NCBI GenBank assembly: GCA_964645355.1
Contig: CAZXZU010000002.1
Span: 1-59,471, forward strand
Source of the DNA: an uncultured Heliomicrobium sp.
GTDB lineage: Bacteria > Acidobacteriota > Blastocatellia > RBC074
Direction of reading: 5' to 3'
Length of the DNA stretch: 59,471 bases
Part shown: positions 1-59,471 of the stretch, piece after piece
Layout of the letters: the number at the start of each line of letters is the position of its first letter
How positions within the stretch are numbered: position 1 is the stretch's first letter
The notes under the pieces: model-generated
Told to the model about the DNA's origin: nothing
Databases searched by the model: none
Seen by the model: the letters and a program-made list of their open reading frames with translations, nothing else
Program-made: the position numbers and the translations under genes

Positions 1-7320: not shown

Positions 7321-10300
7321 TTAGCGAATTCGGCGGATCGCGTTGTTCTTCGAGTCGGCAAAGATAATGTCGCCGCCGGGAGCCACGCTGATGCTGATGT
7401 TCACGCGAACATCAAAGCGCGTCCCTGAAGTAGAGGTCTGGAAATCCGTCGCCTCCAGATTCAGCAACGCATTGGCGGCGGGGCCGCCGTCACCGGCGTA
7501 ACCTTGAACGCCTCCGGCAAAAACCGTCGCCGTGCCCGTCGTGCCGCTGATCACAATCTTCAGAAGTTTGTTGTCGCTCCTGCCGGATTCAGACGGTCCG
7601 GCATTGGTGACATAAAGCGCGCCGTCTTTGCCTTCGGCCACGTCACGCGGATTCTTGAGCAATGAGCCAGTGCCGCCGCTCAAGATCGTGTCGAAGCAGC
7701 CAGCCGGAGTGGTTGCACACTGCCCTGAAGCTTTCTCGCGCAGAATTGCGCTGTTGCCAAAGTTGGTGTTGGCTACGGTGGTTCCGGTCTTCCTGCCTGC
7801 ATTGGCGACCAACAAACGGCCAGCCGAATCGAACCCGACTCCGGTGAAAGCGTCGTTCACTCCACCGGTCAGAATCGTCGAAACCGCGCCGGTCGAACGA
7901 TTGACACGGCGAACAAGCGAGGCAGCGACACTGCCGTTTTGTTCACCGGCATCGGCGATATAAAGGTCGCCTGTCGTCGGATGAATCGCCAGGTCAGTCG
8001 GCCCCAGGAATCTGGCCGCGGTCGGATTGGCTCCATCACCAACAGTTGACGAACTGACGCTGCCGCCGGCGATAGTCGCAATGTTCCCAGGCGGAACCGT
8101 GATCGGGATTCCAGTGCCGCCGGTAGAGTAGAAAGTCACCGGACTGGCGGAAGTGTTGATGAAACGGATCAACCCTGTGCGACGGGAAATCGTTGTGATC
8201 GTTGCGCCTCTTCTGGAATCGGCAATAAAGATTCCCTGCGCGGTTGCGACAATGCCTTGCGGCGTGTCGAAAGCCGCCGAATTGACCGGCGCTCCGTCAG
8301 TCGGGCCGTTACCAACGTCTTTGTTGACGGTCACAATCGTACCGGGCGCAACTGTTTGTTGAGCCTGAGTGCCGTTGAAGATCGTCACCGGCGCTGTGCC
8401 GCAATTGACGAATTGCAAACGGCTGACCGTCGAATTGGTGACCCACAGATTGCCATTGGCATCCATCGTCGCACTGAGCGGCGCGAACAAATCGCCGCTC
8501 GATGCCAGACTTCCATCAAACGGCGAAGCAAGCCCGCTGCCTGCGACTGTGTTGATGTTGTTGGCGGGAATTGCCACTCCCGCAACTTCGGTCGCACTCG
8601 CGCTTAGGTTCATGTAGCGAATGCGCCCTTTGAAGGTCTGGCCTTGATCCAACACGAAAATGCCTTTGCTGTCCGCGGAAATGCCGGCCAGCGGCGGCGT
8701 AGCAGTGCTGCCAAGCAGGTTGAAACCTGATTGATCTATCGTGCCGCCGTCACCGCAAGTCGAAGACGAATAATCGCAAGCCATATCAAGCGTTCCCGCG
8801 ATAACAGTGCCGGCAGCCGAAGCGCTGGCCGGATTCGTTACCGCAACAATCGTCTGCTGATTGCCCAAAGCGGCGTAAAGTTTGCCGCCGAAGAACGTCA
8901 GGCCTGAAATAAACGGGTTATTCCACGACCCCGGAGGAGGCGGAACATCCAGTTGGTAAGCCGAAAAGATATTGCCTCCGCCATCAACACGCGCAACACG
9001 ACCATGCCCCGTGTCGGCAATATACAAATTGCCGGCCGGATCAAAGACCAACCCGCGCGGTTGAAGCAGTGGAACACTGGTGGCAGCCACGCCATTGGTC
9101 AAAGGTTCGTTGCGAAGCGAAGTTGCGCCATTGCCCGCAAATGCGACCGGCGCGCCGCCTGCGGCGGGTATCTTGAAGATTTTATTTGCGCCTGCGGTGG
9201 CGTCACCGACGTAAATATCGCCAGTGGTCGGATGAACCGCCAATGCATTGATCGTACTGCCAAGCACGCTGCCGGTATAAAGGGTTCCGACATTGCCAAC
9301 GCCAATGCTGGCGCCGCCAATCGTCTTGGCACTGCTTGAGGCATTCCAGGCACGAACAGCCACCGAAATGGAATCGGCATAGTAAAGAATGTCGCCGCTG
9401 GAACTGACGCCCAAGCCGGTGGTTGTTCCCGCGTCGGCATTTCGTCCGGGGATGTTGTCAGCCCCATCCAAACCGCCGCCGACTACCGTGCGGATCGTTC
9501 CGGGAGCTATCTTCATTCCACCAATAGTCACCGCATTGCGTGTCGTGTTGAAAAATCGAATGTAGTTGCCGGAATTGGCCACATCCACAAAATAAACTCC
9601 GCGTCCCATCGGATCAGTCGCGGCGACAGCCGGGGTGATGATGTTCACCCTCAAACCGGGATTGCCATCGCCAAGCTGGCCGCCGACAAGAGTGTCAATG
9701 ATCGGGGTGGTGTTGGTGAATGTGCTTCCGCGCGTATCCAGCTTGCCACCGCTGAGAGCCAACACACCGCCGCTGGCGCTGTTACCGATCTGTGAATTCG
9801 TGACTTTGACGTTCGTCCCGTCTGAAATAACTTCGGCGTTGCCCAAACTGCAGGCGGAAGAAGTCGAACCGCCATTTTGCACGCTGACATAATTCAGTAT
9901 GCAGTTGGCCATCGCGTTGCGCGCGAAGAAGATCGCGCCAAAATTACCGCCGCCCGGAATCTTGTCGAAAGTGATTAATTGATTTGCCGCGGGCGCTCCG
10001 GGCTGGGTGCCAAGATAAATGCCTGCGTAACCGTTTGCGGCAATACAGCCGACTCGATCCGTCGCGTAATCGCCTGCCTGGAAATTCAGATCGGCCGCAA
10101 GCTGTATGTTCGCCCCGGCTGAGATCGTCAATTCGGCGGGTGATGCGGGAGCAGCCGCTCCGACAATTGCCGGATTCGCGCAATCACCGGCTATTTGAAT
10201 CGGCACAGCGCCCTGTCCGACCAGCACTCCTGATTTGCTGAAATCATTCGACGCCACATCGGCGGTAGTGCCAATGCGAACCGCGTTGAGTTGATTGCCT

Positions 10301-11949
10301 ACAAAATCGTTCGCCGATGAATAGTAGTAAGAGGCGTCGCCAACACTGGTCGCAATCGTAGCTCCGGTTGCCGGAAGGTCATACAGCCCCAAAGCTGCAT
10401 TGCCGCTGACCAGTAGCGCCGCATCCGTGGCCGCCGTGCCATTGCCTTCAACACGGTTACGGGAAAAACCGATGACGCTGTCATTCGCGCCAACCGCCCT
10501 CAACCCCGAACCCGCGCTATTGCGAAGAACGCCGTCGGTAAAACGTAAAGTGCGTCCAGAACCGCTGATGTTGATCCCGCCAAATCCGCTTCCGCCACCA
10601 TATTCGATCACGACGTTGCGCATGCTCATCGTGGCGGTCGAAGCTACGGTAGCGTCAATTCCGCCCCAGGCTCCGTTAGTCGGAACCGAAGCTCCCGGCG
10701 AACGTTGCGCGGTGAAAACGATTTGCGCGGCTGTAGCTGAAACGCCCGGCGTGCCTCCGTCAGCATTGATATTTCCGCCTCCGGCAATCGAAAGCGCGGC
10801 TCCGCCGGCGACGTAAATCACCGTGCCAGCCGGAATCGGAGTTGAAGAGCTAAGCGTGGAATTGCCTGAAATCAGATAAGCGGCGGCGCTTGGGAAAGCG
10901 CCGCCGGGAATGGTTCCGGTCAATGTGGTTGCCGGAACGCCAGTCACCGTCAGGCGACCGCGAATCGTGCTTGAACCTTGACCGCCCGCTGTTCCACCGG
11001 GATTGGTAACGCGCACACTGTAAATTGCGGCGGCGGTTCCGGCAGGAACTGTTGCTGTAATTGAAGTCGCCGTCGCCGTCACGCCGGTCATCGCAACCGG
11101 AGCGCCGCTGGCAGGCAACAATTCAACCGTCGGCGTGCCGGTAAAGCCGCGACCGATGATCGTCACGCTGGTGCCTGTCCCGGCATTGACCTGAACCGCC
11201 GCCGGAGCAACGCTTTCAGCAGCCACGCCCAGATCGGCGATTACTTTGTAGGTGAAAAAGAAGCTTGGCGGTTGGTTGGCTACGGCGAATGTCCAAACAC
11301 GAGTTGCCGCGGCCCCAGCCGCCATGTCGCCATATTCGCGCGAAACGCTCAGCTTGCCGTTATACGCAACCTGGCCGTCGCTGAAATAAGCGAATCCGTT
11401 CGCTCCGGGAACATTCCCCGCGTCAGCGCCACCTGCATTGGTCACCTTGAAACTCGTAAAGACTACGCGAGTGTTGTAAAGCGTCGCGCTTGAGTTGTTC
11501 GTCAGCTCGAATTCACCGGTCACTGTCGGCGGATTGTCGGCATTGTTAATAAAGGCGCTACGAATCACTCGCCGCCCAAAGCCTGTGACCTCGCCGCTCG
11601 GATCGCTGCGAGAATACAACCGTGAATCTTTGCCGCCAGTCGTGCGTGTACTCTTGGAATTGACAGTGAAGGTACGAGTCTTACTGTCGAAATAACCCTC
11701 GAACTCGCCCACGACTGAACCTTGCATACCTTCGCTTTGTTCGAAGGTACGACCGTTAAGTGAAACCAGCGAAGCGGCCTTAGCCGCCGGCGCGGACGCC
11801 GCCATCGCTGCGCTTACCTTGCGCTCTGCCGCCTGGTGACGCCAGTTCATCAAACCGGCGCCTGCCAAAAATACGGCAACTAGCGCAAGAACAACCGCCC
11901 GGCGTGACGCCAAGCGGTACAAATTGAAAATGTATTCGCGACCAGCCAT
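7321..11949 (-). CDS. very large (1542 aa) membrane-anchored/secreted protein with an IPT/TIG-like domain, a beta-helix-like region and many NHL-type repeats
   Basis: N-terminal anchor RRAVVLALVAVFLAGAGL. IPT-like VTIIGRGFTGTPTVELL...SVRVTNPGG. NHL-like units such as PRGLVFDPAGNLYIADTGHGRVARV, DLAIHPTTGDLYIADAG and PRDVAEGKDGALYVTNAG. Confidence 0.8.
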   Translation of the reverse strand: MAGREYIFNLYRLASRRAVVLALVAVFLAGAGLMNWRHQAAERKVSAAMAASAPAAKAASLVSLNGRTFEQSEGMQGSVVGEFEGYFDSKTRTFTVNSKSTRTTGGKDSRLYSRSDPSGEVTGFGRRVIRSAFINNADNPPTVTGEFELTNNSSATLYNTRVVFTSFKVTNAGGADAGNVPGANGFAYFSDGQVAYNGKLSVSREYGDMAAGAAATRVWTFAVANQPPSFFFTYKVIADLGVAAESVAPAAVQVNAGTGTSVTIIGRGFTGTPTVELLPASGAPVAMTGVTATATSITATVPAGTAAAIYSVRVTNPGGTAGGQGSSTIRGRLTVTGVPATTLTGTIPGGAFPSAAAYLISGNSTLSSSTPIPAGTVIYVAGGAALSIAGGGNINADGGTPGVSATAAQIVFTAQRSPGASVPTNGAWGGIDATVASTATMSMRNVVIEYGGGSGFGGINISGSGRTLRFTDGVLRNSAGSGLRAVGANDSVIGFSRNRVEGNGTAATDAALLVSGNAALGLYDLPATGATIATSVGDASYYYSSANDFVGNQLNAVRIGTTADVASNDFSKSGVLVGQGAVPIQIAGDCANPAIVGAAAPASPAELTISAGANIQLAADLNFQAGDYATDRVGCIAANGYAGIYLGTQPGAPAANQLITFDKIPGGGNFGAIFFARNAMANCILNYVSVQNGGSTSSACSLGNAEVISDGTNVKVTNSQIGNSASGGVLALSGGKLDTRGSTFTNTTPIIDTLVGGQLGDGNPGLRVNIITPAVAATDPMGRGVYFVDVANSGNYIRFFNTTRNAVTIGGMKIAPGTIRTVVGGGLDGADNIPGRNADAGTTTGLGVSSSGDILYYADSISVAVRAWNASSSAKTIGGASIGVGNVGTLYTGSVLGSTINALAVHPTTGDIYVGDATAGANKIFKIPAAGGAPVAFAGNGATSLRNEPLTNGVAATSVPLLQPRGLVFDPAGNLYIADTGHGRVARVDGGGNIFSAYQLDVPPPPGSWNNPFISGLTFFGGKLYAALGNQQTIVAVTNPASASAAGTVIAGTLDMACDYSSSTCGDGGTIDQSGFNLLGSTATPPLAGISADSKGIFVLDQGQTFKGRIRYMNLSASATEVAGVAIPANNINTVAGSGLASPFDGSLASSGDLFAPLSATMDANGNLWVTNSTVSRLQFVNCGTAPVTIFNGTQAQQTVAPGTIVTVNKDVGNGPTDGAPVNSAAFDTPQGIVATAQGIFIADSRRGATITTISRRTGLIRFINTSASPVTFYSTGGTGIPITVPPGNIATIAGGSVSSSTVGDGANPTAARFLGPTDLAIHPTTGDLYIADAGEQNGSVAASLVRRVNRSTGAVSTILTGGVNDAFTGVGFDSAGRLLVANAGRKTGTTVANTNFGNSAILREKASGQCATTPAGCFDTILSGGTGSLLKNPRDVAEGKDGALYVTNAGPSESGRSDNKLLKIVISGTTGTATVFAGGVQGYAGDGGPAANALLNLEATDFQTSTSGTRFDVRVNISISVAPGGDIIFADSKNNAIRRIR

Positions 11950-12909
11950 TGTTGTTCTGACTCCTTATTTTCTATGGCGAGGAGATTTGCCGCAAAGCTT
12001 CATCGGCCTTGCGACTAGCCACTTTTTAAGATGTTCTATCAACTATCGCCGGGCTTTCGCCCAGTTACTACATAAAGCCACAAATCCGAATAAAACAGGC
12101 AAATCGCAATCTGATTTGCTGCAAGTCCACACTTCGGCGCAAACCCTGGCACAGCTTCCCGGTCACGCTCACGAAGCGACTGCAAAATAATAATGAATTA
12201 CAGGAGCACCTGATTTTATGTGTTGGAGCACCACACCCACGGGAGTAATTGAAATGTACGGAACCATAGAAGGAGAGCTACATTTTTACAGTCTTTTTGG
12301 CTCTCCCATCACTGCGAGCTTTCTGAAGTTAAATACTACTTGAGTGCGTGAGATGGATTGGCGGGCACGTATATGATGAATGGTGTTTGACAAACTCATC
12401 CTTAATTCTTTTTCCTCAATCATTCTCTTTCACTCTCAATCAAGGGTTGCAGTCGTCTACAGACCTATTTGGGGCACCAACTTTATTCTCTATCAGGCCT
12501 TAGATCGAACCCTGGATCATTAAGATTTGTGAGGCACGGCAATTTGAGAAGCAACTGAAATCAGCACCAGTGAGGAGGATCAGGTGTTGCCGTTGAATTG
12601 ATTCGTTTCACCGAATCCGCGACGCATCTTAGCCAACGACCTAAACTCCGTCAAGCGGTAATTTGGCGCGTCATTACTGTTTATCGTTCTTCAGCGGTTA
12701 CTTGCACAAACTTGATGCGACGATGATTGTCGGCGCAAATTTCTTCCGCCATAAACGGTTTCTTGAAATGAAATATGGCGATTGCTAAGATGTCCGCCGT
12801 TCGCAAAAACGTAAGTTTTTAACCGGCGCTTGTCATTTGGCAAGCCGCCTTTTCCACAGCTTGCGGACACGTAAGCTGCAGGGAAGTTGCAAAAAAGGGA
12901 GTGAGTAGT

Positions 12910-14502
12910 ATGCAAACAGGATTTGATCAAATCATCAACGTCAATCGTCACTATCGCATCAACTGGACTCTGATGAGTCTTATCGCAGCCGGGGTTTTGC
13001 TGATCGGCGCGGTTTTCGGCTCAGCGGCCACATCGCGCGGCTGGTTCAAAAACGGCGGAGATAACAAGGCCCCGCTGAACGTTTCGTCGGATTCACAGAT
13101 CAATCAGCAGATCACACTTAATGGCGGCTTTTCTTCCATCGCCAAAGCCGTCACGCCGGCCGTCGTGGTCATCAACGTCAGCAGCCGCAAACAACGGCAA
13201 TCACCTTTTTCCTTCGATCCGTTCGGCGAATTGTTCGGCAATCCGGATCAAGATGACGAAGGAACTCCGCGCCGCCGAGTCATCCCTCGCGGAGACCAAC
13301 AGCCGCCGCAGGGACGCAGCCCGTTGCAGCGCGTCGGAACAGGTTCCGGCGTGATCGTCAGCACGGACGGTTACATCATCACGAACAATCACGTCGTCGA
13401 AGGCGCTGACAAAGTCGAAGTCGAGCTTGCCGATAAGCGCACCTTCAAGGCGACGGTCGTCGGAACCGATGCGCCTAGCGACATTGCGGTCATCAAGGTT
13501 GACGCAACAAGTCTGCCGAGTATTCCGTTCGGCGATTCAGACAAAGTCGAAGTCGGCGACATTGTACTGGCCGTTGGCAATCCATTGGACATCGGCCAAA
13601 CCGTGACCATGGGAATTATCAGCGCCAAAGGCCGCCGTTCGCCCGGAGGCGGCAACAACACCTTTGAAGACTTCCTGCAAACCGACGCTTCGATCAATCG
13701 CGGAAATTCCGGCGGAGCTTTGGTCAATCTGCGCGGCGAGTTGATTGGCATACCGTCGCAAATTCTGTCGCAAACCGGCGGCAGCATAGGCATAGGCTTT
13801 GCCATCCCGACCAAGATGGCGCGCGGCGTCATGGATCAATTGCTGCGTAACGGCAAAGTCAGCCGTGGAATGCTCGGCGTCAACATTACTCCGGTCAGAC
13901 CGGAACTGGCTGAAGCTTTCGGTTACAAAGGCACCAAAGGCGCGTTCATTCAAAATGTCACCCCGGATTCGCCAGCCGCGTTGGCCGGAGTCAAACGCGG
14001 CGACATCGTCACGGAATTTCAAGGCCAGCGCATCGAAGACAGCGACCAGCTTCGCACCCTGACTTCGCAAACTGCGCCTGGCACTACAGTCAAATTCAAA
14101 GTCTGGCGCGAAGGCACAGAGCGCGAATTGTCCGCCAAACTGACTGAGCGAATTCTTTCAGCCAACGCCGATAAGCCTGAAGAACCAGGCGGTAGTCAGG
14201 GCAGCGAAGCCGGTGGAGTGCTTTCGGGCGTTCGAGTCGAAAACATCACCCCTGAACTGGCTCAACGGCTAAGGCTTTCTGCCAGCGCCAAAGGCGTCGT
14301 CATCGTCAGCGTTGACCCGAACAGCAATGCCGCTGTCGCAGGTCTGGGGCGAGGCATGGTGATTGAAGAAATCGCTCGCCAACCAATCGGCAACGTCAAC
14401 GATTTCAACGCCGCACTGCAAAAGCTAGGCAACAAGAAGAGCGTCCTGCTCAGCGTGGCAACGCCGCAAGGTTCCAGTTACGTTGTGGTCAAGGAAGAAT
14501 AG
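12910..14502 (+). CDS. htrA: HtrA/DegP-family periplasmic serine endoprotease with two PDZ domains
   Basis: Catalytic motifs TNNHVV, DIAVIK and GNSGGALVNLRGELIGI, followed by two PDZ-like segments. ATG 12910 is preceded by AAGGGAG. The track start at 12901 is a GTG. Confidence 0.9.
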   Translation: MQTGFDQIINVNRHYRINWTLMSLIAAGVLLIGAVFGSAATSRGWFKNGGDNKAPLNVSSDSQINQQITLNGGFSSIAKAVTPAVVVINVSSRKQRQSPFSFDPFGELFGNPDQDDEGTPRRRVIPRGDQQPPQGRSPLQRVGTGSGVIVSTDGYIITNNHVVEGADKVEVELADKRTFKATVVGTDAPSDIAVIKVDATSLPSIPFGDSDKVEVGDIVLAVGNPLDIGQTVTMGIISAKGRRSPGGGNNTFEDFLQTDASINRGNSGGALVNLRGELIGIPSQILSQTGGSIGIGFAIPTKMARGVMDQLLRNGKVSRGMLGVNITPVRPELAEAFGYKGTKGAFIQNVTPDSPAALAGVKRGDIVTEFQGQRIEDSDQLRTLTSQTAPGTTVKFKVWREGTERELSAKLTERILSANADKPEEPGGSQGSEAGGVLSGVRVENITPELAQRLRLSASAKGVVIVSVDPNSNAAVAGLGRGMVIEEIARQPIGNVNDFNAALQKLGNKKSVLLSVATPQGSSYVVVKEE

Positions 14503-14526
14503 TTCCGGCGCTACAACGGCGAAAAA

Positions 14527-14563
14527 CAAAAGGCTGAGTCTCAAATGAAGACTCAGCCTTTTG
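14527..14563. terminator. bidirectional rho-independent terminator between convergent htrA and the GH43-like gene
   Basis: aaaaGGCTGAGTCTcaaatgaAGACTCAGCCtttt: an 11-bp perfect stem flanked by an A-run and a T-run. Confidence 0.75.
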
Positions 14564-14587
14564 TTTTATCCACGAACAAAGCCTGAT

Positions 14588-15571
14588 TCAGCGCCCGGCT
14601 TCCACTCCAAATTTGATCAGTTTTTCAGCCACAGCCTTGCTAATTTTCAAAGCCGTGCCGTGACGGAAATCTTTGGGAAACGACAACTGGCCGGAAATGT
14701 CTTCCCACTTCTTCAGGTCTGAAGACTTCATCGCGCCATAACGGTGATCGCGGTATTGATCGAAGTAAACGATCCATTCGTTGCCAACTTTCAATACCGT
14801 AGGCCCTTCGACCCAATCGCGCGTGAACGGTTCAGCCGCCTGGCTGTAAGGGCCTTCGGCTTTGTCGGCAAAGGCAAGCCGCAGATTTTTCTTCACCGGA
14901 TTTTGCCGCTCATCTTTCAACACCATCACGAATTGTTTGCCGTGTCTGAAAACCGTTGAGTCAATCACGTTGAAGCCCGGATCGTAAAAAAGCTTCGTCG
15001 GGCTGAAGGTTTTGAAGTCTTTGGTCGTCACGAAATACACACGATGATTCAAACCGTTGTTGCCGGTCGCTTCGGTTTCGGGAAACCTGCCCGGAATCGT
15101 CGTCGCCCAAAAGATCAGCCACTGCTTTTTGGCTTCGTCGAAAAACAATTCAGGCGCCCACGAATTGCGAGCCGTCGCTTCGTGCGTCATCACAGGAATC
15201 GCTTGCTGCGGAGTCCAGTTGATCAAATCCTTTGAGCTTGAATAGCCTATGATTTTTTCTCGCCAGCCGGTCGTCCAAACCATGTGAAAAGTTCCGTCCC
15301 TGCCCGCGACAATGCACGGATCGCGCATCAGCTTTTCATTGCTGCCAAGCTCCGGCTTCTGAAACGACTTGTCCTGATTCAGCGCCGTCCACTGCAAACC
15401 GTCGCGGCTAATGGCCAGATGCAAACCGTCTTCGCCGTTGCCGCGAAACGAAGTGAACAGATAGTACGGGCGATTGTCAGCAATAGAGCCGACTTCCCTG
15501 CCCGCAAAAATCGCCGCCAACGCAATCAGCGTGGCGGCGACAAAAGCAAAATAAGGTCGAGTGTTTTTCAT
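14588..15571 (-). CDS. GH43-like five-bladed beta-propeller glycoside hydrolase
   Basis: Signal anchor. Motifs MRDPCIV, WAPELFF and WVEGPTVL are spaced as in GH43/GH32-type propellers. Confidence 0.65.
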   Translation of the reverse strand: MKNTRPYFAFVAATLIALAAIFAGREVGSIADNRPYYLFTSFRGNGEDGLHLAISRDGLQWTALNQDKSFQKPELGSNEKLMRDPCIVAGRDGTFHMVWTTGWREKIIGYSSSKDLINWTPQQAIPVMTHEATARNSWAPELFFDEAKKQWLIFWATTIPGRFPETEATGNNGLNHRVYFVTTKDFKTFSPTKLFYDPGFNVIDSTVFRHGKQFVMVLKDERQNPVKKNLRLAFADKAEGPYSQAAEPFTRDWVEGPTVLKVGNEWIVYFDQYRDHRYGAMKSSDLKKWEDISGQLSFPKDFRHGTALKISKAVAEKLIKFGVEAGR

Positions 15572-15591
15572 CGTCTTCTCTTCAACGCCTT

Positions 15592-17007
15592 TCAGCGCCT
15601 GACCGCAGTTCGCCGTTTGGTGAAAGCGTTGCGGACGTAATCCCGAATCGAGCTTTGCAGCAGAGGCAATTCGCTTTCGTTCGTGGCGACGACCATCAAG
15701 CTCATGCTGCCCATTTCGTCGAACGAGCCTTCGCCCCAGGTGACGCGCTTCGGCGGCGAACTTGGGTTGTGTGGATTTTCAGCCGTGTTGTCATAAGTGA
15801 TCCTCACATCCAGCCGGGTTCCCTTCGGCAGCGAAACCGCTTCCTTGAATTGATACTGGCCTTGCCAGGCGAAGTCCCAGTCGTTGATCCAAAGCAGTTT
15901 TTTCTTCTCACCGTTCGGCAGCGTCGCCATCAAGTGCATCTGCTTAGCCAGGTAATGAGCATGCGCGCCTGTGCCATAAGCCTTCACATCAACCGGCAAC
16001 ACAAACGAATCCTGAATCGTGTACTCCTTCGCTCCTGGCGGAATGTCCAAACCTTCAAAGACGCCAAACAGCGGAGGCAGTTGAACTCCGGTGAAAGTTT
16101 TGGTCGGGGCTTTGTCGGCGAAGTAAATGCCAACGGTTGAAATCTCTTTTTCGACTTTGCCCGACGGATGGAAGTGAGACGACAAAACCAGATCGGAACC
16201 TTTCGGCAAAAAGTACGCCAGCCCAGCGGGCATTTCCTGCGATTGAGCACCGACCGCCCAACCGCCCAAACTGCCGCCCAGCCGCGCAGCCTGCGCCGGA
16301 GTTGAATTATTGCCCTGCCCTCCTAAACCGAACCGCGCGGCGAAGCGCTGGCCGGTGAAAGCCATGCCTCCGGCAAAACCCGGCTGCGGATCGGCTGCAT
16401 CCAGCTTGCGAGCTTCGCCGGTGGCGTCGCTGAAAAACAAGCTGTGATGAACCACCGTGCGAGCGCCCGGGCGAAATTCAATCGCGCGAACCCATTTGTC
16501 TTCGGTCAGATTCAGCGGCAAAGCGAAGTTGTGGTAAATGTCCGGGCCATCGGCAGGAATGGTAAACGCTTCGCTCATTTTGACTACCAGATCGGGTTTG
16601 CCCAATTGCCAACCTTCGGGAAATTTCGGCATCGCAGGCAGCTTGGCTGGATTGCCTTCGGGCATTCCGGCGGCGACCCATTGCTTGATAGTTTCGATCT
16701 GAGCCGAAGTCAGACGGCGTTCGTGTTTGAATTCGTAATCGCCTTTGTCCGCTTTCCACGGAGGCATCTGCCGCGATTCGGCGACGGTGGCCAGCAGCTT
16801 GCCGCGTTTTTTGGCGTCGGCGTAATTCATCAATGTGAACGGAGCGGCTTCGCCTGGGCGATGACACGACGTGCAGTTGTTGAAGATGATCGGCGCAACG
16901 TGTTCGGTGAAATTGACCGAAGCACTTTCCGCTCGCTTGCTGCTGAAAACTGCAACTCCCAGCACGACAGCCAAAACAAAAAACGATATGAACAACCTGA
17001 TCTTCAT
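15592..17007 (-). CDS. haem c-binding (CxxCH) protein with a copper type II ascorbate-dependent monooxygenase-like domain
   Basis: Signal peptide MKIRLFISFFVLAVVLGVAVF. NCTSCHRPGEAAPF...MPPW. Later VVHHSLFF and GAHAHYLAKQMHLM (H-H / H-x-H...M pattern). ATG 17007 has a GGAG RBS. The track ORF is extended 5' to 17280. Confidence 0.7.
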   Translation of the reverse strand: MKIRLFISFFVLAVVLGVAVFSSKRAESASVNFTEHVAPIIFNNCTSCHRPGEAAPFTLMNYADAKKRGKLLATVAESRQMPPWKADKGDYEFKHERRLTSAQIETIKQWVAAGMPEGNPAKLPAMPKFPEGWQLGKPDLVVKMSEAFTIPADGPDIYHNFALPLNLTEDKWVRAIEFRPGARTVVHHSLFFSDATGEARKLDAADPQPGFAGGMAFTGQRFAARFGLGGQGNNSTPAQAARLGGSLGGWAVGAQSQEMPAGLAYFLPKGSDLVLSSHFHPSGKVEKEISTVGIYFADKAPTKTFTGVQLPPLFGVFEGLDIPPGAKEYTIQDSFVLPVDVKAYGTGAHAHYLAKQMHLMATLPNGEKKKLLWINDWDFAWQGQYQFKEAVSLPKGTRLDVRITYDNTAENPHNPSSPPKRVTWGEGSFDEMGSMSLMVVATNESELPLLQSSIRDYVRNAFTKRRTAVRR

Positions 17008-17035
17008 ACTTTGCTCCTTCGGAACTACATGCTTT

Positions 17036-17623
17036 TCAATTTTGCGCGGTGATGTAACAGCCAATTGTTGAAGTCCGCGCAATGGGAACTTTGCGGTTTT
17101 GCAAAACTGCTTCGAGCGCGTTTCGCAGATCGCGTTCGGTAACAACGCGGCGAGGTTTGCCCAAAGCTTCGTAAAGATTATCAATCCGCCCGCGATAAAC
17201 GATTGCGCCTTTCTGCCCGACGACTGCAACTTCCGGCGTGATCGAAGCTCCGGCGGCGGCAACCAGTTGATGCTTAACATCGTGAATCACCGGAACTCCG
17301 GGCAGGTTGAATTCGCGCCCGTGCTTTTCAATCTCTTTCACCGAAGCCGCCGCGTCAACGTAAACCAAAAAGAAACGAACCGGCTTCGATTTGTAATCCT
17401 GCGCGATGCGAGCGATTTCCGGCGCAAACCGGTTGGAGATCGGGCAATCCTGCAAAATAAAAAACAGCACCGTCGCTTGCTGACCGTCCAGTTTGAAAGG
17501 CGATTGCGAACGCCCGGCAATGTCTTTGATCGTCAGTGAAACATCGGGCACGGTTTGCCGGTCTTGCGCCTGAACGCCAAGCGCGGCAATCGCCAAAAAC
17601 AAACTCAGCAAAACTTTCTTCAT
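17036..17623 (-). CDS. secreted redoxin/thioredoxin-fold protein (single-Cys CPIS motif)
   Basis: Signal peptide MKKVLLSLFLAIAALGVQAQ. ATVLFFILQDCPISNRFAPE has an AhpC/TSA-redoxin-like layout. ATG 17623 lies 8 nt after the upstream stop. Confidence 0.7.
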   Translation of the reverse strand: MKKVLLSLFLAIAALGVQAQDRQTVPDVSLTIKDIAGRSQSPFKLDGQQATVLFFILQDCPISNRFAPEIARIAQDYKSKPVRFFLVYVDAAASVKEIEKHGREFNLPGVPVIHDVKHQLVAAAGASITPEVAVVGQKGAIVYRGRIDNLYEALGKPRRVVTERDLRNALEAVLQNRKVPIARTSTIGCYITAQN

Positions 17624-17631
17624 ACAGTTCA

Positions 17632-18159
17632 TCAGCAAGTCAGTCGCGCGGCAAGCTCTGCAATCACAGCTTCGGCGCGAGCTTCGATTTCCGCTTTGGT
17701 TTGATCCTGAATCGGGTGAGCGACGTAAACCGCGTCAAAATCGCTTCGGCCAAGCGCGCTGGCTTGAGCGCGAGCGGCGGTCATGAATTCCGTCGTAGCC
17801 ACCGGAACCGATGGGATGCCAAGATTTTCCAGCCTCGTTGTGTCGTGCAAACTGCACGTCGTGCAAGACCCTCAATCAGCCAGGGCTTCGATCACGGCGT
17901 CGCATCGCGCCGCCAGCAACTGGTCAATGACTGCTTCAGGCGCGGGTTTGGTGAACGTAGGCTTCATCGCTCGAACGACCGAGGCCACGCCGTAACTTTC
18001 GCGCAGCAATGATTCCAGCCGGTCAAGAAAAACGCTGCCACCGGGTTTGCTGATGTCCAGCAAGCCGATGATTTTTCCGCTCAGTGTGCCGAGCTTCGGC
18101 GCGGCTTTGCGCTGTTCGCGGATGGTTTCATTCAGCGGATTAACGAGTGTGATTGGCAT
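17632..18159 (-). CDS. UGSC-motif selenoprotein (175 aa) with in-frame TGA at 17872-17874
   Basis: Track ORFs 17872-18213 and 17632-17850 share one frame. They are separated only by TGA plus 7 sense codons. Readthrough gives ...EALAD-U-GSCTTCSLHDTTRLENLG.... ATG 18159 has a purine-rich RBS, and the downstream piece has no ATG of its own. Confidence 0.75.
17842..17860 (-). promoter_or_regulatory. candidate bacterial SECIS stem-loop
   Basis: mRNA GACGUGCA-GUU-UGCACGAC: 7 base pairs with one A-A mismatch and a G/U-containing apical loop. It begins 11 nt 3' of the UGA. An overlapping alternative hairpin is UGCAC-GAC-GUGCA. Confidence 0.5.
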
Positions 18160-18174
18160 AAGTCTTTTCCTTTC

Positions 18175-18297
18175 TTCCACGAAGACACACGAAGTAAACA
18201 CGAAGAAAGGCAAAACATACTTGCGCCGCCTTTCATACTGAAAAAACTTTTCAGCCTGTCGAAGCCTTCGTGGTACTTCGTGTGCCTTCGTGGATGA
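18175..18297. repeat. CACGAAG-type palindromic intergenic element, copy 1
   Basis: Left arm has CACGAAG at 18178, 18188 and 18199. Right arm has CTTCGTG at 18266, 18276 and 18286. The arms are inverted. Nearly identical to 46781-46865. Confidence 0.9.
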
Positions 18298-18300
18298 AGT

Positions 18301-19902
18301 TCATTCAATCGGATACGTCACAACTTGGCTGCCGCGCCCGCCAGCCGCCCAACTGCCCACGACGGCGGAAAACTTTCCGGCGGTTCCGCCAGTAACGACG
18401 ATGCGAATCTGTTCCGGCGTGGCGAATTTGCGATAACACTCTTCGCCGTCAATCGTGACTTGCTGGTACATCTTTGTCAGTTGCGAACCTTCGCTGCCGT
18501 CGCCGGTGAATTCTCTGACCGGAATTCCCGTATTTTCAAACAGAAACTGACGAGCCGATTCTTTGGTGAATCCGTCGCGCTCCAAAGTTTTGACGTGCTC
18601 CGGGCACATCAGCACAAAAGCCTCAAACAACATGCACATCCTGTAATTCCAGACCGTAGCCAACGAACGCGAAATCGTCTTCAGAATTGTTTTGCCGTCG
18701 CGGGCGTAATGCTCGCTGACTCCGTGCGGAGGTTCGGCGGCAAACAGCGTGACGGCGCTTTGCTCAGGCTTGAAGCCTTGCTGGACGTGCAGCGGCGTCC
18801 AATCGCTGACTTCTTCGTTTTCGGCAATGCAGTAAGAAAACTTGCCGGGATTGCCCAGCGTGGACATATCAATTTCGCCGGGCTTGGCTCCGCCGATGTT
18901 GGTGATGATTAGCTGAAAAGCTCGGCCAAGCGTGCTGTTCGCTCGCGCGACATTGCTGAGTACGTTGCTACCACAAGCGAAACCGAGTTCTTGCCGAATT
19001 GGCCCGTTGACGACAATCATCGGCGCGGCAAAGTGAGTCGTCGCCTGAACTCCGTGCAGGTTGAACCGTTCGTCGCACACCGCTCGGATCAGAGGAATCA
19101 AAACGCGCATCATCTCCGGCGGACAACCAGCCATCACCGCGTTGGCTGCGATTTTTTCAACGGTCGCTTCGCCGTAGTTCGGCGGCACGCGAGCGATGAT
19201 TTCGTCAGGCAGCAGCTTTGTCGCTTGCAGCATTCGCTCGACTCGCTCAACCGTAGGCGGCACAACCGGCAAGTTGTCGAACTGCAAACAATACTCAAAA
19301 GGATCAACATCGTCGCCGAGTTCAATCCGCGAAGCCCGCTGCCCGCGCTGAGAATACAAATCCACTGCCGCAGCTTCCGTTCCCGCGCCTTCACCTTCCA
19401 GATGCCGCGAAGTGCAACCGGGCTTTGATTTCGGAGCGCCGTCGAATTCTTCGGCAATGATGACCGGTTCAATGCCGGTCATTTCGCATAACTTCGCGGC
19501 AATCGCGTTCAGCTCAGCTTTGTCAAAAGCGATTTCGGTCAGCGCGACTTTGCCCGCCGCATCCACCAAAAACAGCGTAGGCACAGCCACAGGATCGTAT
19601 TGCCGAGTCACAGCCAAATCGCCGTCCAGCACGACCGGGAAATGGACATTCATCTGCCTGACAAACTCTCGCGTCGCGGCTTCGCTGTCTTGAGAAACGC
19701 CGATGATCTCGGCGGAATCTGGCCGGATGGCTTTGGCCAGCTTGTTCAGGTAAGGAAACGTCAAACGGCAAGTCGGACAATCCGTCTCGAAGAAAACCAG
19801 CAGCGCCGGTTTAGGCTTCGCACCCAAACCGGCATAACGCAGTGATTTCCCATCAAGGTCAAACAGTGAAAATGATGGAGCTTGTTCGTTGATTGACAAC
19901 AT
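18301..19902 (-). CDS. thioredoxin-fold (CPTC) domain fused to a large C-terminal domain of unknown function
   Basis: N-terminus QAPSFSLFDLDGKSL...LLVFFETDCPTCRLTFPYLNKL is TlpA/redoxin-like. About 370 aa of unassigned C-terminus (..PVVPPTVERVERML..ANAVMAGCPPEMM..). ATG 19902 lies 2 nt after the radical SAM stop. Confidence 0.7.
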   Translation of the reverse strand: MLSINEQAPSFSLFDLDGKSLRYAGLGAKPKPALLVFFETDCPTCRLTFPYLNKLAKAIRPDSAEIIGVSQDSEAATREFVRQMNVHFPVVLDGDLAVTRQYDPVAVPTLFLVDAAGKVALTEIAFDKAELNAIAAKLCEMTGIEPVIIAEEFDGAPKSKPGCTSRHLEGEGAGTEAAAVDLYSQRGQRASRIELGDDVDPFEYCLQFDNLPVVPPTVERVERMLQATKLLPDEIIARVPPNYGEATVEKIAANAVMAGCPPEMMRVLIPLIRAVCDERFNLHGVQATTHFAAPMIVVNGPIRQELGFACGSNVLSNVARANSTLGRAFQLIITNIGGAKPGEIDMSTLGNPGKFSYCIAENEEVSDWTPLHVQQGFKPEQSAVTLFAAEPPHGVSEHYARDGKTILKTISRSLATVWNYRMCMLFEAFVLMCPEHVKTLERDGFTKESARQFLFENTGIPVREFTGDGSEGSQLTKMYQQVTIDGEECYRKFATPEQIRIVVTGGTAGKFSAVVGSWAAGGRGSQVVTYPIE

Positions 19903-19904
19903 AA

Positions 19905-20888
19905 TCAAACCTTTTGTCTTGCCCGTATTTTCCTGGCAGTTTTTCCCACTTGATCCGACAGATTGAAGATATGCCGCAACGGGATCAAGTTCATCAGGCG
20001 ATAATCACCAACGGCGCTCAACCCGGCTGAAGCCATGCATCCGCACTGCGAACAATCGGGATTGCCGCCAAATTGGCAGGGCGTAACCTTGCTTTTCAAA
20101 TCCGCCGTCAGGTTCAGCGTCGTGCGAGCGAAAATGCATTCTTCGGGCGATGCCGGAGGCGAAAGATAACCTTTAATCACAGAATCGGGTAACTCCAGCT
20201 TTGGAAAACTAGCTCGCAATCCGGCCAAATCGGCCAGCACTTCAGAACGCTGAGCCGGTGAAAGTATCTCTTCTGCCTCCGCACCCATCTGAGGCGTAAA
20301 GAGGCTGAACCATACCTTTCTGACTTCCTGCTTTTCCGACCAGAAGGACAGGAAATCTTTTAAATAATTCTGCCGCTCGGCTATCTGGCTGGTTATGGTG
20401 CAATGCACCGTAATCGAATGTCCAACGATATTTTGCAGTATCCGATCATAAGTTGCGGGGCTTCTTCTGGCATCGTGTTCCGGCTGCAATCCGTCAATGG
20501 AAACAACCATCAACAGGTTTTTGATATTGGCCCAGGGCTTCGGAATTTCACGTACCGCGCTGGTCACAAGTTGAACCGTAATCCCTCTGTCGCTGAGTTG
20601 CGGCAACAAAGTATCCAACTCACGAAACCTGACCAGAGGTTCTCCGCCAACGATGGAAAGATGCAGCGGGCGATGACGATCCATCAACGCCAGGACTTCA
20701 TCCACCAACTGCTGCCCCTTGAAATCCGACAGCGTTCTCAGCGGCCCAAGCTGATGAAGATGCTCAGGTTCATACGCGTAACATCCAGGACAGCGCAACG
20801 GACATTCGCGCGTGATTTCAATCGAAAGCGAAGGATAATCCCCGTGCAGGATTTTTCCCCAGGCTCGTAATACATCAATGCTTTTCAT
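19905..20888 (-). CDS. radical SAM enzyme with a Cys-rich C-terminal auxiliary motif
   Basis: CPLRCPGCYAY is a CxxxCxxC cluster. GGEPL follows. C-terminal TPCQFGGNPDCSQCGCMASAG resembles SPASM/twitch or HpnH-type C-termini. Confidence 0.85.
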   Translation of the reverse strand: MKSIDVLRAWGKILHGDYPSLSIEITRECPLRCPGCYAYEPEHLHQLGPLRTLSDFKGQQLVDEVLALMDRHRPLHLSIVGGEPLVRFRELDTLLPQLSDRGITVQLVTSAVREIPKPWANIKNLLMVVSIDGLQPEHDARRSPATYDRILQNIVGHSITVHCTITSQIAERQNYLKDFLSFWSEKQEVRKVWFSLFTPQMGAEAEEILSPAQRSEVLADLAGLRASFPKLELPDSVIKGYLSPPASPEECIFARTTLNLTADLKSKVTPCQFGGNPDCSQCGCMASAGLSAVGDYRLMNLIPLRHIFNLSDQVGKTARKIRARQKV

Positions 20889-21023
20889 TTAGCTCCACTT
20901 TTGGTTTAGGCACAAACATACCTGACAGGAATGCCTGATCTTTGTTGAATTTATCAAGAACCATTGGCTTAGGGGGAGACCCAGATTCGGGTTGTGATGC
21001 TGGTGATGTTTGCCAAAGAAACG

Positions 21024-21063
21024 ATAGCCCGAAATGAGTTTTTCGTCACTCAATCCGGGCTAT
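21024..21063 (-). terminator. candidate terminator hairpin after nrdJ
   Basis: ATAGCCCG (21024-21031) pairs with CGGGCTAT (21056-21063), with an inner TGAGT/ACTCA pairing. On the minus strand it is followed by CGUUUCUUUGG. Confidence 0.45.
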
Positions 21064-21094
21064 TTTCAGTTAAGTCGTTTGGTCAATGGGCTTG

Positions 21095-24000
21095 TTATAC
21101 GCACTTCGAGAATCCGCAGTCGCGGCAGGTGTAACAGCCGCCAGCGTACTCAATCTGGTTGCTGCTGCATTCAGGGCAAGCGGTTATGACTTTCTTCGAA
21201 TCAATCATCACAGGTTTGATCGGGACGACGTTGGTTGTTGACGGTAGAGACGCAAAATTTTGCGTCTCTACTTTTCCGGCGGTTTGAGCCATTGCCAGCT
21301 TGGCGGCTTCGCGTGCGGAATCGGGTTGCTGCATCAAACGGCGCTTGGTCAGCATGATGCATTCGGCCACGACTTGTTCGGGTGAAGTGCATAACCGAGC
21401 GTTGAACCAGATCGAATGATTGCCGATGACCTTGTTCAAGCTGGCCGCGACTTCTTCGGGTTCGAATCCGCCGCGCAGCATCTTCGACGCCAGCAAGCCG
21501 ACTGAAACCGAAAGACCTCCGCCGGTGGCAAAAACTTCCAGCACTCGCGCGCCATCGTGATTGATCGTGACGTAAAGGTTTTGGTGATCGAACGAAACCT
21601 GCCAGGTTGAACCGGACAGTTCGCGCGGTCGTTCCAAACGCGGCAAGGTTTCGTGAACGGCCAAAGCGTTTTGATGAATTGCCTGAGCGGCTTCCGGCCC
21701 GGTTTCAACCCTCGTTTCAATTTTGACTTCAGGTTTGGCTTCGGCTTTTTGCTCGACAGGTTTTTCGGCGCTGACGGCGGTCAGCACTTGATTATCGCGC
21801 GAACCGTCGCGGTAATAACTGACGGCTTTGACGCCCATTTTCCAAGCCAGCCGATGCACGCGGTCGGTGTCCGCAACCGAATAACTGGCGGGCGCGTTGA
21901 CCGTTTTCGAAATCGAATTGTCCACGTTATCCTGAAAAGCTTTCAGCACACGCAGATGATGATCCGGGTCCAGCGTCATCGCATCAACAAAGTATTCCGG
22001 CAGTTTGTCGCGGTTTTCAACGATGTAAGTGGAGGCGCGTTCAATCGAAGCCGGATCGGATTGGTCGAGTTCGATACCCAAAGCTTTGGCTGCAATCGGG
22101 TGCGCGTAAGTGCGCGTGCCCAGCGTGTCGCGGCGAACGTAAGCGTACGAAAAATTCGGTTCGCAGCCGGAACTGGTTTCGGCTACCAGAGAAATCGTGC
22201 CGGTTGGCGCAACAGTCGTGACTTCGTAATTGCGCGGAGTCAGCGGGATCGAACGGTCAAGACCGACTTCGTTGTAAAGCAGGTCTTCGTAAAGATTGCG
22301 GTTCGGCTCGAATTCGGGCATCGCGCCTTTTTCAGCGCCCAGCGCCAGCGAAGCCAGCCAGGATTCTTTGCGGAAAAAGTCCATCATCTTGTCCGCCAGC
22401 AAAGCTGATTCTTCGCCGCCGTAACTGACGCGTTTCTGCAAACACAGATCGGCAAATCCCATAATGCCAAGTCCAACCGGGCGAGTGCGATGAACTGTGT
22501 CGTGAATCTGAGGCAGCGGCCAATCGCAAGTGTCAATCACGTTGTCCAGAAAGCGCACAGACCAGTAAATGTCTTTTGAAAAACCTTCCCAATCAACATC
22601 GTCGGTCGCTTCGTCGTAATACTTGGCCACGTCAATCGAACCCAGATTGCAGGCGTTGTAATCGTGCAGCATTTGTTCGGCGCAATTGTGAACAACGATG
22701 CCATTAGCAATGAACGAATGCGTGAGCGGTTCAGTCAAATCGAATACATCCTCTTCGCCATCTGGAATTACTATTTGAACAGTGGCTTCAAAGTGTTCTT
22801 GATTCGGCGTGCGCTTACGATTGGCAATAATGGTGTTCAGCTTTTCCTGTTTGGCAGTAGTCAAAAATCCGACTTCCTGAGCAAAGGTTTCCAGATTCAC
22901 CTTTGAAAAATGCAGTTCGTGTCGGGCTTGGGTTTGATAAGCCCGCGAACCGCCTTTGCCGTCAGGCAAAATAGTTTCTCCGGCCTGATGGCGATTCAGG
23001 TAAACCGTCGAAGCAATGCCAAAATTGAGCAGCAGTTGCTGAACCCCGTTTAGCAACGTTTCCGAAGTTGATGTCAGACGAACATGGTTGCCTTTCAGTG
23101 CATCCACATGAACAGTTCCATCGGCTGAAAACAGACCTTGTAAAAAACCGCGCTGGGTTTCTTCATTCCCACGCCATACGCAATCAGGAACAACCAACTT
23201 AGCTGCCCCCACGCCAAGTCCGCATTGCTCGGCAAGAATGTGAAGGCGCTCTGATTGGACGCGGGCTTCGCGGCGGTCTTCAATCCAGGAGACTTTGTTG
23301 AAATATGGGCGCGGAGCCTTAGTCAACGGCGCGGCCAATTCCGTCACGTATTTGGCAAACTGCTCTGCAATTTCAGCGTCATCGCCAAAGAAAGAGAGCA
23401 CGGCTTTTCCGTTCGTCATCGTGCCATCGCCGACCAACCATCCCATCACACGCCCTAATTCAAGCGAGCCTGCAGTGCCAAAGCCGCCCTTGCGATTCAG
23501 GATGTGAAGCTTGTCTCCCGGTTGCAAATCCTGCAATTCGATCCAGCCACGCGAAGTCATAATCTGATGATTGCCAGTTGCTCGCAGTGTGTAGCCTTCG
23601 GCAGTCATCAGACGGAAAACGGGCTTGCGGCCAGTCCAAAAGACAGAAGAGGCTTGAGAAGTTTTTTGTTCGTGTCCAAAACGACCGTCAATCACAGCTT
23701 CAACATCACGCTGTGAGTTAAACAACTCGCTTGCCGTGAAGATACCTTCGCCCGTGAAAATCCTGGTATCTCCAGTCACACATGGATTCGACGCCTTCTT
23801 CAATCCCATCGAATTCATCAGCGGGTTATGGCGGTTGACGTTGTCAATGAAGATGATGCCCGGCTCAGCCCAGCGATGCGTCGAAGAAATGATTCGCTCC
23901 CAAATGTCCGGCGCGAAAACCATTCCGGGTTTTGGCGGCTTCTGGCCTTTGAAGGTGTATTCGCCGCCCTCGCCACTTTCTGAATTGGCGGCTTTCGGAT

Positions 24001-24721
24001 CGAAGATAGCCATTTCCCACGGCTTGCCGTTGAATTCGGTGTGAAACCATTCGTTGTTTTCTACGGCTTGCAGAAATTTGTCGCTGACCGTGACTGAGAT
24101 GTTGAAGTTGGTCAGGCTCTTCTGGTCGTTCTTGGCGTGGATGAAGCGCAGAATGTCGGGGTGGCCAACGGCCAGAATTCCCATGTTCGCGCCGCGACGA
24201 ACTCCGCCCTGTTTGACGGTTTCGGTCATCGTGTTGACGATCTGCATGAACGAGATCGGGCCTGAAGCCATTCCGCGACCTTCGCCGACAGGCGTACCAG
24301 CCGGACGCAGCCGTTCGTAAGTCATCCCGGTTCCGCCGCCGGATTGATGAATCAGCGCGCAGTATTTGGCGTGCTCCATGATTCCGTCCAGCGAATCAGG
24401 CACCGGCAGCACGAAACAGGCCGCCAACTGGCCTTTGGGTTTTCCGGCGTTCACCAAACAAGGCGTGTTCGGGATGAAAGCGCGTTCGTGCATCAACCGC
24501 AGCATATTGAGCATGAACTCTTCGCGGCGGCGTGGGTCGGTTTCGGCTTTGGCCACGTGAGAAACAACCCGCCGGGTGATGTCATCCCAGGTTTCCAGCG
24601 GATTGCCTTGCAGGTCTTTCAGTGAATAGCGTTTGGCAACAACACGCTGCGCGTTTATGCCTAACGGGGTTTTGGTTGCGGGGCTGGCAAATTGAACGAT
24701 CTGTTGTCTGCTTGCGCTCAT
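21095..24721 (-). CDS. nrdJ: class II (adenosylcobalamin-dependent) ribonucleotide reductase carrying one intein and a C-terminal Zn-ribbon
   Basis: N-terminus AKRYSLKD...[21 protein letters not shown]. Active-site ASNP-C...-CAEQML is split by the intein. C-terminal part has a TSCPD-like segment, then CPEC...CYTCRDC. Confidence 0.9.
22685..23782 (-). mobile_element. 366-aa intein with a LAGLIDADG homing-endonuclease domain (residues 314-679 of NrdJ)
   Basis: Block [10 protein letters not shown]. Block [19 protein letters not shown] motifs GWLVGDGTM and [14 protein letters not shown]-terminal [10 protein letters not shown] followed by +1 Cys (CAEQ). Sampled lines are about 40-47% GC against about 57% in the exteins. 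Confidence 0.88.
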
Positions 24722-25279
24722 GTCTGTCTAAATCCTTCGATTCGTTGATTGGTTAATTGTTGGAAAAGCTGGTTATCCCTTTCCAGGCGAAAAGCGACAA
24801 AGAGCAGTTTTGGATTCGGAGATGTTAAAGATACTTCTTTTGCAGGCTCGGCCAGGCTTAACAGGGTTGGCGGAAGTCAGGATTCGAGTCGGCTTTCGAC
24901 AATACAAATCCCATTCCGGTTTGCAGTATTTAGACGACAATCCGGCGGTTCAAGACTCATGCCGCTTCTGAAGTTTGCGCTGAGAAAGCGTTGAGTCAAG
25001 GTCAATTACCTGTTGAGTTGGTGTTGAGCGGCGCAAAATATAGTTCCACTACATACGGCTTGTCAATCAGGATTATCACCAATATGTTGTGGTTTCTTGT
25101 AAGTGCTGGCCGATAAAAGCGATATTCTTTTTTGGCTGTTTTTGAGTCTGAAGAGGCGGCATGGTTATACCAAGTCGGCAAGTGTTGCAGTGATAAAACT
25201 TAGCGAAAAACCCGGGTACGCGATGCCTCCGGCTCGCAGTCTCGGTGATAAAGCATTCCTTACGACAGGAAGTGATCTT

Positions 25280-25357
25280 CTGCCACGACCGCACGCTAGA
25301 AGCGATGCGTACCCAGCGCTGCCAAGACCGCACGCTGGAAGCGATGCGTACCCAACA
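25280..25357. repeat. 2 x 39-nt tandem direct repeat immediately 3' of the sod stop codon
   Basis: ctgccacgaccgcacgctagaagcgatgcgtacccagcg / ctgccaagaccgcacgctggaagcgatgcgtacccaaca. Five mismatches. Confidence 0.9.
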
Positions 25358-25358
25358 A

Positions 25359-25967
25359 TTATTTCAGCCGAGCATTGACCGCGTCCCAGTCAATGTTCTG
25401 GAAGAAGGCTTCGATGTATTTCGGGCGATCAGCCGGAACGTAATCCAGTATGAAGGCGTGTTCCCAAACGTCCATAATCAGCACGGGAGTGAACCCGGCG
25501 ACGTTTCCGGTTTCGTGCAGATTGATCCAGTGATTCGACAGACGGCGGGTTGTTGGGTCTTGATAGCAAGCCGCCCAACCGACTCCGCGCATTTTGCCTA
25601 CGGTCAGAAAGTTTTTCTTCCAGTTTTCGTAACTGCCGAAACATTCTTCAGCCAGTTTGTAAAAAGCCGAGCCTTTGTCGGGATCGCCGCTGCCGCCGTT
25701 TTTCAAATTGCCGAAGTAGTATTCGTGCAAAACCATGCCGTTGTATTCAAAGCCCAGTCGCCTGGTCAGTTCCGAATAAACAGGCATTTCGTTCGCGCTG
25801 ATTTCGCCGCGTGACAGTTCGGCGATCTTGTCGTTCAGGATGTTCGTGTTCGTAACATAGCCTTCATAAAGCTTGAAATGAATTGCCAGCGTGCGGTCGG
25901 AAATTCCGCTCAGCCCGCTGAGGTTATATGTTTTCGCTGCGTAAGATTGATTGGCGGTAAGCGCCAT
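25359..25967 (-). CDS. Fe/Mn-family superoxide dismutase (202 aa)
   Basis: HFKLYEGYV...EYNGMVLHEYYF...DVWEHAFILDY signature. ATG 25967 is preceded by GGAGG. The track ORF is extended to 26057. Confidence 0.9.
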   Translation of the reverse strand: MALTANQSYAAKTYNLSGLSGISDRTLAIHFKLYEGYVTNTNILNDKIAELSRGEISANEMPVYSELTRRLGFEYNGMVLHEYYFGNLKNGGSGDPDKGSAFYKLAEECFGSYENWKKNFLTVGKMRGVGWAACYQDPTTRRLSNHWINLHETGNVAGFTPVLIMDVWEHAFILDYVPADRPKYIEAFFQNIDWDAVNARLK

Positions 25968-26181
25968 AAATAGCCTCCGAATATGATGGTTTGATTTGTG
26001 CGAGCCAGGTAATTCCGCTCGCAAAGCCATCATAGCCGCTGGGTTGAGGCTGAACAATCACAGGTTGAGTTGATGGCAACAGTCCAAGAAGTGTCTCTTT
26101 CCATTGGGCGGGTGCCTCAACCGAAAGAGCGACGGCCAACCAGACTGTCTTCTTTGTCGGTCATCTAGTAGTACCCGTCTC

Positions 26182-27642
26182 TTACACCAGCACTTCACGG
26201 ATGATTTGACCGTGAACATCGGTCAGACGGAAGTCTCGCCCCTGGAAACGATAAGTCAGTCGCTGATGATCGAAGCCCAGTTGATTCAGCAGCGTCGCGT
26301 GCAAATCGTGAACATGCGTGCCGCCTTCCGTCACGCCAAAGCCCAGTTCGTCCGTTTCGCCATGCAAATAACCGGGCTTGAATCCGCCGCCCGCCACCCA
26401 CAACGTAAACCCTTCGATGTGGTGATCGCGTCCGGTGGTTTCGCGGACTTCACCCATCGGAGTCCGCCCGAATTCTCCGCCCCAAACAACTATCGTGTCT
26501 TCCAGCAAGCCGCGCTGTTTCAGGTCAAGCACAAGCGCGGCGCTGGCCTGGTCAACTTCGCGGCAACGGGCTTCTATGTCTCCGTCAAGATTGTTGCCGC
26601 GTTCGCCGTGATGATCCCAGTCGGTGTGATAAAGCTGCACAAAGCGCACGCCGCGTTCGATCATTCGCCGCGCCAGCAACGCATTCGCCGCAAAGCCCGA
26701 CTCGCCCGGCTTCACGCCATACAACGCCAGCGTGGCGTCAGATTCCTTGCGCAAATCCATCAGATCGGGCGCGCTGGTTTGCATGCGAAAAGCCATTTCG
26801 TAAGCGTTCAACCGCGTCAGGATTTCAGGGTCGCCGGTTTGTTCGTGCCGCGCTTTATTGAGCGCGCCGACCGTGTCGTAAAAATCGCGTTCCTGTTCGC
26901 GTCCGAGTCCTGCGGGGCTTTGCAGGTTCAAAATCGCATCGCCTTGTCCGCGAAACGGCACGCCCTGAAACGAGGTCGGCAAAAAGCCGCTGCTCCACAA
27001 GGTCGAACCGGCACGGGGGCCGCGTCGCCCGCTTTGCAACACGACGAAGCCGGGCAAGTCTTTCGATTCGCTCCCCAATCCATAAGTCACCCACGCGCCG
27101 AACGCCGGACGACCGGGGATTTGAAAGCCCGTGTTCATAAACAGCTTCGCCGGGCCGTGGTTGAACACATCCGTAGACATCCCGCGCAGCCAGCAAACTT
27201 CGTCTACAATCTTGCGATGGTGCGGCAGCAATTCGCTCAGAGTCATTCCGCTTTGCCCGTAACGCGCAAACTGACGCTTCGTGCCCAGCAGCGTTTCATT
27301 GCCTTTCAGAAAGGCGAAGCGCCGGCCTTTCATCAAACTTGGCGGCGGCGGTTGCCCGGTCAATTCACGCAGCTTCGGTTTGTCGGAAAACAATTCCAAT
27401 TGCGAAGGCGCTCCGGCCATAAACAGATAAATCACCCGCTTGGCTTTGGCAGGAAGCGGCGCTTTGCGCGGTGCCATAGGGTTGGTCGGATCAATCTGTG
27501 GGCGCTGTGGTGCGCCTTGTGTTTCGCCAGCCAGCAGACAGTTTAGTGCGATGGAACCCAGTCCGACCGCGCATTGTCCGAAGAAATGACGGCGCGTTGT
27601 ATCGCGCAATTCGTTTGAAAGTAGAGTTTTCATATTTTTCAT
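26182..27642 (-). CDS. DUF1501-family (sulfatase-like) protein with a Tat signal
   Basis: TRRHFFGQCAVGLGSIAL twin-arginine leader. Conserved ...LFMAGAPSQLELFD.KP..., DWDHHG and GGEFGRTP motifs typical of DUF1501. Confidence 0.85.
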   Translation of the reverse strand: MKNMKTLLSNELRDTTRRHFFGQCAVGLGSIALNCLLAGETQGAPQRPQIDPTNPMAPRKAPLPAKAKRVIYLFMAGAPSQLELFSDKPKLRELTGQPPPPSLMKGRRFAFLKGNETLLGTKRQFARYGQSGMTLSELLPHHRKIVDEVCWLRGMSTDVFNHGPAKLFMNTGFQIPGRPAFGAWVTYGLGSESKDLPGFVVLQSGRRGPRAGSTLWSSGFLPTSFQGVPFRGQGDAILNLQSPAGLGREQERDFYDTVGALNKARHEQTGDPEILTRLNAYEMAFRMQTSAPDLMDLRKESDATLALYGVKPGESGFAANALLARRMIERGVRFVQLYHTDWDHHGERGNNLDGDIEARCREVDQASAALVLDLKQRGLLEDTIVVWGGEFGRTPMGEVRETTGRDHHIEGFTLWVAGGGFKPGYLHGETDELGFGVTEGGTHVHDLHATLLNQLGFDHQRLTYRFQGRDFRLTDVHGQIIREVLV

Positions 27643-27671
27643 TGAAAGCGAAATGTGTGGAAACCCGACCA

Positions 27672-28871
27672 CTAACCAACCAGAAGCCGATTCATAATCT
27701 CAGCAAAAGCCGGATTGAAAATGAGTCTTCCTCCGTTATCGCTATTGGTCAAAATAATGAATCCTGATTTTCGGTTCACCGACGCCATGGCAAGCGAGCG
27801 AAACCCTGTTTGCCCTCCTGAATGCAGGATCACCTTTCCGGTTTTCCGCTGCTGTATTGCCCAGCCCAACGCCCAGGTGTCTGCGTCATCAATTTTCTCT
27901 CCCTCGGCGAGCTTTATTTGCGGACGGAGCATTTCCTGATGACTCTTTTTATTCAGCCGAAACGCATCGCTCGCTTTTGGGTCAAGGACTTCGATCAGAA
28001 ATTTTGCGTAATCGGATGGCGTGGTGTGTAACCCTCCCACGGCGGCGTACCTGGCGGCATCCGTTTCGGTCGGCTTCGCTTTGGTCAAAGGTTTCCCCGC
28101 GACATCGTGCGGGCGCGCCGCGTGTTTGGCGAAGCTGTCGTTCCAGACATACCCGCTGGAGTGCATGCCAAACGGCCTCAGCAGATTTCGCCTCAGATAC
28201 GAATCAATATCTGTCGCGCAAACCTCCAGGTCAGCCTCGTATTTAGAACAGTGCTTGCGGTTTTCCCGCCCCGCTAAATGGCTTATCACCGATTGCAAAT
28301 AACAATAACCCTCGCCCGAATAGAGAAATTTTTCGCCGGGCGTGAAATGGATTTTCAAAGGTTCACGTCCCGAACGAAAGTCTTGAAAGCCTGATGTATG
28401 TGAAAGCACGTGACGGGCAGAGATGAGTTTCAGCCGAGCATCGCCTTCCAGAAATGGCTTCGGCGCGTATTTGGTCAGCGGCGTATCAAGGCCGATGACA
28501 CCCTTTTCACACAGCTTCAGCGCGGCATAAGCAAATACCGTCTTGCTGACCGAAGCCGCTTCAAACACGGTGTCTTTATCAACGGGTGCTTGCGTCACGC
28601 TGTCTTTCACGCCAAAGCCCCGACGCCAAAACAATTTCGCATCTTTGATAACAGCGATGGAGGCTCCCGGAACGATGAATTCTTCCATAAGTTTTGGAAC
28701 CAGCTTCTCCAAATCAGCAATCAGGGTTTCCTCGAAATTGTCCTGTCTCAATTCGGGAAGCCGGCGATTCCTTTGTTCAGGGAACAACGAAAATCCCAAA
28801 GCCGCTTGGCCGCCCATCACTAAAAATTCTCTTCGTAGCTGCTTATTGTAGCGAGACATAAATGTTTTCAT
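27672..28871 (-). CDS. serine hydrolase, beta-lactamase/transpeptidase-like family
   Basis: S-x-x-K motif AASVSKTVFAYA. Tat-like leader RREFLVMGGQAALG. Its ATG overlaps the lactonase stop (ATGA at 28868-28871). Confidence 0.8.
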   Translation of the reverse strand: MKTFMSRYNKQLRREFLVMGGQAALGFSLFPEQRNRRLPELRQDNFEETLIADLEKLVPKLMEEFIVPGASIAVIKDAKLFWRRGFGVKDSVTQAPVDKDTVFEAASVSKTVFAYAALKLCEKGVIGLDTPLTKYAPKPFLEGDARLKLISARHVLSHTSGFQDFRSGREPLKIHFTPGEKFLYSGEGYCYLQSVISHLAGRENRKHCSKYEADLEVCATDIDSYLRRNLLRPFGMHSSGYVWNDSFAKHAARPHDVAGKPLTKAKPTETDAARYAAVGGLHTTPSDYAKFLIEVLDPKASDAFRLNKKSHQEMLRPQIKLAEGEKIDDADTWALGWAIQQRKTGKVILHSGGQTGFRSLAMASVNRKSGFIILTNSDNGGRLIFNPAFAEIMNRLLVG

Positions 28872-29986
28872 TTTGCCGGAAGGTCTACGATCTCAACCCA
28901 GTTGGGAATCCTGCCCAGCGCATATTCCTTGAGCTTGGTCAGCTTTCCAGTACCGGAAACAATCTGGTAACCGGACATCCGATGAGAGCGCATCCCGACT
29001 AAAAACAGATACCGCCCCGAAGAATCAATGCTGAAGCTGCGCGGCATCGTTTCGGTCGGGATGGTTTCGATCAGCATCAAGGTGCCATCCGTTGCATTGA
29101 CCTTGAACCCCGACAGCGTGTTCGTCGTGCGGTCTGAAGCGTAAAGAAACTTGCCGTCAGGCGTGATGTGCAAATCAGCGGCGGCAATCCGGCCCGTCGT
29201 GCCAGGCGGCAAGGCGCTGACGGACTGTTTCTCTTTGAGCTGCCCTTTAGCCGCATCGTAATCAAAAACATGCACCGCCGCATCCAGTTCGCCGAGCAGA
29301 TAAACCAGCTTGCCCTTTGGATGAAAGACCAGGTGGCGCGGGCCTGTTTTAGCTTTTACCGAAACCGATGGCGGCGTATTCGGCTCAAGCTTTCCGGTCT
29401 TCGCATCGAACTTCAGCACGTTGACCAAATCATTGCCCAGCGTCGCCGCCAACACGTACCGGTTTTTCGCATCCGCCAGAATCGAATGCGCGTTGGTCTG
29501 GTTTTCTAAAACCTGCTGCGTCGGCCCGATTACGCCGTTTGCTCCGATGGGGCTGACGGTGAATTTGTGACCTTGATACGAAGCCGCAAACAGAAAGCGG
29601 CCTGTATGGTCAGTCGAAATGTAAGGCATGCTGTCAACCAACGGCCCGCTGCCGATCAGTTTCAGCTTGCCGCTTTTTGGATCAATCGCGAAAGTGAAGA
29701 CGCTCTGCGGTTCGCCCCGCGTCGCCACAAACAGAAAGCGGCGATCCGGGCTGACCGTCATCGGCGTTGAACCGCCGGATTTGACGACGCCGGGAATCGC
29801 AACCTTCTCGACCAGCGTCAACTCGCCCGTCTGCCGATTCAGGTGCAAGACGTAAATGTCATTGCTTTCAGAGTTCCCGACATAAACGATTGTGGCCGCC
29901 TGCACAGGCGAAACCATCGCAGCGCCTGCAACGGTCGCCGCGGCGGAAAGCGCAATCCACAACGCCTGATGAAATAATCCTCGCAT
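28868..29986 (-). CDS. 7-bladed beta-propeller lactonase (6-phosphogluconolactonase-like)
   Basis: Signal peptide. Repeated V-x-(S/H)PDG(K/R)FL(Y/F)(V/A) blades (VSPDRRFLFVA, FHPKGKLVYLL, ITPDGKFLYAS, IDSSGRYLFLV). ATG 29986 overlaps the msrB TGA (TGATG). Confidence 0.8.
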   Translation of the reverse strand: MRGLFHQALWIALSAAATVAGAAMVSPVQAATIVYVGNSESNDIYVLHLNRQTGELTLVEKVAIPGVVKSGGSTPMTVSPDRRFLFVATRGEPQSVFTFAIDPKSGKLKLIGSGPLVDSMPYISTDHTGRFLFAASYQGHKFTVSPIGANGVIGPTQQVLENQTNAHSILADAKNRYVLAATLGNDLVNVLKFDAKTGKLEPNTPPSVSVKAKTGPRHLVFHPKGKLVYLLGELDAAVHVFDYDAAKGQLKEKQSVSALPPGTTGRIAAADLHITPDGKFLYASDRTTNTLSGFKVNATDGTLMLIETIPTETMPRSFSIDSSGRYLFLVGMRSHRMSGYQIVSGTGKLTKLKEYALGRIPNWVEIVDLPAK

Positions 29987-30444
29987 CAACTCACCTCTCC
30001 TTTGATCTTTTTCAGAGCTACAGCATTCATACAGTAACGCAATCCACTGGGTTCAGGCCCATCGGGGAACACGTGCCCCAGATGCGCGTCGCAAGTGTTG
30101 CAAACCGTTTCAACCCTGGACATTCCGTAATTGGTGTCTTCGTGATAGGCAATCGCGTTTTCCTTAACTGGCTGCGTAAACGAAGGCCAGCCCGTTCCGC
30201 TTTCAAACTTTTCACTGGCATCGAACAACAACGTGTCGCAGCAAACACAGCCGTACAACCCCGGCTCGAACAAACTGCACATTTCCGAACTGAAAGGGCT
30301 TTCCGTTCCGTGCTGGCGCGTCACAAAGTATTGCTCCGGCGTCAATTGCGCCTGCCATTCCGCATCAGTTTTGGTAATTTTTTGGTCGGGAGGCAGGTTT
30401 GAAATCCTGGCCAATCGAAGCACATCTAACCATTTCAGCAACAT
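29986..30444 (-). CDS. msrB: peptide-methionine (R)-S-oxide reductase
   Basis: Two CxxC zinc pairs (CVCC / CNTC), GTGWPSF, and the catalytic RYCMN motif. ATG 30444 overlaps the upstream stop (TGATG). Confidence 0.9.
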   Translation of the reverse strand: MLLKWLDVLRLARISNLPPDQKITKTDAEWQAQLTPEQYFVTRQHGTESPFSSEMCSLFEPGLYGCVCCDTLLFDASEKFESGTGWPSFTQPVKENAIAYHEDTNYGMSRVETVCNTCDAHLGHVFPDGPEPSGLRYCMNAVALKKIKGEVS

Positions 30445-30776
30445 CAGTCTCTTCTCCTTTTTTCGGTTTTCAAATTGAACTTTTGCAACAGCCAATCCAA
30501 GACGGCCTCTTGATCCTGTATCGTCGCTCGTCGGATTTGCGCCAGCAGATGAATTCGATCAGGTTTTGGTAGCACAGTATTTTGCAATCCTTCCTCGCAT
30601 TCGTCGCACATAATCCAAAAACGTGTGACGTCACCGGGCCGCGGGCATAGCCGAAGCAGTACTTGCCTCGTCGGTGTCGTTTCCCAAAAATCACTGATGA
30701 TGGCTCCACACATAGAACACACCTTGTTTTCAACTTCTCGATCAGCCAACGTAGATAATGCCAATGTTTGACGCAT
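30444..30776 (-). CDS. hypothetical 110-aa protein with a CxxC...CxxC zinc-ribbon-like pair
   Basis: CSMCG ... CDEC. Translationally coupled to msrB. No family recognised. Confidence 0.45.
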   Translation of the reverse strand: MRQTLALSTLADREVENKVCSMCGAIISDFWETTPTRQVLLRLCPRPGDVTRFWIMCDECEEGLQNTVLPKPDRIHLLAQIRRATIQDQEAVLDWLLQKFNLKTEKRRRD

Positions 30777-30790
30777 ACAGCCTCTTTCTT

Positions 30791-31445
30791 CGTCGCGTAG
30801 CGACGGTTTGAATTTAGCCGTGGGTTTTCAACCCACGGCAGCGATGTGATTGTCCCCGCGTCGCGTAGCGACGCTTGAATCAGCTTGCTCAACCCCACAA
30901 ATACCGTTCGTCGTATTCCACGCCCGCCTTGTCCAAAAACCCTCGGTACTCGTCTTCAAAGGCTTGCGATTGATGATGCACTCGTTGGTTTTGAATGTAT
31001 CGAATCACGCTTGGCACATTGGCTTTGCTGACGGTGAATGCGCCGTATCCGTCCTGCCAACCGAAATCCTGCAATTCGGGAAACTCATCGTGAATCCAAC
31101 TCGACGAATCGCCTTTCAGGTATTTCGCCATATCGCATGGCGCAATCGTCGTCGGAGCCAGCACCAGCGCATGTAAATGGTCTTCGATACCACCGATTTG
31201 CAAGGCCGTCATTTTGTGATGCCGCGCAACACCACCGACGTATTCCCAAATGCGGTTTTCCAACTCCGGCTTGATGAACGGCGCTCGGTTCTTCGTACTG
31301 AAAACGATGTGATAGAAAAGCGAGTTGTAGGTGTTGGCCATAATTCGTATCTCCATTCAAGCGTCGGCTACGCGACGCGGGGGATGCGTTAACGCTTTCC
31401 GTGGGTTGAAAACCCACGGCTAAAGTCAGCCGCCGCTCTGCGGCG
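30791..31445 (-). mobile_element. REP-RAYT unit: an IS200-like tyrosine transposase flanked by inverted REP hairpin clusters
   Basis: Left flank: CGTCGCgtaGCGACG-GTTTGAATTT-AGCCGTGGGTTTTCAACCCACGGC ... GCGTCGCgtaGCGACGC-TTGAAT. The right flank (31355-31445) carries the reverse complements: ATTCAA-GCGTCGgctaCGCGACGC ... CCGTGGGTTGAAAACCCACGG. Confidence 0.8.
30889..31341 (-). CDS. IS200/IS605-family Y1 transposase-like protein (REP-associated tyrosine transposase type)
   Basis: YNSLFYHIVFSTKNR, the HLHALV HUH region and YIQNQRVHH. About 150 aa. Flanked by REPs rather than IS ends. Confidence 0.85.
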   Translation of the reverse strand: MANTYNSLFYHIVFSTKNRAPFIKPELENRIWEYVGGVARHHKMTALQIGGIEDHLHALVLAPTTIAPCDMAKYLKGDSSSWIHDEFPELQDFGWQDGYGAFTVSKANVPSVIRYIQNQRVHHQSQAFEDEYRGFLDKAGVEYDERYLWG

Positions 31446-31683
31446 AAGAGGGTGTTCATCATTTCCCTTGAATCCGTCTATTCAAATGCAAGCGCGCCAT
31501 CCGCAAACAACGGAGCAAGGCGGGAAAGGTTGCCCGCCAACAGCCCAGCGTCAATTTCTTGAAACACCGTCTCATTCTTCTTCAGCCAATACCCATTCCG
31601 CCAAGAAGTTTTCAAAGCAGTTTGTTCAGATAAGCTCATAGGAAATTTGCCACTAAATACAACTTAACAAGGCGAGAATCCGG

Positions 31684-33141
31684 TTACGCCTTTGAAGCAG
31701 ACGGTTTATTGTCTTTACGTGCATCTATCAAATATATGTCTTTACGGCCTAGGATTTTTAGCTTTTTTAGTATTCTTTCTACTTTAAGCAATTCTGGCTT
31801 TGAAAAATAAATAATAACTTTGAAAGAGGCGTCTGTATTATTCGCTTTCTCATAAATCGCCACCTGGTTTTGCAAGTTGCGTTCAAGTTGGGTGTTCTTT
31901 GCTAGTTTGAATTCAACTAACGTTTTGTCTCTTTTGCCTTTTGAAATTTTGAAATCTACGGGGCCACGGCCATTATTAACCTCTCTGTTTACATCTGACG
32001 AAGATGCGAACCATGTTAAGCGATAAAGAATTTGAAGGTCTTCCTCTCTTTCAATAGCCTTACCTTTCAAATAGAAGATTCTATAGCCATCTTTGTTCTC
32101 AATAACATCTTTGAGAAACTCTATTCTTTGTTGTGTTTCATCGCGGCTCGTACCTGAGTTTTTGTAGAAATCAGTTTGCTCTGCTAGTTGATGAACAAGA
32201 TGCTTGAATTGGTCAATGTATAACTGTTGAGAATTTGCTACTTTTTGAGAGCTAAGATTTGTGGCTTGTTCGCCATTTTCTTCTTTGTACTTAATGTAAT
32301 AGTCAACAAGTTGTGGAAACTGCTGAAGGGTTCTAAAAGCGGCATCCTTTTGATCTTTTGCAGTCGGGGTCTTACCAAGAAAACTACGGAAGTAGTTATT
32401 AACTTGCGCTCGCAATTGGCTGTCAGGAATGGCACTGGGGATAAGATTGAACTGGTCAATTAAATCAGTTTTGTTGATCCAAGTATCATCCTTGGTCAAA
32501 ATGTCTTTTGGAGTCAGGATGACGTAGTCATTACCTATGCATGGCAATTCATATACTCCACCTTCCCACGTTTCAGTGCTATAACTGAAACGAACACGGC
32601 TAATGTGCAGCAATTTTCGCAACTCAGTCTTAATGTGTTTTCTGGCAAATTCTTGCGTATATTCAAGAAGGAATTCTTTAATTAAGTTAGTGGTAAAATC
32701 ACTTATCATATCCTTCCCAACACCTTCTCTTATCAAGCACAGCTTTTCCAAATGGCTTCCTTTCGTTATCCGTTCATTGCCAAAATTGCTGAAGATTTGA
32801 TTTAGGTTTTCATGTAGCGCAAAAGCAAATTTAGGGCCCAACCCGCTTCCTCTGTTACCTGCAAACGTAAACCCCAGCCAGTTCTGCTTTACTTCTGGAA
32901 ATGCATACCATGCTTTTATCAACCCATTATCTAATGAACTGTTTACGGACTTATCCCTCAAAAATATCAGGTACTTAATTATTGAGTCGTGCAATTTTTG
33001 ATATTTCTTCTTTTTGCTATTGAAAAGCAAAAAAGGATCTATAAAAAGAGGCAGGTCATTGACTAGCGAAACATTGAACGCACCGTGTTTTTCCAAGTCT
33101 TTATGACTGATTTCAAAATGCTCTGAGAAGTAAACGTTCAT
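31684..33141 (-). CDS. AT-rich 485-aa hypothetical protein with a C-terminal PD-(D/E)xK nuclease-like motif
   Basis: Sampled lines are 32-37% GC against about 58% in the flanks. GAGAGG RBS. C-terminus ...REEDLQILYRLTW...GRGPVDFKIS(x9)LVEFKLAKN matches a D...(D/E)xK core. The N-terminal 330 aa are unassigned. Confidence 0.75.
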   Translation of the reverse strand: MNVYFSEHFEISHKDLEKHGAFNVSLVNDLPLFIDPFLLFNSKKKKYQKLHDSIIKYLIFLRDKSVNSSLDNGLIKAWYAFPEVKQNWLGFTFAGNRGSGLGPKFAFALHENLNQIFSNFGNERITKGSHLEKLCLIREGVGKDMISDFTTNLIKEFLLEYTQEFARKHIKTELRKLLHISRVRFSYSTETWEGGVYELPCIGNDYVILTPKDILTKDDTWINKTDLIDQFNLIPSAIPDSQLRAQVNNYFRSFLGKTPTAKDQKDAAFRTLQQFPQLVDYYIKYKEENGEQATNLSSQKVANSQQLYIDQFKHLVHQLAEQTDFYKNSGTSRDETQQRIEFLKDVIENKDGYRIFYLKGKAIEREEDLQILYRLTWFASSSDVNREVNNGRGPVDFKISKGKRDKTLVEFKLAKNTQLERNLQNQVAIYEKANNTDASFKVIIYFSKPELLKVERILKKLKILGRKDIYLIDARKDNKPSASKA

Positions 33142-33171
33142 CTATTGAACCTCTCTTTTCTTAATTGAGAA

Positions 33172-36100
33172 TTACTCCCGCGTAATGAAATTGTCCGTGT
33201 TGAACAGCACTCGTGCCGCAGCCGTCAGAGCGGCGGATTGCGCTTCGGTCAATCCAGCCTTCGTCAATTCCTTGTTCACCAACGCCGCAGCCGTTGCAGG
33301 TTGGCTGGCAAAGCCCTGTGCTTGCCGTTCGACGTAATTACGCAAATCAGCGAGTTCCGTCGCGCTGGGCGGGCGGCTGAAACACAGCGCAAATGCATGC
33401 TTCAAACGCGCGTCCAGCACAACCGCAAATTCACCCGGCACTTCGCGCACCAGCCGTGCCGCCAAGCCTTGAGCGATTTCCAGAAAAGCCGGGTCGTTCG
33501 CCAGCGTCAACGATTGCAGTGGCGTATTTGATCGGAAGCGTCGAGTGCAAACCTGTTGAAAATCCGGCGAGTCAAACGTCGTGAACAACGGATAAGGCGC
33601 GCTGCGGTAAAAGTGCGTATACAACGCGCGGCGAAAGCGTTCGTTGCCTGCCGCTGTCGTCCAGTTCTTTCGGTTCTGCGTGAAAGCATAGACGCCGTCG
33701 GGTTGTGGCGGACGCACGCTGGGACCGCCAATCTTCGGGTTCAGCAAACCGCTGGCGCTCAGGGCGGCGTCACGCACAATTTCGGCTTCGACGCGAAAGC
33801 GTTCCTGGCGTGAGAGCAACAGATTGCGGGGATCAATTGATTGCGGATTGGGGGTTGCGGATTGCGGAGTGAATTCGGAAGACTGGCGATAGGTTGCGCT
33901 GGTCACGATCAGGCGGTGCATAGCTTTCAGGCTCCAGCCTTGCCGAATGAACTCGCCGGACAACCAATCCAGCAATTCGGGATTTGTCGGCGGCGTGCCT
34001 TGCGTGCCGAAATCCTCTTCGGTTTCGACGATGCCGCGCCCGAAATACCGCATCCAGATGCGATTCATTGTAACGCGCGGCGTCAGCGGGTTTGCCGGAT
34101 TGACCAGCCACTCGGCGAGATCAAGGCGCGTGCGCGGTTTGCCGGTTTCGGGCGGCTTTTCAGGTAATTGGGGAGCAATCGCGCTGATGACGCCCGGTTG
34201 CAACATGCCCGCCGCTTTGTCTGGTCGCGTGAAATCGCCGCGCGTGAAAATGTATGACTCGCGCGGCAAGTTGGTGTCGCGCATGACCATCGCCATTACG
34301 GCATTGCCTGATTGCTTTTCTCTGACCGCGCGCGCCGAAGCGAAGGCCGCATTAACCATCGTTTGCTGTTCGGGCGAGCGCGCATTGAGCGGAAGTTTCA
34401 AGGCTGCGAGCAACGCCGCTCCGCGCGCATCGTGCGGAGTTTCGGTGGCGATTTCGATTTTGAAATGACCGATGCCACGCCCGGCGTCGGCTTCGTGTCG
34501 CATCACGAATTGAATTTGGCGGCTGGCAAATGTTTTCGGCTGGGTATAAACGAAGACAGCTTCGTGCGACTGGTTTCCGCTCAACGACCAACCTGTGCGC
34601 CGGTCGCCATCACTGGCAGAACGCGCCGGATACGCGCGTTGTTCGTTGTCTGCAAAAGCGTCGTTAAAACCATGCCGCCCGCCTTCGCTGTCAATGTAAA
34701 ACTCGCTCAAGGCAAACGAACCGTCCGCCGCCAGGCCCGGCCCGTTTTTTGGCAAACCTTCGTGCGGCAGCACACGCAAACGCACGGCGGCAACACGCGG
34801 CGAAGCGATCCTGACCAGAATGCGGTAAGCGTCATTCACTGAAGCATTCGAGGTAATCAAAAACGAACCGTCTGCCAGTCGCTGCAATTTGCCAGCGGCT
34901 TCGGTGTCGAATTTGACGGGATCAAACGAAACCCATTCGACTTCTTTTTTCGTAGCCGTCACCGCCGGATTGCGTTCCAGCCGCGCGATTTCCAGGCGTT
35001 CCCAATCGCCCTGCTTTAACTCGCCAATTGGCATCTGCCTGCCTCTGGCGACAGCGGGTTCCGCATTCGTTTCCGGTTTGCCGAACATCTCGCCTCGCTG
35101 GACAGGAACGACAGGGCCTTGATTGTTCACGTCAAGTGTCGAGTTAAAAAACGCGAGCATCCGGTAATACTCTTTGTGCGTGATGGGATCGAACTTGTGC
35201 GTGTGGCATTGCGCGCAGCCTATGGTCAAACCCAGCCAGACTGCGCCTGTGGTGCTGACGCGATCCATGACCTGTTCGACACGAGCTTGCTCCGGATCAA
35301 CGCCGCCTTCTTCGTTGATGACTGTGTTGCGGTGAAAGCCTGTGGCGACGAGTTGTGATTTGGCCTTTAGCGGGTCTGAAGCATTCGGCAACAGGTCGCC
35401 CGCCATTTGTTCGATGGTGAATCGGTCAAACGGCTTATCTTCGTTGAGCGCCTGAATCACCCAATCGCGGTAAGGCCACATCACTCGCTCGCCGTCAATC
35501 GTGTAACCGTTGGAATCGGCATAGCGCGCCTGATCCAGCCAATGCCTTCCCCAACGTTCGCCATAATGCGGGCTGGCAAGCAGCCGTTCGACCAATGCGG
35601 AATACGCTGCGTCCTGCTGGCGCGGAGTTGTTTTCTCAAATGCCTTAACGAACGCTTCGACTTCCGCAGGTGATGGCAACAAGCCCGTCAGATCGAGCGA
35701 CACGCGACGAATCAACGTGCGCGCATCGGCCTGCGGCGAAGGCAATAACCCAACGCTTTCCAGCCGAGCCAGAATGAAATTATCAATCCCATTGCGAACC
35801 CATTTGGCATTTTTGACGACTGGCGGCTGAAGTTTGGCCAACGGCTGGAACGCCCAATGCCCTTCGTACTTTGCGCCCTGAGCAATCCAGCGGCGGAGCA
35901 ACTCAGCTTCTGCCGCCGTCACCGCGGGCTTTTTGGCCGAAGCTGGCGGCATCATCACGCCTGCTTCGTGCGAAGTGACACGTTTGAGCAATTCACTTTC
36001 GTCCGGCTTACCCGGCGTGATCGCGCGATAGCCGCCGCGATCTTTCGTCGCGCCTTCAAAAGTATCCAGGCGCAATCCCGCCTTGCGATTCTTTTCATCC

Positions 36101-36261
36101 GGCCCGTGGCAATAGAAACAACGGTCGGAAAAAATCGGGCGAATGTCGCGGTTGAATTGCACGTCTTGCGCCGCTTTTACAACGGGGGTTGGCGCATTCC
36201 AGGTTAAGCAAATTGCTGAAACGACCAGCAACAGACTCACACAGAGTTTCAATGGTTTCAT
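33172..36261 (-). CDS. DUF1549/DUF1553 protein with an N-terminal haem c motif (PSCyt/PSD type)
   Basis: Signal peptide MKPLKLCVSLLLVV. DRCFYCHGPDEKNRKAGLRLD. The central and C-terminal regions are typical of DUF1549/DUF1553. The track ORF is extended to 36384. Confidence 0.85.
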   Translation of the reverse strand: MKPLKLCVSLLLVVSAICLTWNAPTPVVKAAQDVQFNRDIRPIFSDRCFYCHGPDEKNRKAGLRLDTFEGATKDRGGYRAITPGKPDESELLKRVTSHEAGVMMPPASAKKPAVTAAEAELLRRWIAQGAKYEGHWAFQPLAKLQPPVVKNAKWVRNGIDNFILARLESVGLLPSPQADARTLIRRVSLDLTGLLPSPAEVEAFVKAFEKTTPRQQDAAYSALVERLLASPHYGERWGRHWLDQARYADSNGYTIDGERVMWPYRDWVIQALNEDKPFDRFTIEQMAGDLLPNASDPLKAKSQLVATGFHRNTVINEEGGVDPEQARVEQVMDRVSTTGAVWLGLTIGCAQCHTHKFDPITHKEYYRMLAFFNSTLDVNNQGPVVPVQRGEMFGKPETNAEPAVARGRQMPIGELKQGDWERLEIARLERNPAVTATKKEVEWVSFDPVKFDTEAAGKLQRLADGSFLITSNASVNDAYRILVRIASPRVAAVRLRVLPHEGLPKNGPGLAADGSFALSEFYIDSEGGRHGFNDAFADNEQRAYPARSASDGDRRTGWSLSGNQSHEAVFVYTQPKTFASRQIQFVMRHEADAGRGIGHFKIEIATETPHDARGAALLAALKLPLNARSPEQQTMVNAAFASARAVREKQSGNAVMAMVMRDTNLPRESYIFTRGDFTRPDKAAGMLQPGVISAIAPQLPEKPPETGKPRTRLDLAEWLVNPANPLTPRVTMNRIWMRYFGRGIVETEEDFGTQGTPPTNPELLDWLSGEFIRQGWSLKAMHRLIVTSATYRQSSEFTPQSATPNPQSIDPRNLLLSRQERFRVEAEIVRDAALSASGLLNPKIGGPSVRPPQPDGVYAFTQNRKNWTTAAGNERFRRALYTHFYRSAPYPLFTTFDSPDFQQVCTRRFRSNTPLQSLTLANDPAFLEIAQGLAARLVREVPGEFAVVLDARLKHAFALCFSRPPSATELADLRNYVERQAQGFASQPATAAALVNKELTKAGLTEAQSAALTAAARVLFNTDNFITRE
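33840..33867. repeat. heptanucleotide tandem repeat ATTGCGG x4 (imperfect) inside the DUF1553 CDS
   Basis: attgcgg attgggg gttgcgg attgcgg. This is the reverse complement of the 5757-5784 unit. Encodes ...PQSATPNPQSI.... Confidence 0.85.
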
Positions 36262-36361
36262 AACAGGCTCGCGGTAATGGGTTTCAACGATGATTGTCAG
36301 GCGCGGAGTAAGAACAACAACTTCAATGCGAAGCCGGTGTAGTTCAACAGCGTTTAAGAAG

Positions 36362-37198
36362 TCAAGCAGTTGAAATCGCCGCATTGCGAAATGCGCGTGG
36401 TGTCATGCCAGTGGCTTCGCGGAAGACTTTGGTGAAATGGCTCTGGCTGGCGTAACCGACCGTCGCGCCGACTTCGACGATTGCCAGGTCGCTTTCGGCC
36501 AGCAATCGCCGGGCGCGTTCGATTCGCAAACCGCCGAGGTAAGCGTGCGGCGTCAAGCCGGTAATCTTTTTGAACAGCCGAGCAAAGTGAAACTCGCTCA
36601 GGTAAGCCGCCGCTGCAATTTCAGCCAAAGTGAGTTCGCGTCCGCAGTTGTCGTGCATGAATTCGACGGCTTTGCGCAGACGGCGATCAACCAGTCCAAC
36701 GCGCGACAATTCGATTTCGTCCGAACGTTGCACGTTGATGTGTTCTCGCAACAAATAAACCGCCAGTTGATTAACCAGCGAACGAATGACTTCTCGCCAG
36801 CCAGCCGCGCCGGTTCCCAGTTCAGCCGAAATTGATTCCAGCGTCTGGCGCAGTTTTACGTCTTCCGTCACCGGTTCCATCGGCGAACGAAACAGCAGAT
36901 GTGAACCGGCGCGATAAAGGCGCAATCGCGTAGCCGTTTCGATCAGCAACTCCGGTTTCAAGCGAACCAACAACAATTCGTTTTTTCGACGATCAAGGGT
37001 TAGCTGAGCAGCCAAATTTGGATTGGCAAAGAAGCTTGGGTTGGCCGGTGAACTTGCGCCGGATTTCAAATTTGAGATTTGAGATTTTGGAAAGTGCAGC
37101 AGCAAAAAGTCCGGTTGGGCGGGCAATTCAAAATTGCTGCGCGAAGTGGTGCGATGTTCGACGGAAAAGTTTGGTTCAACCAGAAGGCGCGAGTTCAT
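36362..37198 (-). CDS. AraC-family transcriptional regulator
   Basis: C-terminal double HTH LTLAEIAAAAYLSEFHFARLFKKITGLTPHAYL...VGYASQSHFTKVFREATGMTPRAFR. The track N-terminus (to 37246) runs into a palindromic repeat. Confidence 0.85.
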   Translation of the reverse strand: MNSRLLVEPNFSVEHRTTSRSNFELPAQPDFLLLHFPKSQISNLKSGASSPANPSFFANPNLAAQLTLDRRKNELLLVRLKPELLIETATRLRLYRAGSHLLFRSPMEPVTEDVKLRQTLESISAELGTGAAGWREVIRSLVNQLAVYLLREHINVQRSDEIELSRVGLVDRRLRKAVEFMHDNCGRELTLAEIAAAAYLSEFHFARLFKKITGLTPHAYLGGLRIERARRLLAESDLAIVEVGATVGYASQSHFTKVFREATGMTPRAFRNAAISTA

Positions 37199-37202
37199 AA
37201 CA

Positions 37203-37270
37203 GTGCCGGGAGCGGTAGCGACCTGGTCAGTGGGCGAATTATTCAACCCGGTCGCTACCGCTCCCGGTAC
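37203..37270. repeat. GGTAGCGACC-type palindromic element, copy a
   Basis: gtgCCGGGAGCGGTAGCGACC, 26-nt spacer, GGTCGCTACCGCTCCCGGtac. Confidence 0.9.
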
Positions 37271-37278
37271 TGCGCCAG

Positions 37279-38877
37279 TTATGTAGTCGGGTAATAAACG
37301 CGGTAATCAATCTCCTGAAAGATTGTGTCGCGGGTTTCGACTTCGGCCAGCCAGGGTTCATTGATCTGATTCGAGTTCACCATTTCGTAAATCTTCGTGA
37401 AGCGGTGAATGTGATCGTTGAACCGTTTGATGGCGTACTGAACCATCGTGCCGGTGGTGATGATAAAAGCCCAGTCCGAAGATTGCGCCAGCAACAATTC
37501 GCGCGCAGCCTGGTTCAACGCTCGGCGCAAAAGGCCGTCGGCAGCCGGAAACTTTTCAGCCAGTTCAACCATTCGCCGTTCGGCGGCGTGCTGATGTTTG
37601 TAAATCCAATCCGTTTGCGAATTGATCCAGACTCGGTTGTAACCTTCCGCTCCCCACGAAGAAGCCGACGGAGTTTGAGGTTGATTGTTTGGATAAATCG
37701 CCAGGTAATCAATCGGCGAAATCGGTTGAATCTCGTCCTGATCGTAATGCAGTTTTTTGAAGAGATAGAACAAAAACTGCGGCCCTTCAAACCACCAATG
37801 CCCGAACAACTCAGCATCGTAAGGCGCCAGAATCAGCGGCGCTCGGCCAAGCGAGCCTTCCAAATGGCGGGCTTGCGCCTGACGGTTACGCAGAAAGTCT
37901 CCGGCGTGCGAAGCGGCTTTGTTCGTCGCCCATTCCGGCACGTAAGGCGATTTCAGGTGCAGATCAACTTTGCCCGTGATGCGGTGATATTTGATGCCGG
38001 TGTTGCGGCGAACTCCGTCGTCGTGCAGGTAAGGTTTGATGTAATCGAAATCCTGTGCGTCGTAACCCAGGTCGCGGTAAAACTCTCTGTAATCGGGATC
38101 GCCGGGGTAGCCAATTTCAGAACTCCAAACCTGTTCGCTGGTTTCCGAATCGCGGGCAAAGACGGCTACGTTTTCCGGCGTGATGACCGGAGCGTAAATG
38201 CCCCGGCGCGGGCGCGGCGAGCCGTACAAAATGGCGTGAGCGTCGGCGATGAAAAACTTGATTCCGGCTTCCTGCAGGTAACGGTCGTCGCCGGGATTGA
38301 AGGCGCATTCAGCCAGCCAGATTCCGCGCGGAGGCCGTCCGAAGTGTTTGATGTAGTTTTCGCGGGCGATTTGAATCTGAGCGCGCTTGGCTGTTTCGTT
38401 CGACATCAACGTCAAATAACCGTGCGTCGCGCAGCAGGTGATGATTTCCAGATAACCCGCGTCCTGCAATTCACGGAAGCCGCGTACGATGTTGCGCTGG
38501 TAACGATTCTCGAAAACTTCTCGGCATTCATTGAAGTGGCCGCGATACATCAACGCGGCTGAATGGAATTCCGGCGCTTCACGCCGCGTCCGCTCAACTT
38601 CCTTTTCCGACAGTTCGCAGAGCTTGTTCAGATGATTGACATAACGCTGCTGCAACAGCGGATCGGTCAGCATCTCGCACAGCGGCGGCGTCATGCTCAT
38701 CGTCAGCCGGAACTTGACGCCTTCATCGCGCAGATGATTGAAGGCCATCAGAAGCGGAATGTACGTTTCGCTGATGGCTTCATACAGCCAATCTTCTTCC
38801 AGAAAGTCGGGGTATTCGGGGTGACGCACAAACGGCAGGTGCGCGTGTAAAACCAAGCTCAGGTATCCGTTGGGCAT
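37279..38877 (-). CDS. GH57-family alpha-glucan branching enzyme-like protein
   Basis: N-terminus GYLSLVLHAHLPFVRHPEY...EDWLYEAISETYIPLL is characteristic of GH57 (DUF1957-containing) enzymes. Confidence 0.85.
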   Translation of the reverse strand: MPNGYLSLVLHAHLPFVRHPEYPDFLEEDWLYEAISETYIPLLMAFNHLRDEGVKFRLTMSMTPPLCEMLTDPLLQQRYVNHLNKLCELSEKEVERTRREAPEFHSAALMYRGHFNECREVFENRYQRNIVRGFRELQDAGYLEIITCCATHGYLTLMSNETAKRAQIQIARENYIKHFGRPPRGIWLAECAFNPGDDRYLQEAGIKFFIADAHAILYGSPRPRRGIYAPVITPENVAVFARDSETSEQVWSSEIGYPGDPDYREFYRDLGYDAQDFDYIKPYLHDDGVRRNTGIKYHRITGKVDLHLKSPYVPEWATNKAASHAGDFLRNRQAQARHLEGSLGRAPLILAPYDAELFGHWWFEGPQFLFYLFKKLHYDQDEIQPISPIDYLAIYPNNQPQTPSASSWGAEGYNRVWINSQTDWIYKHQHAAERRMVELAEKFPAADGLLRRALNQAARELLLAQSSDWAFIITTGTMVQYAIKRFNDHIHRFTKIYEMVNSNQINEPWLAEVETRDTIFQEIDYRVYYPTT

Positions 38878-38892
38878 AAGAAACCAAAAAAA

Positions 38893-39318
38893 TTATGAAG
38901 GTCTGTTCTTTCGTTCTTCTTCACGTTCGGCGGCTTTGGCGCGAAGCGGGCGGCCTTTATCCGGCGTTGGGTCTTTGACCACGCCGTAAGCCGCAAGAGC
39001 TTCGTGGTCTTCGGGCAGATATTCAGTGATCGGCAAACCTTCGGGAGTGACGAACAACAGGCAGTGGCAATACTTATAAACCTGCATGTCGTCGCAAGCG
39101 CAAATCCATGTGCGATGAGTGACCTCTTCCTCTTTGTTCGTATAAAAGCGGCACGGGCAAAGCGGTTTGCCCAGCGTGTCTTTGTTGTAAGCCAGGCCGA
39201 GCACGACGGCTTCGGTGACTTCCTTGTCCGGGTGAACGCTGGTGCCGGATTTCTCGCAATACTTTTCAACGAAGTTGTTGATGCGCTTCAGGCTTTCTTC
39301 GCTGACTGTTTTACTCAT
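38893..39318 (-). CDS. ferredoxin:thioredoxin reductase catalytic-subunit-like protein
   Basis: CPCR...CAC...CHCLLF triad of CxC motifs. ATG 39318. The track ORF is extended through a palindromic repeat. Confidence 0.7.
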   Translation of the reverse strand: MSKTVSEESLKRINNFVEKYCEKSGTSVHPDKEVTEAVVLGLAYNKDTLGKPLCPCRFYTNKEEEVTHRTWICACDDMQVYKYCHCLLFVTPEGLPITEYLPEDHEALAAYGVVKDPTPDKGRPLRAKAAEREEERKNRPS

Positions 39319-39348
39319 GTTGATGACCTTTCCTGGGCGGAATTCGAT

Positions 39349-39431
39349 GCGGTACGGGGAGCGGTAGCGACCTGGTTGCTCGTGAAGTGCGTATGTCAAA
39401 GCGACCAGGTCGCTACCGCTCTTTGTACCGC
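39349..39431. repeat. GGTAGCGACC-type palindromic element, copy b
   Basis: gcGGTACGGGGAGCGGTAGCGACCTGGT, 27-nt spacer, ACCAGGTCGCTACCGCTCtttGTACCgc. Confidence 0.9.
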
Positions 39432-39470
39432 ATCATCGCGCGACACTGTACCAAGCCAGCGTGCTTTGGG

Positions 39471-42215
39471 CTAGCGTCCGCCGCCTCGCCGAGCAGCGCC
39501 TTTGTCGCCAACCTGCTCGCGCTCCTTGTTCAACTCAACCATATCAACGCTGCCGCTGACATCGCCCAACAGATGTTTGCAGAAATAATCAGCCCGCACC
39601 CAGAAAAAGTAATTGGTCGCGTCGGCGTAACCGTGACGTTTGCCGGGGATGACCAGCATGTCGAATCGCTTGTTCGCTTTGATCAGCGCGTCCGCCATTC
39701 TGAACGTGTTGGCCGGATGCACGTTGTCGTCAATGTCGCCCGTAGCCAGCATCAAATGGCCTTTCAGGTTTTTGGCCAACTCGGAGTTCTTTTCGATGGT
39801 GTATTCAAACTTCATGTTTCCGTCTTTGTCGGTGACTTCTTTGACGCCGTGATGTTTTTCGCTCCACCAGCGATTGTAAATGTTGTTTTCGTGATTGCCC
39901 GAAGACGACACCGCTACTTTGAAAAAGTCAGGGTAAACCAGCATCGCCGCCGTTGACATAAAACCTCCGCCAGAATGGCCGAAGATGCCTACGCGATCAA
40001 TGTCAATGAAGGCGTGGCGGCGCGACAGTTGTTCAATCGCCGCTTTCTTGTCCGCCAGTCCGTAATCGCGCAAGTTGCCGTAACCGTAATTGTGATACCA
40101 CTTCGAGCGCGACGGATGGCCTCCGCGGTTGCCGACTTCGATGACGATGAATCCGAATTGCGCCAGAGCTATGCGGTCGTTGCGCGGCGTGAAAGTCTTG
40201 GTCACGCTTTCGGTCTGCGGGCCGGGATACACATACGCGATGATCGGGTACTGTTTCTTTTCGTCGAAATCGAATGGTTTGTACATCACACCGTAAAGGT
40301 CTGTCACGCCGTCGTCAGCTTTGACTTTGAAAGGTTCGGGGAATTTGAAACCCGCTTCATTCATTGCCGTCAGGTCTGTCTTTTCCAGTTCCATGACCTT
40401 GTTGCCCAGGTTGTCGCAAAGAACGGATTCGGGAATGGAGTTGATGCGCGACGAATTGCTGACGAAGTATTTGCCCGAATCCGAAGTCGCCGCCGCGTGC
40501 GAAGCGTCGCCTGGATTCAGCAGCTTGACGCCTGCGCCGCTGAAATTGACGCTGTAAGTGTGCAGGTAATAAGGGTCTTCGGCGGCTTCGCGGCCATTGG
40601 CGTTGAACACCAAAGTCCGAGTCTTTTCGTCAATGCCTTCTATGCTGTCGCAGTAAAACTCGCCCGAAGTGATTTGGTTCTTCAACGCGCCGTCGGCTCC
40701 GAACAGATAATAATGCCCCCAGCCGTCGCGCTCCGACCAGTGAATCAATTCCTGCCCGTTGCCAATCAACACCAGCGGTTTGACCTCGACGTAAGTGTTC
40801 AACCGCTCTTCGATCAAGGTTTTGACTTCGCCGGTTGTGGTGTCGGCAACGCACACGTCAATTTTTTTCAGGTCGCGGCTGGTGCGATTGAAATAAAGCT
40901 TGTCCGAACCGTCGGCCAGCCATTTCGGCTCGACGCCTGCTCCCGGCGGCGGGCCGCCTTGTTGTTGCTGTTGTTGGTCTTGCTCGCCACTGCGGTCAAC
41001 TTGAATGAAGCGCGCGCGTTCGCGTTCAGCGTTGGTCGGCACGGCTGTGTATTGAGCGACTTGCTGATCGGGAAAGCGGTCTTCTTTGATTTTGACGCGC
41101 GCTTTCGAGGCAATGTCGAATACTTCCAAATCGGCTTGCGGCTGATTGGCTTCGCCGGGCATTCCGTACCGGTAACTTTCCAGCACAGGGCGAGGATTCG
41201 ACAGAGAGTTAATCACCCACAAATCTGAAACTTTGCGCTGATCGTTTCGCAGCACGGAAAACTTCCTGGAATCCTTTGACCAGAAAACGGTGATTGCCGG
41301 AGTGCGCGGCGTTTTGTTTTTGTCGCTGAATTTGTAAGCCGCTTTTTCTTCTTCGCGCAGCCGCCGGGCATAACCGAAATTCTCTTCGCCGTCGGTCGTG
41401 ATCTGAGTTTCAACGATTGTCGTGTCGTCTTCTTTCTTCAACGCCTTGGCATAATTTTCAGCGTCCATCATGAAAAGGTTTTGGCCGCGAGCGAAGACAA
41501 TCGTCTTTTCGTCCGGTGACACAGCAGCCCAGCGAGTTTTGCGCGGCGGCGTGTAATCCGGCAGCAAAGTCAGCTTCGCCGTCGCCAAATCCCATTCAAA
41601 ATAAATCGTGCGGTTTGGCGAAGCCGGTGGCGTGGCTGCACCTTGAGCGGCGCCCCGTTGCTGTTGCTGCGGATCGTCGTCATCTTCACCTTCAGGGTTT
41701 CCCTGACCGCTGCCTGCGACGGCTTGTTCTTCTTTTTTCAGCCCCGGAATGTCGGCTTCGCGCGGCACGGTGATGTCGAACTGAAACGCCGAATCTTTTT
41801 TGACCATCCGCACCGTCGTGACCGGCAGGTGCTGGGCGTCGTAAGGAAGTCGCGTGATCGTCGTCAATTGCGCGGCCATCTTGGCGCTGTCGAACAACGG
41901 CGCTTTGGATTTTTTCAGTGGATCAACCAGATGAAACTTCCTGCCTTGTCCGGTTTCGTAGCTGTACCAGAACTTGTCGCCGGCTTCGAACCAGTGCGGA
42001 GTGACCGCTGTGTCGAAAACCATCTTGCCGACTTTCTGCGCCGTCCAGCGCGAAGCCAGATCGTAATTGGCTTTGCGGACGCGATTGTCCGCGTCGGCTT
42101 TTTTGTCTTGAGCGAAAGTGGCAACCGGTGAAAGCGCCAGTCCCAAACACAGAACAAGAGCTACGAACTGCCGTAACCTCAGAGCGGGGAGAAGATGAAG
42201 TTGCATAAGTCGCAT
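39471..42215 (-). CDS. S9B dipeptidyl-peptidase IV-family serine peptidase
   Basis: N-terminal propeller region plus a C-terminal alpha/beta hydrolase with GHSGGGFMS. AGGAGG RBS upstream of ATG 42215. Signal-like LALVLCLGLALSPVATFAQ. Confidence 0.85.
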   Translation of the reverse strand: MRLMQLHLLPALRLRQFVALVLCLGLALSPVATFAQDKKADADNRVRKANYDLASRWTAQKVGKMVFDTAVTPHWFEAGDKFWYSYETGQGRKFHLVDPLKKSKAPLFDSAKMAAQLTTITRLPYDAQHLPVTTVRMVKKDSAFQFDITVPREADIPGLKKEEQAVAGSGQGNPEGEDDDDPQQQQRGAAQGAATPPASPNRTIYFEWDLATAKLTLLPDYTPPRKTRWAAVSPDEKTIVFARGQNLFMMDAENYAKALKKEDDTTIVETQITTDGEENFGYARRLREEEKAAYKFSDKNKTPRTPAITVFWSKDSRKFSVLRNDQRKVSDLWVINSLSNPRPVLESYRYGMPGEANQPQADLEVFDIASKARVKIKEDRFPDQQVAQYTAVPTNAERERARFIQVDRSGEQDQQQQQQGGPPPGAGVEPKWLADGSDKLYFNRTSRDLKKIDVCVADTTTGEVKTLIEERLNTYVEVKPLVLIGNGQELIHWSERDGWGHYYLFGADGALKNQITSGEFYCDSIEGIDEKTRTLVFNANGREAAEDPYYLHTYSVNFSGAGVKLLNPGDASHAAATSDSGKYFVSNSSRINSIPESVLCDNLGNKVMELEKTDLTAMNEAGFKFPEPFKVKADDGVTDLYGVMYKPFDFDEKKQYPIIAYVYPGPQTESVTKTFTPRNDRIALAQFGFIVIEVGNRGGHPSRSKWYHNYGYGNLRDYGLADKKAAIEQLSRRHAFIDIDRVGIFGHSGGGFMSTAAMLVYPDFFKVAVSSSGNHENNIYNRWWSEKHHGVKEVTDKDGNMKFEYTIEKNSELAKNLKGHLMLATGDIDDNVHPANTFRMADALIKANKRFDMLVIPGKRHGYADATNYFFWVRADYFCKHLLGDVSGSVDMVELNKEREQVGDKGAARRGGGR

Positions 42216-42426
42216 GAGTTGATTCCTCCTGAAGGCGATTGAATTTGCTATTGGGTTGAACCGCAAGAATTGTCGAAGCGTCATCCGTAATAACGCTGGC
42301 ACAGCACGGCTGGTTACGATAACTGCGTTTGATGGCGACTTGCTGATTGTCTTGGGTTTGAGGTTGAGCTTCACGCGAAGCCGCAAAGAACGCGAAGAAG
42401 GAAGAATCGTAACTGCTCAACCTCTT

Positions 42427-42601
42427 CACCGCGTTAGCGGTGGTTGAATTTAGCCGTGGATGAAACCCACGGGGAGCAAGCCCAATTTACCCACGTCGCG
42501 TCAGCGACGATTGAGTTCAGGCGTCGCTGACGCGACGCGGAGGCTCTTCTTGCTTACCCGGCGTTGAAACGCCGGGCTAATTTCAACCGTCGCTCCGCGA
42601 C
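42427..42601. repeat. cluster of TTGAAT-tailed REP hairpins (five or more units)
   Basis: CACCGCgttaGCGGTG-GTTGAATTT-AGCCGTGGATGAAACCCACGG; CGTCGCgtcaGCGACG-ATTGAGTT; GCGTCGCtgacGCGACGC; CCCGGCGttgaaaCGCCGGG; AATTTCAAC-CGTCGCtccGCGACG. Confidence 0.85.
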
Positions 42602-42703
42602 GAAGAACAGGCCGAGCAGTTACGAAGAATCAAGATTGGGACTGAAGTGCTTTCCGACTTCTTTCCTGCTTTGCGTCTTTGCGGCTTTGCGTGAGCCTGT
42701 TTC

Positions 42704-44110
42704 TTATTTGGCTGCTGGCGATTTCAGATACCGGCTGGCAAACGTCAAAAACGTAGGCCAGTTTGGTCCCGGCGTGTGGCCTCCGCTGTGCTGACGAAAC
42801 GTGATGTCGCCATCCATCAAGCCGGTTTCCATCGGTGGGAACTCCGTCGTTCCCATGTCTTTTTTGCCGAGCAGTTTGTAAACCGGCCCGGCATAAGCTC
42901 CGGCCAGAAACATGCCTTTGGCGTCTACCCAGCCGTCGCCTTTTTCGACTGACCCCGCGCTTATAAACACAGGGCGCGGAGCACACAGCGCAACCAATTC
43001 GTGAGCGTCCACAGGCAGATCGTTGGCCGTCAACGGCCCGGCGTATTTCATGTAATTACCCGCCATCCAGTGGTATTCGCTGGGCGCGGCTACGTTTTCG
43101 ACCATCTCGCCGTAATTGTTGCGGCGATGAATTTTGGCTCCGCCCGCGCCCGATGAACTGACAAAGGCGATCGCCAAACGCGGTTCGTAAGCCATCGTCA
43201 CCAGCGTCGCTTTGCCATAACGCGAATGGCCTTCGATGGCGACCATTTTGGCGTTGACGGCTTTGTCCGTTTCAAAGTAATCCAGCGCGCGGCTTGCGCC
43301 CCAACCCCAGGCGCGCAACGCTCCCCAGTCGTCGGCTTTGCGCGGCTGCCCTTTGTTGACCAAACCGATGATGCCCGCCGTCAATCCCGCGCCGTTGTCG
43401 GCCTGAATGCTGGCGGGAACCAGAATCGCGTAACCCCAGCCTTTTTCCAGCACTTGTTGTTGCCACGGCTTGGGAGCGTTCGCTGGTGGATTCGCCGCCA
43501 CAGGCGGAGCGCCGGGACGCACGCCTATAAAGCCGAATTCCATGACAACCGGCACAGCCTCTTTCGCGTTGGCAGGCGTGGTCAGCGCAAGCTGAATGTT
43601 GACGGTGACGGCGGGATAAGACGAATTGTCTACGTGACCGATGAGCTGTTTCGTGATGACCGGCACGCCGTACTTTTCTTCGTTGGTCGTGCTGGTAACT
43701 TCCCAATTCACTTTGGGCGTAACTTTCGGCATGCGGCCATACATTTCACGGTCAAAGTCTTCGACGATTTCGGCTCGACGCTGATTCCACCAGACTTTGG
43801 CCGAAGTAACTTTCTTGCCGTTCTTCAGGACAAGCGGATCAGGCAGTGGCGAATACGGCTTCACTTTAGATTCATCGTAGTTGGCGAAATTCGGAGCATC
43901 CTTGTTGCTGCCATTCGCGCCGGGACGCAATTCCTTGATCTTCAGCAATTCCAGCATGCGTTGGTGATCGGCTCTGGTGGCGGCTTGTTGAGCTTGTTGC
44001 TGCGCCTGCTGTTCGGGCGTTAGTTGGCGTTGCTGCTGGGCAAACAGCGCGGTTCCGGCAAGCGCGAAGAGTAATAAGCCAGCGATTGCCAGCGTGAGAG
44101 ATCGTTTCAT
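42704..44110 (-). CDS. CE15-like glucuronoyl esterase, paralogue 1
   Basis: Signal peptide. Nucleophile motif IEGHSRYGKATL. Shares blocks with 44542-45831 (GALRAWGWGASRALDYFETDK..., RRNNYGE). Confidence 0.65.
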   Translation of the reverse strand: MKRSLTLAIAGLLLFALAGTALFAQQQRQLTPEQQAQQQAQQAATRADHQRMLELLKIKELRPGANGSNKDAPNFANYDESKVKPYSPLPDPLVLKNGKKVTSAKVWWNQRRAEIVEDFDREMYGRMPKVTPKVNWEVTSTTNEEKYGVPVITKQLIGHVDNSSYPAVTVNIQLALTTPANAKEAVPVVMEFGFIGVRPGAPPVAANPPANAPKPWQQQVLEKGWGYAILVPASIQADNGAGLTAGIIGLVNKGQPRKADDWGALRAWGWGASRALDYFETDKAVNAKMVAIEGHSRYGKATLVTMAYEPRLAIAFVSSSGAGGAKIHRRNNYGEMVENVAAPSEYHWMAGNYMKYAGPLTANDLPVDAHELVALCAPRPVFISAGSVEKGDGWVDAKGMFLAGAYAGPVYKLLGKKDMGTTEFPPMETGLMDGDITFRQHSGGHTPGPNWPTFLTFASRYLKSPAAK

Positions 44111-44259
44111 AAAGTGACTCCTTTGATTTGCTGATGGTCGGTTGTTGTGCGGATGAGCTAAAAGAAACTGTTACTTGAAAGGGGAAATTGCCGAAGGCAG
44201 ACCGACGCGCATAAAGAAACGGGCGAACGCTTGAGAAAAATGCTCAAGATAAGGTGACT

Positions 44260-44535
44260 TCAGCCCCCATCGCTGAAGTCAAAACGAGCAGGCTCGCCTT
44301 CCCCAGCCTCTACAAAACGCATTGGCACGGCGAAGGAATCTTCCGGCGGCATGTACTTCAGACTGGAAACATCCAAACCTTCAACACTCCCTTCGTCTGA
44401 CTCAACAGACAGAGGTTTCAGCAGTGATTCCAGCGTTTCCCCCAGCAAGTCAGCCTTCTGCTGCAAGGGTCGCAAAATGATCGCGGTATTAGGGTCAACC
44501 TGAATCGTAGTCGTTTGTAGGCTCATAAAATTCAT
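44260..44535 (-). CDS. hypothetical acidic 91-aa protein
   Basis: ORF only. Lies between the two CE15 paralogues. No family recognised. Confidence 0.35.
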   Translation of the reverse strand: MNFMSLQTTTIQVDPNTAIILRPLQQKADLLGETLESLLKPLSVESDEGSVEGLDVSSLKYMPPEDSFAVPMRFVEAGEGEPARFDFSDGG

Positions 44536-44541
44536 CCCCCT

Positions 44542-45831
44542 TTATCGCAAGTGTAACTGCATGAATTTCAGAAACAAATCCCAGTCCGACGGAATGGTTC
44601 CGTGTCCGCCCGCGTGCATCACATAACCGAGCGTGTTGAAAATCGTTTGACCGGCGGCGGGCATTTGCGTCGTGCCGAGCGCCTGTTTGCCCAGCAATTT
44701 GAACACAGGTTCAGCCGCGACAGCCGCCAGAAATTCGCCTTTCGGGTCTGACCAGAAATCCGTGTCTCCGGTTTGCAGCAACACCGGGCGCGGAGCAATC
44801 AACGACACCAGCATGTGCGCGTCCACCGGGAAGTCATTCACTTTGTCGCCGTACTTGCCGTAATTCGCGGCGAACTGATACGGGTAGCGCGTGGCCTCGG
44901 TCAGATGTTTGATCGTCTCGCCGTAATTGCGACGGCTGAGGGCTGCGCCGCCTTCGCCCGAACAACTGGCGATGACCATCGCAAAACGCGGATCGTGCGC
45001 GCCTGTCCACATCACCGTTTTGCCCAGGCGCGATACGCCTGTCACGGCCACTCGTTTGGCGTCAACGCCTTTGTCGGTTTCCAGATAATCCAGCGCGCGG
45101 CTTGCTCCCCAAGCCCACGCGCCAATCGCTCCCCATTCGTTCGGCGCAGGTTCGGTTTGGCCTGGCTTCAGGTACATTGCGCGAACTCCGTGCGGAACCC
45201 CGCCCAGAAAATCAGGGTCAACGTCGCCGTAATAAAACGTAGCCACGCCGAAACCCGCTTCCAAGAAAGGCAAAACTTTCAAGCTGCCGAACCTGCCGTC
45301 CTTCGGCGCAGGCACGCGCTTCTTTTCGCGGTTCCAGATTTCGCCGGGTTTGATGCCCGGATCGTTTACGGCATTTGAGTTTGCAGTGAAGCTCAGGTTC
45401 AGCAGTAACGGCGCGGGCTTCGTCGCGTTGGCGGGCAGGTAAACCAGCAAATCCATTTTCGGCCCGGATTTGTTGGCCGAAAAATAAATCGTCACCTGAC
45501 GGCGAACGGCTTTGCCGTCGAAGGCGGGAGTGCCTTTGTCAAAAACATCGAAGCTCATTTCGGCAGGTCGTCCGGGACTGCGGCCAAACTGGTTGTCTTC
45601 AAACAAGCGCACGATTTCCGCGCGGCGTTTTTGGTTCCAGGTTTTGGCATCGCGCACGGGCTTGCCGTTGGCCAGCGTCAGGGGATCGGGCAAGGTGTAT
45701 GCGCCGACTTTCGCTTCGTCGTAGTTGACGGGAATGCCTGCGACTTCGGAACGCGGCGCGGTTTGTTGGCTGCTGGCCAGGCCAACGAAAAACAGAATCG
45801 AACAAAGAGAACCGCAAATTTTGAATGCCAT
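44542..45831 (-). CDS. CE15-like glucuronoyl esterase, paralogue 2
   Basis: VTGVSRLGKTVM nucleophile motif, GAIGAWAWGASRALDYLETDK, RRNYGE. ATG 45831 gives the signal peptide MAFKICGSLCSILFFVGLASSQ. Confidence 0.65.
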   Translation of the reverse strand: MAFKICGSLCSILFFVGLASSQQTAPRSEVAGIPVNYDEAKVGAYTLPDPLTLANGKPVRDAKTWNQKRRAEIVRLFEDNQFGRSPGRPAEMSFDVFDKGTPAFDGKAVRRQVTIYFSANKSGPKMDLLVYLPANATKPAPLLLNLSFTANSNAVNDPGIKPGEIWNREKKRVPAPKDGRFGSLKVLPFLEAGFGVATFYYGDVDPDFLGGVPHGVRAMYLKPGQTEPAPNEWGAIGAWAWGASRALDYLETDKGVDAKRVAVTGVSRLGKTVMWTGAHDPRFAMVIASCSGEGGAALSRRNYGETIKHLTEATRYPYQFAANYGKYGDKVNDFPVDAHMLVSLIAPRPVLLQTGDTDFWSDPKGEFLAAVAAEPVFKLLGKQALGTTQMPAAGQTIFNTLGYVMHAGGHGTIPSDWDLFLKFMQLHLR

Positions 45832-45868
45832 AAGTTTCCAAAGTGTTGAAATGCGATTTAACAGCCGG

Positions 45869-46765
45869 TCATCGCACGGGGTTGTCTGGACGCCAGAACG
45901 GTTCTGCCGCAGCGATGAATTCAATCGGAACTTCTTTGACGAATCCTTTCAGCCATTCGGCGCAATACTTCATCCCAGCCTGTTCCGACACGACGTGCCC
46001 CAAAACGATCAGCGCTTTCTTTTGGCCGGAAGAAATCATGTCCTGGGCGTATTCGACCAACTCCCATTCGTGAGTTTCGCCGATGACCAACACGTCCACT
46101 TCCGGGCGGGACAGAAACGGAATGCCCGGCATCAAACTGCAATTGCCCCAACTCGCCATGACACGTTTGACGGACAAGTTGGGGTCGCCGACGACGCGCA
46201 TCGTGCGAATCTTCAGTTTGGTTTGCATCTCTTTGGCCAGTTGAGACAGCGGAATGCCGGGAAAAGTGAACTGCCGAAAATTCTGCGGGTCGTTGTTTTT
46301 CTGCCAACCCAATTCCCGAATCATTCCCGTGGCGACGCCGTCCACAGGTTTGAGTCCGTGCCAGTGATCGTGGAAGTGAAAGACGACTATTTTGTTTTTG
46401 TTCAGGAAGTCGAGTTTGAACTGATAGGTCGCGTCTTGCTGGATGTTGTCGGTGCGATCCTGATGAGAAAAGAACGTGGATTCGTGCGTGATGACCATGT
46501 TTTTGCCAGCGGCGGCGGCGCGTTTGACGACATCCAGCGTCGCCATCATCGTCGTGGCAATGCCTTTGACGGGAATGTCCGGCGTGCCGGCAATGATGTT
46601 GTCCACGGTTTGCGCGCGCCACGGAATGCCGACGTTGGCTTTGATGCGGTCAATGACCTGTCCGGCGGTCAGCGGCTGCGCGGTTTGCGCGCGCGCAAGC
46701 TGAGTGGCAGCCAAGCCAATGGAAGTCAGCAAGAATGTGCGACGCGATGTGTCGTAGGTATTCAT
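45869..46765 (-). CDS. NIF3-like (dinuclear metal centre) family protein with a Tat signal
   Basis: [14 protein letters not shown] leader. [12 protein letters not shown]....VDN..., [13 protein letters not shown] and FHFHDHWH motifs. The track ORF is extended 5' through a repeat element. Confidence 0.5.
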
Positions 46766-46780
46766 AAATGAAAAACGTTT

Positions 46781-46865
46781 TTCCACGAAGTCACACGAAG
46801 TTTCACGAAGAAAAGCAAAATCACCTATTTCCACTTCGTGTTTCCTTCGTGTGCCTTCGTGGATA
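46781..46865. repeat. CACGAAG-type palindromic intergenic element, copy 2
   Basis: CACGAAG at 46784, 46794 and 46804. CTTCGTG at 46834, 46845 and 46855. Same orientation and same position (just 5' of a minus-strand start) as copy 1. Confidence 0.9.
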
Positions 46866-46887
46866 GAAAGCAGTTTAACAAGTGCGG

Positions 46888-49260
46888 TCATTTGGCAATC
46901 ACTTCAAGTTTTGTCTTTTGAACTTTCACCGAACTCGTTCCCACCATAATTTCAAATGCGCCCGGTTCAACAACGCGCTGCATATTCAAATCCAGAAACG
47001 ACAGCTTGTCCGGCGTGATGGTGAACGTGACGGTCTTGCTCTCGCCCGGCGCAAGCGCGATGCGTTTGAAGTCTTTCAACTCCATGACCGGGCGCGTAAC
47101 TGAACTGATTGAGTCGCGGATATAAAGTTGTACGATCTCATCGCCCGCGCGGTTACCGATGTTTTTGACCGTCACGCTGACAGTGGCTTGGCCATCGGGC
47201 GTGATCTTTTCCAGTGACACTTTCAGGTTGGAGTAAGAGAACGTTGTGTAGCTCAATCCAAAGCCGAATGGGAAGAGCGGTTCTTTGCTGGTGTACAGAT
47301 AACCGCGCCGCGCCGTAGGTTTGTGGTTGTAAGCAATCGGCAACTGCCCGACCGAGCGCGGGAAAGTGACGGCCAGTTTGCCCGCCGGGTTGGTATCGCC
47401 GAACAGGACATCGGCGACGGCCACACCCGTTTCCTGCCCCAGGTAAAAGCCTTCCAGAATGGCCGGGACGGTTTCGGCAATGTAATTGATCGAAAGCGGT
47501 GCGCTGTTGATCAGCAGCACGACGACGGGTTTGCCAGTTTCGACGATGGCTTTGACCAGATCGTTCTGGCGGCCAACCAGATCAAGGCTGTCGCGGTCGC
47601 CCAGGTGATTGTCCGCCCAGGCTTCTTTGCTGGTGTCTTCGTTGCCGCCGACAACCAGCAAGGCAACGTCAGAAGCTTTGGCCGTTTCGACGGCTTCGGC
47701 AATCAGTTTGGCGTCAACCGCCGGGTCGCTGAGTTGCGAACGGTCGTCCCACCATTTGCCGCCTTCTTTGGTGATCTTGCAGCCTTCGGCGTAGTTGATT
47801 TTGATTTTGCCGCCGACCTTGTCGCGGACGCCTTGCAGAACGCTGACGCCGCGCTGCGGATCGTCGCTGTAACCGCCTAGATGAACTTCCGCCGCGTTCG
47901 GGCCGATGACGGCGATGGATTGCAGCTTGCCGGAATCCAGCGGCAGCAAATTGCCTGCATTTTTGAGCAGCACGATTGAACGCCGCGCGGCTTCGGCGGC
48001 GAGTTCACGATGCGACGCGCTGTTGGTAAGTTTCACCGCGCGTTCAACATCAACATACGGATTCTCAAACAAGCCGAGTTGGAACTTGGCGCGCAGCACG
48101 CGGGCGACGGCTTTGTCCACATCGGCCAGCGAAACTTTGCCTTCGCTGACCAGTTGCGGCAGCAGCGGGTAACAGGCCGGGTCTGGCAATTCGATGTCTA
48201 CGCCAGCGGCAAGCGCCTGCCGCGCGGCTTCGGCGCGATCAACGGCGACCTTGTGGCGCGAAACCAATTCCGAGATGCCGTTGTAATCCGCCGCCACCAA
48301 ACCACGAAAGCCCCATTCCTGTCGCAAGACTTTTTCCAGCAGCCAGGAATTCTTGTGCGAAGGCACGCCGTCAATTTCGTTGTACGAAGGCATGACGCTC
48401 ATCACGCCCGCTTCTTTGACGGCGGCTTCAAACGGCGGCAAAAAGATTTCGCGCAGTATGCGTTCGGAAAAGTTGCCCGGCGCAGTGTTCGTGCCGCCTT
48501 CGGGTTGACCGTGCGCGGCGAAGTGTTTGGCCGTGGCAATGACGTGTTCGCCGTCAATGATCGGCGCGCTTGTCCCTTGAATCGCTTTGATGGCGGCCAC
48601 GCCCATACGCGCAACCAGGTACGGGTCTTCGCCATAAGTTTCTTCCGTTCGTCCCCAGCGCGGATCGCGCGCCAGATCAATGTTCGGCCCCAAGACGTGA
48701 TGGCTGCCGCGCAGGCGCGTTTCCAGCGCGGCGGCGGTGAAGATTTTGGTGATCAGTTCCGTGTCCCAACTAGAAGCCAATGAAATCGGCGTGGGGAAAT
48801 TCGTCCCGCCGACTGCCATCAACCCATGCAGAATTTCATCGTGCAACATCGCTGGAATGCCCAGGCGAGTGTTTTCCTTCAACCACTTTTGCAAGGCGTT
48901 GGCATAAGCCGCGCCACGTCGCGCGTCGGTGCGTTCGCGTTGGCGCGCGATTTCGCCTATGCCGTGCTTCATCACTTTGGCGGCTTCTTCCGCCGAAAAA
49001 TCGCCTCGGTCACCGAAGTTGCCGCTCAGCGGGCGCTGCTGGGGTTTCTTGATCCAGAGCGTCTGCATCTGCGCGACTTTCTCTTCGATGGTCATGCGGC
49101 TGAGCAAGTCAGCGACGCGGCGTTCAATCGGCAAGCCGGGATTGAGGTAATCAGGTTGTTGCGCGTTGCCGCCAGGCAAATCAAAGCCGGACTTTAGCGC
49201 CAGCAGCGCGACCACTAGGAAAAACAATGTAGGCGTTTTTTTCATCAAGTTATTTACCAT
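46888..49260 (-). CDS. GH3 beta-glucosidase/beta-xylosidase-type glycoside hydrolase
   Basis: About 790 aa with a signal peptide. [21 protein letters not shown] and a C-terminal fibronectin-like domain. An alternative ATG lies at 49245. Confidence 0.9.
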
Positions 49261-49365
49261 TTCGCTCTCGCTGAATTTGTGCGTGATAACTCTTTTCGTT
49301 CATCTCGATAAACCTGCTCAGACCTGCCGGATCAATAAACGGGTTCGGTTGCGCGCCAAGCCGTT

Positions 49366-49971
49366 TCACTTCAAGACACTGGCGTGCCGGATGATTCGGG
49401 CTTCAAGGTGCTTCCTTACATCAGGCCATTCGTGCGCCAGGATGCTGTACATCACACTGTCGCGTACCGATCCATCACTGCGTCTTGTGTGATGCCGAAG
49501 AACGCCGTCTTTTTTCGCTCCCAAGGCTTCAATCGCGCGCTGGGAAGCGAAATTGAAATTGTCCGTCCGCAACCCGACAACCTTACAGCCCAGCGTGTCG
49601 AAGGCGTGACGCAGCAGCAACACTTTGCAGCTTGTGTTGACGTGACTGCGCTGCCGGCTTTTTGCATACCAGGTGTAGCCGATTTCTACGCGGTCAATCG
49701 CGGCGACAATGTCGTGATAGCGGGTGCTGCCGATGATGGTGTTGCTGCTTAAATCGCGCACCGCCCACGGCAGCATGTGCCCGGCTTCCTGTCCGGCCAG
49801 TGCCGCAGCGATATAACCGCGCGCTTGAGCCGGTTCCGGCACGGACGTGAACCAGAGTTCCCACAACCTGCCGTCTTCCGCCGCCAGCGCAAGCGCATCC
49901 GCGTGTTTCTCGGTCAGCGGTTCCAGCCGCACGCCGTAACCTTCCAGTGTGATGGGTTGTAGTTGAATCAT
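49366..49971 (-). CDS. GNAT-family N-acetyltransferase (RimJ/RimL-like)
   Basis: LEGYGVRLEPLTEKHADAL...IGST.Y........VEIGYTW......R.HVNT..K.LLL.HAF pattern. Confidence 0.75.
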   Translation of the reverse strand: MIQLQPITLEGYGVRLEPLTEKHADALALAAEDGRLWELWFTSVPEPAQARGYIAAALAGQEAGHMLPWAVRDLSSNTIIGSTRYHDIVAAIDRVEIGYTWYAKSRQRSHVNTSCKVLLLRHAFDTLGCKVVGLRTDNFNFASQRAIEALGAKKDGVLRHHTRRSDGSVRDSVMYSILAHEWPDVRKHLEARIIRHASVLK

Positions 49972-50004
49972 TGACCTTACCTTGATTGAAGAGTGTGCGT
50001 AATT

Positions 50005-50088
50005 CGGTACGGAACCGGAAGCGACTGAGTGTTCTGATAGAGTGTTGCTTCAAGCCAACCCGGTCGCTACCGCTCCCGGTTCCGTACC
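50005..50088. repeat. GGTAGCGACC-type palindromic element, copy c (left arm decayed)
   Basis: cGGTACGGAACCGGaagcGAC ... GGTCGCTACCGCTCCCGGTTCCGTACC. Confidence 0.75.
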
Positions 50089-50132
50089 ACTGTTCAAACG
50101 CGCGGAGATGCCAGAGCGATAATCGGCGCGTC

Positions 50133-51650
50133 TTACTTGATTTCGGTGTTGCTGACGAAAGCGATCTTCTTGCTGTCCGGCGACCACGACGGAACGTTGA
50201 TCGTGCCTTGCCCGCCGTAAAGATACGCAATCACTTTGGGCTGGCCTCCACTTATGGGCATCAGCCTCAAGTAAACGTGTTTGTAAAACGGATGATCGCC
50301 CGGCGCTATGTCGTTTGGAAAAGTGATGAAGACGATCCATTTGCCGTCGGGCGAAATGTGAGGAAACCAGTTGTTGAACTCGTCGTTGGTGATCTGGGTT
50401 TGTTCGCTGCCGTCGGGCTTCATACGCCAAATTTGCATCAGGCCGGTGCGGAATGAATTGAAGTAAATGTATTTGCCGTCGGGCGTGAATTCAGGCCCGT
50501 CGTCCACGCCTTTCGCGGTTGTCAGTTGAACCTCTTCGCCGCCCGGGGCCGGGATTTTGTAAACATCGAAATCATCGTTGCGGCGACCTGCAAACACCAG
50601 CCACTTTTTATCCGGCGACCAGCCGTGCAAATACGACGGCCCTTTGCGAGTAACTTTGACGGGTTTGCCGCCTTTCGCGGGCAGCGTGTAAATCATCGAA
50701 ACGTTGCCGTCTTCGGCGCTGGTGCTGCTGATGCCCAGCAGCTTGCCGTCGTGCGAATAAACGTGATCGTTGTTGTTGCGTTTGACTTCGCCGGTGTCGA
50801 ACAGCGTCGGCGTGTTGGTTTTCAAGTCGAAGCGATAGAGCAAACCGTTGTGGTTATAAAGCAGATACTTTCCATCCGTCGTCCAGTTCGGAGCTTGCAG
50901 CGAATCTTTGACGCGGTGCAAAACCCTGCGCGTGCTGGTCGCCAAATCCATGACTTCCAGATTGCTGCCGATGTATTCGCGGTAAGGCACGAAGTTTTCA
51001 CGCGCGGGCACTGTGATTTCAACGTCACGAAAGACGGCGGTTTCGACGACGCTGTTGTTGTGCGAACAGACGTACAGGCCAACGTAAACTTCGTCGCCCA
51101 GCGGAACGTCTGCAATTTCCTTCGTCAAAAACGTCTGGCCGAAACGCGCCACGGACATCAGGTATTTGCCGCCGCGCCGTTCAAGCTGAACTACGTCGAA
51201 GTTCTTTTCCGTAAAGTCCACGCGCTCCGTAATCGCGCCTTTCGTCCGCCGAAATTGAAACGAAGTCAGCCCGTCGCCGTGCAAGCTGGCGTTGACGTGA
51301 GGCGCATCGGTTTCCAGGTTCGGCCCAAGGTTTGGACGGACGATCCAGCCGATTTTGCGATGCGGATCAACGCCTTTGCCGAGGAATTCGGCGCGGGCGC
51401 GCAGTATGAAATTGCCTTTCATGCGCTTCCACGCGAAATGAAATTCGTCCTTGCCCGCCCACATATTCGTGCCCGAAGCCGTGATCGTGTAAGTCAGCTT
51501 GGCCGCGTCATACGCCACCGAACCCGGCGTAGCGACCGCGCCAACGTCTTCGTGATGTTCAAATTGGCCGACAGGTTTTTGTTGAGCAAAGGCGAAAGAA
51601 CACAGCATCGCCGTCAGCAGAATTGAGATTGCAATTGATTTGTGGAGCAT
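50133..51650 (-). CDS. secreted protein: N-terminal concanavalin/LamG-like domain plus a TolB-like PD40 beta-propeller
   Basis: Signal peptide. C-terminal repeats WSPDKKWLVF, FTPDGKYIYF, ISPDGKWIVF and WSPDSKKIAF. Confidence 0.75.
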   Translation of the reverse strand: MLHKSIAISILLTAMLCSFAFAQQKPVGQFEHHEDVGAVATPGSVAYDAAKLTYTITASGTNMWAGKDEFHFAWKRMKGNFILRARAEFLGKGVDPHRKIGWIVRPNLGPNLETDAPHVNASLHGDGLTSFQFRRTKGAITERVDFTEKNFDVVQLERRGGKYLMSVARFGQTFLTKEIADVPLGDEVYVGLYVCSHNNSVVETAVFRDVEITVPARENFVPYREYIGSNLEVMDLATSTRRVLHRVKDSLQAPNWTTDGKYLLYNHNGLLYRFDLKTNTPTLFDTGEVKRNNNDHVYSHDGKLLGISSTSAEDGNVSMIYTLPAKGGKPVKVTRKGPSYLHGWSPDKKWLVFAGRRNDDFDVYKIPAPGGEEVQLTTAKGVDDGPEFTPDGKYIYFNSFRTGLMQIWRMKPDGSEQTQITNDEFNNWFPHISPDGKWIVFITFPNDIAPGDHPFYKHVYLRLMPISGGQPKVIAYLYGGQGTINVPSWSPDSKKIAFVSNTEIK

Positions 51651-51662
51651 AGGTTTATCAGG

Positions 51663-51730
51663 TCAGTACTGCGACCGGTAGGGAGCGTTTTTACTCTGGC
51701 ATAGGCGCTCCCTACCGGTCGCGGTACTGA
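51663..51730. repeat. palindromic element, variant family (GCGACCGGTAGGGAGCG arms)
   Basis: tCAGTACtGCGACCGGTAGGGAGCG, 18-nt spacer, CGCTCCCTACCGGTCGCgGTACTGa. Confidence 0.85.
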
Positions 51731-52975
51731 TTAGTATGGAATCTCAGGCCGCCGATTATCATTCGGATCAGCCCAACGGTTGTTCGGAATCGTAGGCGTC
51801 CAACCCGGACGCAGCGGGTCCTGGTCGTAAGGATAGCCGCCCAGTCGTTTGTAAAGCTCGCTGTATTCGCCCAGCTTGTCGCGGTCGAGTTTGACGCCCA
51901 AACCCGGCGCAGTCGGGACGGTGATCGAACCGTTTTCGTATTTCATCTTGCCGCCAACGATGATGTCGTCGGTCAGATGATGGTAATGAGCGTCGGCGGC
52001 GAACGACAAATTTGGAATCACAGCTCCCAGATGCAGCATCGTCGCCAGTTGAATTCCAAGCTCTCCCGACGAATGCACGGCCACTCCAAGCTGGAAAGTT
52101 TCGCAAATGCCAGCCGCTTTGACGCAAGCGCGAATGCCTCCCCAGAAAGTCGTGTCCAGCAGAATCACGTCAACCGCCGTGTTCAAAATGTTCGCCGCCA
52201 GTTGTTCAAAGTTGACGACGACGGTGTTCGTCGCCAGCGGCATACGAACTTTTTCGCGGACTCGGCGCATGCCGTGCATTCCGTAAACAGGGTCTTCCAG
52301 ATAATCGTTGTTGATGTCTTCTATGGCCTGGCCGAAGCGTATGGCTTGTTCGGTGGACATGACGCCGTTCGGGTCGAAGCGGAAACGGTCGCCTTTCGAG
52401 CTGTCGGCGACTGCTCGATAACACTCCAGTTCGTAATCGGGATGAAAGACGCCGCCTTTCAACTTGTGCGAAGTGAAGCCGTATCGAGCTTTCAGTTCGC
52501 GCGCCTCGGCTACCAACTGATCCACTGTGCGAACTTCGCCGGAACCGTCTTTCGGATTCGGATAGCGGAAAAACAGATAGCTGGCGAATGGAACTCGATC
52601 CTGCAACCGTCCGCCCAGAACTTCAGAAACCGGGACGCCCCATTTCTGGCCGATGATGTCCAGACAAGCGAATTCCAGCGCAGCCAGAATCTGAGTCCGA
52701 TTGTTGTAAAGCGAAGCCGTAGGGTTGGCGATCAGAAAGCGCATCTCTTCCAGCCGAGCCGGTTCGTGGCCGACCAGATAGCTTTTCATCGCGCGAAAGG
52801 TCGCTTCGGCGGATTCGCCGCCGCCCCCCATTTCACCCAGGCCTGTGATGCCTTCGTCGGTTTCGACTTCTACGATGGTGCGAACGAAACGCCCCCAGTG
52901 ACAACCGTTCGCGTGACGCAGCGGCGCTTCCAGCGGGACGGTGACGGTGGTTGCTCGGATGTCAGTAATTTTCAT
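51731..52975 (-). CDS. enolase-superfamily enzyme (mandelate racemase/muconate-lactonizing; glucarate-dehydratase-like)
   Basis: [15 protein letters not shown]....[22 protein letters not shown] capping-domain start, followed by a barrel domain with acidic metal ligands. Confidence 0.75.
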
Positions 52976-52988
52976 GGGATGCGGATAA

Positions 52989-53432
52989 TTACACTTCCAA
53001 ATCGTCCAGCAGCAGAATTGTGATTTCAGTTACGCGCTTGAGCATCGCGTCATTGGTCAGAAAAGCGTCGCAGCCTGACGCAAGAGCCGCCGCAATTTGG
53101 AACGCATCGGTGAGCGTCAGGTTGTAACGTGCTCGCAATTCAGCCGCCTGTTCCGCGCTGTCATCTACGCCGGTGTAGTGAGTATGAATTCCCCTGGTAA
53201 TGGCATTGCGAAACTTTTGAATCAGTAACTGGTCTCCGTGACGATACGGATGCACCAGACATTCGGCCAACGTCACGGATGAGGTGACAGCTTCCGGTAT
53301 TCCGTTTTGAATTTGCTGAAAAATAATGTCCGTCAATGGCTGATAGGCAGGATTTCCTTCGATGTGATAGATAACCGGCGCTGTGTCCAGAAACAATCTT
53401 GTGACACCCGCCAGTGCATCCTTTACGTTCAT
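52989..53432 (-). CDS. vapC: PIN-domain ribonuclease toxin (VapC-like)
   Basis: [10 protein letters not shown]... at the N-terminus, ...[20 protein letters not shown]. Its ATG overlaps the upstream stop (TGATG at 53430-53434). Confidence 0.75.
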
Positions 53433-53740
53433 CACACGCGCCTCCATTGCTGCTCTCGTTGGTCGTCTGCTTCATGTCGAGAATGTGAAACCCAAGCTTG
53501 TGCGTCCTGACCTTCCAACAGACTCGGCGCGATTCCTCGCAGCGACATCCAATCGCATCCTTGCACTGGATTCTGTTCTGTCGGCTGAGCGACGGCATCA
53601 ACTGCTTCCGACGCGGTCAATTCAAGTTTGCTTAAACGCTCGCTGATGCGCGCCACCAAAGATAATTGCTCGCGTGGCGGCAATTGCGCTGTTAGTAGTT
53701 CGGCTTGCTCCAAAGTGATTGTGTTGCTCATAGAATTCAC
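53432..53740 (-). CDS. putative cognate antitoxin (102 aa)
   Basis: Small ORF translationally coupled to the PIN gene. Its C-terminal LRGIAPSLLEGQDAQAWV motif resembles antitoxins paired with PIN toxins. Confidence 0.5.
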   Translation of the reverse strand: MNSMSNTITLEQAELLTAQLPPREQLSLVARISERLSKLELTASEAVDAVAQPTEQNPVQGCDWMSLRGIAPSLLEGQDAQAWVSHSRHEADDQREQQWRRV

Positions 53741-53967
53741 CTCTCTTGAATTATAGCCCAGAACTTCACCAGGTCAGGCTCTTTGCCTTGTATTCATCCA
53801 GCGTCTTCAACGGCTTCTCAACGCCAGCGGGCAAAGGCCGCTTCGAGAAAGTTTGAAAGTAAGCAAACAGGCGTCGCGCCAATGCACGGCGTCGCGTTCC
53901 TGAATGGCCAGTTTTGGGGCGACTGCCGCACTGGCAATCCAACTTGTGCATCGCGTATTCATGTTTT

Positions 53968-55749
53968 TCATTGAGACACTCTGACAGGCGGCAGCGCGCG
54001 CGGCGGCAGCGGGTTTCTGATTGGAATGGGCGTTCCTGGCAGCGCGTATGCAGTCTGCCCTTTGACCAACGTCAGCGGGAACTGCTGGCCGTTGATGGTC
54101 AGGGCGTAAGTTCCATAAAACCCCGTGAACGCGATTGTGCCGTCAGCGCCGACAGTCGCGGTCAAGTCGGTGTCCCATTCTTTCATCATCTGATCGAAGC
54201 GTTGACCGGCGGGCGTCAGGTTCCAATCCGTGTCAACCAGCCCGTAACTGTTGGGCGCAGTCGCGCGCAATCCCCAGAACAGAAAACCCGTCGCGCCCGG
54301 CGTGCCGAAAGTCATACGCAGCGTTTCTTCAGTAATCTGGGCCGCAAAGTTCCAATCCCAGACCCCGCCATTGGCCAGGACGCTGAACTCTGTCAGCGCG
54401 ACGGGCAGATGCGTCACCGCCAGATTCTGATAAACCTGCATGATCCGCGCCGGGCTGTGGACGGCGGAACCAAGCACGGCGCTGGTTCGCACGTCGGCGT
54501 AATACTGCACGCCAACGCCTGTCATTTTGCCGCCCGCGTTTCGCACTTCCTCGATGTGGGCGCGATACCAGTTGGCGTAAGCGTCGGAACCGCCATTCAC
54601 CAGGTCGCTTGAAAATTGCAGCACGTTGAATTCGTTCAACATCGTCCGCGCGTTGCTGCCCGCGTCGGTCAGCGCGGAGGCGACTTCGTTGAAGATTTCG
54701 GCCACGCCCTGAGCGCCGAAAATTTGCCAGTAACGCCGCTGATGCAAGCTTTCGTTGAGCACATCCAGTTCGACGTAACGCTGAGCGCGACGGCGCACGT
54801 AATAATCAATCCGTTCGCTGATTTGCCGCCGCAACGTTTCTTTGGCCGTGGCGTCGCCCGCCGCCGCCTGGGCAATCAGATTTTGAACCCAGACCGGTTG
54901 CTGGTTGGTATCCCACAGCAAGGTGTGCATGCGGGCGCGTTGGCCATGCGCGGCGGCGTAATTCAGAAAGCCGTCAATCGCTTCCATAGTGACGGCGTCC
55001 TGAAGGTTTTCGTTATAAGTCCATTTGCCGCCGTTCGACGGAACCAGCGCGCTGAAATAACGATTGACAAGTTGCTGGTAGTTGTAAGCCTGAGTGCCCG
55101 GCGCGGGATTGTCCGCCAGGTCGGGAAAACTGGTGAAGCCGCTGGCAATGCCGCCGAAATTGAACGCGTGATTGGCCAGCTTTACCTTCACTTCAGTCCC
55201 GGACGCGAAAGGGACGCTCACGACAACCGCTCCACGGCGATAATTTTCAATGTAAGTTCTGGCCGCCGCCAGCGCGTTTTCGTTGCCGCCGACGTTGGAC
55301 AGGTTTGCGCCGCCGACTTCCAGCGAGCGAATGGTCAGCACGCGATTGGCGGTCGGCACATCGTTGTTGAATTCCAGGCGGACGAAGTGCGTGCCAGCCG
55401 CCAGGTTCAAAGTTGTCATGTATTCGTTGAAGCCTCCGCCGACATCCCAACCGGTGATGAAATCGTTGACGGCCACATTCAATCGCGGCGCGATTCCGTC
55501 ATCGGTCGAACCGGAGGCGTTGATTTTCAATGCGACCCCGGCAGGCGCATCGAGCGTGATGTATGTGCCGACGTAACCGTTGCTGTTGAGCGTCCAATCG
55601 CTGCCCGCCGCGCTGCCGCTCGAACGCAACGCAAAGTTATTGCCCGCGACAGTGTTTTGCGATTGCGCCGCGACGCCGCCAAACTGAACAAGACCACAGC
55701 AGACGCAAAGCGCGAGAAAACAACCGAGCGAAGTTCTGAATGATTTCAT
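53968..55749 (-). CDS. GH10-like endo-beta-1,4-xylanase with an N-terminal carbohydrate-binding-like domain
   Basis: Signal peptide [40 protein letters not shown] (acid/base position). ALTEFSV (nucleophile position). The track ORF is extended to 55938. Confidence 0.65.
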
Positions 55750-56003
55750 CTGAATGATTTTATTGGCCAACATCTCAGCGGTAGCGATGCAGCTTGATTC
55801 GTTGAAGATCGAATTTGCCTGACGACAGCCGCAGATGTCGTCCTTGATGAGCTTGATCCCGTTCAGCCAGCGTCCGGGCATCCACTGACCGTTCACATAT
55901 TTTCCTTCTAGTGCTGAAAGTATGCCGACCAAGCGCACAAACTGAAGTTTGTCAGACGTTTTCGGAGAATGAATAGCCCCTGGGGTTGAACCGTTCAGGG
56001 CGA

Positions 56004-59000
56004 CTAAAACTCCAGCCGCAGACTCATCTGCAAATTGCGGCTGTTTTTGGCTCGCCGGATAGTGCCTGCCGTGAATATGTCAACGTTGTTTTCCGGTAGG
56101 TTGAAGTTCGGATGGTTCGGCAGGTTAAAGGCTTCCAGGCGGTATTGGAATGCCTTTCCTTCGCCGAAACGGAATCGCCGAGACAACGAAGCGTTGATGA
56201 TGATCGTGCCGGGGCCGTCCAGAATGTTGCGCCCTGAATTGCCGAAGCGATAAGAGCCTGTCGGCACAACGACAAAGGCGCTGCGGTCGAACCAGCGATC
56301 AACCGTCGGGTTATCCAGCTTGCCCGAAGCAATGCGATCCGGGCGAGTGGCTTCGCCGTTGGCAAAGCTCACCGTGGCAACGCGCGGAGTAAACGGTTGT
56401 CCGCTGTAAATCGTGCTGGTTCCGGACAACTGCCAATCGCGCGCCAGCCAGTTTTTGGTGAAATTCGGCGACCAGATAAAGCTGCCCGCGAAAGTGTGGC
56501 CAATGTCGAAATCCGAACGCCCGCGTTCCAGTTTCAGGTTGCGCGCGTCCTGCGCCGCCGAAAAGTTGTAGGCAATAACGCCGCCCGTGTTGGAGGTTTC
56601 GTCAATTGACTTCGCAAAGGTGTAAGAACCTCTGACGAAAAGCTGTTTCGACAATCGCCGCCTGACCGTCAACTGGCCGGAGTTGTAAATCGAATTGGAA
56701 CCGTCGTTGATGATCTGAATCGTTCCGAACGCCGGAAACGGGCGAATGGTGCTGGTGGCTTGCGTGCGCCCGGCCTGGTTAATGTCGTAACGGCGGGGCA
56801 AATGCGTTCCCTTAGATCCGGCGTAAGCAAGCTCGACCACATTGCCGCGCCCGAATTCGCGTTCAACCGCCAGATTCCACGATTGCAAATACTGGCTGAC
56901 GGGCGAATCGCTTTCCTGCCCGAAGCTGCTGGTGACTCCGCTGAATCCACGGCGGTCGGTCGGAAAAGGATTCGACAGCGTCAACCGGCGCGGGTCTGTG
57001 CTGACTCGGCTGAAAGTTTCAGTCACGCCGAACGGATAAGTGTCGGCATATTCGTCCATGCGAAAAAGCGAACTGGAGCCGTAGAAAATTCCGTATCCGC
57101 CGCGCAGCACGGTTTTGTCGTTGCCGAACATTCGCCAGGCAAAACCGAAACGCGGCGCAAAGTTGTTCTTGTCGGTGCGGACGATGGTATCCGGCAAACC
57201 AACGTCGGCGGCTTTGACGACGAACGCCGTCAGATTGGCGGCGGCGATGCGACTGTTGAAATCGGCTTCCGAATACTGGCCTGTTCCGGCGACAACGATT
57301 TTGCCCAACGAAGGAATGAACTCCGCCAGCGCGCCGAACTTTTCTCTGGGCTGTTTCATCAGGTCGTAACGCACGCCCAGGTTGAGCGTCAGGTTGCGGC
57401 TGACTTTGAAATCATCCTGCGCAAAGCCCGCGTAATTCGACACCAGATGATAAGGGCCGGTGGCGTCAAGCTGGCGGCGGTCGCTGTCTATCCAGCCGAG
57501 CATGAAGTCGGCGACGGGATGGCCGGTGAAACGGCCCAGGAAATTGACTCGCCCGCGAGTGTCGCCGTAACTGCGCGAAAAATACTGCATCCGCAAAAAG
57601 TCGCCGCCGAATTTGAGCGAATGCGCTCCGCGAATCCAGGTCATAGTGCCCGCGTATTGATAGTTGTTGAACGCCCAGATTTTCGGAATGTCGTAAGCCG
57701 GACCAATCGGCATATAACCCGTCAGCACCAGATAAGGCGGCCCAGCCGCAACCGGATTGTTGATGCCGCCTTTGAAACCGGTTTCCGTCGCCCAATCGCT
57801 GCTGTCGCCGCTGTTCGGCCAGACTTCGCGGTTGTCGCGGCGCGAATAATTGGCGCTGGCTTCCAGATACATCGTCGGCGTGAAAGTGTGCAGGTAACGA
57901 ATGTAAGTCAGCGCTTCGTTTGGCGTGTTCGACGATCCGAAAATAGGGATTGGCGAACGACCGGTATTGACCGGATTGAAAGTGTCGCGCTTGCGCCAGA
58001 AAGCGCCGACCGTCAAACGATCTTTTTCGCGGATTGTGTGATCCAGCTTGATCGCAAAGCTGTCGAAACGATTGGTCGCATTGCCTTGAGTGATGAAATT
58101 GAACGGGCCGCCGCTCAGGTTTGGCGCGGGAAAATACTTCAGCAGCTTGACCGCGACCGGATCAAAGCGATTGGCCGGAATCTGGGCATTGGCAAAAGGA
58201 ACCCGGTTGACCGTGTCGGTCAGCACAATCTGTCTGCCATTCGCGCCTGTCACATTTGAAAAATCTCCGCGCAACATTTCCGGCGTGGGCACCAGAGCGC
58301 GTTCGGCTGATCCGTCGCTCTGGCGCAACGAATCCCACGAAAACAGAAAGAACGTCCGGTTGCGTCCGTCGTAAAGTTTCGGCAGCACGACCGGCCCCGA
58401 AACCGTAGCGCCGAATTGGTTGCGTCGCAGCTTCAAACGTTCGGGATCGAAATAACCTTTGGCGTCGAACACGTCGTTGCGAATGAATTCATACAGCGAA
58501 CCGTGCAATTTGTTCGTGCCGCTCTTGGTCACGGCTGTCAGCATTCCGCCCGCGTAACGACCGTATTCCGCCGAAAAACCAGAAGTCAGCATCTTGAATT
58601 CCTGAATGCTTTCAATTGGCGGATTGATGATTACGCCGGTGTTGCGCCGCTGAGTGTTGTTCATTCCGTCCAGCAAAAATCCAGTGTTGTCGCCGCGTCC
58701 GCCATTCGCCGAGAAAGAACCGTCGCCGCCGTCGCCTCTGGGAATGACACCGCCGGTCAACAAAGCCAGGTCGCTGAAATTGCGCCCGTCCAGCGGCAGT
58801 TCGGCGATTTCCGCGCTGGTCGTCACTTCGCCGCGCGTGCCGGTTTCGGTGCTCAAGGCCGAAGGCGTGTCGGTGATGTTGACGGTTTCGGTGGTCGCGC
58901 CGACTTCCAACTGAATATCAATTCGCAAAACCTGACTGACCGCCAGCGTGAAGTTGCTGCGTTTGTAAGTGCGAAATCCTTTGGCCTGAGCCTCCAAAAC

Positions 59001-59234
59001 ATAAGTGGCCGGGTTCAGGTAAGGCAACACAAACTCGCCCGCATCGTTGGCTACGGTTTGGCGACTGATATTGGTGTCCAGGTTGGTGACGCGAATCACA
59101 GCGCCCGGCACAACCGCGCCCACGGCGTCAGTGACCCGGCCAGTCACGCCTGCCGAAGGCGTTTGACCAAATACAGGGTTAGACACGGCGACCGCCGCAA
59201 GCAACAAAGCAAAAGCGAGTCCATGGATTTTCAT
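56004..59234 (-). CDS. TonB-dependent outer-membrane receptor with a CarboxypepD_reg-like N-terminal domain
   Basis: Signal peptide. GVTGRVTDAVGAVVPGAVIRVTNLDTN...EFVLPYLNPATYVLEAQAKGF. Plug and a long beta-barrel. C-terminal ...SLRLEF. Confidence 0.9.
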   Translation of the reverse strand: MKIHGLAFALLLAAVAVSNPVFGQTPSAGVTGRVTDAVGAVVPGAVIRVTNLDTNISRQTVANDAGEFVLPYLNPATYVLEAQAKGFRTYKRSNFTLAVSQVLRIDIQLEVGATTETVNITDTPSALSTETGTRGEVTTSAEIAELPLDGRNFSDLALLTGGVIPRGDGGDGSFSANGGRGDNTGFLLDGMNNTQRRNTGVIINPPIESIQEFKMLTSGFSAEYGRYAGGMLTAVTKSGTNKLHGSLYEFIRNDVFDAKGYFDPERLKLRRNQFGATVSGPVVLPKLYDGRNRTFFLFSWDSLRQSDGSAERALVPTPEMLRGDFSNVTGANGRQIVLTDTVNRVPFANAQIPANRFDPVAVKLLKYFPAPNLSGGPFNFITQGNATNRFDSFAIKLDHTIREKDRLTVGAFWRKRDTFNPVNTGRSPIPIFGSSNTPNEALTYIRYLHTFTPTMYLEASANYSRRDNREVWPNSGDSSDWATETGFKGGINNPVAAGPPYLVLTGYMPIGPAYDIPKIWAFNNYQYAGTMTWIRGAHSLKFGGDFLRMQYFSRSYGDTRGRVNFLGRFTGHPVADFMLGWIDSDRRQLDATGPYHLVSNYAGFAQDDFKVSRNLTLNLGVRYDLMKQPREKFGALAEFIPSLGKIVVAGTGQYSEADFNSRIAAANLTAFVVKAADVGLPDTIVRTDKNNFAPRFGFAWRMFGNDKTVLRGGYGIFYGSSSLFRMDEYADTYPFGVTETFSRVSTDPRRLTLSNPFPTDRRGFSGVTSSFGQESDSPVSQYLQSWNLAVEREFGRGNVVELAYAGSKGTHLPRRYDINQAGRTQATSTIRPFPAFGTIQIINDGSNSIYNSGQLTVRRRLSKQLFVRGSYTFAKSIDETSNTGGVIAYNFSAAQDARNLKLERGRSDFDIGHTFAGSFIWSPNFTKNWLARDWQLSGTSTIYSGQPFTPRVATVSFANGEATRPDRIASGKLDNPTVDRWFDRSAFVVVPTGSYRFGNSGRNILDGPGTIIINASLSRRFRFGEGKAFQYRLEAFNLPNHPNFNLPENNVDIFTAGTIRRAKNSRNLQMSLRLEF

Positions 59235-59282
59235 GACTACCTCCGGTTGATGTTGAAAGTTTGTAACTGCTCAGCCCTCTTT

Positions 59283-59372
59283 GTCCCAGAGGGACAATTG
59301 AATGTAGGCAGGTCGTTTACGGCCTGCAAAGGTAACGACCAGATTCCTCGTCCCATCGGGACGATTGAATTT
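59283..59372. repeat. TTGAAT-tailed REP hairpins upstream of the TonB receptor gene
   Basis: GTCCCagaGGGAC-AATTGAAT (59283-59303) and CGTCCCatcGGGACG-ATTGAATTT (59349-59372), with a further palindrome between them. Confidence 0.8.
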
Positions 59373-59471
59373 ACTGGCATACACACGCATTTTGACCGGA
59401 AATTCAGCCGTCCCGCTGGAGATCGCTTAAAAAGTTGCCACAGTTGTCTCTGAGTTGTACGGTGCTTCTGC

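What the first reader, a model, noticed from the sequence alone, without database searches (positions are those of the whole stretch)
15592..20888. Compact operon pairing a radical SAM enzyme, a thioredoxin fusion, the Sec protein, a redoxin and a haem/Cu-monooxygenase-like protein
Five co-directional genes are packed with minimal spacing:
- Radical SAM stop to thioredoxin-fusion ATG: 2 nt.
- Sec-protein stop to redoxin ATG: 8 nt.
- Redoxin stop to the haem c/Cu-monooxygenase-like ATG: 28 nt.
- GH43-like gene: 20 nt further, ending at a strong terminator.

The only larger gap (18160-18300) is filled by a palindromic repeat. The redoxin plus haem/Cu-monooxygenase-like pairing recurs in other genomes as far as I know. 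I do not know a described function for an HpnH-like radical SAM enzyme coupled to a thioredoxin-fold fusion with a roughly 370-aa unassigned domain and a UGSC selenoprotein.

Inference: an uncharacterised selenium-dependent thiol/redox or protein-maturation module in which the small Sec/Cys-rich protein (U-G-S-C-T-T-C) is either the redox carrier or the radical SAM substrate.
Basis: inference. Interest (0 to 1): 0.7.

Follow-up and report, generated by a model that had tools for sequence, protein, structure and literature searches.

The report
UGSC selenoprotein and its conserved partner enzyme
Only two of the tightly packed genes belong together: a known selenoprotein of unknown function (UGSC) and an unannotated partner domain, here fused to a thioredoxin-like domain; the radical SAM, redoxin, haem protein and glycosidase genes are neighbours only in the closest relatives.

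Summary

The proposed five-gene selenium/radical-SAM module is not supported. In 105 related loci, radical SAM, redoxin and haem-protein homologues appear only in the two closest relatives. One of those has other genes in place of the radical SAM gene. Both have an acetyltransferase inserted after the UGSC gene and lack the GH43 gene.

The conserved unit has two genes:
- A 340-aa domain with no Pfam, NCBIfam or PDB match (here called TrxC), fused in the window to a CxxC thioredoxin-fold domain.
- The UGSC (seleno)protein (NF041046/PF24696).

Support for the pair:
- All 16 genome loci seeded on UGSC carry TrxC next door, in Alphaproteobacteria and haloarchaea.
- 56 of 71 evaluable loci seeded on TrxC carry UGSC, 54 of them 0-337 nt downstream; 50 show UGA.
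- Single-chain fusions exist in both orders.
- A SECIS-like hairpin is conserved with compensatory changes.

UGSC has been catalogued since 2007-2008 with no known function. My inference is a thioredoxin-driven reductase that works like glycine/proline reductase selenoprotein B, substrate unknown. The redoxin and haem-protein genes form a separate pair.

The parts
19905..20888 (-). Radical SAM enzyme, 327 aa, with a CxxxCxxC motif and a C-terminal Cys cluster. It is a neighbour, not part of the conserved unit.
   Evidence: PF04055 scores 35.8 bits (cut-off 29.5). Every NCBIfam hit is far below its cut-off; HpnH scores 27.7 against 225. Among 105 related loci a homologue is found only in L024. 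There is no PDB sequence match.
19498..19902 (-). N-terminal thioredoxin-fold domain of the fusion protein (TlpA/ResA/AhpC-TSA-like, DCPTC motif). No signal peptide by eye.
   Evidence: PF00578 scores 80 bits and PF08534 scores 69 bits over residues 4-130. NCBIfam ResA scores 69.8 bits, below its cut-off of 170.
18301..19326 (-). C-terminal 340-aa domain of the fusion protein, here called TrxC. It is unannotated and has invariant Cys in the NAVMAGC and FS(Y/F)C.AENE motifs. It is the conserved partner of UGSC. The coordinates include the stop codon.
   Evidence: - No Pfam, NCBIfam or PDB sequence match.
- AF2 model: pLDDT 84.5, pTM 0.84.
- No PDB fold match: best E 3e-3, TM about 0.2.
- 4,739 clusters at 50% identity with E <= 1e-3.
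- Adjacent to UGSC in 16 of 16 genome loci.
- UGSC is present on the same strand in 56 of 80 metagenome loci seeded on TrxC.
18172..18298 (.). REP-like palindromic repeat filling the gap between the fusion and UGSC genes.
   Evidence: The 25-nt arms are 92% complementary. The RNA fold is -65.6 kcal/mol, z = -8.2. A second copy lies at 46782-46863. The same motif sits in the same gap in L023, L026 and L018. L024 has only a 13-nt gap there and no copy of the motif.
17632..18158 (-). UGSC family selenoprotein, 175 aa, with Sec at residue 96 in the motif LAD-U-GSCTTCS.
   Evidence: NF041046 scores 152.1 bits (cut-off 125) and PF24696 scores 160 bits. Cys-form homologues align across the UGA. A homologue model has pLDDT 90.3 and a flavodoxin/Rossmann-like fold.
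17872..17874 (-). UGA selenocysteine codon.
   Evidence: It is in frame. The same codon is present in 50 of the 80 TrxC-seeded metagenome loci.
17842..17860 (-). SECIS-like hairpin. The 6-bp core is CGUGCA/UGCACG, extendable to 8 bp, with a GU(U/G) loop. The core starts 13 nt after the UGA.
   Evidence: It is the RNAalifold consensus. In 44 distinct sequences, 86.6% of cells are paired against 5-57% for slid controls. Three pairs show changes on both sides, and 0 of 500 shuffles reach the observed covariation score.
17036..17623 (-). Redoxin, 195 aa, exported by eye. It forms a separate pair with the next gene.
   Evidence: PF08534 scores 39.5 bits. Among related loci a homologue is found only in L023 and L024. 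A redoxin gene also precedes the haem-protein homologue in Chondrinema litorale.
15592..17007 (-). Protein of 471 aa with a CTSCH haem c motif and, by eye, an N-terminal signal-like sequence. Similarity to the Cu2 monooxygenase C-terminal domain is weak.
   Evidence: No Pfam or NCBIfam hit reaches threshold. PF03712 gives E 0.015 at 15.2 bits, below its cut-off of 23. There is no PDB sequence match. A 34% identical homologue sits next to a redoxin gene on a Bacteroidota plasmid.
14588..15571 (-). GH43-like glycoside hydrolase with an N-terminal signal-like sequence by eye. It is a lineage-specific neighbour.
   Evidence: PF04616 scores 40.5 bits (cut-off 32.2). The gene is absent from L023 and L024, where the HtrA gene directly follows the haem-protein gene.
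14523..14567 (.). Hairpin terminator between the convergent GH43 and HtrA genes. I infer that it acts in both directions.
   Evidence: A 20-bp perfect stem followed by a U run; -46.2 kcal/mol, z = -6.5.

Best explanation
The functional unit is two genes, not five or six.

**The unit**
- Gene 1 encodes a cytoplasmic thioredoxin-fold domain (DCPTC motif). A linker with a conserved PGC.SR motif joins it to a roughly 340-aa domain of unknown fold. I call this domain TrxC. It may be the 'Unknown_1' domain of the 2008 GOS paper.
- Gene 2 encodes the UGSC selenoprotein. It is a flavodoxin/Rossmann-like alpha/beta protein with its U-G-S-C redox motif between a strand and the start of a helix.

**Proposed mechanism (inferred)**
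1. Reducing equivalents reach the CxxC of the fused thioredoxin-fold domain. The likely source is NAD(P)H through a thioredoxin-reductase-type enzyme.
2. The CxxC reduces the selenenylsulfide of UGSC, which is docked on TrxC.
3. The selenolate attacks a substrate bound or activated by TrxC. The invariant TrxC residues include two Cys, a His and an AENE motif.
4. The UxxC cysteine resolves the adduct and re-forms the Se-S bond.

This is the working logic of selenoprotein B in glycine and D-proline reductase, but with a non-homologous substrate subunit and an unknown substrate.

**The other genes**
The radical SAM, redoxin plus haem c protein, and GH43 genes may be co-transcribed in this strain. 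They are still functionally separate neighbours. The redoxin and haem c protein form their own exported pair.

**Shown versus inferred**
- Shown: gene pairing, single-chain fusions, the Sec codon and SECIS-like hairpin, and the lack of conservation of the other genes.
- Inferred: the direction of electron flow, the catalytic role of TrxC, and the chemistry.
For: **Pairing seeded on UGSC**
- All 16 genome loci with Cys-form UGSC (Alphaproteobacteria, haloarchaea) have a TrxC homologue (37-46% identity) immediately adjacent.

**Pairing seeded on TrxC**
- 56 of 80 metagenome loci (TrxC 40-94% identical) carry UGSC on the same strand, 54 of them 0-337 nt downstream.
- 9 of the 80 are cut too short to judge, so 56 of 71 are evaluable positives.
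- 50 of the 80 show UGA at the U position.

**Single-chain fusions**
- TrxC-UGSC fusions P0283, P0297 and P0305 end exactly at the Sec codon.
- P0290 is fused in the order UGSC-TrxC.

**Thioredoxin link**
- Independent lineages carry an N-terminal CxxC thioredoxin-fold domain and the PGC.SR linker.
- In L003 a thioredoxin-reductase-like gene directly precedes the fusion gene.

**Similarity to selenoprotein B**
- 9 of 15 UGSC members weakly hit GrdB (TIGR01917, best E 4.6e-5), 6 hit GrdF, 6 hit TIGR01918 and 3 hit GrdH.
- For the window protein these hits fall on the Sec-bearing region of those profiles, positions about 328-380.

**Sec codon**
- The SECIS-like hairpin is conserved with compensatory changes.

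**The other genes are not linked**
- Radical SAM, redoxin and haem-protein homologues occur only in L023 and L024.
- 49 metagenome loci have at least 1.2 kb upstream and none has a radical SAM homologue.
- Neighbours differ in L017-L019, L021 and L025.
- Unbiased clustering of neighbours found no third conserved partner.
Against: - No biochemical data exist for either protein.
- The similarity to GrdB is far below family cut-offs (18.9 bits against 602) and Pfam GRDB does not hit.
- TrxC has no recognisable catalytic fold and no cofactor motif that I could identify, so 'enzyme' is an assumption.
- A thioredoxin-reductase neighbour occurs in only 1 of 105 loci.
- 15 of 71 evaluable TrxC loci have no UGSC within reach, and L020 has UGSC without TrxC. 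The pairing is strong but not obligate in cis.
- The tight spacing (2 nt, 8 nt) makes co-transcription with the radical SAM and redoxin genes likely in this strain. A strain-specific functional link cannot be excluded by comparative data alone.
Confidence: 0.6

Rival explanations
1. All five or six genes form one selenium-dependent thiol/redox or protein-maturation module, in which the radical SAM enzyme modifies or matures the UGSC protein or works with the fusion protein.
For: The genes are co-directional with 2-28 nt gaps, so co-transcription is plausible. The radical SAM gene is adjacent to the fusion gene with the same 2-nt gap in L024 and on contigs that encode the identical radical SAM protein. 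The radical SAM protein has a C-terminal Cys cluster, as peptide-modifying enzymes do.
Against: - A radical SAM homologue is present in 1 of 105 related loci, and in 0 of 49 metagenome loci with at least 1.2 kb upstream.
- The closest relative, L023, has a helicase/HNH gene and a Uma2 gene there instead.
- A GNAT gene separates the UGSC and redoxin genes in both close relatives.
- No SPASM or RRE domain was detected.
- UGSC is a well-folded 175-aa alpha/beta protein.
- By eye, the downstream proteins are exported while the fusion and UGSC are cytoplasmic.
Confidence: 0.05
2. The pair is an antioxidant system. The fusion protein would be a peroxiredoxin- or TlpA-type peroxide or disulfide reductase, and UGSC merely its selenium-containing electron carrier. 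TrxC would serve as a regulatory or oligomerisation domain rather than as a substrate-specific catalytic subunit.
For: The N-terminal domain matches AhpC/TSA and Redoxin. Databases name the protein 'peroxiredoxin' or 'TlpA family'. Reviews group UGSC with thiol-oxidoreductase-like selenoproteins (PMC2398784, PMC13188914). In the Acidobacteria loci sampled the pair lacks consistent metabolic neighbours.
Against: - Many family members lack the thioredoxin-fold domain altogether but keep TrxC and UGSC: the haloarchaea and sphingomonads have forms of about 350 aa. TrxC, not the redoxin domain, is therefore the constant partner.
- TrxC is the most conserved part: about 72% identity across Acidobacteria, with more than 50 invariant positions across the 30 sequences of alignment A4, down to 36% identity. 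That fits an active site better than a scaffold.
- The DCPTC motif is of the reductase (TlpA/ResA) type.
Confidence: 0.15
3. UGSC and TrxC work on sulfur or selenium trafficking, or on metal or metalloid handling (for example persulfide or selenide transfer, or detoxification), rather than reductive cleavage of an organic substrate.
For: Both proteins have invariant Cys/Sec residues. Several uncharacterised prokaryotic selenoproteins are proposed to bind metals (PMC13188914). No pyruvoyl-proprotein partner was detected.
Against: No conserved neighbours point to sulfur, selenium or metal pathways. The recurrent though weak neighbours in Proteobacteria and haloarchaea are catabolic enzymes and transporters: acyl-CoA dehydrogenase, SDR, thiolase, luciferase-like monooxygenase and TctA.
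Confidence: 0.12

Closest known systems
UGSC-containing (seleno)protein family (NCBIfam NF041046, Pfam PF24696; Zhang and Gladyshev, PMC1976440 and PMC2398784)
   Same: The window protein scores above both curated cut-offs. It has the U-G-S-C motif, an in-frame UGA and a SECIS-like hairpin. [quoted passage not shown]
   Different: The gene itself is an ordinary member. What goes beyond the papers I could search is the near-universal adjacency to the TrxC domain across Acidobacteria, Alphaproteobacteria and haloarchaea, and the frequent thioredoxin-fold fusion. The predicted fold is flavodoxin/Rossmann-like, not the 'likely Trx-like fold' stated in 2008. I could not verify that 'Unknown_1' is TrxC, because the figure is an image.
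Selenoprotein B of glycine/sarcosine/betaine/D-proline reductases (GrdB/GrdF/GrdH/PrdB; TIGR01917, TIGR01918)
   Same: Both have a UxxC motif. There is weak but recurrent similarity confined to the Sec-bearing region (9 of 15 UGSC members). Both are small or modular Sec subunits that work with a separate substrate-binding subunit. Glycine reductase also depends on a thioredoxin system (established knowledge).
   Different: Scores are far below the cut-offs, and Pfam GRDB (PF07355) does not hit. TrxC did not match any Pfam or NCBIfam family, so no GrdE/PrdA-type pyruvoyl proprotein was detected. No GrdA, GrdC or GrdD homologues turned up among the conserved neighbours. UGSC is much shorter (175 aa against about 240-435 aa).
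Thioredoxin-fold fusion enzymes that carry their own reductant domain (for example AhpF-type or Trx-MsrA/B fusions)
   Same: A CxxC thioredoxin-fold domain is fused to the module it presumably reduces. Stand-alone versions in other lineages presumably use free thioredoxin.
   Different: The fused partner domain is uncharacterised and has no fold match in the PDB. A separate Sec protein is part of the unit.
Radical SAM/SPASM peptide maturase cassettes, including selenoprotein-linked ones such as SbtM and TrsS
   Same: A radical SAM gene lies next to a Cys/Sec-rich protein gene.
   Different: Matches to SbtM (22 bits against 350) and TrsS (19 bits against 490) are noise-level. No SPASM domain hit was found. 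There is no conserved co-occurrence, and UGSC is not peptide-like.

Membership tests
UGSC family (seleno)protein (NF041046 / PF24696) | Whole-protein HMM score above the curated cut-off | tested here: met
   NF041046 scores 152.1 bits against 125; PF24696 scores 160 bits against 25.
UGSC family (seleno)protein (NF041046 / PF24696) | U/C-G-S-C motif, with Sec encoded by an in-frame UGA | tested here: met
   The motif LAD-TGA-GSCTTCS lies at 17874..17872. Cys aligns at this position in Cys forms. The same UGA is present in 50 related metagenome loci.
UGSC family (seleno)protein (NF041046 / PF24696) | Bacterial SECIS-type hairpin just downstream of the UGA | tested here: met
   A 6-8 bp stem with a GU-containing loop starts 13 nt after the UGA. 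It is conserved and shows compensatory changes in 44 sequences. Actual Sec insertion is not testable with these tools.
Glycine/D-proline reductase selenoprotein B (TIGR01917/TIGR01918, PF07355) | HMM score above the cut-off over the whole protein | tested here: not met
   TIGR01917 scores 18.9 bits against 602; TIGR01918 scores 13.9 against 65.45. Only the Sec region matches. PF07355 does not hit.
Glycine/D-proline reductase selenoprotein B (TIGR01917/TIGR01918, PF07355) | Pyruvoyl proprotein partner (GrdE/PrdA) encoded alongside | tested here: not met
   The conserved partner is TrxC, which matches no Pfam or NCBIfam family at E <= 10 apart from isolated chance hits.
HpnH adenosyl-hopene transferase (TIGR03470) | HMM score above the cut-off | tested here: not met
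   27.7 bits against 225, and only the radical SAM core (residues 21-168) matches.
Radical SAM superfamily (PF04055) | Radical SAM core domain with a CxxxCxxC motif | tested here: met
   PF04055 scores 35.8 bits against 29.5. The motif C-PLR-C-PG-C is visible in the translation.
Radical SAM/SPASM peptide maturase cassette | SPASM/twitch domain hit and conserved co-occurrence with its substrate gene | tested here: not met
   Pfam lists no SPASM hit. All maturase models score at most 37 bits against cut-offs of 170 or more. Co-occurrence with UGSC is seen in 1 of 105 related loci.
TlpA/ResA-type thiol-disulfide oxidoreductase (N-terminal domain of the fusion) | Thioredoxin-fold domain with a CxxC motif | tested here: met
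   PF00578 scores 80 bits and PF08534 scores 69 bits. The DCPTC motif is present. The ResA model scores 69.8 bits against 170, so this places the domain in the superfamily, not in ResA itself.
Copper type II ascorbate-dependent monooxygenase (PHM/DBH; PF03712) | HMM score above the gathering threshold | tested here: not met
   PF03712 scores 15.2 bits against 23, E 0.015. There is no PDB sequence match. HH and HxH motifs are visible by eye only.
   Only the TrxC-UGSC pair is conserved. The redoxin and haem-protein genes are conserved as a separate pair.

The most novel reading that the evidence does not exclude
TrxC and UGSC together are a previously uncharacterised, very widespread two-subunit reductase found in Bacteria and Archaea. 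It would use selenocysteine (or cysteine), be driven by thioredoxin, and have a catalytic subunit with a fold not represented in the PDB. It would carry out a Grd/Prd-like reductive cleavage of an as yet unknown, common metabolite. That would finally give a function to one of the most abundant environmental selenoprotein families.
Probability: 0.3. Interest if true: 0.75.

Novelty: new member of a known kind. Interest (0 to 1): 0.45.

Why it matters
[quoted passage not shown] A 2026 review still classes it as uncharacterised.

Three results turn 'unknown selenoprotein' into a testable two-component reductase hypothesis:
- UGSC almost always travels with, or is fused to, one specific unannotated domain of about 340 aa. 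That domain family has about 4,700 clusters at 50% identity and no Pfam, NCBIfam or PDB relative.
- The domain is often fused to a thioredoxin-fold module.
- Cys-form pairs exist in sphingomonads and haloarchaea, groups for which cultured isolates are available.

The result also removes a misleading lead, the radical SAM coupling, and argues for a Pfam/NCBIfam model for the partner domain.

Tried and rejected
- **Radical SAM coupling.** Looked for radical SAM, redoxin, haem-protein and GH43 homologues in 105 related loci with tblastn and phmmer. They occur only in the two nearest relatives.
- **A third conserved partner.** All-against-all clustering of ORFs within about 4 kb of the pair gave only antisense shadow ORFs and common families (SDR, acyl-CoA dehydrogenase, enoyl-CoA hydratase, luciferase-like monooxygenase) in inconsistent positions. 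A thioredoxin-reductase-like neighbour occurs only in L003.
- **Assigning TrxC to a known family.** Pfam and NCBIfam at E <= 10 on five diverse members, phmmer against the PDB, and Foldseek of a good AF2 model against the PDB all gave nothing. The weak Foldseek hits (fumarate hydratase, cyanuric acid hydrolase) have TM about 0.2 and are not used.
- **UGSC against the PDB.** By sequence: nothing. By fold: only generic flavodoxin, CheY and lumazine-synthase-like hits.
- **'Unknown_1' of the GOS paper.** I could not verify that it equals TrxC, because the supplement figure is an image.
- **Source contig.** The window's fusion protein with the ATG start is not on record. The identical radical SAM protein is on short Hainich groundwater metagenome contigs, two of which show the start of the following gene in the same arrangement.
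- **Genome scan.** The degenerate pattern cannot match TGA, so the scan returned only Cys forms. Sec forms were recovered through the look-up of encoding contigs and the metagenome scan seeded on TrxC.
- **Structure of the window's own UGSC.** The 54%-identical Cys form P0003 was modelled instead.

Full report
**1. Observation**

| Gene | Coordinates | Gap to the previous gene |
|---|---|---|
| Radical SAM | 20888..19905 | - |
| Thioredoxin-fold fusion | 19902..18301 | 2 nt |
| UGSC | 18158..17632 | 142 nt |
| Redoxin | 17623..17036 | 8 nt |
| CTSCH haem protein | 17007..15592 | 28 nt |
| GH43-like | 15571..14588 | 20 nt |

- The UGSC reading frame contains an in-frame TGA at 17874..17872.
- The 142-nt gap holds an inverted repeat with 25-nt arms. 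It folds at -65.6 kcal/mol, z = -8.2.
- A 20-bp hairpin followed by a U run lies at 14523-14567, after the GH43 gene.
- An Acido-Lenti-1 RNA in the window, the names attached to the homologues and contigs encoding the identical radical SAM protein point to an acidobacterium, probably Blastocatellia, from groundwater.

**2. What the proteins are**

- **Radical SAM protein.** It matches only the generic PF04055 model. Every specific model, including HpnH, SPASM maturases, SbtM and TrsS, is far below its cut-off.
- **Fusion protein.** It has an AhpC/TSA/Redoxin domain (residues 4-130, DCPTC motif). The roughly 390 residues after that domain have no Pfam, NCBIfam or PDB sequence match; the conserved TrxC domain is the last 340 of them.
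- **Small protein.** It is a bona fide member of the UGSC (seleno)protein family. NF041046 scores 152 bits against a cut-off of 125, and PF24696 scores 160 bits.
- **Redoxin.** A Pfam Redoxin domain, with a signal-like N-terminus by eye.
- **471-aa protein.** It has a CxxCH motif and only sub-threshold similarity to Cu2_monoox_C (15 bits against 23).
- **Last gene.** A GH43 family member.

**3. The Sec codon is real**

- Cys-form homologues align straight through the UGA.
- Sec-form loci share the motif LAD-UGA-GSCTTCS.
- In 44 distinct sequences, a hairpin with core CGUGCA/UGCACG and loop GU(U/G) starts 13 nt after the UGA.
- 86.6% of cells are paired, against 5-57% for slid controls. Three pairs show changes on both sides, and 0 of 500 shuffles reach the observed covariation score.

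**4.

*Seeding on UGSC.* All 16 genome loci (Alphaproteobacteria and haloarchaea, Cys forms) carry a homologue of the fusion's C-terminal domain, TrxC, directly beside UGSC. None carries a radical SAM, redoxin, haem-protein or GH43 homologue.

*Seeding on TrxC.*
- 56 of 80 metagenome loci (40-94% identity) have UGSC on the same strand. In 54 of them it lies 0-337 nt downstream.
- 9 loci are cut too short to judge, and 15 truly lack UGSC within reach.
- 50 loci show UGA.

*Radical SAM, redoxin and haem-protein homologues.* They were found only in L023 and L024, whose fusion proteins are 94% and 90% identical to the window's.

*The two close relatives.*

| Locus | Gene order |
|---|---|
| L024 | RNR, radical SAM, fusion, UGSC, GNAT, redoxin, haem protein, then HtrA on the opposite strand |
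| L023 | helicase/HNH, Uma2, fusion, UGSC, GNAT, redoxin, haem protein, then HtrA on the opposite strand |

*Relatives at 60-87% identity.* These have unrelated flanks, including Uma2, an ADP-forming acetyl-CoA synthetase/GNAT fusion, an acyl-CoA dehydrogenase, DinB, and a protein of 355 aa with no Pfam hit on record.

*Other partners.* Unbiased clustering of neighbours found no third conserved partner.

The five-gene module is therefore local synteny. Only the TrxC-UGSC pair is conserved.

**5. Fusions**

The 50%-identity representative library holds 4,739 TrxC-related clusters with E <= 1e-3.
- Some are TrxC-UGSC single chains that end exactly at the Sec codon (P0283, P0297, P0305).
- One is in the order UGSC-TrxC (P0290).
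- One is a tandem TrxC-TrxC protein (P0302).

The 2008 GOS paper mentions a 'UGSC/Unknown_1 fusion' (PMC2398784). That is probably the same association, but I could not verify it.

**6. Structure**

- TrxC models well: pLDDT 84.5, pTM 0.84. It has no PDB fold relative; the best Foldseek hit has E 3e-3 and TM about 0.2.
- A Cys-form UGSC (P0003, 54% identical) models at pLDDT 90. It is a five-unit beta-alpha flavodoxin/Rossmann-like sandwich.
- Its C/U-G-S-C motif sits between strand 3 and the N-terminus of helix 3. This is not a canonical thioredoxin fold.

**7. Mechanistic inference**

- The only recurrent non-self similarity of UGSC members is to the Sec region of selenoprotein B. Of 15 members, 9 hit GrdB, 6 hit GrdF, 6 hit TIGR01918 and 3 hit GrdH. 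All hits are far below the family cut-offs, so this is a lead on how UGSC works, not family membership.
- Independent lineages fuse a CxxC thioredoxin-fold domain to TrxC through a conserved PGC.SR linker.
- One locus has a thioredoxin-reductase-like gene directly upstream.
- TrxC is the most conserved component: about 72% identity across Acidobacteria, with more than 50 invariant positions, including two Cys, across the 30 sequences of alignment A4, which go down to 36% identity.

I therefore propose a thioredoxin-driven, Sec-dependent two-subunit reductase. In this model TrxC binds or activates the substrate and the UGSC selenolate does the chemistry. The substrate is unknown.

**8. The other genes**

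- **Redoxin and haem c protein.** They are adjacent again on a Chondrinema litorale (Bacteroidota) plasmid, with 34% identity for the haem protein.
- **GH43 gene.** It is absent from both close relatives.
- **Palindrome.** It belongs to a dispersed REP-like family. A second copy lies at 46782-46863. The same motif occupies the same gap in L023, L026 and L018. L024 has only a 13-nt gap there and no copy of the motif.

**9. Verdict**

- The gene set is not one functional module.
- The UGSC gene is an ordinary member of a known but uncharacterised selenoprotein family.
- The useful residue is the strong evidence for a specific, unannotated partner domain, with multi-domain and reciprocal pairing, and the reductase hypothesis that follows from it.

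Noticed in passing
window 18172-18298 and 46782-46863; L023 3377-3565; L026 2267-2459; L018 about 3097-3114: A REP-like palindromic repeat family with the motif CCACGAAG-N-CAC(A/G)CGAAG on both arms. It occurs twice in the window and sits in the same fusion-UGSC intergenic gap in several relatives. L024 has only a 13-nt gap there and no copy of the motif. It could be an insertion hot spot or an mRNA-processing or stability element between the two genes.
   Followed up: partly
window 15592-17623; L106 3255-5308 (Chondrinema litorale plasmid NZ_CP111057.1): The redoxin gene and the 471-aa CxxCH protein are adjacent in an acidobacterium and in a Bacteroidota plasmid (34% identity for the larger protein). 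This is an independent two-gene unit with no Pfam model for the larger protein. HH and HxH motifs are visible by eye, and similarity to Cu2_monoox_C is sub-threshold.
   Followed up: partly
L029, L044, L046, L051, L052, L055-L057, L060, L061, L063, L076, L086, L091, L094: Fifteen TrxC loci with at least 600 nt of downstream sequence have no UGSC gene anywhere in the fetched DNA. Seven of them (L044, L046, L052, L057, L076, L091, L094) share an MreB-like neighbour, which suggests one lineage in which TrxC works without a cis-encoded UGSC.
   Followed up: partly
P0302, P0323, P0367, P0378, P0386 (709-741 aa): Long proteins that match TrxC in two to four stretches. P0302, the one I read, carries two tandem TrxC domains. 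This hints that the domain may work as a dimer or pseudo-dimer.
   Followed up: no
L020 8001-8582; L021 8001-9697; L022: In one acidobacterial lineage a 355-aa protein with no Pfam hit on record follows UGSC. In L020 the fusion gene is missing and a Uma2 gene and a restriction-modification-like gene lie upstream, so the pair seems to have been disrupted by an insertion.
   Followed up: no
P0001, P0004, P0006: Some database translations show G or R at the Sec position (ADGGSC, ADRGSC). I suspect the G cases are UGA read under an alternative genetic code by the metagenome gene callers. They should not be counted as non-Sec, non-Cys variants.
   Followed up: no
window 21095-24721 (minus strand): A 1,208-aa ribonucleotide reductase-like ORF lies directly upstream of the radical SAM gene. 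By eye it contains an intein-like insert (C...HNC boundaries). Its C-terminus is syntenic in L024 (85% identity) but absent from L023.
   Followed up: partly
window 42557-42602 (+): Acido-Lenti-1 sRNA (RF01687, 50.2 bits against a gathering score of 37). It is the only Rfam hit in the window. ARAGORN found no tRNA or tRNA-Sec genes in the window.
   Followed up: no
window 26182-27672 and 33172-36384 (minus strand): A DUF1501 protein and a PSCyt1/PSCyt2/PSD1 (DUF1549/DUF1553) cytochrome-domain protein are both encoded in the window, a few kb apart. This is unrelated to the finding.
   Followed up: no
L107-L109: The identical radical SAM protein is on short contigs from Hainich (Hain_H51) groundwater metagenomes. 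On L108 it is followed by the start of the thioredoxin-fold fusion gene, as in the window. This suggests the window's organism is a groundwater acidobacterium.
   Followed up: no

What the first reader, a model, noticed from the sequence alone, without database searches (positions are those of the whole stretch)
17632..18159. In-frame TGA fuses two track ORFs into a single U-G-S-C selenoprotein gene
Track ORFs 17872-18213 and 17632-17850 (both minus) are in the same frame. They are separated only by TGA (17872-17874) and seven sense codons (GGG TCT TGC ACG ACG TGC AGT). Reading TGA as selenocysteine gives one 175-aa product, ...VIEALAD-U-GSCTTCSLHDTTRLENLGIP....

The downstream half has no ATG or RBS of its own; the track start is a TTG inside the continuous frame. 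The upstream half has ATG 18159 with a purine-rich RBS.

The literal U-G-S-C motif matches what I recall as a curated 'UGSC family (seleno)protein'. A stem-loop (GACGUGCA-GUU-UGCACGAC, 17842-17860) begins 11 nt 3' of the UGA, which is the spacing known for the E. coli fdhF SECIS. Ordinary gene callers would truncate or split this gene.
Basis: partly seen in the sequence, partly recalled or inferred. Interest (0 to 1): 0.78.

Follow-up and report, generated by a model that had tools for sequence, protein, structure and literature searches.

The report
UGSC-family selenoprotein gene with SECIS hairpin

Summary
On the minus strand, ATG 18159 to TGA 17634-17632 is one frame, interrupted only by TGA 17874-17872.

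With U read as C, the 175-aa product matches NCBIfam NF041046 'UGSC family (seleno)protein' (152 bits, cutoff 125). It also matches Pfam PF24696 end to end.

All 82 related loci (two are duplicate fetches of L041), almost all from Acidobacteriota, keep TGA at this column and continue in frame with GSCTTCSLHD. Purifying selection is equal on both sides of the TGA (pS/pN 0.69/0.23 upstream, 0.74/0.20 downstream).

Five codons, at nt +16 to +30 from the UGA, show almost no synonymous variation (pS 0.026). They form a 6-bp hairpin with a GUU loop at 17844-17858. It meets the published bacterial SECIS criteria (stability only borderline for the bare hairpin) and places G23 and U24 in the same register as E. 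coli fdhF.

Other genes in the window, and this gene itself, end at TGA, so the genetic code is not reassigned. The window holds no sel genes and no tRNA-Sec, so the decoding machinery could not be checked.

The family has been described since about 2007-2008. Function is uncharacterised.

Two side results:
- A conserved neighbour carries an unannotated ~370-aa domain, here fused to a TlpA-like thioredoxin domain.
- There is a weak, recurrent similarity to the UxxCxxC site of GrdB.

The parts
17632..18159 (-). UGSC-family selenoprotein gene: 175 codons including Sec96, plus the stop TGA 17634-17632, which is followed by a second in-frame TGA at 17631-17629.
   Evidence: Translation. NF041046 scores 152.1 bits against a cutoff of 125. 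PF24696 scores 160 bits over residues 5-174, profile positions 2-171 of 172. Codon alignment of 81 homologues.
17872..17874 (-). UGA codon read as selenocysteine (U96), first residue of the motif U-G-S-C-T-T-C (UxxCxxC).
   Evidence: TGA sits at this column in 82 of 82 related loci. Cys occupies the column in full-length homologues. pS/pN is 0.74/0.20 downstream against 0.69/0.23 upstream.
17844..17858 (-). Core SECIS hairpin: stem C17-G31, G18-C30, U19-A29, G20-C28, C21-G27, A22-U26. The apical loop G23 U24 U25 lies at 17852-17850.
   Evidence: Codons ACG TGC AGT TTG CAC are identical in 81/81 sequences (TTG in 77/80), while every other invariant residue varies synonymously (pS 0.026). The RNAalifold consensus gives this hairpin. 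Its energy is -7.4 kcal/mol, z = -2.68. It has the same G23/U24 and U26-C30 register as E. coli fdhF.
17831..17870 (-). Extended hairpin predicted in this window only. The lower stem pairs nt 5-11 with nt 38-44. It is not conserved as a pairing scheme among homologues.
   Evidence: The 45-nt fold gives -14.3 kcal/mol. RNAalifold finds no consensus lower stem.
18164..18178 (-). Purine-rich ribosome-binding region GGAAGAAAGGAAAAG, upstream of ATG 18159.
   Evidence: Read from the sequence. It overlaps one arm of an intergenic inverted repeat.
18301..19902 (-). Conserved upstream partner gene (533 aa from ATG 19902). It has an N-terminal TlpA/ResA-like thioredoxin domain with C42-P-T-C45, and an unannotated C-terminal domain of about 370 aa.
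   Evidence: AhpC-TSA/Redoxin domains cover residues 6-131 and nothing matches the rest. The gene lies directly upstream on the same strand in about 65 of 76 related loci that have enough flank. The same domain lies next to Cys-type UGSC genes in other lineages.
17036..17632 (-). Downstream redoxin-family gene with a predicted signal peptide. Its candidate ATG at 17632 overlaps the UGSC stop codon (TGATGA).
   Evidence: Pfam Redoxin/AhpC-TSA. It is conserved downstream in only 6 of the closest loci, so it is probably not a core part of the system.

Best explanation
This is one gene for a 175-residue selenoprotein of the UGSC family.

**Recoding step.** During translation the UGA at 17874-17872 is decoded as selenocysteine. 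The hairpin 13 nt downstream of the UGA (nt 17-31 counted from its U, loop G23-U24-U25) acts as a bacterial SECIS. It would recruit SelB.GTP.Sec-tRNA(Sec) to the ribosome when the UGA reaches the A site. The gene's own terminal UGA has no such hairpin and terminates translation. This much is shown by the comparative evidence, short of biochemistry.

**Protein (inferred).** It is a cytoplasmic redox module. In the model of a Cys homologue the Sec/Cys sits at the N-terminus of a helix, directly after a beta-strand, in a flavodoxin-like alpha/beta fold. It heads a UxxCxxC motif. Sec96 would form a selenenylsulfide with Cys99 or Cys102 during turnover.

**Partner (inferred).** The protein most likely works with the product of the adjacent conserved gene. 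That gene carries an unannotated ~370-aa domain with two invariant cysteines. In Acidobacteriota it is fused to a TlpA-like CxxC thioredoxin domain, which could re-reduce the selenenylsulfide.
For: **Family membership.**
- NF041046 scores 152.1 bits against a cutoff of 125, and PF24696 matches full length.

**Sec or Cys at the column.**
- Truncated homologues end at EALAD, and full-length ones have CGSC.
- 82 of 82 related loci, at 66-92% amino-acid identity, have TGA followed by GSCTTCSLHD in frame.

**Translation past the UGA.**
- pS/pN is 0.74/0.20 downstream and 0.69/0.23 upstream.

**RNA element.**
- There is near-zero synonymous variation in exactly the five codons that form the hairpin. 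The RNAalifold consensus is that hairpin.
- All four bSECIS consensus criteria quoted in PMC13188914 are satisfied, the energy one only marginally for the bare hairpin: loop 3-9 nt, stem 4-16 bp, a G followed by G or U at the start of the loop within an N1...N2 pair (here A-GUU-U), spacing 16-37 nt (here 19), and an MFE limit of -7.5 kcal/mol. The measured energy is -7.4 kcal/mol for the hairpin alone and -14.3 over 45 nt.
- The hairpin is in register with the fdhF SECIS, whose sequence was verified in 5419 E. coli genomes.
- Distant Cys-type genes lack the hairpin (L086-L088).

**No code reassignment.**
- TGA ends the partner gene, the radical-SAM gene, the GH43 gene and this gene itself.

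**Published background.**
- Selenoproteins are reported in Acidobacteria (PMC1794560).
- The UGSC family is an established predicted selenoprotein family (PMC2398784 and PMC13188914).

**Fold.**
- The AF2 model of the Cys homologue P0003 has pLDDT 90, and its best PDB matches are flavodoxin-like.

**Partner.**
- Adjacency is shown.
Against: - No selA, selB, selD or tRNA-Sec gene lies in the 59-kb window. The machinery is therefore assumed, not shown.
- The stem never varies, so there is no compensatory covariation. The structural argument rests on synonymous-site conservation.
- No Rfam family matches the element.
- Nothing here tests selenium incorporation or any enzymatic activity.
- The partner's fold could not be modelled. 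Over the domain's first ~230 residues (about 170-400) pLDDT is mostly 25-65, with a few short stretches higher.
- About 11 of 76 loci lack the partner within 4 kb.
Confidence: 0.93

Rival explanations
1. UGA is suppressed by a non-Sec tRNA. Candidates are an acidobacterial allo-tRNA opal suppressor or a SelC*-like tRNA(Cys). Position 96 would then be Cys, Ser or another residue rather than Sec.
For: PMC5389517 reports tRNAs with 8/4 and 9/3 structures in Acidobacteria that may act as nonsense suppressors, and SelC* tRNA(Cys) in other phyla. The Sec machinery was not found in the window.
Against: A general suppressor would not explain the invariant hairpin in fdhF register with a G-U loop. It would also read through the many genuine TGA stops in the window. 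The family is curated as a selenoprotein family.
Confidence: 0.04
2. The TGA is a genuine stop. The locus would encode a 95-aa protein, plus either a separate 72-aa protein started at TTG 17850 or an untranslated remnant.
For: This is what standard gene callers output. The NCBI record of the Blastocatellia AA13 homologue has two separate genes, both hitting PF24696 (L002).
Against: One Pfam domain spans both halves. Cys-type homologues are single proteins. There is no conserved start or RBS for the second half. The seven codons between the TGA and the TTG are invariant at the amino-acid level while varying synonymously. Purifying selection downstream equals that upstream.
Confidence: 0.015
3. 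The gene is a pseudogene: a Cys codon (TGT/TGC) of a Cys-type UGSC gene mutated to TGA, or a sequencing error produced the TGA.
For: TGA is one substitution away from TGT or TGC. Single-contig variants with TGT, GGA or CGA at this column do exist.
Against: TGA is present in 82 of 82 loci from different MAGs spanning classes of Acidobacteriota at saturated synonymous divergence. A pseudogene would not keep its frame and its amino-acid conservation.
Confidence: 0.01

Closest known systems
UGSC family (seleno)protein (NCBIfam NF041046, Pfam PF24696), the 'UGSC-containing protein' of Zhang and Gladyshev
   Same: Full-length HMM match above the curated cutoff. It has the literal U-G-S-C motif at the family's Sec/Cys column, a length of about 175 aa, and a predominance of Sec over Cys forms among close relatives. 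This matches the GOS survey, which counted 255 Sec and 21 Cys forms (PMC2398784).
   Different: Nothing essential differs; it is a typical member. The literature guessed a thioredoxin-like fold, but the AF2 model of a 54%-identical Cys homologue is flavodoxin-like.
E. coli fdhF SECIS, the minimal SelB-binding hairpin GGUUGCAGGUCUGCACC
   Same: The hairpin starts the same distance from the UGA. G23 and U24 are in the apical loop at identical positions counted from the U of UGA. The 3' arm U26-G27-C28-A29-C30 is identical in sequence and position.
   Different: The loop is GUU (or AGUUU) instead of GGUC. There is no bulged U17. The stem is a perfect 6 bp. There is no conserved long lower stem. 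SelB binding was not tested.
Selenoprotein B of glycine, sarcosine, betaine and D-proline reductases (GrdB, GrdF, GrdH, PrdB; TIGR01917, TIGR01918)
   Same: It shares the UxxCxxC motif (the GrdB motif is given in PMC13188914). There is local HMM similarity centred on the Sec site: 20 of 37 UGSC members independently hit TIGR01917 (best E = 4.4e-5), and some also hit GrdF, GrdH and TIGR01918. Both are two-gene systems with a second, larger subunit.
   Different: Scores are far below the cutoffs (19 bits against 602). Only about 50 residues align. The protein has 175 aa against about 430. No GrdE/PrdA-type pyruvoyl proprotein, GrdA or GrdC lies nearby. The hosts are soil Acidobacteriota rather than amino-acid-fermenting anaerobes.
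TlpA/ResA-type thiol-disulfide oxidoreductases (N-terminal domain of the partner gene only)
   Same: The AhpC-TSA/Redoxin domain carries CPTC. The best solved relatives are ResA structures (E = 1e-16).
   Different: There is no signal peptide or membrane anchor. The domain is fused to a ~370-aa domain with no Pfam or NCBIfam family. Databases name the whole protein 'TlpA family protein disulfide reductase' or 'peroxiredoxin' from the N-terminal domain alone.

Membership tests
UGSC family (seleno)protein (NF041046 / PF24696) | Whole-protein HMM score at or above the curated cutoff | tested here: met
   NF041046 scores 152.1 bits against a cutoff of 125. PF24696 scores 160 bits against 25, covering residues 5-174 on profile positions 2-171 of 172. 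The scan used U replaced by C.
UGSC family (seleno)protein (NF041046 / PF24696) | U/C-G-S-C motif at the conserved column | tested here: met
   TGA-GGG-TCT-TGC in the window. G97, S98 and C99 are invariant, and C96 is at least 90% conserved among full-length homologues.
UGSC family (seleno)protein (NF041046 / PF24696) | Selenium actually incorporated at the UGA | not testable with these tools
   This needs 75Se labelling or mass spectrometry. According to PMC13188914, almost all such families are known only from bioinformatics.
Bacterial SECIS (consensus model quoted in PMC13188914) | Apical loop of 3-9 nt on an upper stem of 4-16 bp | tested here: met
   Loop GUU (3 nt) on a 6-bp stem, or AGUUU (5 nt) on 5 bp.
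Bacterial SECIS (consensus model quoted in PMC13188914) | G in the first two loop positions, followed by G or U, within an N1...N2 closing pair | tested here: met
   A22-G23-U24-U25-U26. G23 and U24 are invariant in 81/81 sequences. Position 25 is U in 77, C in 3 and A in 1.
Bacterial SECIS (consensus model quoted in PMC13188914) | [quoted passage not shown] | tested here: met
   19 nt (positions 4-22) separate the UGA from G23.
Bacterial SECIS (consensus model quoted in PMC13188914) | MFE of -7.5 kcal/mol or lower | tested here: inconclusive
   The core hairpin alone gives -7.4 kcal/mol, marginally short of the limit. The 45-nt stretch starting at the UGA gives -14.3 kcal/mol, but its lower stem is not conserved.
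Bacterial SECIS (consensus model quoted in PMC13188914) | selA, selB, selC (tRNA-Sec) and selD present in the same genome | not testable with these tools
   None is present in the window, nor in the ~8-kb flanks of 80 related loci for tRNA-Sec. The rest of the genome is not available.
GrdB/PrdB selenoprotein B family (TIGR01917 / TIGR01918) | HMM score above the curated cutoff | tested here: not met
   18.9 bits against a cutoff of 602.2, and 13.9 bits against 65.45. Only residues ~76-127 align.
GrdB/PrdB selenoprotein B family (TIGR01917 / TIGR01918) | UxxCxxC selenocysteine motif | tested here: met
   U96-G-S-C99-T-T-C102. The GrdB motif is taken from PMC13188914.
GrdB/PrdB selenoprotein B family (TIGR01917 / TIGR01918) | Genomic association with GrdA/GrdC/GrdE or PrdA | tested here: not met
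   No such domains appear among the neighbouring genes. The conserved neighbour has no recognisable family.
Thioredoxin-fold selenoproteins (the literature's guess for UGSC) | Thioredoxin fold with the redox motif at the N-terminus of helix 1 | tested here: not met
   The AF2 model of Cys homologue P0003 (pLDDT 90.2) is a five-stranded beta-alpha repeat. Its best PDB matches are flavodoxin, riboflavin/lumazine synthase, CheB receiver and the MttC corrinoid protein (TM at most 0.5), and none is a thioredoxin. The model is of a homologue, not of the window protein itself.

The most novel reading that the evidence does not exclude
The UGSC selenoprotein and the unannotated ~370-aa domain encoded next to it could form a two-subunit selenoenzyme that has not been characterised. 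Its Sec site (UxxCxxC after a beta-strand) would be evolutionarily related to that of GrdB/PrdB. That would make it a substrate reductase, rather than a generic antioxidant, operating in aerobic soil Acidobacteriota. The fused TlpA-like domain would play the electron-delivery role that the thioredoxin system and GrdA play in glycine reductase. The pairing holds for both Sec-type and Cys-type genes and for both gene orders, and the partner has more than 6,500 homologues without any family annotation.
Probability: 0.2. Interest if true: 0.55.

Novelty: already known. Interest (0 to 1): 0.25.

Why it matters
**Annotation.** Gene callers split or truncate this gene. In the protein database dozens of homologues end at ...EALAD, and one NCBI record holds two fragments. 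Recognising it restores a full-length selenoprotein and shows that this Blastocatellia-like organism uses selenocysteine.

**Biology.** The case adds nothing new in kind. The family, its Sec codon and its abundance have been published since about 2007-2008, and a curated HMM already names it.

**Open question.** The family's function is still unknown. Two leads come from this work. One is the conserved, unannotated partner domain with two invariant cysteines. The other is the recurrent local similarity to the GrdB Sec site.

Tried and rejected
- **Rfam.** Neither the whole window nor the local region at E <= 10 gave a SECIS family match. The only local hit was a chance DUF3577 match.
- **Thermodynamics alone.** The 66-nt region folds no better than shuffles (z = -0.57). 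Only the 19-nt hairpin stands out (z = -2.68).
- **Covariation.** The stem is invariant, so it gives no compensatory changes. No conserved lower stem was found.
- **Sec machinery.** There is no tRNA in the window. No SelA, SelB or SelD domains appear in 33 other ORFs scanned. No tRNA-Sec lies in the flanks of the related loci.
- **Other selenoprotein genes in the window.** A mechanical scan of TGA-joined ORFs found no other credible candidate.
- **Solved structures by sequence.** Nothing significant was found for UGSC, either as a single sequence or as a profile.
- **Structure of the partner.** The AF2 model has mean pLDDT 65 and mostly 25-65 over the first ~230 residues of the unknown domain, so it was not used for a fold search.
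- **'Unknown_1' domain.** The figure showing the UGSC fusion in PMC2398784 is an image, so it could not be compared with the partner domain.
- **The search for related loci with the mixed alignment.** It failed because no conserved stretch was available. The single protein was used instead.

Full report
**1. The observation**

On the minus strand the frame opened by ATG 18159 runs to TGA 17634-17632. It is interrupted once, by TGA at 17874-17872. They are separated by the TGA and by GGG TCT TGC ACG ACG TGC AGT.

The product reads MPITL...VIEALAD-U-GSCTTCSLHD...ARLTC, 175 residues. A purine-rich stretch, GGAAGAAAGGAAAAG, precedes the ATG.

The gene ends with two tandem TGA codons. UGA is therefore both a sense codon and a stop codon within the same gene.

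In-frame TGA junctions are common by chance. One search lists more than 100 in this window, almost all in non-coding frames. The observation becomes meaningful only with the evidence below.

**2. What it is**

With U replaced by C, the product scores 152.1 bits on NCBIfam NF041046 'UGSC family (seleno)protein' (cutoff 125). It scores 160 bits on Pfam PF24696 over residues 5-174, profile positions 2-171 of 172. One domain therefore spans both halves.

A search of 5.8 billion proteins returned 979 relatives. Dozens cover exactly 54% of the query and end at ...EALAD. Those that cover the full length have Cys at the column, CGSC.

A scan of one genome per species returned 80 loci. Almost all come from Acidobacteriota MAGs: Blastocatellia, Bryobacterales and Terriglobia. 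A few carry odd taxonomic labels. With two loci fetched earlier, which duplicate L041, that makes 82 loci.

In all 82 loci the codon is TGA, and the frame continues with GSCTTCSLHD.

A Nei-Gojobori-type count on 81 distinct genes gave the following:

| Region | pS | pN |
|---|---|---|
| Upstream of the UGA | 0.69 | 0.23 |
| Downstream of the UGA | 0.74 | 0.20 |

The downstream half is therefore translated in this frame and is under the same purifying selection as the upstream half.

The partner gene, the radical-SAM gene, the GH43 gene and this gene itself all terminate at TGA. This excludes a reassigned genetic code.

**3. The recoding signal**

In the codon alignment, every invariant amino-acid column uses several synonymous codons (entropy 0.4-2.2 bits). 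Five consecutive codons are the exception:

| Codon | Residue | Sequences with this codon |
|---|---|---|
| ACG | Thr101 | 81/81 |
| TGC | Cys102 | 81/81 |
| AGT | Ser103 | 81/81 |
| TTG | Leu104 | 77/80 |
| CAC | His105 | 81/81 |

Across these five codons pS is 0.026, against about 0.7 elsewhere.

These are nt 16-30 counted from the U of UGA. Together with G31 they form the hairpin C17-G31, G18-C30, U19-A29, G20-C28, C21-G27, A22-U26, with loop G23-U24-U25. In window coordinates this is 17844-17858. It is also the RNAalifold consensus.

The hairpin alone folds at -7.4 kcal/mol (z = -2.68). The 45 nt starting at the UGA fold at -14.3 kcal/mol.

The consensus bacterial SECIS model is quoted in PMC13188914. 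It requires:
- a loop of 3-9 nt;
- a stem of 4-16 bp;
- a G followed by G or U at the start of the loop, inside an N1...N2 pair;
- 16-37 nt between the UGA and the loop;
- an MFE of -7.5 kcal/mol or lower.

The first four are met. The spacing here is 19 nt. The energy criterion is marginal for the bare hairpin (-7.4) and is met by the 45-nt fold.

I recalled the E. coli fdhF SECIS sequence from memory and verified it: it is 100% identical in fdhF of 5419 of 5426 E. coli genomes. Laid in register from the UGA, fdhF and this gene share G23, U24 and U26-G27-C28-A29-C30. That G23 and U24 are the SelB-contacting bases in fdhF comes from my own knowledge, not from a tool.

Controls:
- Distant Cys-type genes (L086-L088) lack the hairpin, even though their peptide motif is similar (GSCTSW/C).
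- A TGT variant (L084) and two GGA variants (L083, L085) keep it. This is expected for recent derivatives of Sec forms, or for sequencing errors.

Limits:
- The stem never varies, so there is no compensatory covariation.
- Rfam has no matching family.
- No sel gene or tRNA-Sec lies in the window or in the flanks of the related loci. The decoding machinery is therefore inferred.
- Selenoproteins are reported for Acidobacteria (PMC1794560).

**4. The protein and its partner**

The model has pLDDT 90.2 and pTM 0.85.

It is a repeated beta-alpha unit with five strands. The Cys/Sec sits at the N-terminus of the helix that follows strand 3. The best PDB matches are flavodoxin-like folds with TM at most 0.5, and no thioredoxin appears. 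The 'likely Trx-like fold' proposed in PMC2398784 is therefore not supported, and the family has no close solved relative.

The motif here is U96-x-x-C99-x-x-C102. That is the UxxCxxC motif of GrdB (PMC13188914).

Scanned individually, 20 of 37 UGSC proteins hit the GrdB model TIGR01917 around its Sec site (best E = 4.4e-5). Some also hit GrdF, GrdH and the PrdB-inclusive TIGR01918. No other family recurs. Scores are far below the cutoffs. This is at most distant, local homology, not membership.

The gene directly upstream (18301-19902, 533 aa) has a cytoplasmic TlpA/ResA-like domain with CPTC. It also has about 370 residues with no Pfam or NCBIfam family.

That gene lies directly upstream on the same strand in about 65 of 76 related loci with enough flank. 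Its C-terminal domain has more than 6,555 homologues, all named only after their N-terminal domain.

The same domain, without the thioredoxin module, lies directly downstream of Cys-type UGSC genes in Sphingobium baderi (L087) and one unidentified metagenome contig (L086). It lies upstream in three other loci. It carries two invariant cysteines, AVMAGC and FSYC-AE-E, plus a PEH motif.

The AF2 model of the 533-aa protein was confident only for the thioredoxin domain. The partner's fold is therefore unknown.

From this I infer, without having shown it, a two-protein redox system. Sec96 would be the nucleophile. It would form a selenenylsulfide with C99 or C102, and the fused CxxC domain would recycle it.

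**5. Comparison with what is known, and verdict**

The 'UGSC-containing protein' was one of the most abundant predicted selenoprotein families in the GOS survey, with 255 Sec and 21 Cys forms (PMC2398784). It is listed with NF041046 in a 2026 review, which notes that such families are uncharacterised biochemically (PMC13188914).

The window gene is a typical member.

What remains open is the family's function. The conserved partner domain and the GrdB-like site are leads, not findings.

Confidence that this is a single Sec-containing UGSC gene with a SECIS hairpin is 0.93.

The rivals are:
- suppression by a non-Sec tRNA (allo-tRNAs in Acidobacteria, PMC5389517);
- a genuine stop with two separate products;
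- a pseudogene.

Together they hold about 0.07.

Noticed in passing
window 18172-18196 / 18274-18298, and 46783-46802 / 46843-46862: The spacer between the partner gene and the UGSC gene holds a 25-nt inverted repeat, 92% complementary with arms 77 nt apart. Its arm, CCACGAAGGCACACGAAGTA, recurs as a second inverted pair near 46.8 kb (4 matches against 0.01 expected). It looks like a small dispersed palindromic (REP- or MITE-like) element. The spacer length varies from 12 to about 200 nt among related loci, so it is an insertion and not part of the conserved operon.
   Followed up: partly
L083:705, L085:2777, L084:1229 (and P0004, for which no DNA was available): Rare homologues carry GGA (Gly), CGA (Arg, inferred) or TGT (Cys) in place of the Sec TGA, yet keep the SECIS-like hairpin (loop GUG or GUU). 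They are either recent Sec-to-other substitutions or sequencing errors. Each is a single contig.
   Followed up: partly
window 18301-19400 (-), and L086:3421-4476, L087:3130-4197: A domain of about 350-370 aa has no Pfam or NCBIfam family and more than 6,555 homologues. It has invariant AVMAGC, ATTH, RAN-T-GRA, C-AE-E and PEH motifs. It lies next to UGSC genes in Acidobacteriota, where it is fused to a thioredoxin domain, and in Alphaproteobacteria, where it stands alone. The AF2 model was not confident.
   Followed up: partly
P0090 and P0062 (database proteins): P0090 reads from the C-terminus of the partner domain straight into the UGSC N-half, as a fusion or a lost stop. P0062 joins a thioredoxin-like segment to the UGSC C-half, possibly through a chimeric assembly. 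This may correspond to the 'UGSC/Unknown_1 fusion' of PMC2398784, which could not be checked.
   Followed up: no
window 15592-17280 (-): The 562-aa mechanical ORF probably starts near 17004, at MKIRLF..., a signal peptide. It has a CxxCH motif (NCTSCH) and no Pfam or NCBIfam family. Together with the secreted redoxin at 17036-17632, it follows UGSC only in the closest relatives: 10 and 6 of 82 loci respectively.
   Followed up: no
window 21095-24721 (-): The ribonucleotide reductase large-subunit gene is interrupted by an intein with a LAGLIDADG homing-endonuclease domain.
   Followed up: no
window 42557-42602 (+): An Acido-Lenti-1 small RNA (Rfam RF01687) scores 50.2 bits against a gathering threshold of 37. 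This fits an acidobacterial origin for the window.
   Followed up: no
window 30889-31356 (-) and 29986-30495 (-): An IS200-like Y1 transposase gene lies next to an MsrB (SelR-domain) methionine sulfoxide reductase gene. A ferredoxin-thioredoxin reductase beta-chain homologue lies at 38893-39399.
   Followed up: no
window 17629-17634 (-): The UGSC gene ends in two tandem TGA codons. The downstream redoxin's candidate ATG (17632-17630) overlaps them (TGATGA). This suggests tight or coupled translation of the two genes.
   Followed up: no

What the first reader, a model, noticed from the sequence alone, without database searches (positions are those of the whole stretch)
31684..33141. Strongly AT-rich 485-aa orphan ORF with a PD-(D/E)xK nuclease-like C-terminus wedged next to a RAYT
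Sampled 60-nt lines inside this ORF are 32-37% GC against about 58% immediately outside. The AT-rich patch starts about 30 nt after the DUF1553 stop and ends near 31640. This is the signature of a horizontally acquired single-gene cassette. The gene has a good RBS (GAGAGG).

The C-terminal 100 aa contain an E...D...ExK arrangement (REEDLQILYRLTW...GRGPVDFKIS...LVEFKLAKN) typical of restriction-endonuclease-fold nucleases. The 330-aa N-terminal region is unassigned (IDPFLLF..., GNRGSGLGPKF...).

A standalone sensor plus nuclease next to mobile DNA is the architecture of many recently discovered single-gene anti-phage systems. I do not recognise this one as a named system.
Basis: partly seen in the sequence, partly recalled or inferred. 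Interest (0 to 1): 0.68.

Follow-up and report, generated by a model that had tools for sequence, protein, structure and literature searches.

The report
Acquired single-gene candidate defence nuclease
This AT-rich gene is a recently inserted copy of a very widespread but uncharacterised bacterial gene family. It joins a novel, strongly conserved domain to a DNA-cutting domain and shows the comparative hallmarks of an anti-phage or anti-plasmid immune gene, though no experiment has tested this.

Summary
The ORF (31684-33141, minus strand, 485 aa) and its GC trough are real: 0.375 against 0.553±0.025, z=-7.1. It is not an orphan. More than 7,000 full-length homologues at 54-72% identity occur in over 12 phyla (Pfam DUF8370+DUF8371).

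Orthologous loci lacking the gene show a 1.63-kb single-gene insertion that starts exactly at the DUF1553 stop codon. In sister lineages the same slot is empty or holds other cargo, including DNA methyltransferases and TA-like pairs.

A confident AF2 model (pLDDT 87.6) gives the C-terminus a canonical PD-(D/E)xK core with D396/E410/K412. Weak but consistent fold and profile hits go only to PD-(D/E)xK nucleases. The N-terminal 350 aa matched no known fold or family.

In relatives the N-domain is fused to TIR, SIR2, CHAT or caspase-EAD7. Proteins with such an extra effector have lost the nuclease triad in 16 of 17 cases (p=1e-5). The N-domain acidic pentad is intact in 86 of 88.

There is no conserved partner gene. 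Recurrent neighbours are type I R-M systems, integrases, a short pAgo and conjugation genes. The only defence-library hit is a weak, partial match to the unvalidated PADLOC candidate PDC-M36A.

Best reading: a stand-alone sensor-nuclease defence gene of a new, untested family.

The parts
31684..33141 (-). Complete 485-aa ORF (stop codon included) of the DUF8370+DUF8371 family
   Evidence: ORF listing. The exact protein is on record with PF28123 and PF28130. Full-length homologues at 54-72% identity.
32092..33141 (-). N-terminal domain (about residues 1-350, DUF8370). It is mostly helical with a long beta-hairpin (175-202), has no known fold, and carries the invariant residues D29, D35, E83, D144 and D148. 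Proposed sensor or switch.
   Evidence: AF2 model with pLDDT 87.6. No PDB, BFVD or Pfam match covers it. Pentad intact in 86 of 88 representatives. Weak PDC-M36A hit over residues 6-339.
31684..32091 (-). C-terminal domain (residues 351-485, DUF8371): PD-(D/E)xK nuclease-fold effector
   Evidence: Topology H366-375, E383-389, E394-400, E406-413, H419-433, E439-445. Top fold hits are Can2, Cdn1, SfsA, NucS, Mrr and restriction endonucleases. PDDEXK_9 and DpnII-MboI are hit by 13 and 8 of 97 members.
31906..31956 (-). Codons for the catalytic-type residues D396 ... E410-F-K412 (PVD ... EFK)
   Evidence: Invariant or at least 90% conserved. Intact in 47 of 88 representatives and lost in 16 of 17 proteins that carry an extra effector domain.
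31687..31716 (-). Conserved C-terminal tail (residues 476-485, K-D-N-K-P-S-A-S-K-A), with general motif [KR]-x-[ST]-[AGW]-[ST]
   Evidence: Invariant in close homologues. Present in 44 of 47 triad-intact representatives and 0 of 41 triad-degenerate ones.
33150..33155 (-). Shine-Dalgarno-like GAGAGG, 8 nt upstream of the ATG
   Evidence: Read directly from the sequence.
31540..33171 (.). Inserted low-GC cassette of about 1.63 kb: 30 nt of 5' leader, the ORF, and about 145 nt of 3' sequence
   Evidence: DNA homology to five orthologous loci stops at 33171-33173, the DUF1553 stop codon. Homology to L121 resumes at 31539. GC profile. None of 34 orthologous loci carries the gene.
31489..31539 (-). 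Remnant of the N-terminus of a 178-aa gene that directly follows DUF1553 in relative L121. It marks the downstream edge of the insertion.
   Evidence: blastn 80% over 51 nt. tblastn 25 aa at 60% identity, E=6e-6.

Best explanation
The gene is a recently acquired, self-contained immune gene from a large, horizontally mobile and experimentally uncharacterised family (Pfam DUF8370+DUF8371).

Proposed mechanism:
- The constant N-terminal DUF8370 domain has a novel fold and an invariant cluster of acidic residues. I propose it acts as the sensor or switch.
- Because this domain is extremely conserved across phyla, it probably recognises an invariant infection cue with the help of a metal ion. Candidates are a nucleic-acid feature or a nucleotide-like ligand. 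A fast-evolving phage protein is less likely.
- On activation it licenses the C-terminal PD-(D/E)xK nuclease (D396, E410, K412, plus the conserved K-x-S-A-S tail) to cut DNA. This would stop phage or plasmid replication, possibly at the cost of the host cell.

Shown here: the horizontal insertion, the domain architecture, the PD-(D/E)xK fold and motif, the alternation between nuclease and other effectors, and the defence and mobile-element neighbourhoods.

Inferred: the defence function itself, which domain senses, what the trigger is, and whether the outcome is abortive infection or direct restriction.
For: Acquisition:
- GC z = -7.1.
- 34 orthologous DUF1553 loci lack the gene. Homology breaks exactly at the DUF1553 stop codon and resumes 1.63 kb later.
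- The same slot is empty in L109, L114 and L119. In L116 it holds a DNA methyltransferase (E=3.5e-26), in L115 an MTase-like gene, and elsewhere TA-like pairs.
- In 80 genomes from more than 12 phyla the gene's GC is below its flanks, mean 0.43 against 0.52. It is more than 5 points lower in 57 of 80.

Nuclease:
- AF2 model with pLDDT 87.6 and pTM 0.84 shows an alpha-beta-beta-beta-alpha-beta core that places D396 and E410-x-K412 on beta2 and beta3.
- The top PDB hits are weak and include Can2, Cdn1, SfsA (prob 0.89), NucS (0.77), Card1, ACE1, PaqCI and MUS81.
- BFVD gives a best E of 7e-4, with annotated PD-(D/E)xK, Mrr and restriction endonuclease proteins at prob 0.94-0.98 and unnamed proteins up to 1.00.
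- PDDEXK_9 is hit by 13 of 97 members and DpnII-MboI by 8 of 97.

Conflict-system logic:
- Relatives carry TIR_2, SEFIR, SIR2_2, CHAT or Peptidase_C14+EAD7 after the shared module.
- 16 of the 17 proteins with such an extension have lost the D/E/K triad, against 25 of 71 without one (Fisher p=1.3e-5).
- The N-domain pentad is intact in 86 of 88.

Context:
- No conserved partner gene.
- Recurrent neighbours are a tyrosine integrase (9 loci), HsdM (9), HsdR (5+4), other MTases and SNF2/ResIII helicases.
- L093: relaxase, the gene, SIR2+Piwi, an integrase, then HsdR/M.
- L104: a coupling protein, the gene, HNH, a type II R-M system, then PycTM.
- L105: a reverse transcriptase, the gene, then an SMC-like ATPase.
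- pSmeSM11a: the gene lies between Tn3 and ISRm5, near AbiEii.
- PADLOC hit to PDC-M36A at E=3.5e-21. This candidate came from guilt-by-embedding in R-M, BREX and DISARM systems.
Against: - There is no experimental evidence for any family member, and no paper was found.
- No fold match to a solved structure is statistically significant (best PDB E=0.07).
- The N-domain's invariant acidic residues look more like an enzyme active site than a passive sensor.
- 25 of 71 unextended relatives also lack the triad. The nuclease-fold domain can therefore serve a non-catalytic role.
- In the window itself, and in L004 and L107, the neighbours are housekeeping genes rather than a defence island.
- Neighbour enrichment was not measured against a matched random control.
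- Absent from 50,697 phage genomes and found in only 10 of 2.9 M IMG/VR contigs. This neither supports nor excludes a defence role.
Confidence: 0.6

Rival explanations
1. It is a stand-alone, Type IV-like restriction endonuclease that acts directly rather than by abortive infection. DUF8370 would be a DNA-recognition domain for a modified base or an unusual DNA structure or end. The PD-(D/E)xK domain would cut foreign DNA without killing the host.
For: - It is a solitary nuclease with no cognate methyltransferase or partner gene.
- It often lies beside type I or type II R-M, McrBC and DpnII genes. From general knowledge, this recalls the E. coli immigration-control region.
- Extreme conservation of the N-domain fits recognition of an invariant chemical feature.
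Against: - No known modified-DNA reader fold (SRA, YTH, winged helix) was detected.
- Relatives replace the nuclease with TIR, SIR2, CHAT or caspase. These are NADase or protease effectors typical of abortive or signalling systems, not restriction.
Confidence: 0.2
2. DUF8370 is itself the catalytic core, an unknown metal-dependent enzyme acting on nucleic acid or nucleotides. The PD-(D/E)xK-fold domain would mainly be a DNA-binding or oligomerisation scaffold. On this view 'sensor N-terminus, effector C-terminus' is the wrong way round.
For: - Five acidic residues plus H51, H130, E132, K133 and N152 are invariant or nearly so across sequences down to 29% identity. The pentad is intact in 86 of 88 representatives, while the C-terminal triad is dispensable in 41 of 88.
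- A Gly-rich loop (G-N-x-G-x-G-x-G, residues 95-102) is conserved and flexible.
Against: - The triad and the tail motif are strictly retained together in 44 of 47 triad-intact proteins.
- The triad is lost specifically when another effector is appended. Both patterns argue that the nuclease is catalytic where it is intact.
- No enzyme fold was recognised for the N-domain.
Confidence: 0.12
3. The gene serves the mobile element rather than the host. It could be an addiction or exclusion nuclease of plasmids and ICEs, or a mobility (homing or transposition) nuclease that spreads the gene itself.
For: - The gene is found on conjugative plasmids and ICE-like regions, and next to Tn3, IS256, integrases and relaxases.
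- It has a very wide horizontal spread with high conservation and low GC.
- A 3-kb unit is duplicated at 94% identity in one genome.
Against: - No terminal inverted or direct repeats flank the cassette.
- Insertion sites and flanks differ in all loci, so there is no homing target.
- No antitoxin-like partner was found.
- TIR, SIR2 and caspase fusions are not features of transposases or homing enzymes.
Confidence: 0.06
4. It is a housekeeping DNA repair or recombination nuclease of the RecB/Cas4-like type that merely has unusual base composition.
For: A Q426-x-x-x-Y430 motif follows the ExK strand in close homologues. From general knowledge, this resembles RecB-family nucleases.
Against: - The gene is absent from all 34 orthologous loci of the closest relatives.
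- Its distribution is patchy across phyla, and its GC is lower than the host's in most genomes.
- There are no Cas4-type cysteines, and no Pfam, NCBIfam or PDB hit.
Confidence: 0.02

Closest known systems
PADLOC phage-defence candidate PDC-M36 (protein A), from 'guilt-by-embedding' (Payne et al., bioRxiv 10.1101/2024.01.29.577857)
   Same: It shares the core of the N-terminal DUF8370 domain (E=3.5e-21 over residues 6-339). It was also nominated as defence-related because it is embedded in R-M, BREX or DISARM loci. Several homologues of the window gene likewise sit beside type I R-M systems.
   Different: PDC-M36 is a three-gene cassette, FAM_01399>>FAM_00303>>FAM_00303, and is itself unvalidated. 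The window gene has no conserved partner. The match is weak, partial and excludes the nuclease domain. All subfamilies tested hit it equally weakly, at 1e-14 to 1e-21. This is therefore a distant sister family, not a member.
Avs/AVAST and other NLR-like single-protein defence systems
   Same: The logic is the same: one polypeptide with a constant sensing or switch module, plus interchangeable effectors drawn from the same pool (PD-(D/E)xK nuclease, TIR, SIR2, protease). The comparison with Avs rests on general knowledge.
   Different: No STAND/P-loop NTPase and no TPR sensor were detected. The effector is C-terminal. The constant module is a 350-aa domain of unknown fold. Sequence conservation is far higher than is typical for protein-sensing NLRs.
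CARF-nuclease effectors Can2, Card1 and Cdn1 of type III CRISPR
   Same: These are the top-ranked PDB fold hits. They also combine a ligand-sensing N-domain with a C-terminal PD-(D/E)xK nuclease.
   Different: The matches are not significant (E 0.07-0.17, TM 0.15-0.18) and are driven by the nuclease half. No CARF fold or Pfam hit was found. There is no associated cyclase or CRISPR locus.
Stand-alone PD-(D/E)xK defence nucleases such as Shedu (SduA) or Mrr-type Type IV restriction enzymes
   Same: They are single-gene, with an N-terminal regulatory or recognition region and a C-terminal PD-(D/E)xK domain. They are frequent in defence islands. BFVD hits include an Mrr-domain protein at prob 0.98.
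   Different: PADLOC and Pfam gave no hit to DUF4263/Shedu or Mrr_cat models. The N-domain is unrelated to any described reader domain.

Membership tests
Pfam DUF8370 + DUF8371 family | Significant matches to PF28123 (N-terminal) and PF28130 (C-terminal) | tested here: met
   The precomputed Pfam hits for the exact window protein list both families (L092). All 120 top homologues carry both. The local Pfam copy predates these models, which explains the empty result.
PD-(D/E)xK nuclease superfamily (C-terminal domain) | Core alpha-beta-beta-beta-alpha-beta fold | tested here: met
   The AF2 model (pLDDT 87.6) has H366-375, E383-389, E394-400, E406-413, H419-433 and E439-445.
PD-(D/E)xK nuclease superfamily (C-terminal domain) | Catalytic D ... 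(D/E)-x-K on strands beta2 and beta3, with an upstream acidic residue on helix alpha1 | tested here: met
   E366, D396 and E410-F-K412 are each conserved in at least 90% of 97 sequences and lie on the expected secondary-structure elements.
PD-(D/E)xK nuclease superfamily (C-terminal domain) | Significant structural or profile similarity to established members | tested here: inconclusive
   PDB Foldseek gives a best E of 0.07, though the top hits are almost all PD-(D/E)xK nucleases. BFVD gives a best E of 7e-4, with annotated PD-(D/E)xK, Mrr and restriction endonuclease proteins at prob 0.94-0.98 and unnamed proteins up to 1.00. Pfam PDDEXK_9 is hit by 13 of 97 members and DpnII-MboI by 8 of 97, with best E-values of 2e-4 and 7e-4. 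hmmsearch against PDB gave no hits.
PD-(D/E)xK nuclease superfamily (C-terminal domain) | Metal-dependent nuclease activity | not testable with these tools
   This needs biochemistry.
PADLOC candidate system PDC-M36 | Full-length, strong match to the PDC-M36A model | tested here: not met
   E=3.5e-21 (73.6 bits) covering only residues 6-339 of the protein and positions 9-334 of the 457-position profile. Other subfamilies of the family score similarly weakly.
PADLOC candidate system PDC-M36 | Three-gene cassette (FAM_01399>>FAM_00303>>FAM_00303) | tested here: not met
   The commonest neighbour cluster occurs in only 9 of 81 loci, at variable position and strand. The window gene is a lone insertion.
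Anti-phage / anti-MGE defence system (generic) | Co-localisation with known defence systems and mobile elements | tested here: met
   Type I R-M in about 9-12 of 81 loci and integrases in 9. ResIII, Methylase_S, SLFN helicase, Fic, PLD, McrBC, DpnII and SLATT are among the immediate neighbours. Neighbours also include a short pAgo, PycTM, a reverse transcriptase and AbiEii. No matched random control was run.
Anti-phage / anti-MGE defence system (generic) | Modular exchange of toxic effector domains on a constant module | tested here: met
   TIR, SEFIR, SIR2, CHAT and caspase+EAD7 fusions. The nuclease triad is lost in 16 of 17 such proteins.
Anti-phage / anti-MGE defence system (generic) | Experimental protection against phage or plasmid | not testable with these tools
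   No publication was found for DUF8370, DUF8371 or PDC-M36.
STAND/NLR-like (Avs) defence proteins | P-loop STAND NTPase domain | tested here: not met
   No Pfam, NCBIfam or PADLOC NTPase hit in the query or in 97 members. No Walker A motif is visible in the consensus.
CARF/SAVED-nuclease effectors (Can2/Card1) | CARF or SAVED ligand-binding domain, with an associated signal-generating enzyme | tested here: not met
   Fold matches are non-significant with TM below 0.2. There is no CARF or SAVED Pfam hit and no conserved cyclase neighbour.
Cas4/RecB-family nucleases | RecB motifs including QxxxY, plus (for Cas4) a 4-Cys Fe-S cluster | tested here: inconclusive
   Q426xxxY430 is invariant only in the close subfamily and falls below 90% in the wider alignment. 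No conserved cysteines were seen. ACE1 (Cas4-like) appears only as a weak fold hit at E=0.5.

The most novel reading that the evidence does not exclude
DUF8370 is a previously unrecognised sensor or enzymatic domain with a novel fold. It would define a widespread new family of single-protein immune systems, spanning thousands of clusters across most bacterial phyla. A constant, ultra-conserved core would control interchangeable effectors: a PD-(D/E)xK nuclease with a dedicated K-x-S-A-S tail, TIR, SIR2, CHAT or caspase-EAD. The window gene would be the nuclease archetype, caught as a fresh insertion in a lineage-specific defence hotspot.
Probability: 0.5. Interest if true: 0.72.

Novelty: new variant of a known kind. 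Interest (0 to 1): 0.6.

Why it matters
If the defence role holds, this family would add a broadly distributed and completely unstudied immune module. It comprises more than 7,000 clusters at 90% identity and 3,149 at 50%, and occurs in Firmicutes, Proteobacteria, Acidobacteria, Chloroflexi, CPR, Planctomycetes, Cyanobacteria and others.

Its sensing domain has no recognisable fold and is unusually conserved. That implies a conserved infection cue rather than an arms-race target.

The natural alternation between an intact nuclease and appended TIR, SIR2 or protease effectors offers ready-made comparative constructs. The co-varying C-terminal tail offers another. Both could be used to dissect how activation works.

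The window also documents a clean empty-versus-filled hotspot directly after a conserved gene's stop codon. This is useful for studying how single defence genes are swapped in uncultivated Planctomycete-like lineages.

Tried and rejected
- The local Pfam, NCBIfam and PDB sequence searches of the protein and of a 97-sequence profile gave nothing useful.
- The first AF2 model, built from 42 close homologues, was too poor (pLDDT 69.6). Its fold search was noise. A more diverse 97-sequence alignment fixed this.
- RAYT linkage is rejected. The window's Y1_Tnp is unrelated to the Y1 gene beside L001 and L018. Only 3 of 81 contexts have one nearby. The 21-nt palindromes flank the transposase gene, not the cassette.
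- No terminal repeats, sigma-70 promoter or intrinsic terminator were found around the cassette above chance.
- A conserved partner gene or operon is rejected.
- Membership of PDC-M36 is rejected.
- Phage carriage: no match in 50,697 phage genomes, and only 10 IMG/VR contigs. The PHROG 30194 match therefore probably reflects prophage-borne copies.
- Literature searches for PDC-M36, DUF8370, DUF8371, PF28123 and PF28130 returned no papers.
- TM-helix effectors in the short C-termini of the roughly 450-aa variants are rejected. These regions are degenerate nuclease-fold domains.
- PDB searches of two further hotspot cargo proteins gave no hits.
Full report
**1. The observation**

The window contains a 485-aa ATG ORF at 31684..33141 on the minus strand. 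A GAGAGG Shine-Dalgarno lies at 33150-33155, 8 nt before the ATG. Only 30 nt separate the ORF from the stop codon of the upstream PSCyt1/DUF1549/DUF1553 gene.

The gene's GC is 0.375. The 550 other 1458-nt windows of the same sequence average 0.553 ± 0.025, with a minimum of 0.486, giving z = -7.1. GC3 is 0.38, against 0.56-0.67 in the neighbouring genes. The composition anomaly is therefore real and unique within the window.

The claimed E...D...ExK arrangement is present as E366, D396 and E410-F-K412.

Two parts of the description do not hold:
- The ORF is not an orphan. The homology search returned 7,151 significant 90%-identity clusters. The best 120 are all full-length at 60-72% identity. 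An exhaustive profile search found 3,149 clusters at 50% identity.
- The RAYT adjacency is incidental (section 2).

**2. Horizontal acquisition, shown directly**

Thirty-four metagenomic loci carry orthologues of the upstream DUF1553 gene, the closest at 78-86% identity. None of them contains the gene.

In 17 of these loci a 496-aa partner gene follows DUF1553 directly. The window's copy of that partner lies at 26182-27672.

In the closest relatives the interval after DUF1553 is variable:
- L119/L120: the partner gene follows directly.
- L109 and L114: MsrB follows within 7-63 nt, so the site is empty.
- L116: a DNA modification methylase, E=3.5e-26 to PDB 2zie.
- L115: an MTase-like protein plus a second gene.
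- L108, L110, L113 and L117: a recurrent pair of small genes.
- L111: a low-GC lipoprotein-like ORF.

DNA homology between the window and five relatives stops at 33171-33173, which is the DUF1553 stop codon. Homology to L121 resumes at 31539, inside the remnant N-terminus of a 178-aa gene that follows DUF1553 in L121.

The insertion is therefore about 1.63 kb (31540-33171) and carries exactly one gene. No terminal repeats, promoter or terminator signals beyond chance flank it.

The neighbouring Y1_Tnp gene (30889-31356) is bracketed by two inverted copies of a perfect 21-nt palindrome, at 30818-30838 and 31399-31419. These bracket the transposase gene, not the cassette. Only 3 of 81 homologue contexts have any Y1 transposase nearby, and those are unrelated to the window's.

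**3. The family**

Species-representative genomes gave 264 confirmed matches. The 80 retained loci span:
- Clostridia, Bacillaceae and Paenibacillus;
- Acidobacteriota, Nitrospirota and Chloroflexota;
- Bradyrhizobium, Methylobacterium and Halomonas;
- Bdellovibrionales, Desulfobacterales and Myxococcales;
- Verrucomicrobia and Planctomycetes (Brocadiaceae, Phycisphaerales, Sedimentisphaerales);
- Bacteroidota, Chlorobium and Cyanobacteria;
- CPR lineages.

All are at 54-69% identity. The gene's GC is below that of its flanks in most of them (mean 0.43 against 0.52, and more than 5 points lower in 57 of 80). This indicates frequent recent transfer with strong purifying selection.

The exact window protein is on record in a Hainich groundwater metagenome. 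It carries Pfam PF28123 (DUF8370, N-terminal) and PF28130 (DUF8371, C-terminal). These models are newer than the local Pfam copy, which returned nothing.

Results from the other libraries:
- NCBIfam and PDB sequence searches were empty.
- PHROGs gave a full-length hit to an unknown-function family.
- PADLOC gave a weak, N-domain-only hit to PDC-M36A (E=3.5e-21, residues 6-339).
- No paper mentions PDC-M36 or the two DUFs.

**4. Structure**

A first model from 42 close homologues was poor (pLDDT 69.6). A 97-sequence alignment reaching 29% identity gave pLDDT 87.6 and pTM 0.84.

*C-terminal domain (residues about 351-485).* Its elements are H366-375, E383-389, E394-400, E406-413, H419-433, E439-445, H448-460 and E469-473. 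This is the canonical PD-(D/E)xK core, with D396 at the start of beta2 and E410-x-K412 on beta3.
- Foldseek against the PDB found nothing significant (best E=0.07). The top-ranked hits are nevertheless almost exclusively PD-(D/E)xK nucleases: Can2, Cdn1, SfsA (prob 0.89), EndoMS/NucS (0.77), Card1, ACE1, PaqCI and MUS81.
- Against BFVD the best hit has E=7e-4. Annotated PD-(D/E)xK, Mrr and restriction-endonuclease proteins score prob 0.94-0.98, and unnamed proteins reach 1.00.
- A permissive Pfam scan of all 97 members gave only two recurrent nuclease families: PDDEXK_9 (13 members) and DpnII-MboI REase (8 members). The other recurrent weak hits were DUF7049 (6 members, best E=0.013), Thioredox_PDIA6_C (4) and RHH_7 (3).

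I accept the PD-(D/E)xK assignment as well supported.

*N-terminal domain (about 350 residues).* It is largely helical with a long beta-hairpin at 175-202. It has no match in any library.

**5. Comparative architecture, the most informative result**

In relatives the shared module is followed by:
- TIR_2 (P0158, P0165, P0181, P0207, P0213);
- TIR/SEFIR (P0145);
- SIR2_2 (P0138);
- CHAT (P0126, P0169);
- Peptidase_C14 (P0136, P0140), with an Effector-Associated Domain 7 in P0136.

Among 88 representatives of at least 420 aa:
- The N-domain residues D29, D35, E83, D144 and D148 are intact in 86.
- The C-terminal D/E/K triad is intact in only 47.
- Of the 17 proteins with a C-terminal extension longer than 140 aa, 16 have lost the triad, against 25 of 71 without an extension (Fisher p = 1.3e-5).

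Inspecting the alignment shows that these proteins have deleted the hairpin carrying D396 and usually replaced E410. They keep only the structural 'FKLASN' strand.

The roughly 450-aa variants have the same degenerate domain and no extension. At least two of them have a tightly coupled downstream ORF. This fits effectors supplied in trans, as in the multi-gene candidate PDC-M36.

A short C-terminal tail motif, [KR]-x-[ST]-[AGW]-[ST], corresponds to KPSAS within the window's terminal ...DNKPSASKA. It occurs in 44 of 47 triad-intact proteins and 0 of 41 triad-degenerate ones. Lineage non-independence inflates that p-value, but the pattern is clear: the tail belongs functionally to the active nuclease.

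**6. Genomic context**

All-against-all clustering of flanking ORFs in 81 loci found no conserved partner. The commonest clusters occur in 9 loci, at variable position and strand.

Recurrent neighbour clusters:

| Neighbour | Loci |
|---|---|
| Tyrosine integrase | 9 |
| HsdM | 9 |
| HsdR | 5 + 4 |
| N6_N4 DNA MTases | 4 + 3 |
| SNF2 helicase | 4 |
| ResIII/TnsA-like protein | 3 |

The commonest Pfam families among 149 immediate neighbours are ResIII, Methylase_S, Phage_integrase, DEAD and HTH_3, at 3-4 members each. Two members each carry SLFN-g3 helicase, HsdR domains, Fic, PLDc_2 or M78. DpnII, McrBC and SLATT_4 occur once each, and housekeeping enzymes also appear.

Annotated examples:

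| Locus | Gene order |
|---|---|
| L093 (72% identical homologue) | coupling protein/relaxase, gene, SIR2+Piwi (short pAgo), integrase, HsdR/M |
| L104 | TrwB, gene, HNH, MTase+RE_EcoO109I, PycTM, MTase, Phd antitoxin |
| L105 | reverse transcriptase+HTH, gene, SMC-like ATPase |
| L001-L003 | gene, DUF900, caspase; a HepT/NTase pair lies nearby in L001 |
| pSmeSM11a | between a Tn3 transposon and ISRm5, near AbiEii |
| L088 (DUF8370-only variant) | relaxase, NgoPII R-M, Fic, gene |

Solo insertions among housekeeping genes also occur: the window itself, L004 and the TIR-fusion locus L107.

The gene is on 17 PLSDB plasmids. It is absent from 50,697 phage genomes and rare on IMG/VR contigs, with 10 loci.

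I did not run a matched random control. The enrichment statement is therefore qualitative. From general knowledge, a random gene lies within 6 kb of a type I R-M locus far less often than about 11-15% of the time.

**7. Mechanism**

My best-supported reading (confidence 0.6) is a self-contained immune gene.

The constant DUF8370 domain would be the sensor or switch. It is extraordinarily conserved, and its five acidic residues plus H51, H130, E132, K133, N152 and a Gly-rich loop are invariant or nearly so. This argues for a metal-assisted pocket that recognises a conserved cue, such as a nucleic-acid feature or a nucleotide-like ligand. It argues against an arms-race interface with phage proteins.

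The DUF8371 PD-(D/E)xK domain with its tail would be the effector in the 485-aa form. TIR, SIR2, CHAT or caspase would take over that role where the nuclease site has decayed.

Shown: the insertion, the architecture, the fold and motif, the effector alternation and the contexts.

Inferred: the defence function, the direction of signalling, the trigger and the outcome.

Rivals:
- A direct Type IV-like restriction enzyme (0.2).
- DUF8370 as the true catalytic core, with the nuclease-fold domain as a scaffold (0.12).
- A function serving the mobile element (0.06).
- Housekeeping repair (0.02, essentially excluded by the presence/absence pattern).

**8. Comparison with known systems**

The gene is a member of the Pfam DUF8370/DUF8371 family and of the PD-(D/E)xK superfamily by fold and motif.

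It is not a member of PDC-M36. The match is weak and partial, and there is no three-gene cassette.

It works like single-protein sensor-effector systems such as Avs, and like CARF-nucleases in layout. It lacks their defining domains, having no STAND NTPase and no CARF or SAVED domain.

PDC systems themselves are unvalidated predictions from guilt-by-embedding.

**9. Verdict**

This is a real, recently acquired single-gene cassette. It encodes a member of a very large, uncharacterised family that has a novel constant domain and modular conflict-system effectors.

It is a new variant of a known kind, a single-protein sensor-effector defence gene. It is not categorically new, and it is unproven experimentally.

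Interest is 0.6. A specialist would not be shocked. However, the family's size, the orphan fold, the natural effector alternation and the co-varying tail make it a concrete, testable lead.

Noticed in passing
window 30818-31419: The Y1_Tnp (IS200/RAYT-like) gene at 30889-31356 is bracketed by two inverted copies of a perfect 21-nt palindrome, CCGTGGGTTTTCAACCCACGG, at 30818-30838 and 31399-31419. None is expected by chance. Relatives L121 and L111 have similar hairpin sequences at the equivalent place without a transposase gene. This suggests a REP/RAYT-type element that arrived independently of the cassette.
   Followed up: partly
window 26182-36384; loci L108-L141: The DUF1553 gene and a 496-aa gene (26182-27672) are directly adjacent in 17 of 34 related loci. 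In the window's lineage they are split by a variable hotspot that begins at the DUF1553 stop codon. Its cargo differs between relatives: empty, MsrB/lactonase, DNA methyltransferases, small gene pairs, an AAA-like ATPase plus an IS30-like gene, or the DUF8370/71 gene. From memory only, the 496-aa protein looks like the usual DUF1501 partner of DUF1553 proteins. I did not test this.
   Followed up: partly
L108:6885-7654, L110:1350-2056, L113:6941-7638, L117:4326-5065: A recurrent two-gene pair sits immediately after the DUF1553 stop in four sister loci. The first gene is 103-124 aa. The second is 128-132 aa and has a 'VDSGFNG' motif reminiscent of retropepsin-like aspartyl proteases. It may be a TA-like or defence module.
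   Followed up: no
window 31687-31716 (residues 476-485) and family-wide: The C-terminal tail K-x-S-A-S (...DNKPSASKA-COOH) is conserved down to about 30% identity. It co-occurs strictly with an intact nuclease triad, in 44 of 47 against 0 of 41 representatives. It could be an auto-inhibitory plug, a DNA or metal contact, or a degron or modification site. Its role is unexplained.
   Followed up: partly
L009, L010, L011 (Acidobacteriaceae MAGs): A 3-kb unit comprises the gene plus a 281-aa ORF of no known family 401 nt downstream. It is present twice in one genome at 94% identity and lies near contig ends. This suggests a repeated two-gene mobile unit in that lineage.
   Followed up: partly
L001:8001-12859 (also L002, L003): A homologue is followed in the same orientation by a DUF900 gene and a Peptidase_C14 (caspase) gene. 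Other relatives fuse a caspase domain to the same protein (P0136, P0140). This is a Rosetta-stone-type hint of a functional link between this module and caspase-like proteases.
   Followed up: no
window 30444-30776 (minus strand): A 110-aa Cys-rich ORF (CxxC ... CxxC) with no Pfam hit overlaps the annotated start region of MsrB. An orthologue at 55% identity occupies the same position in L116, so it is probably a real small gene.
   Followed up: no
window 31489-31539: This is a remnant of the first roughly 25 codons of a 178-aa gene that is intact in relative L121. The rest appears to have been deleted where the REP/RAYT element now sits.
   Followed up: yes
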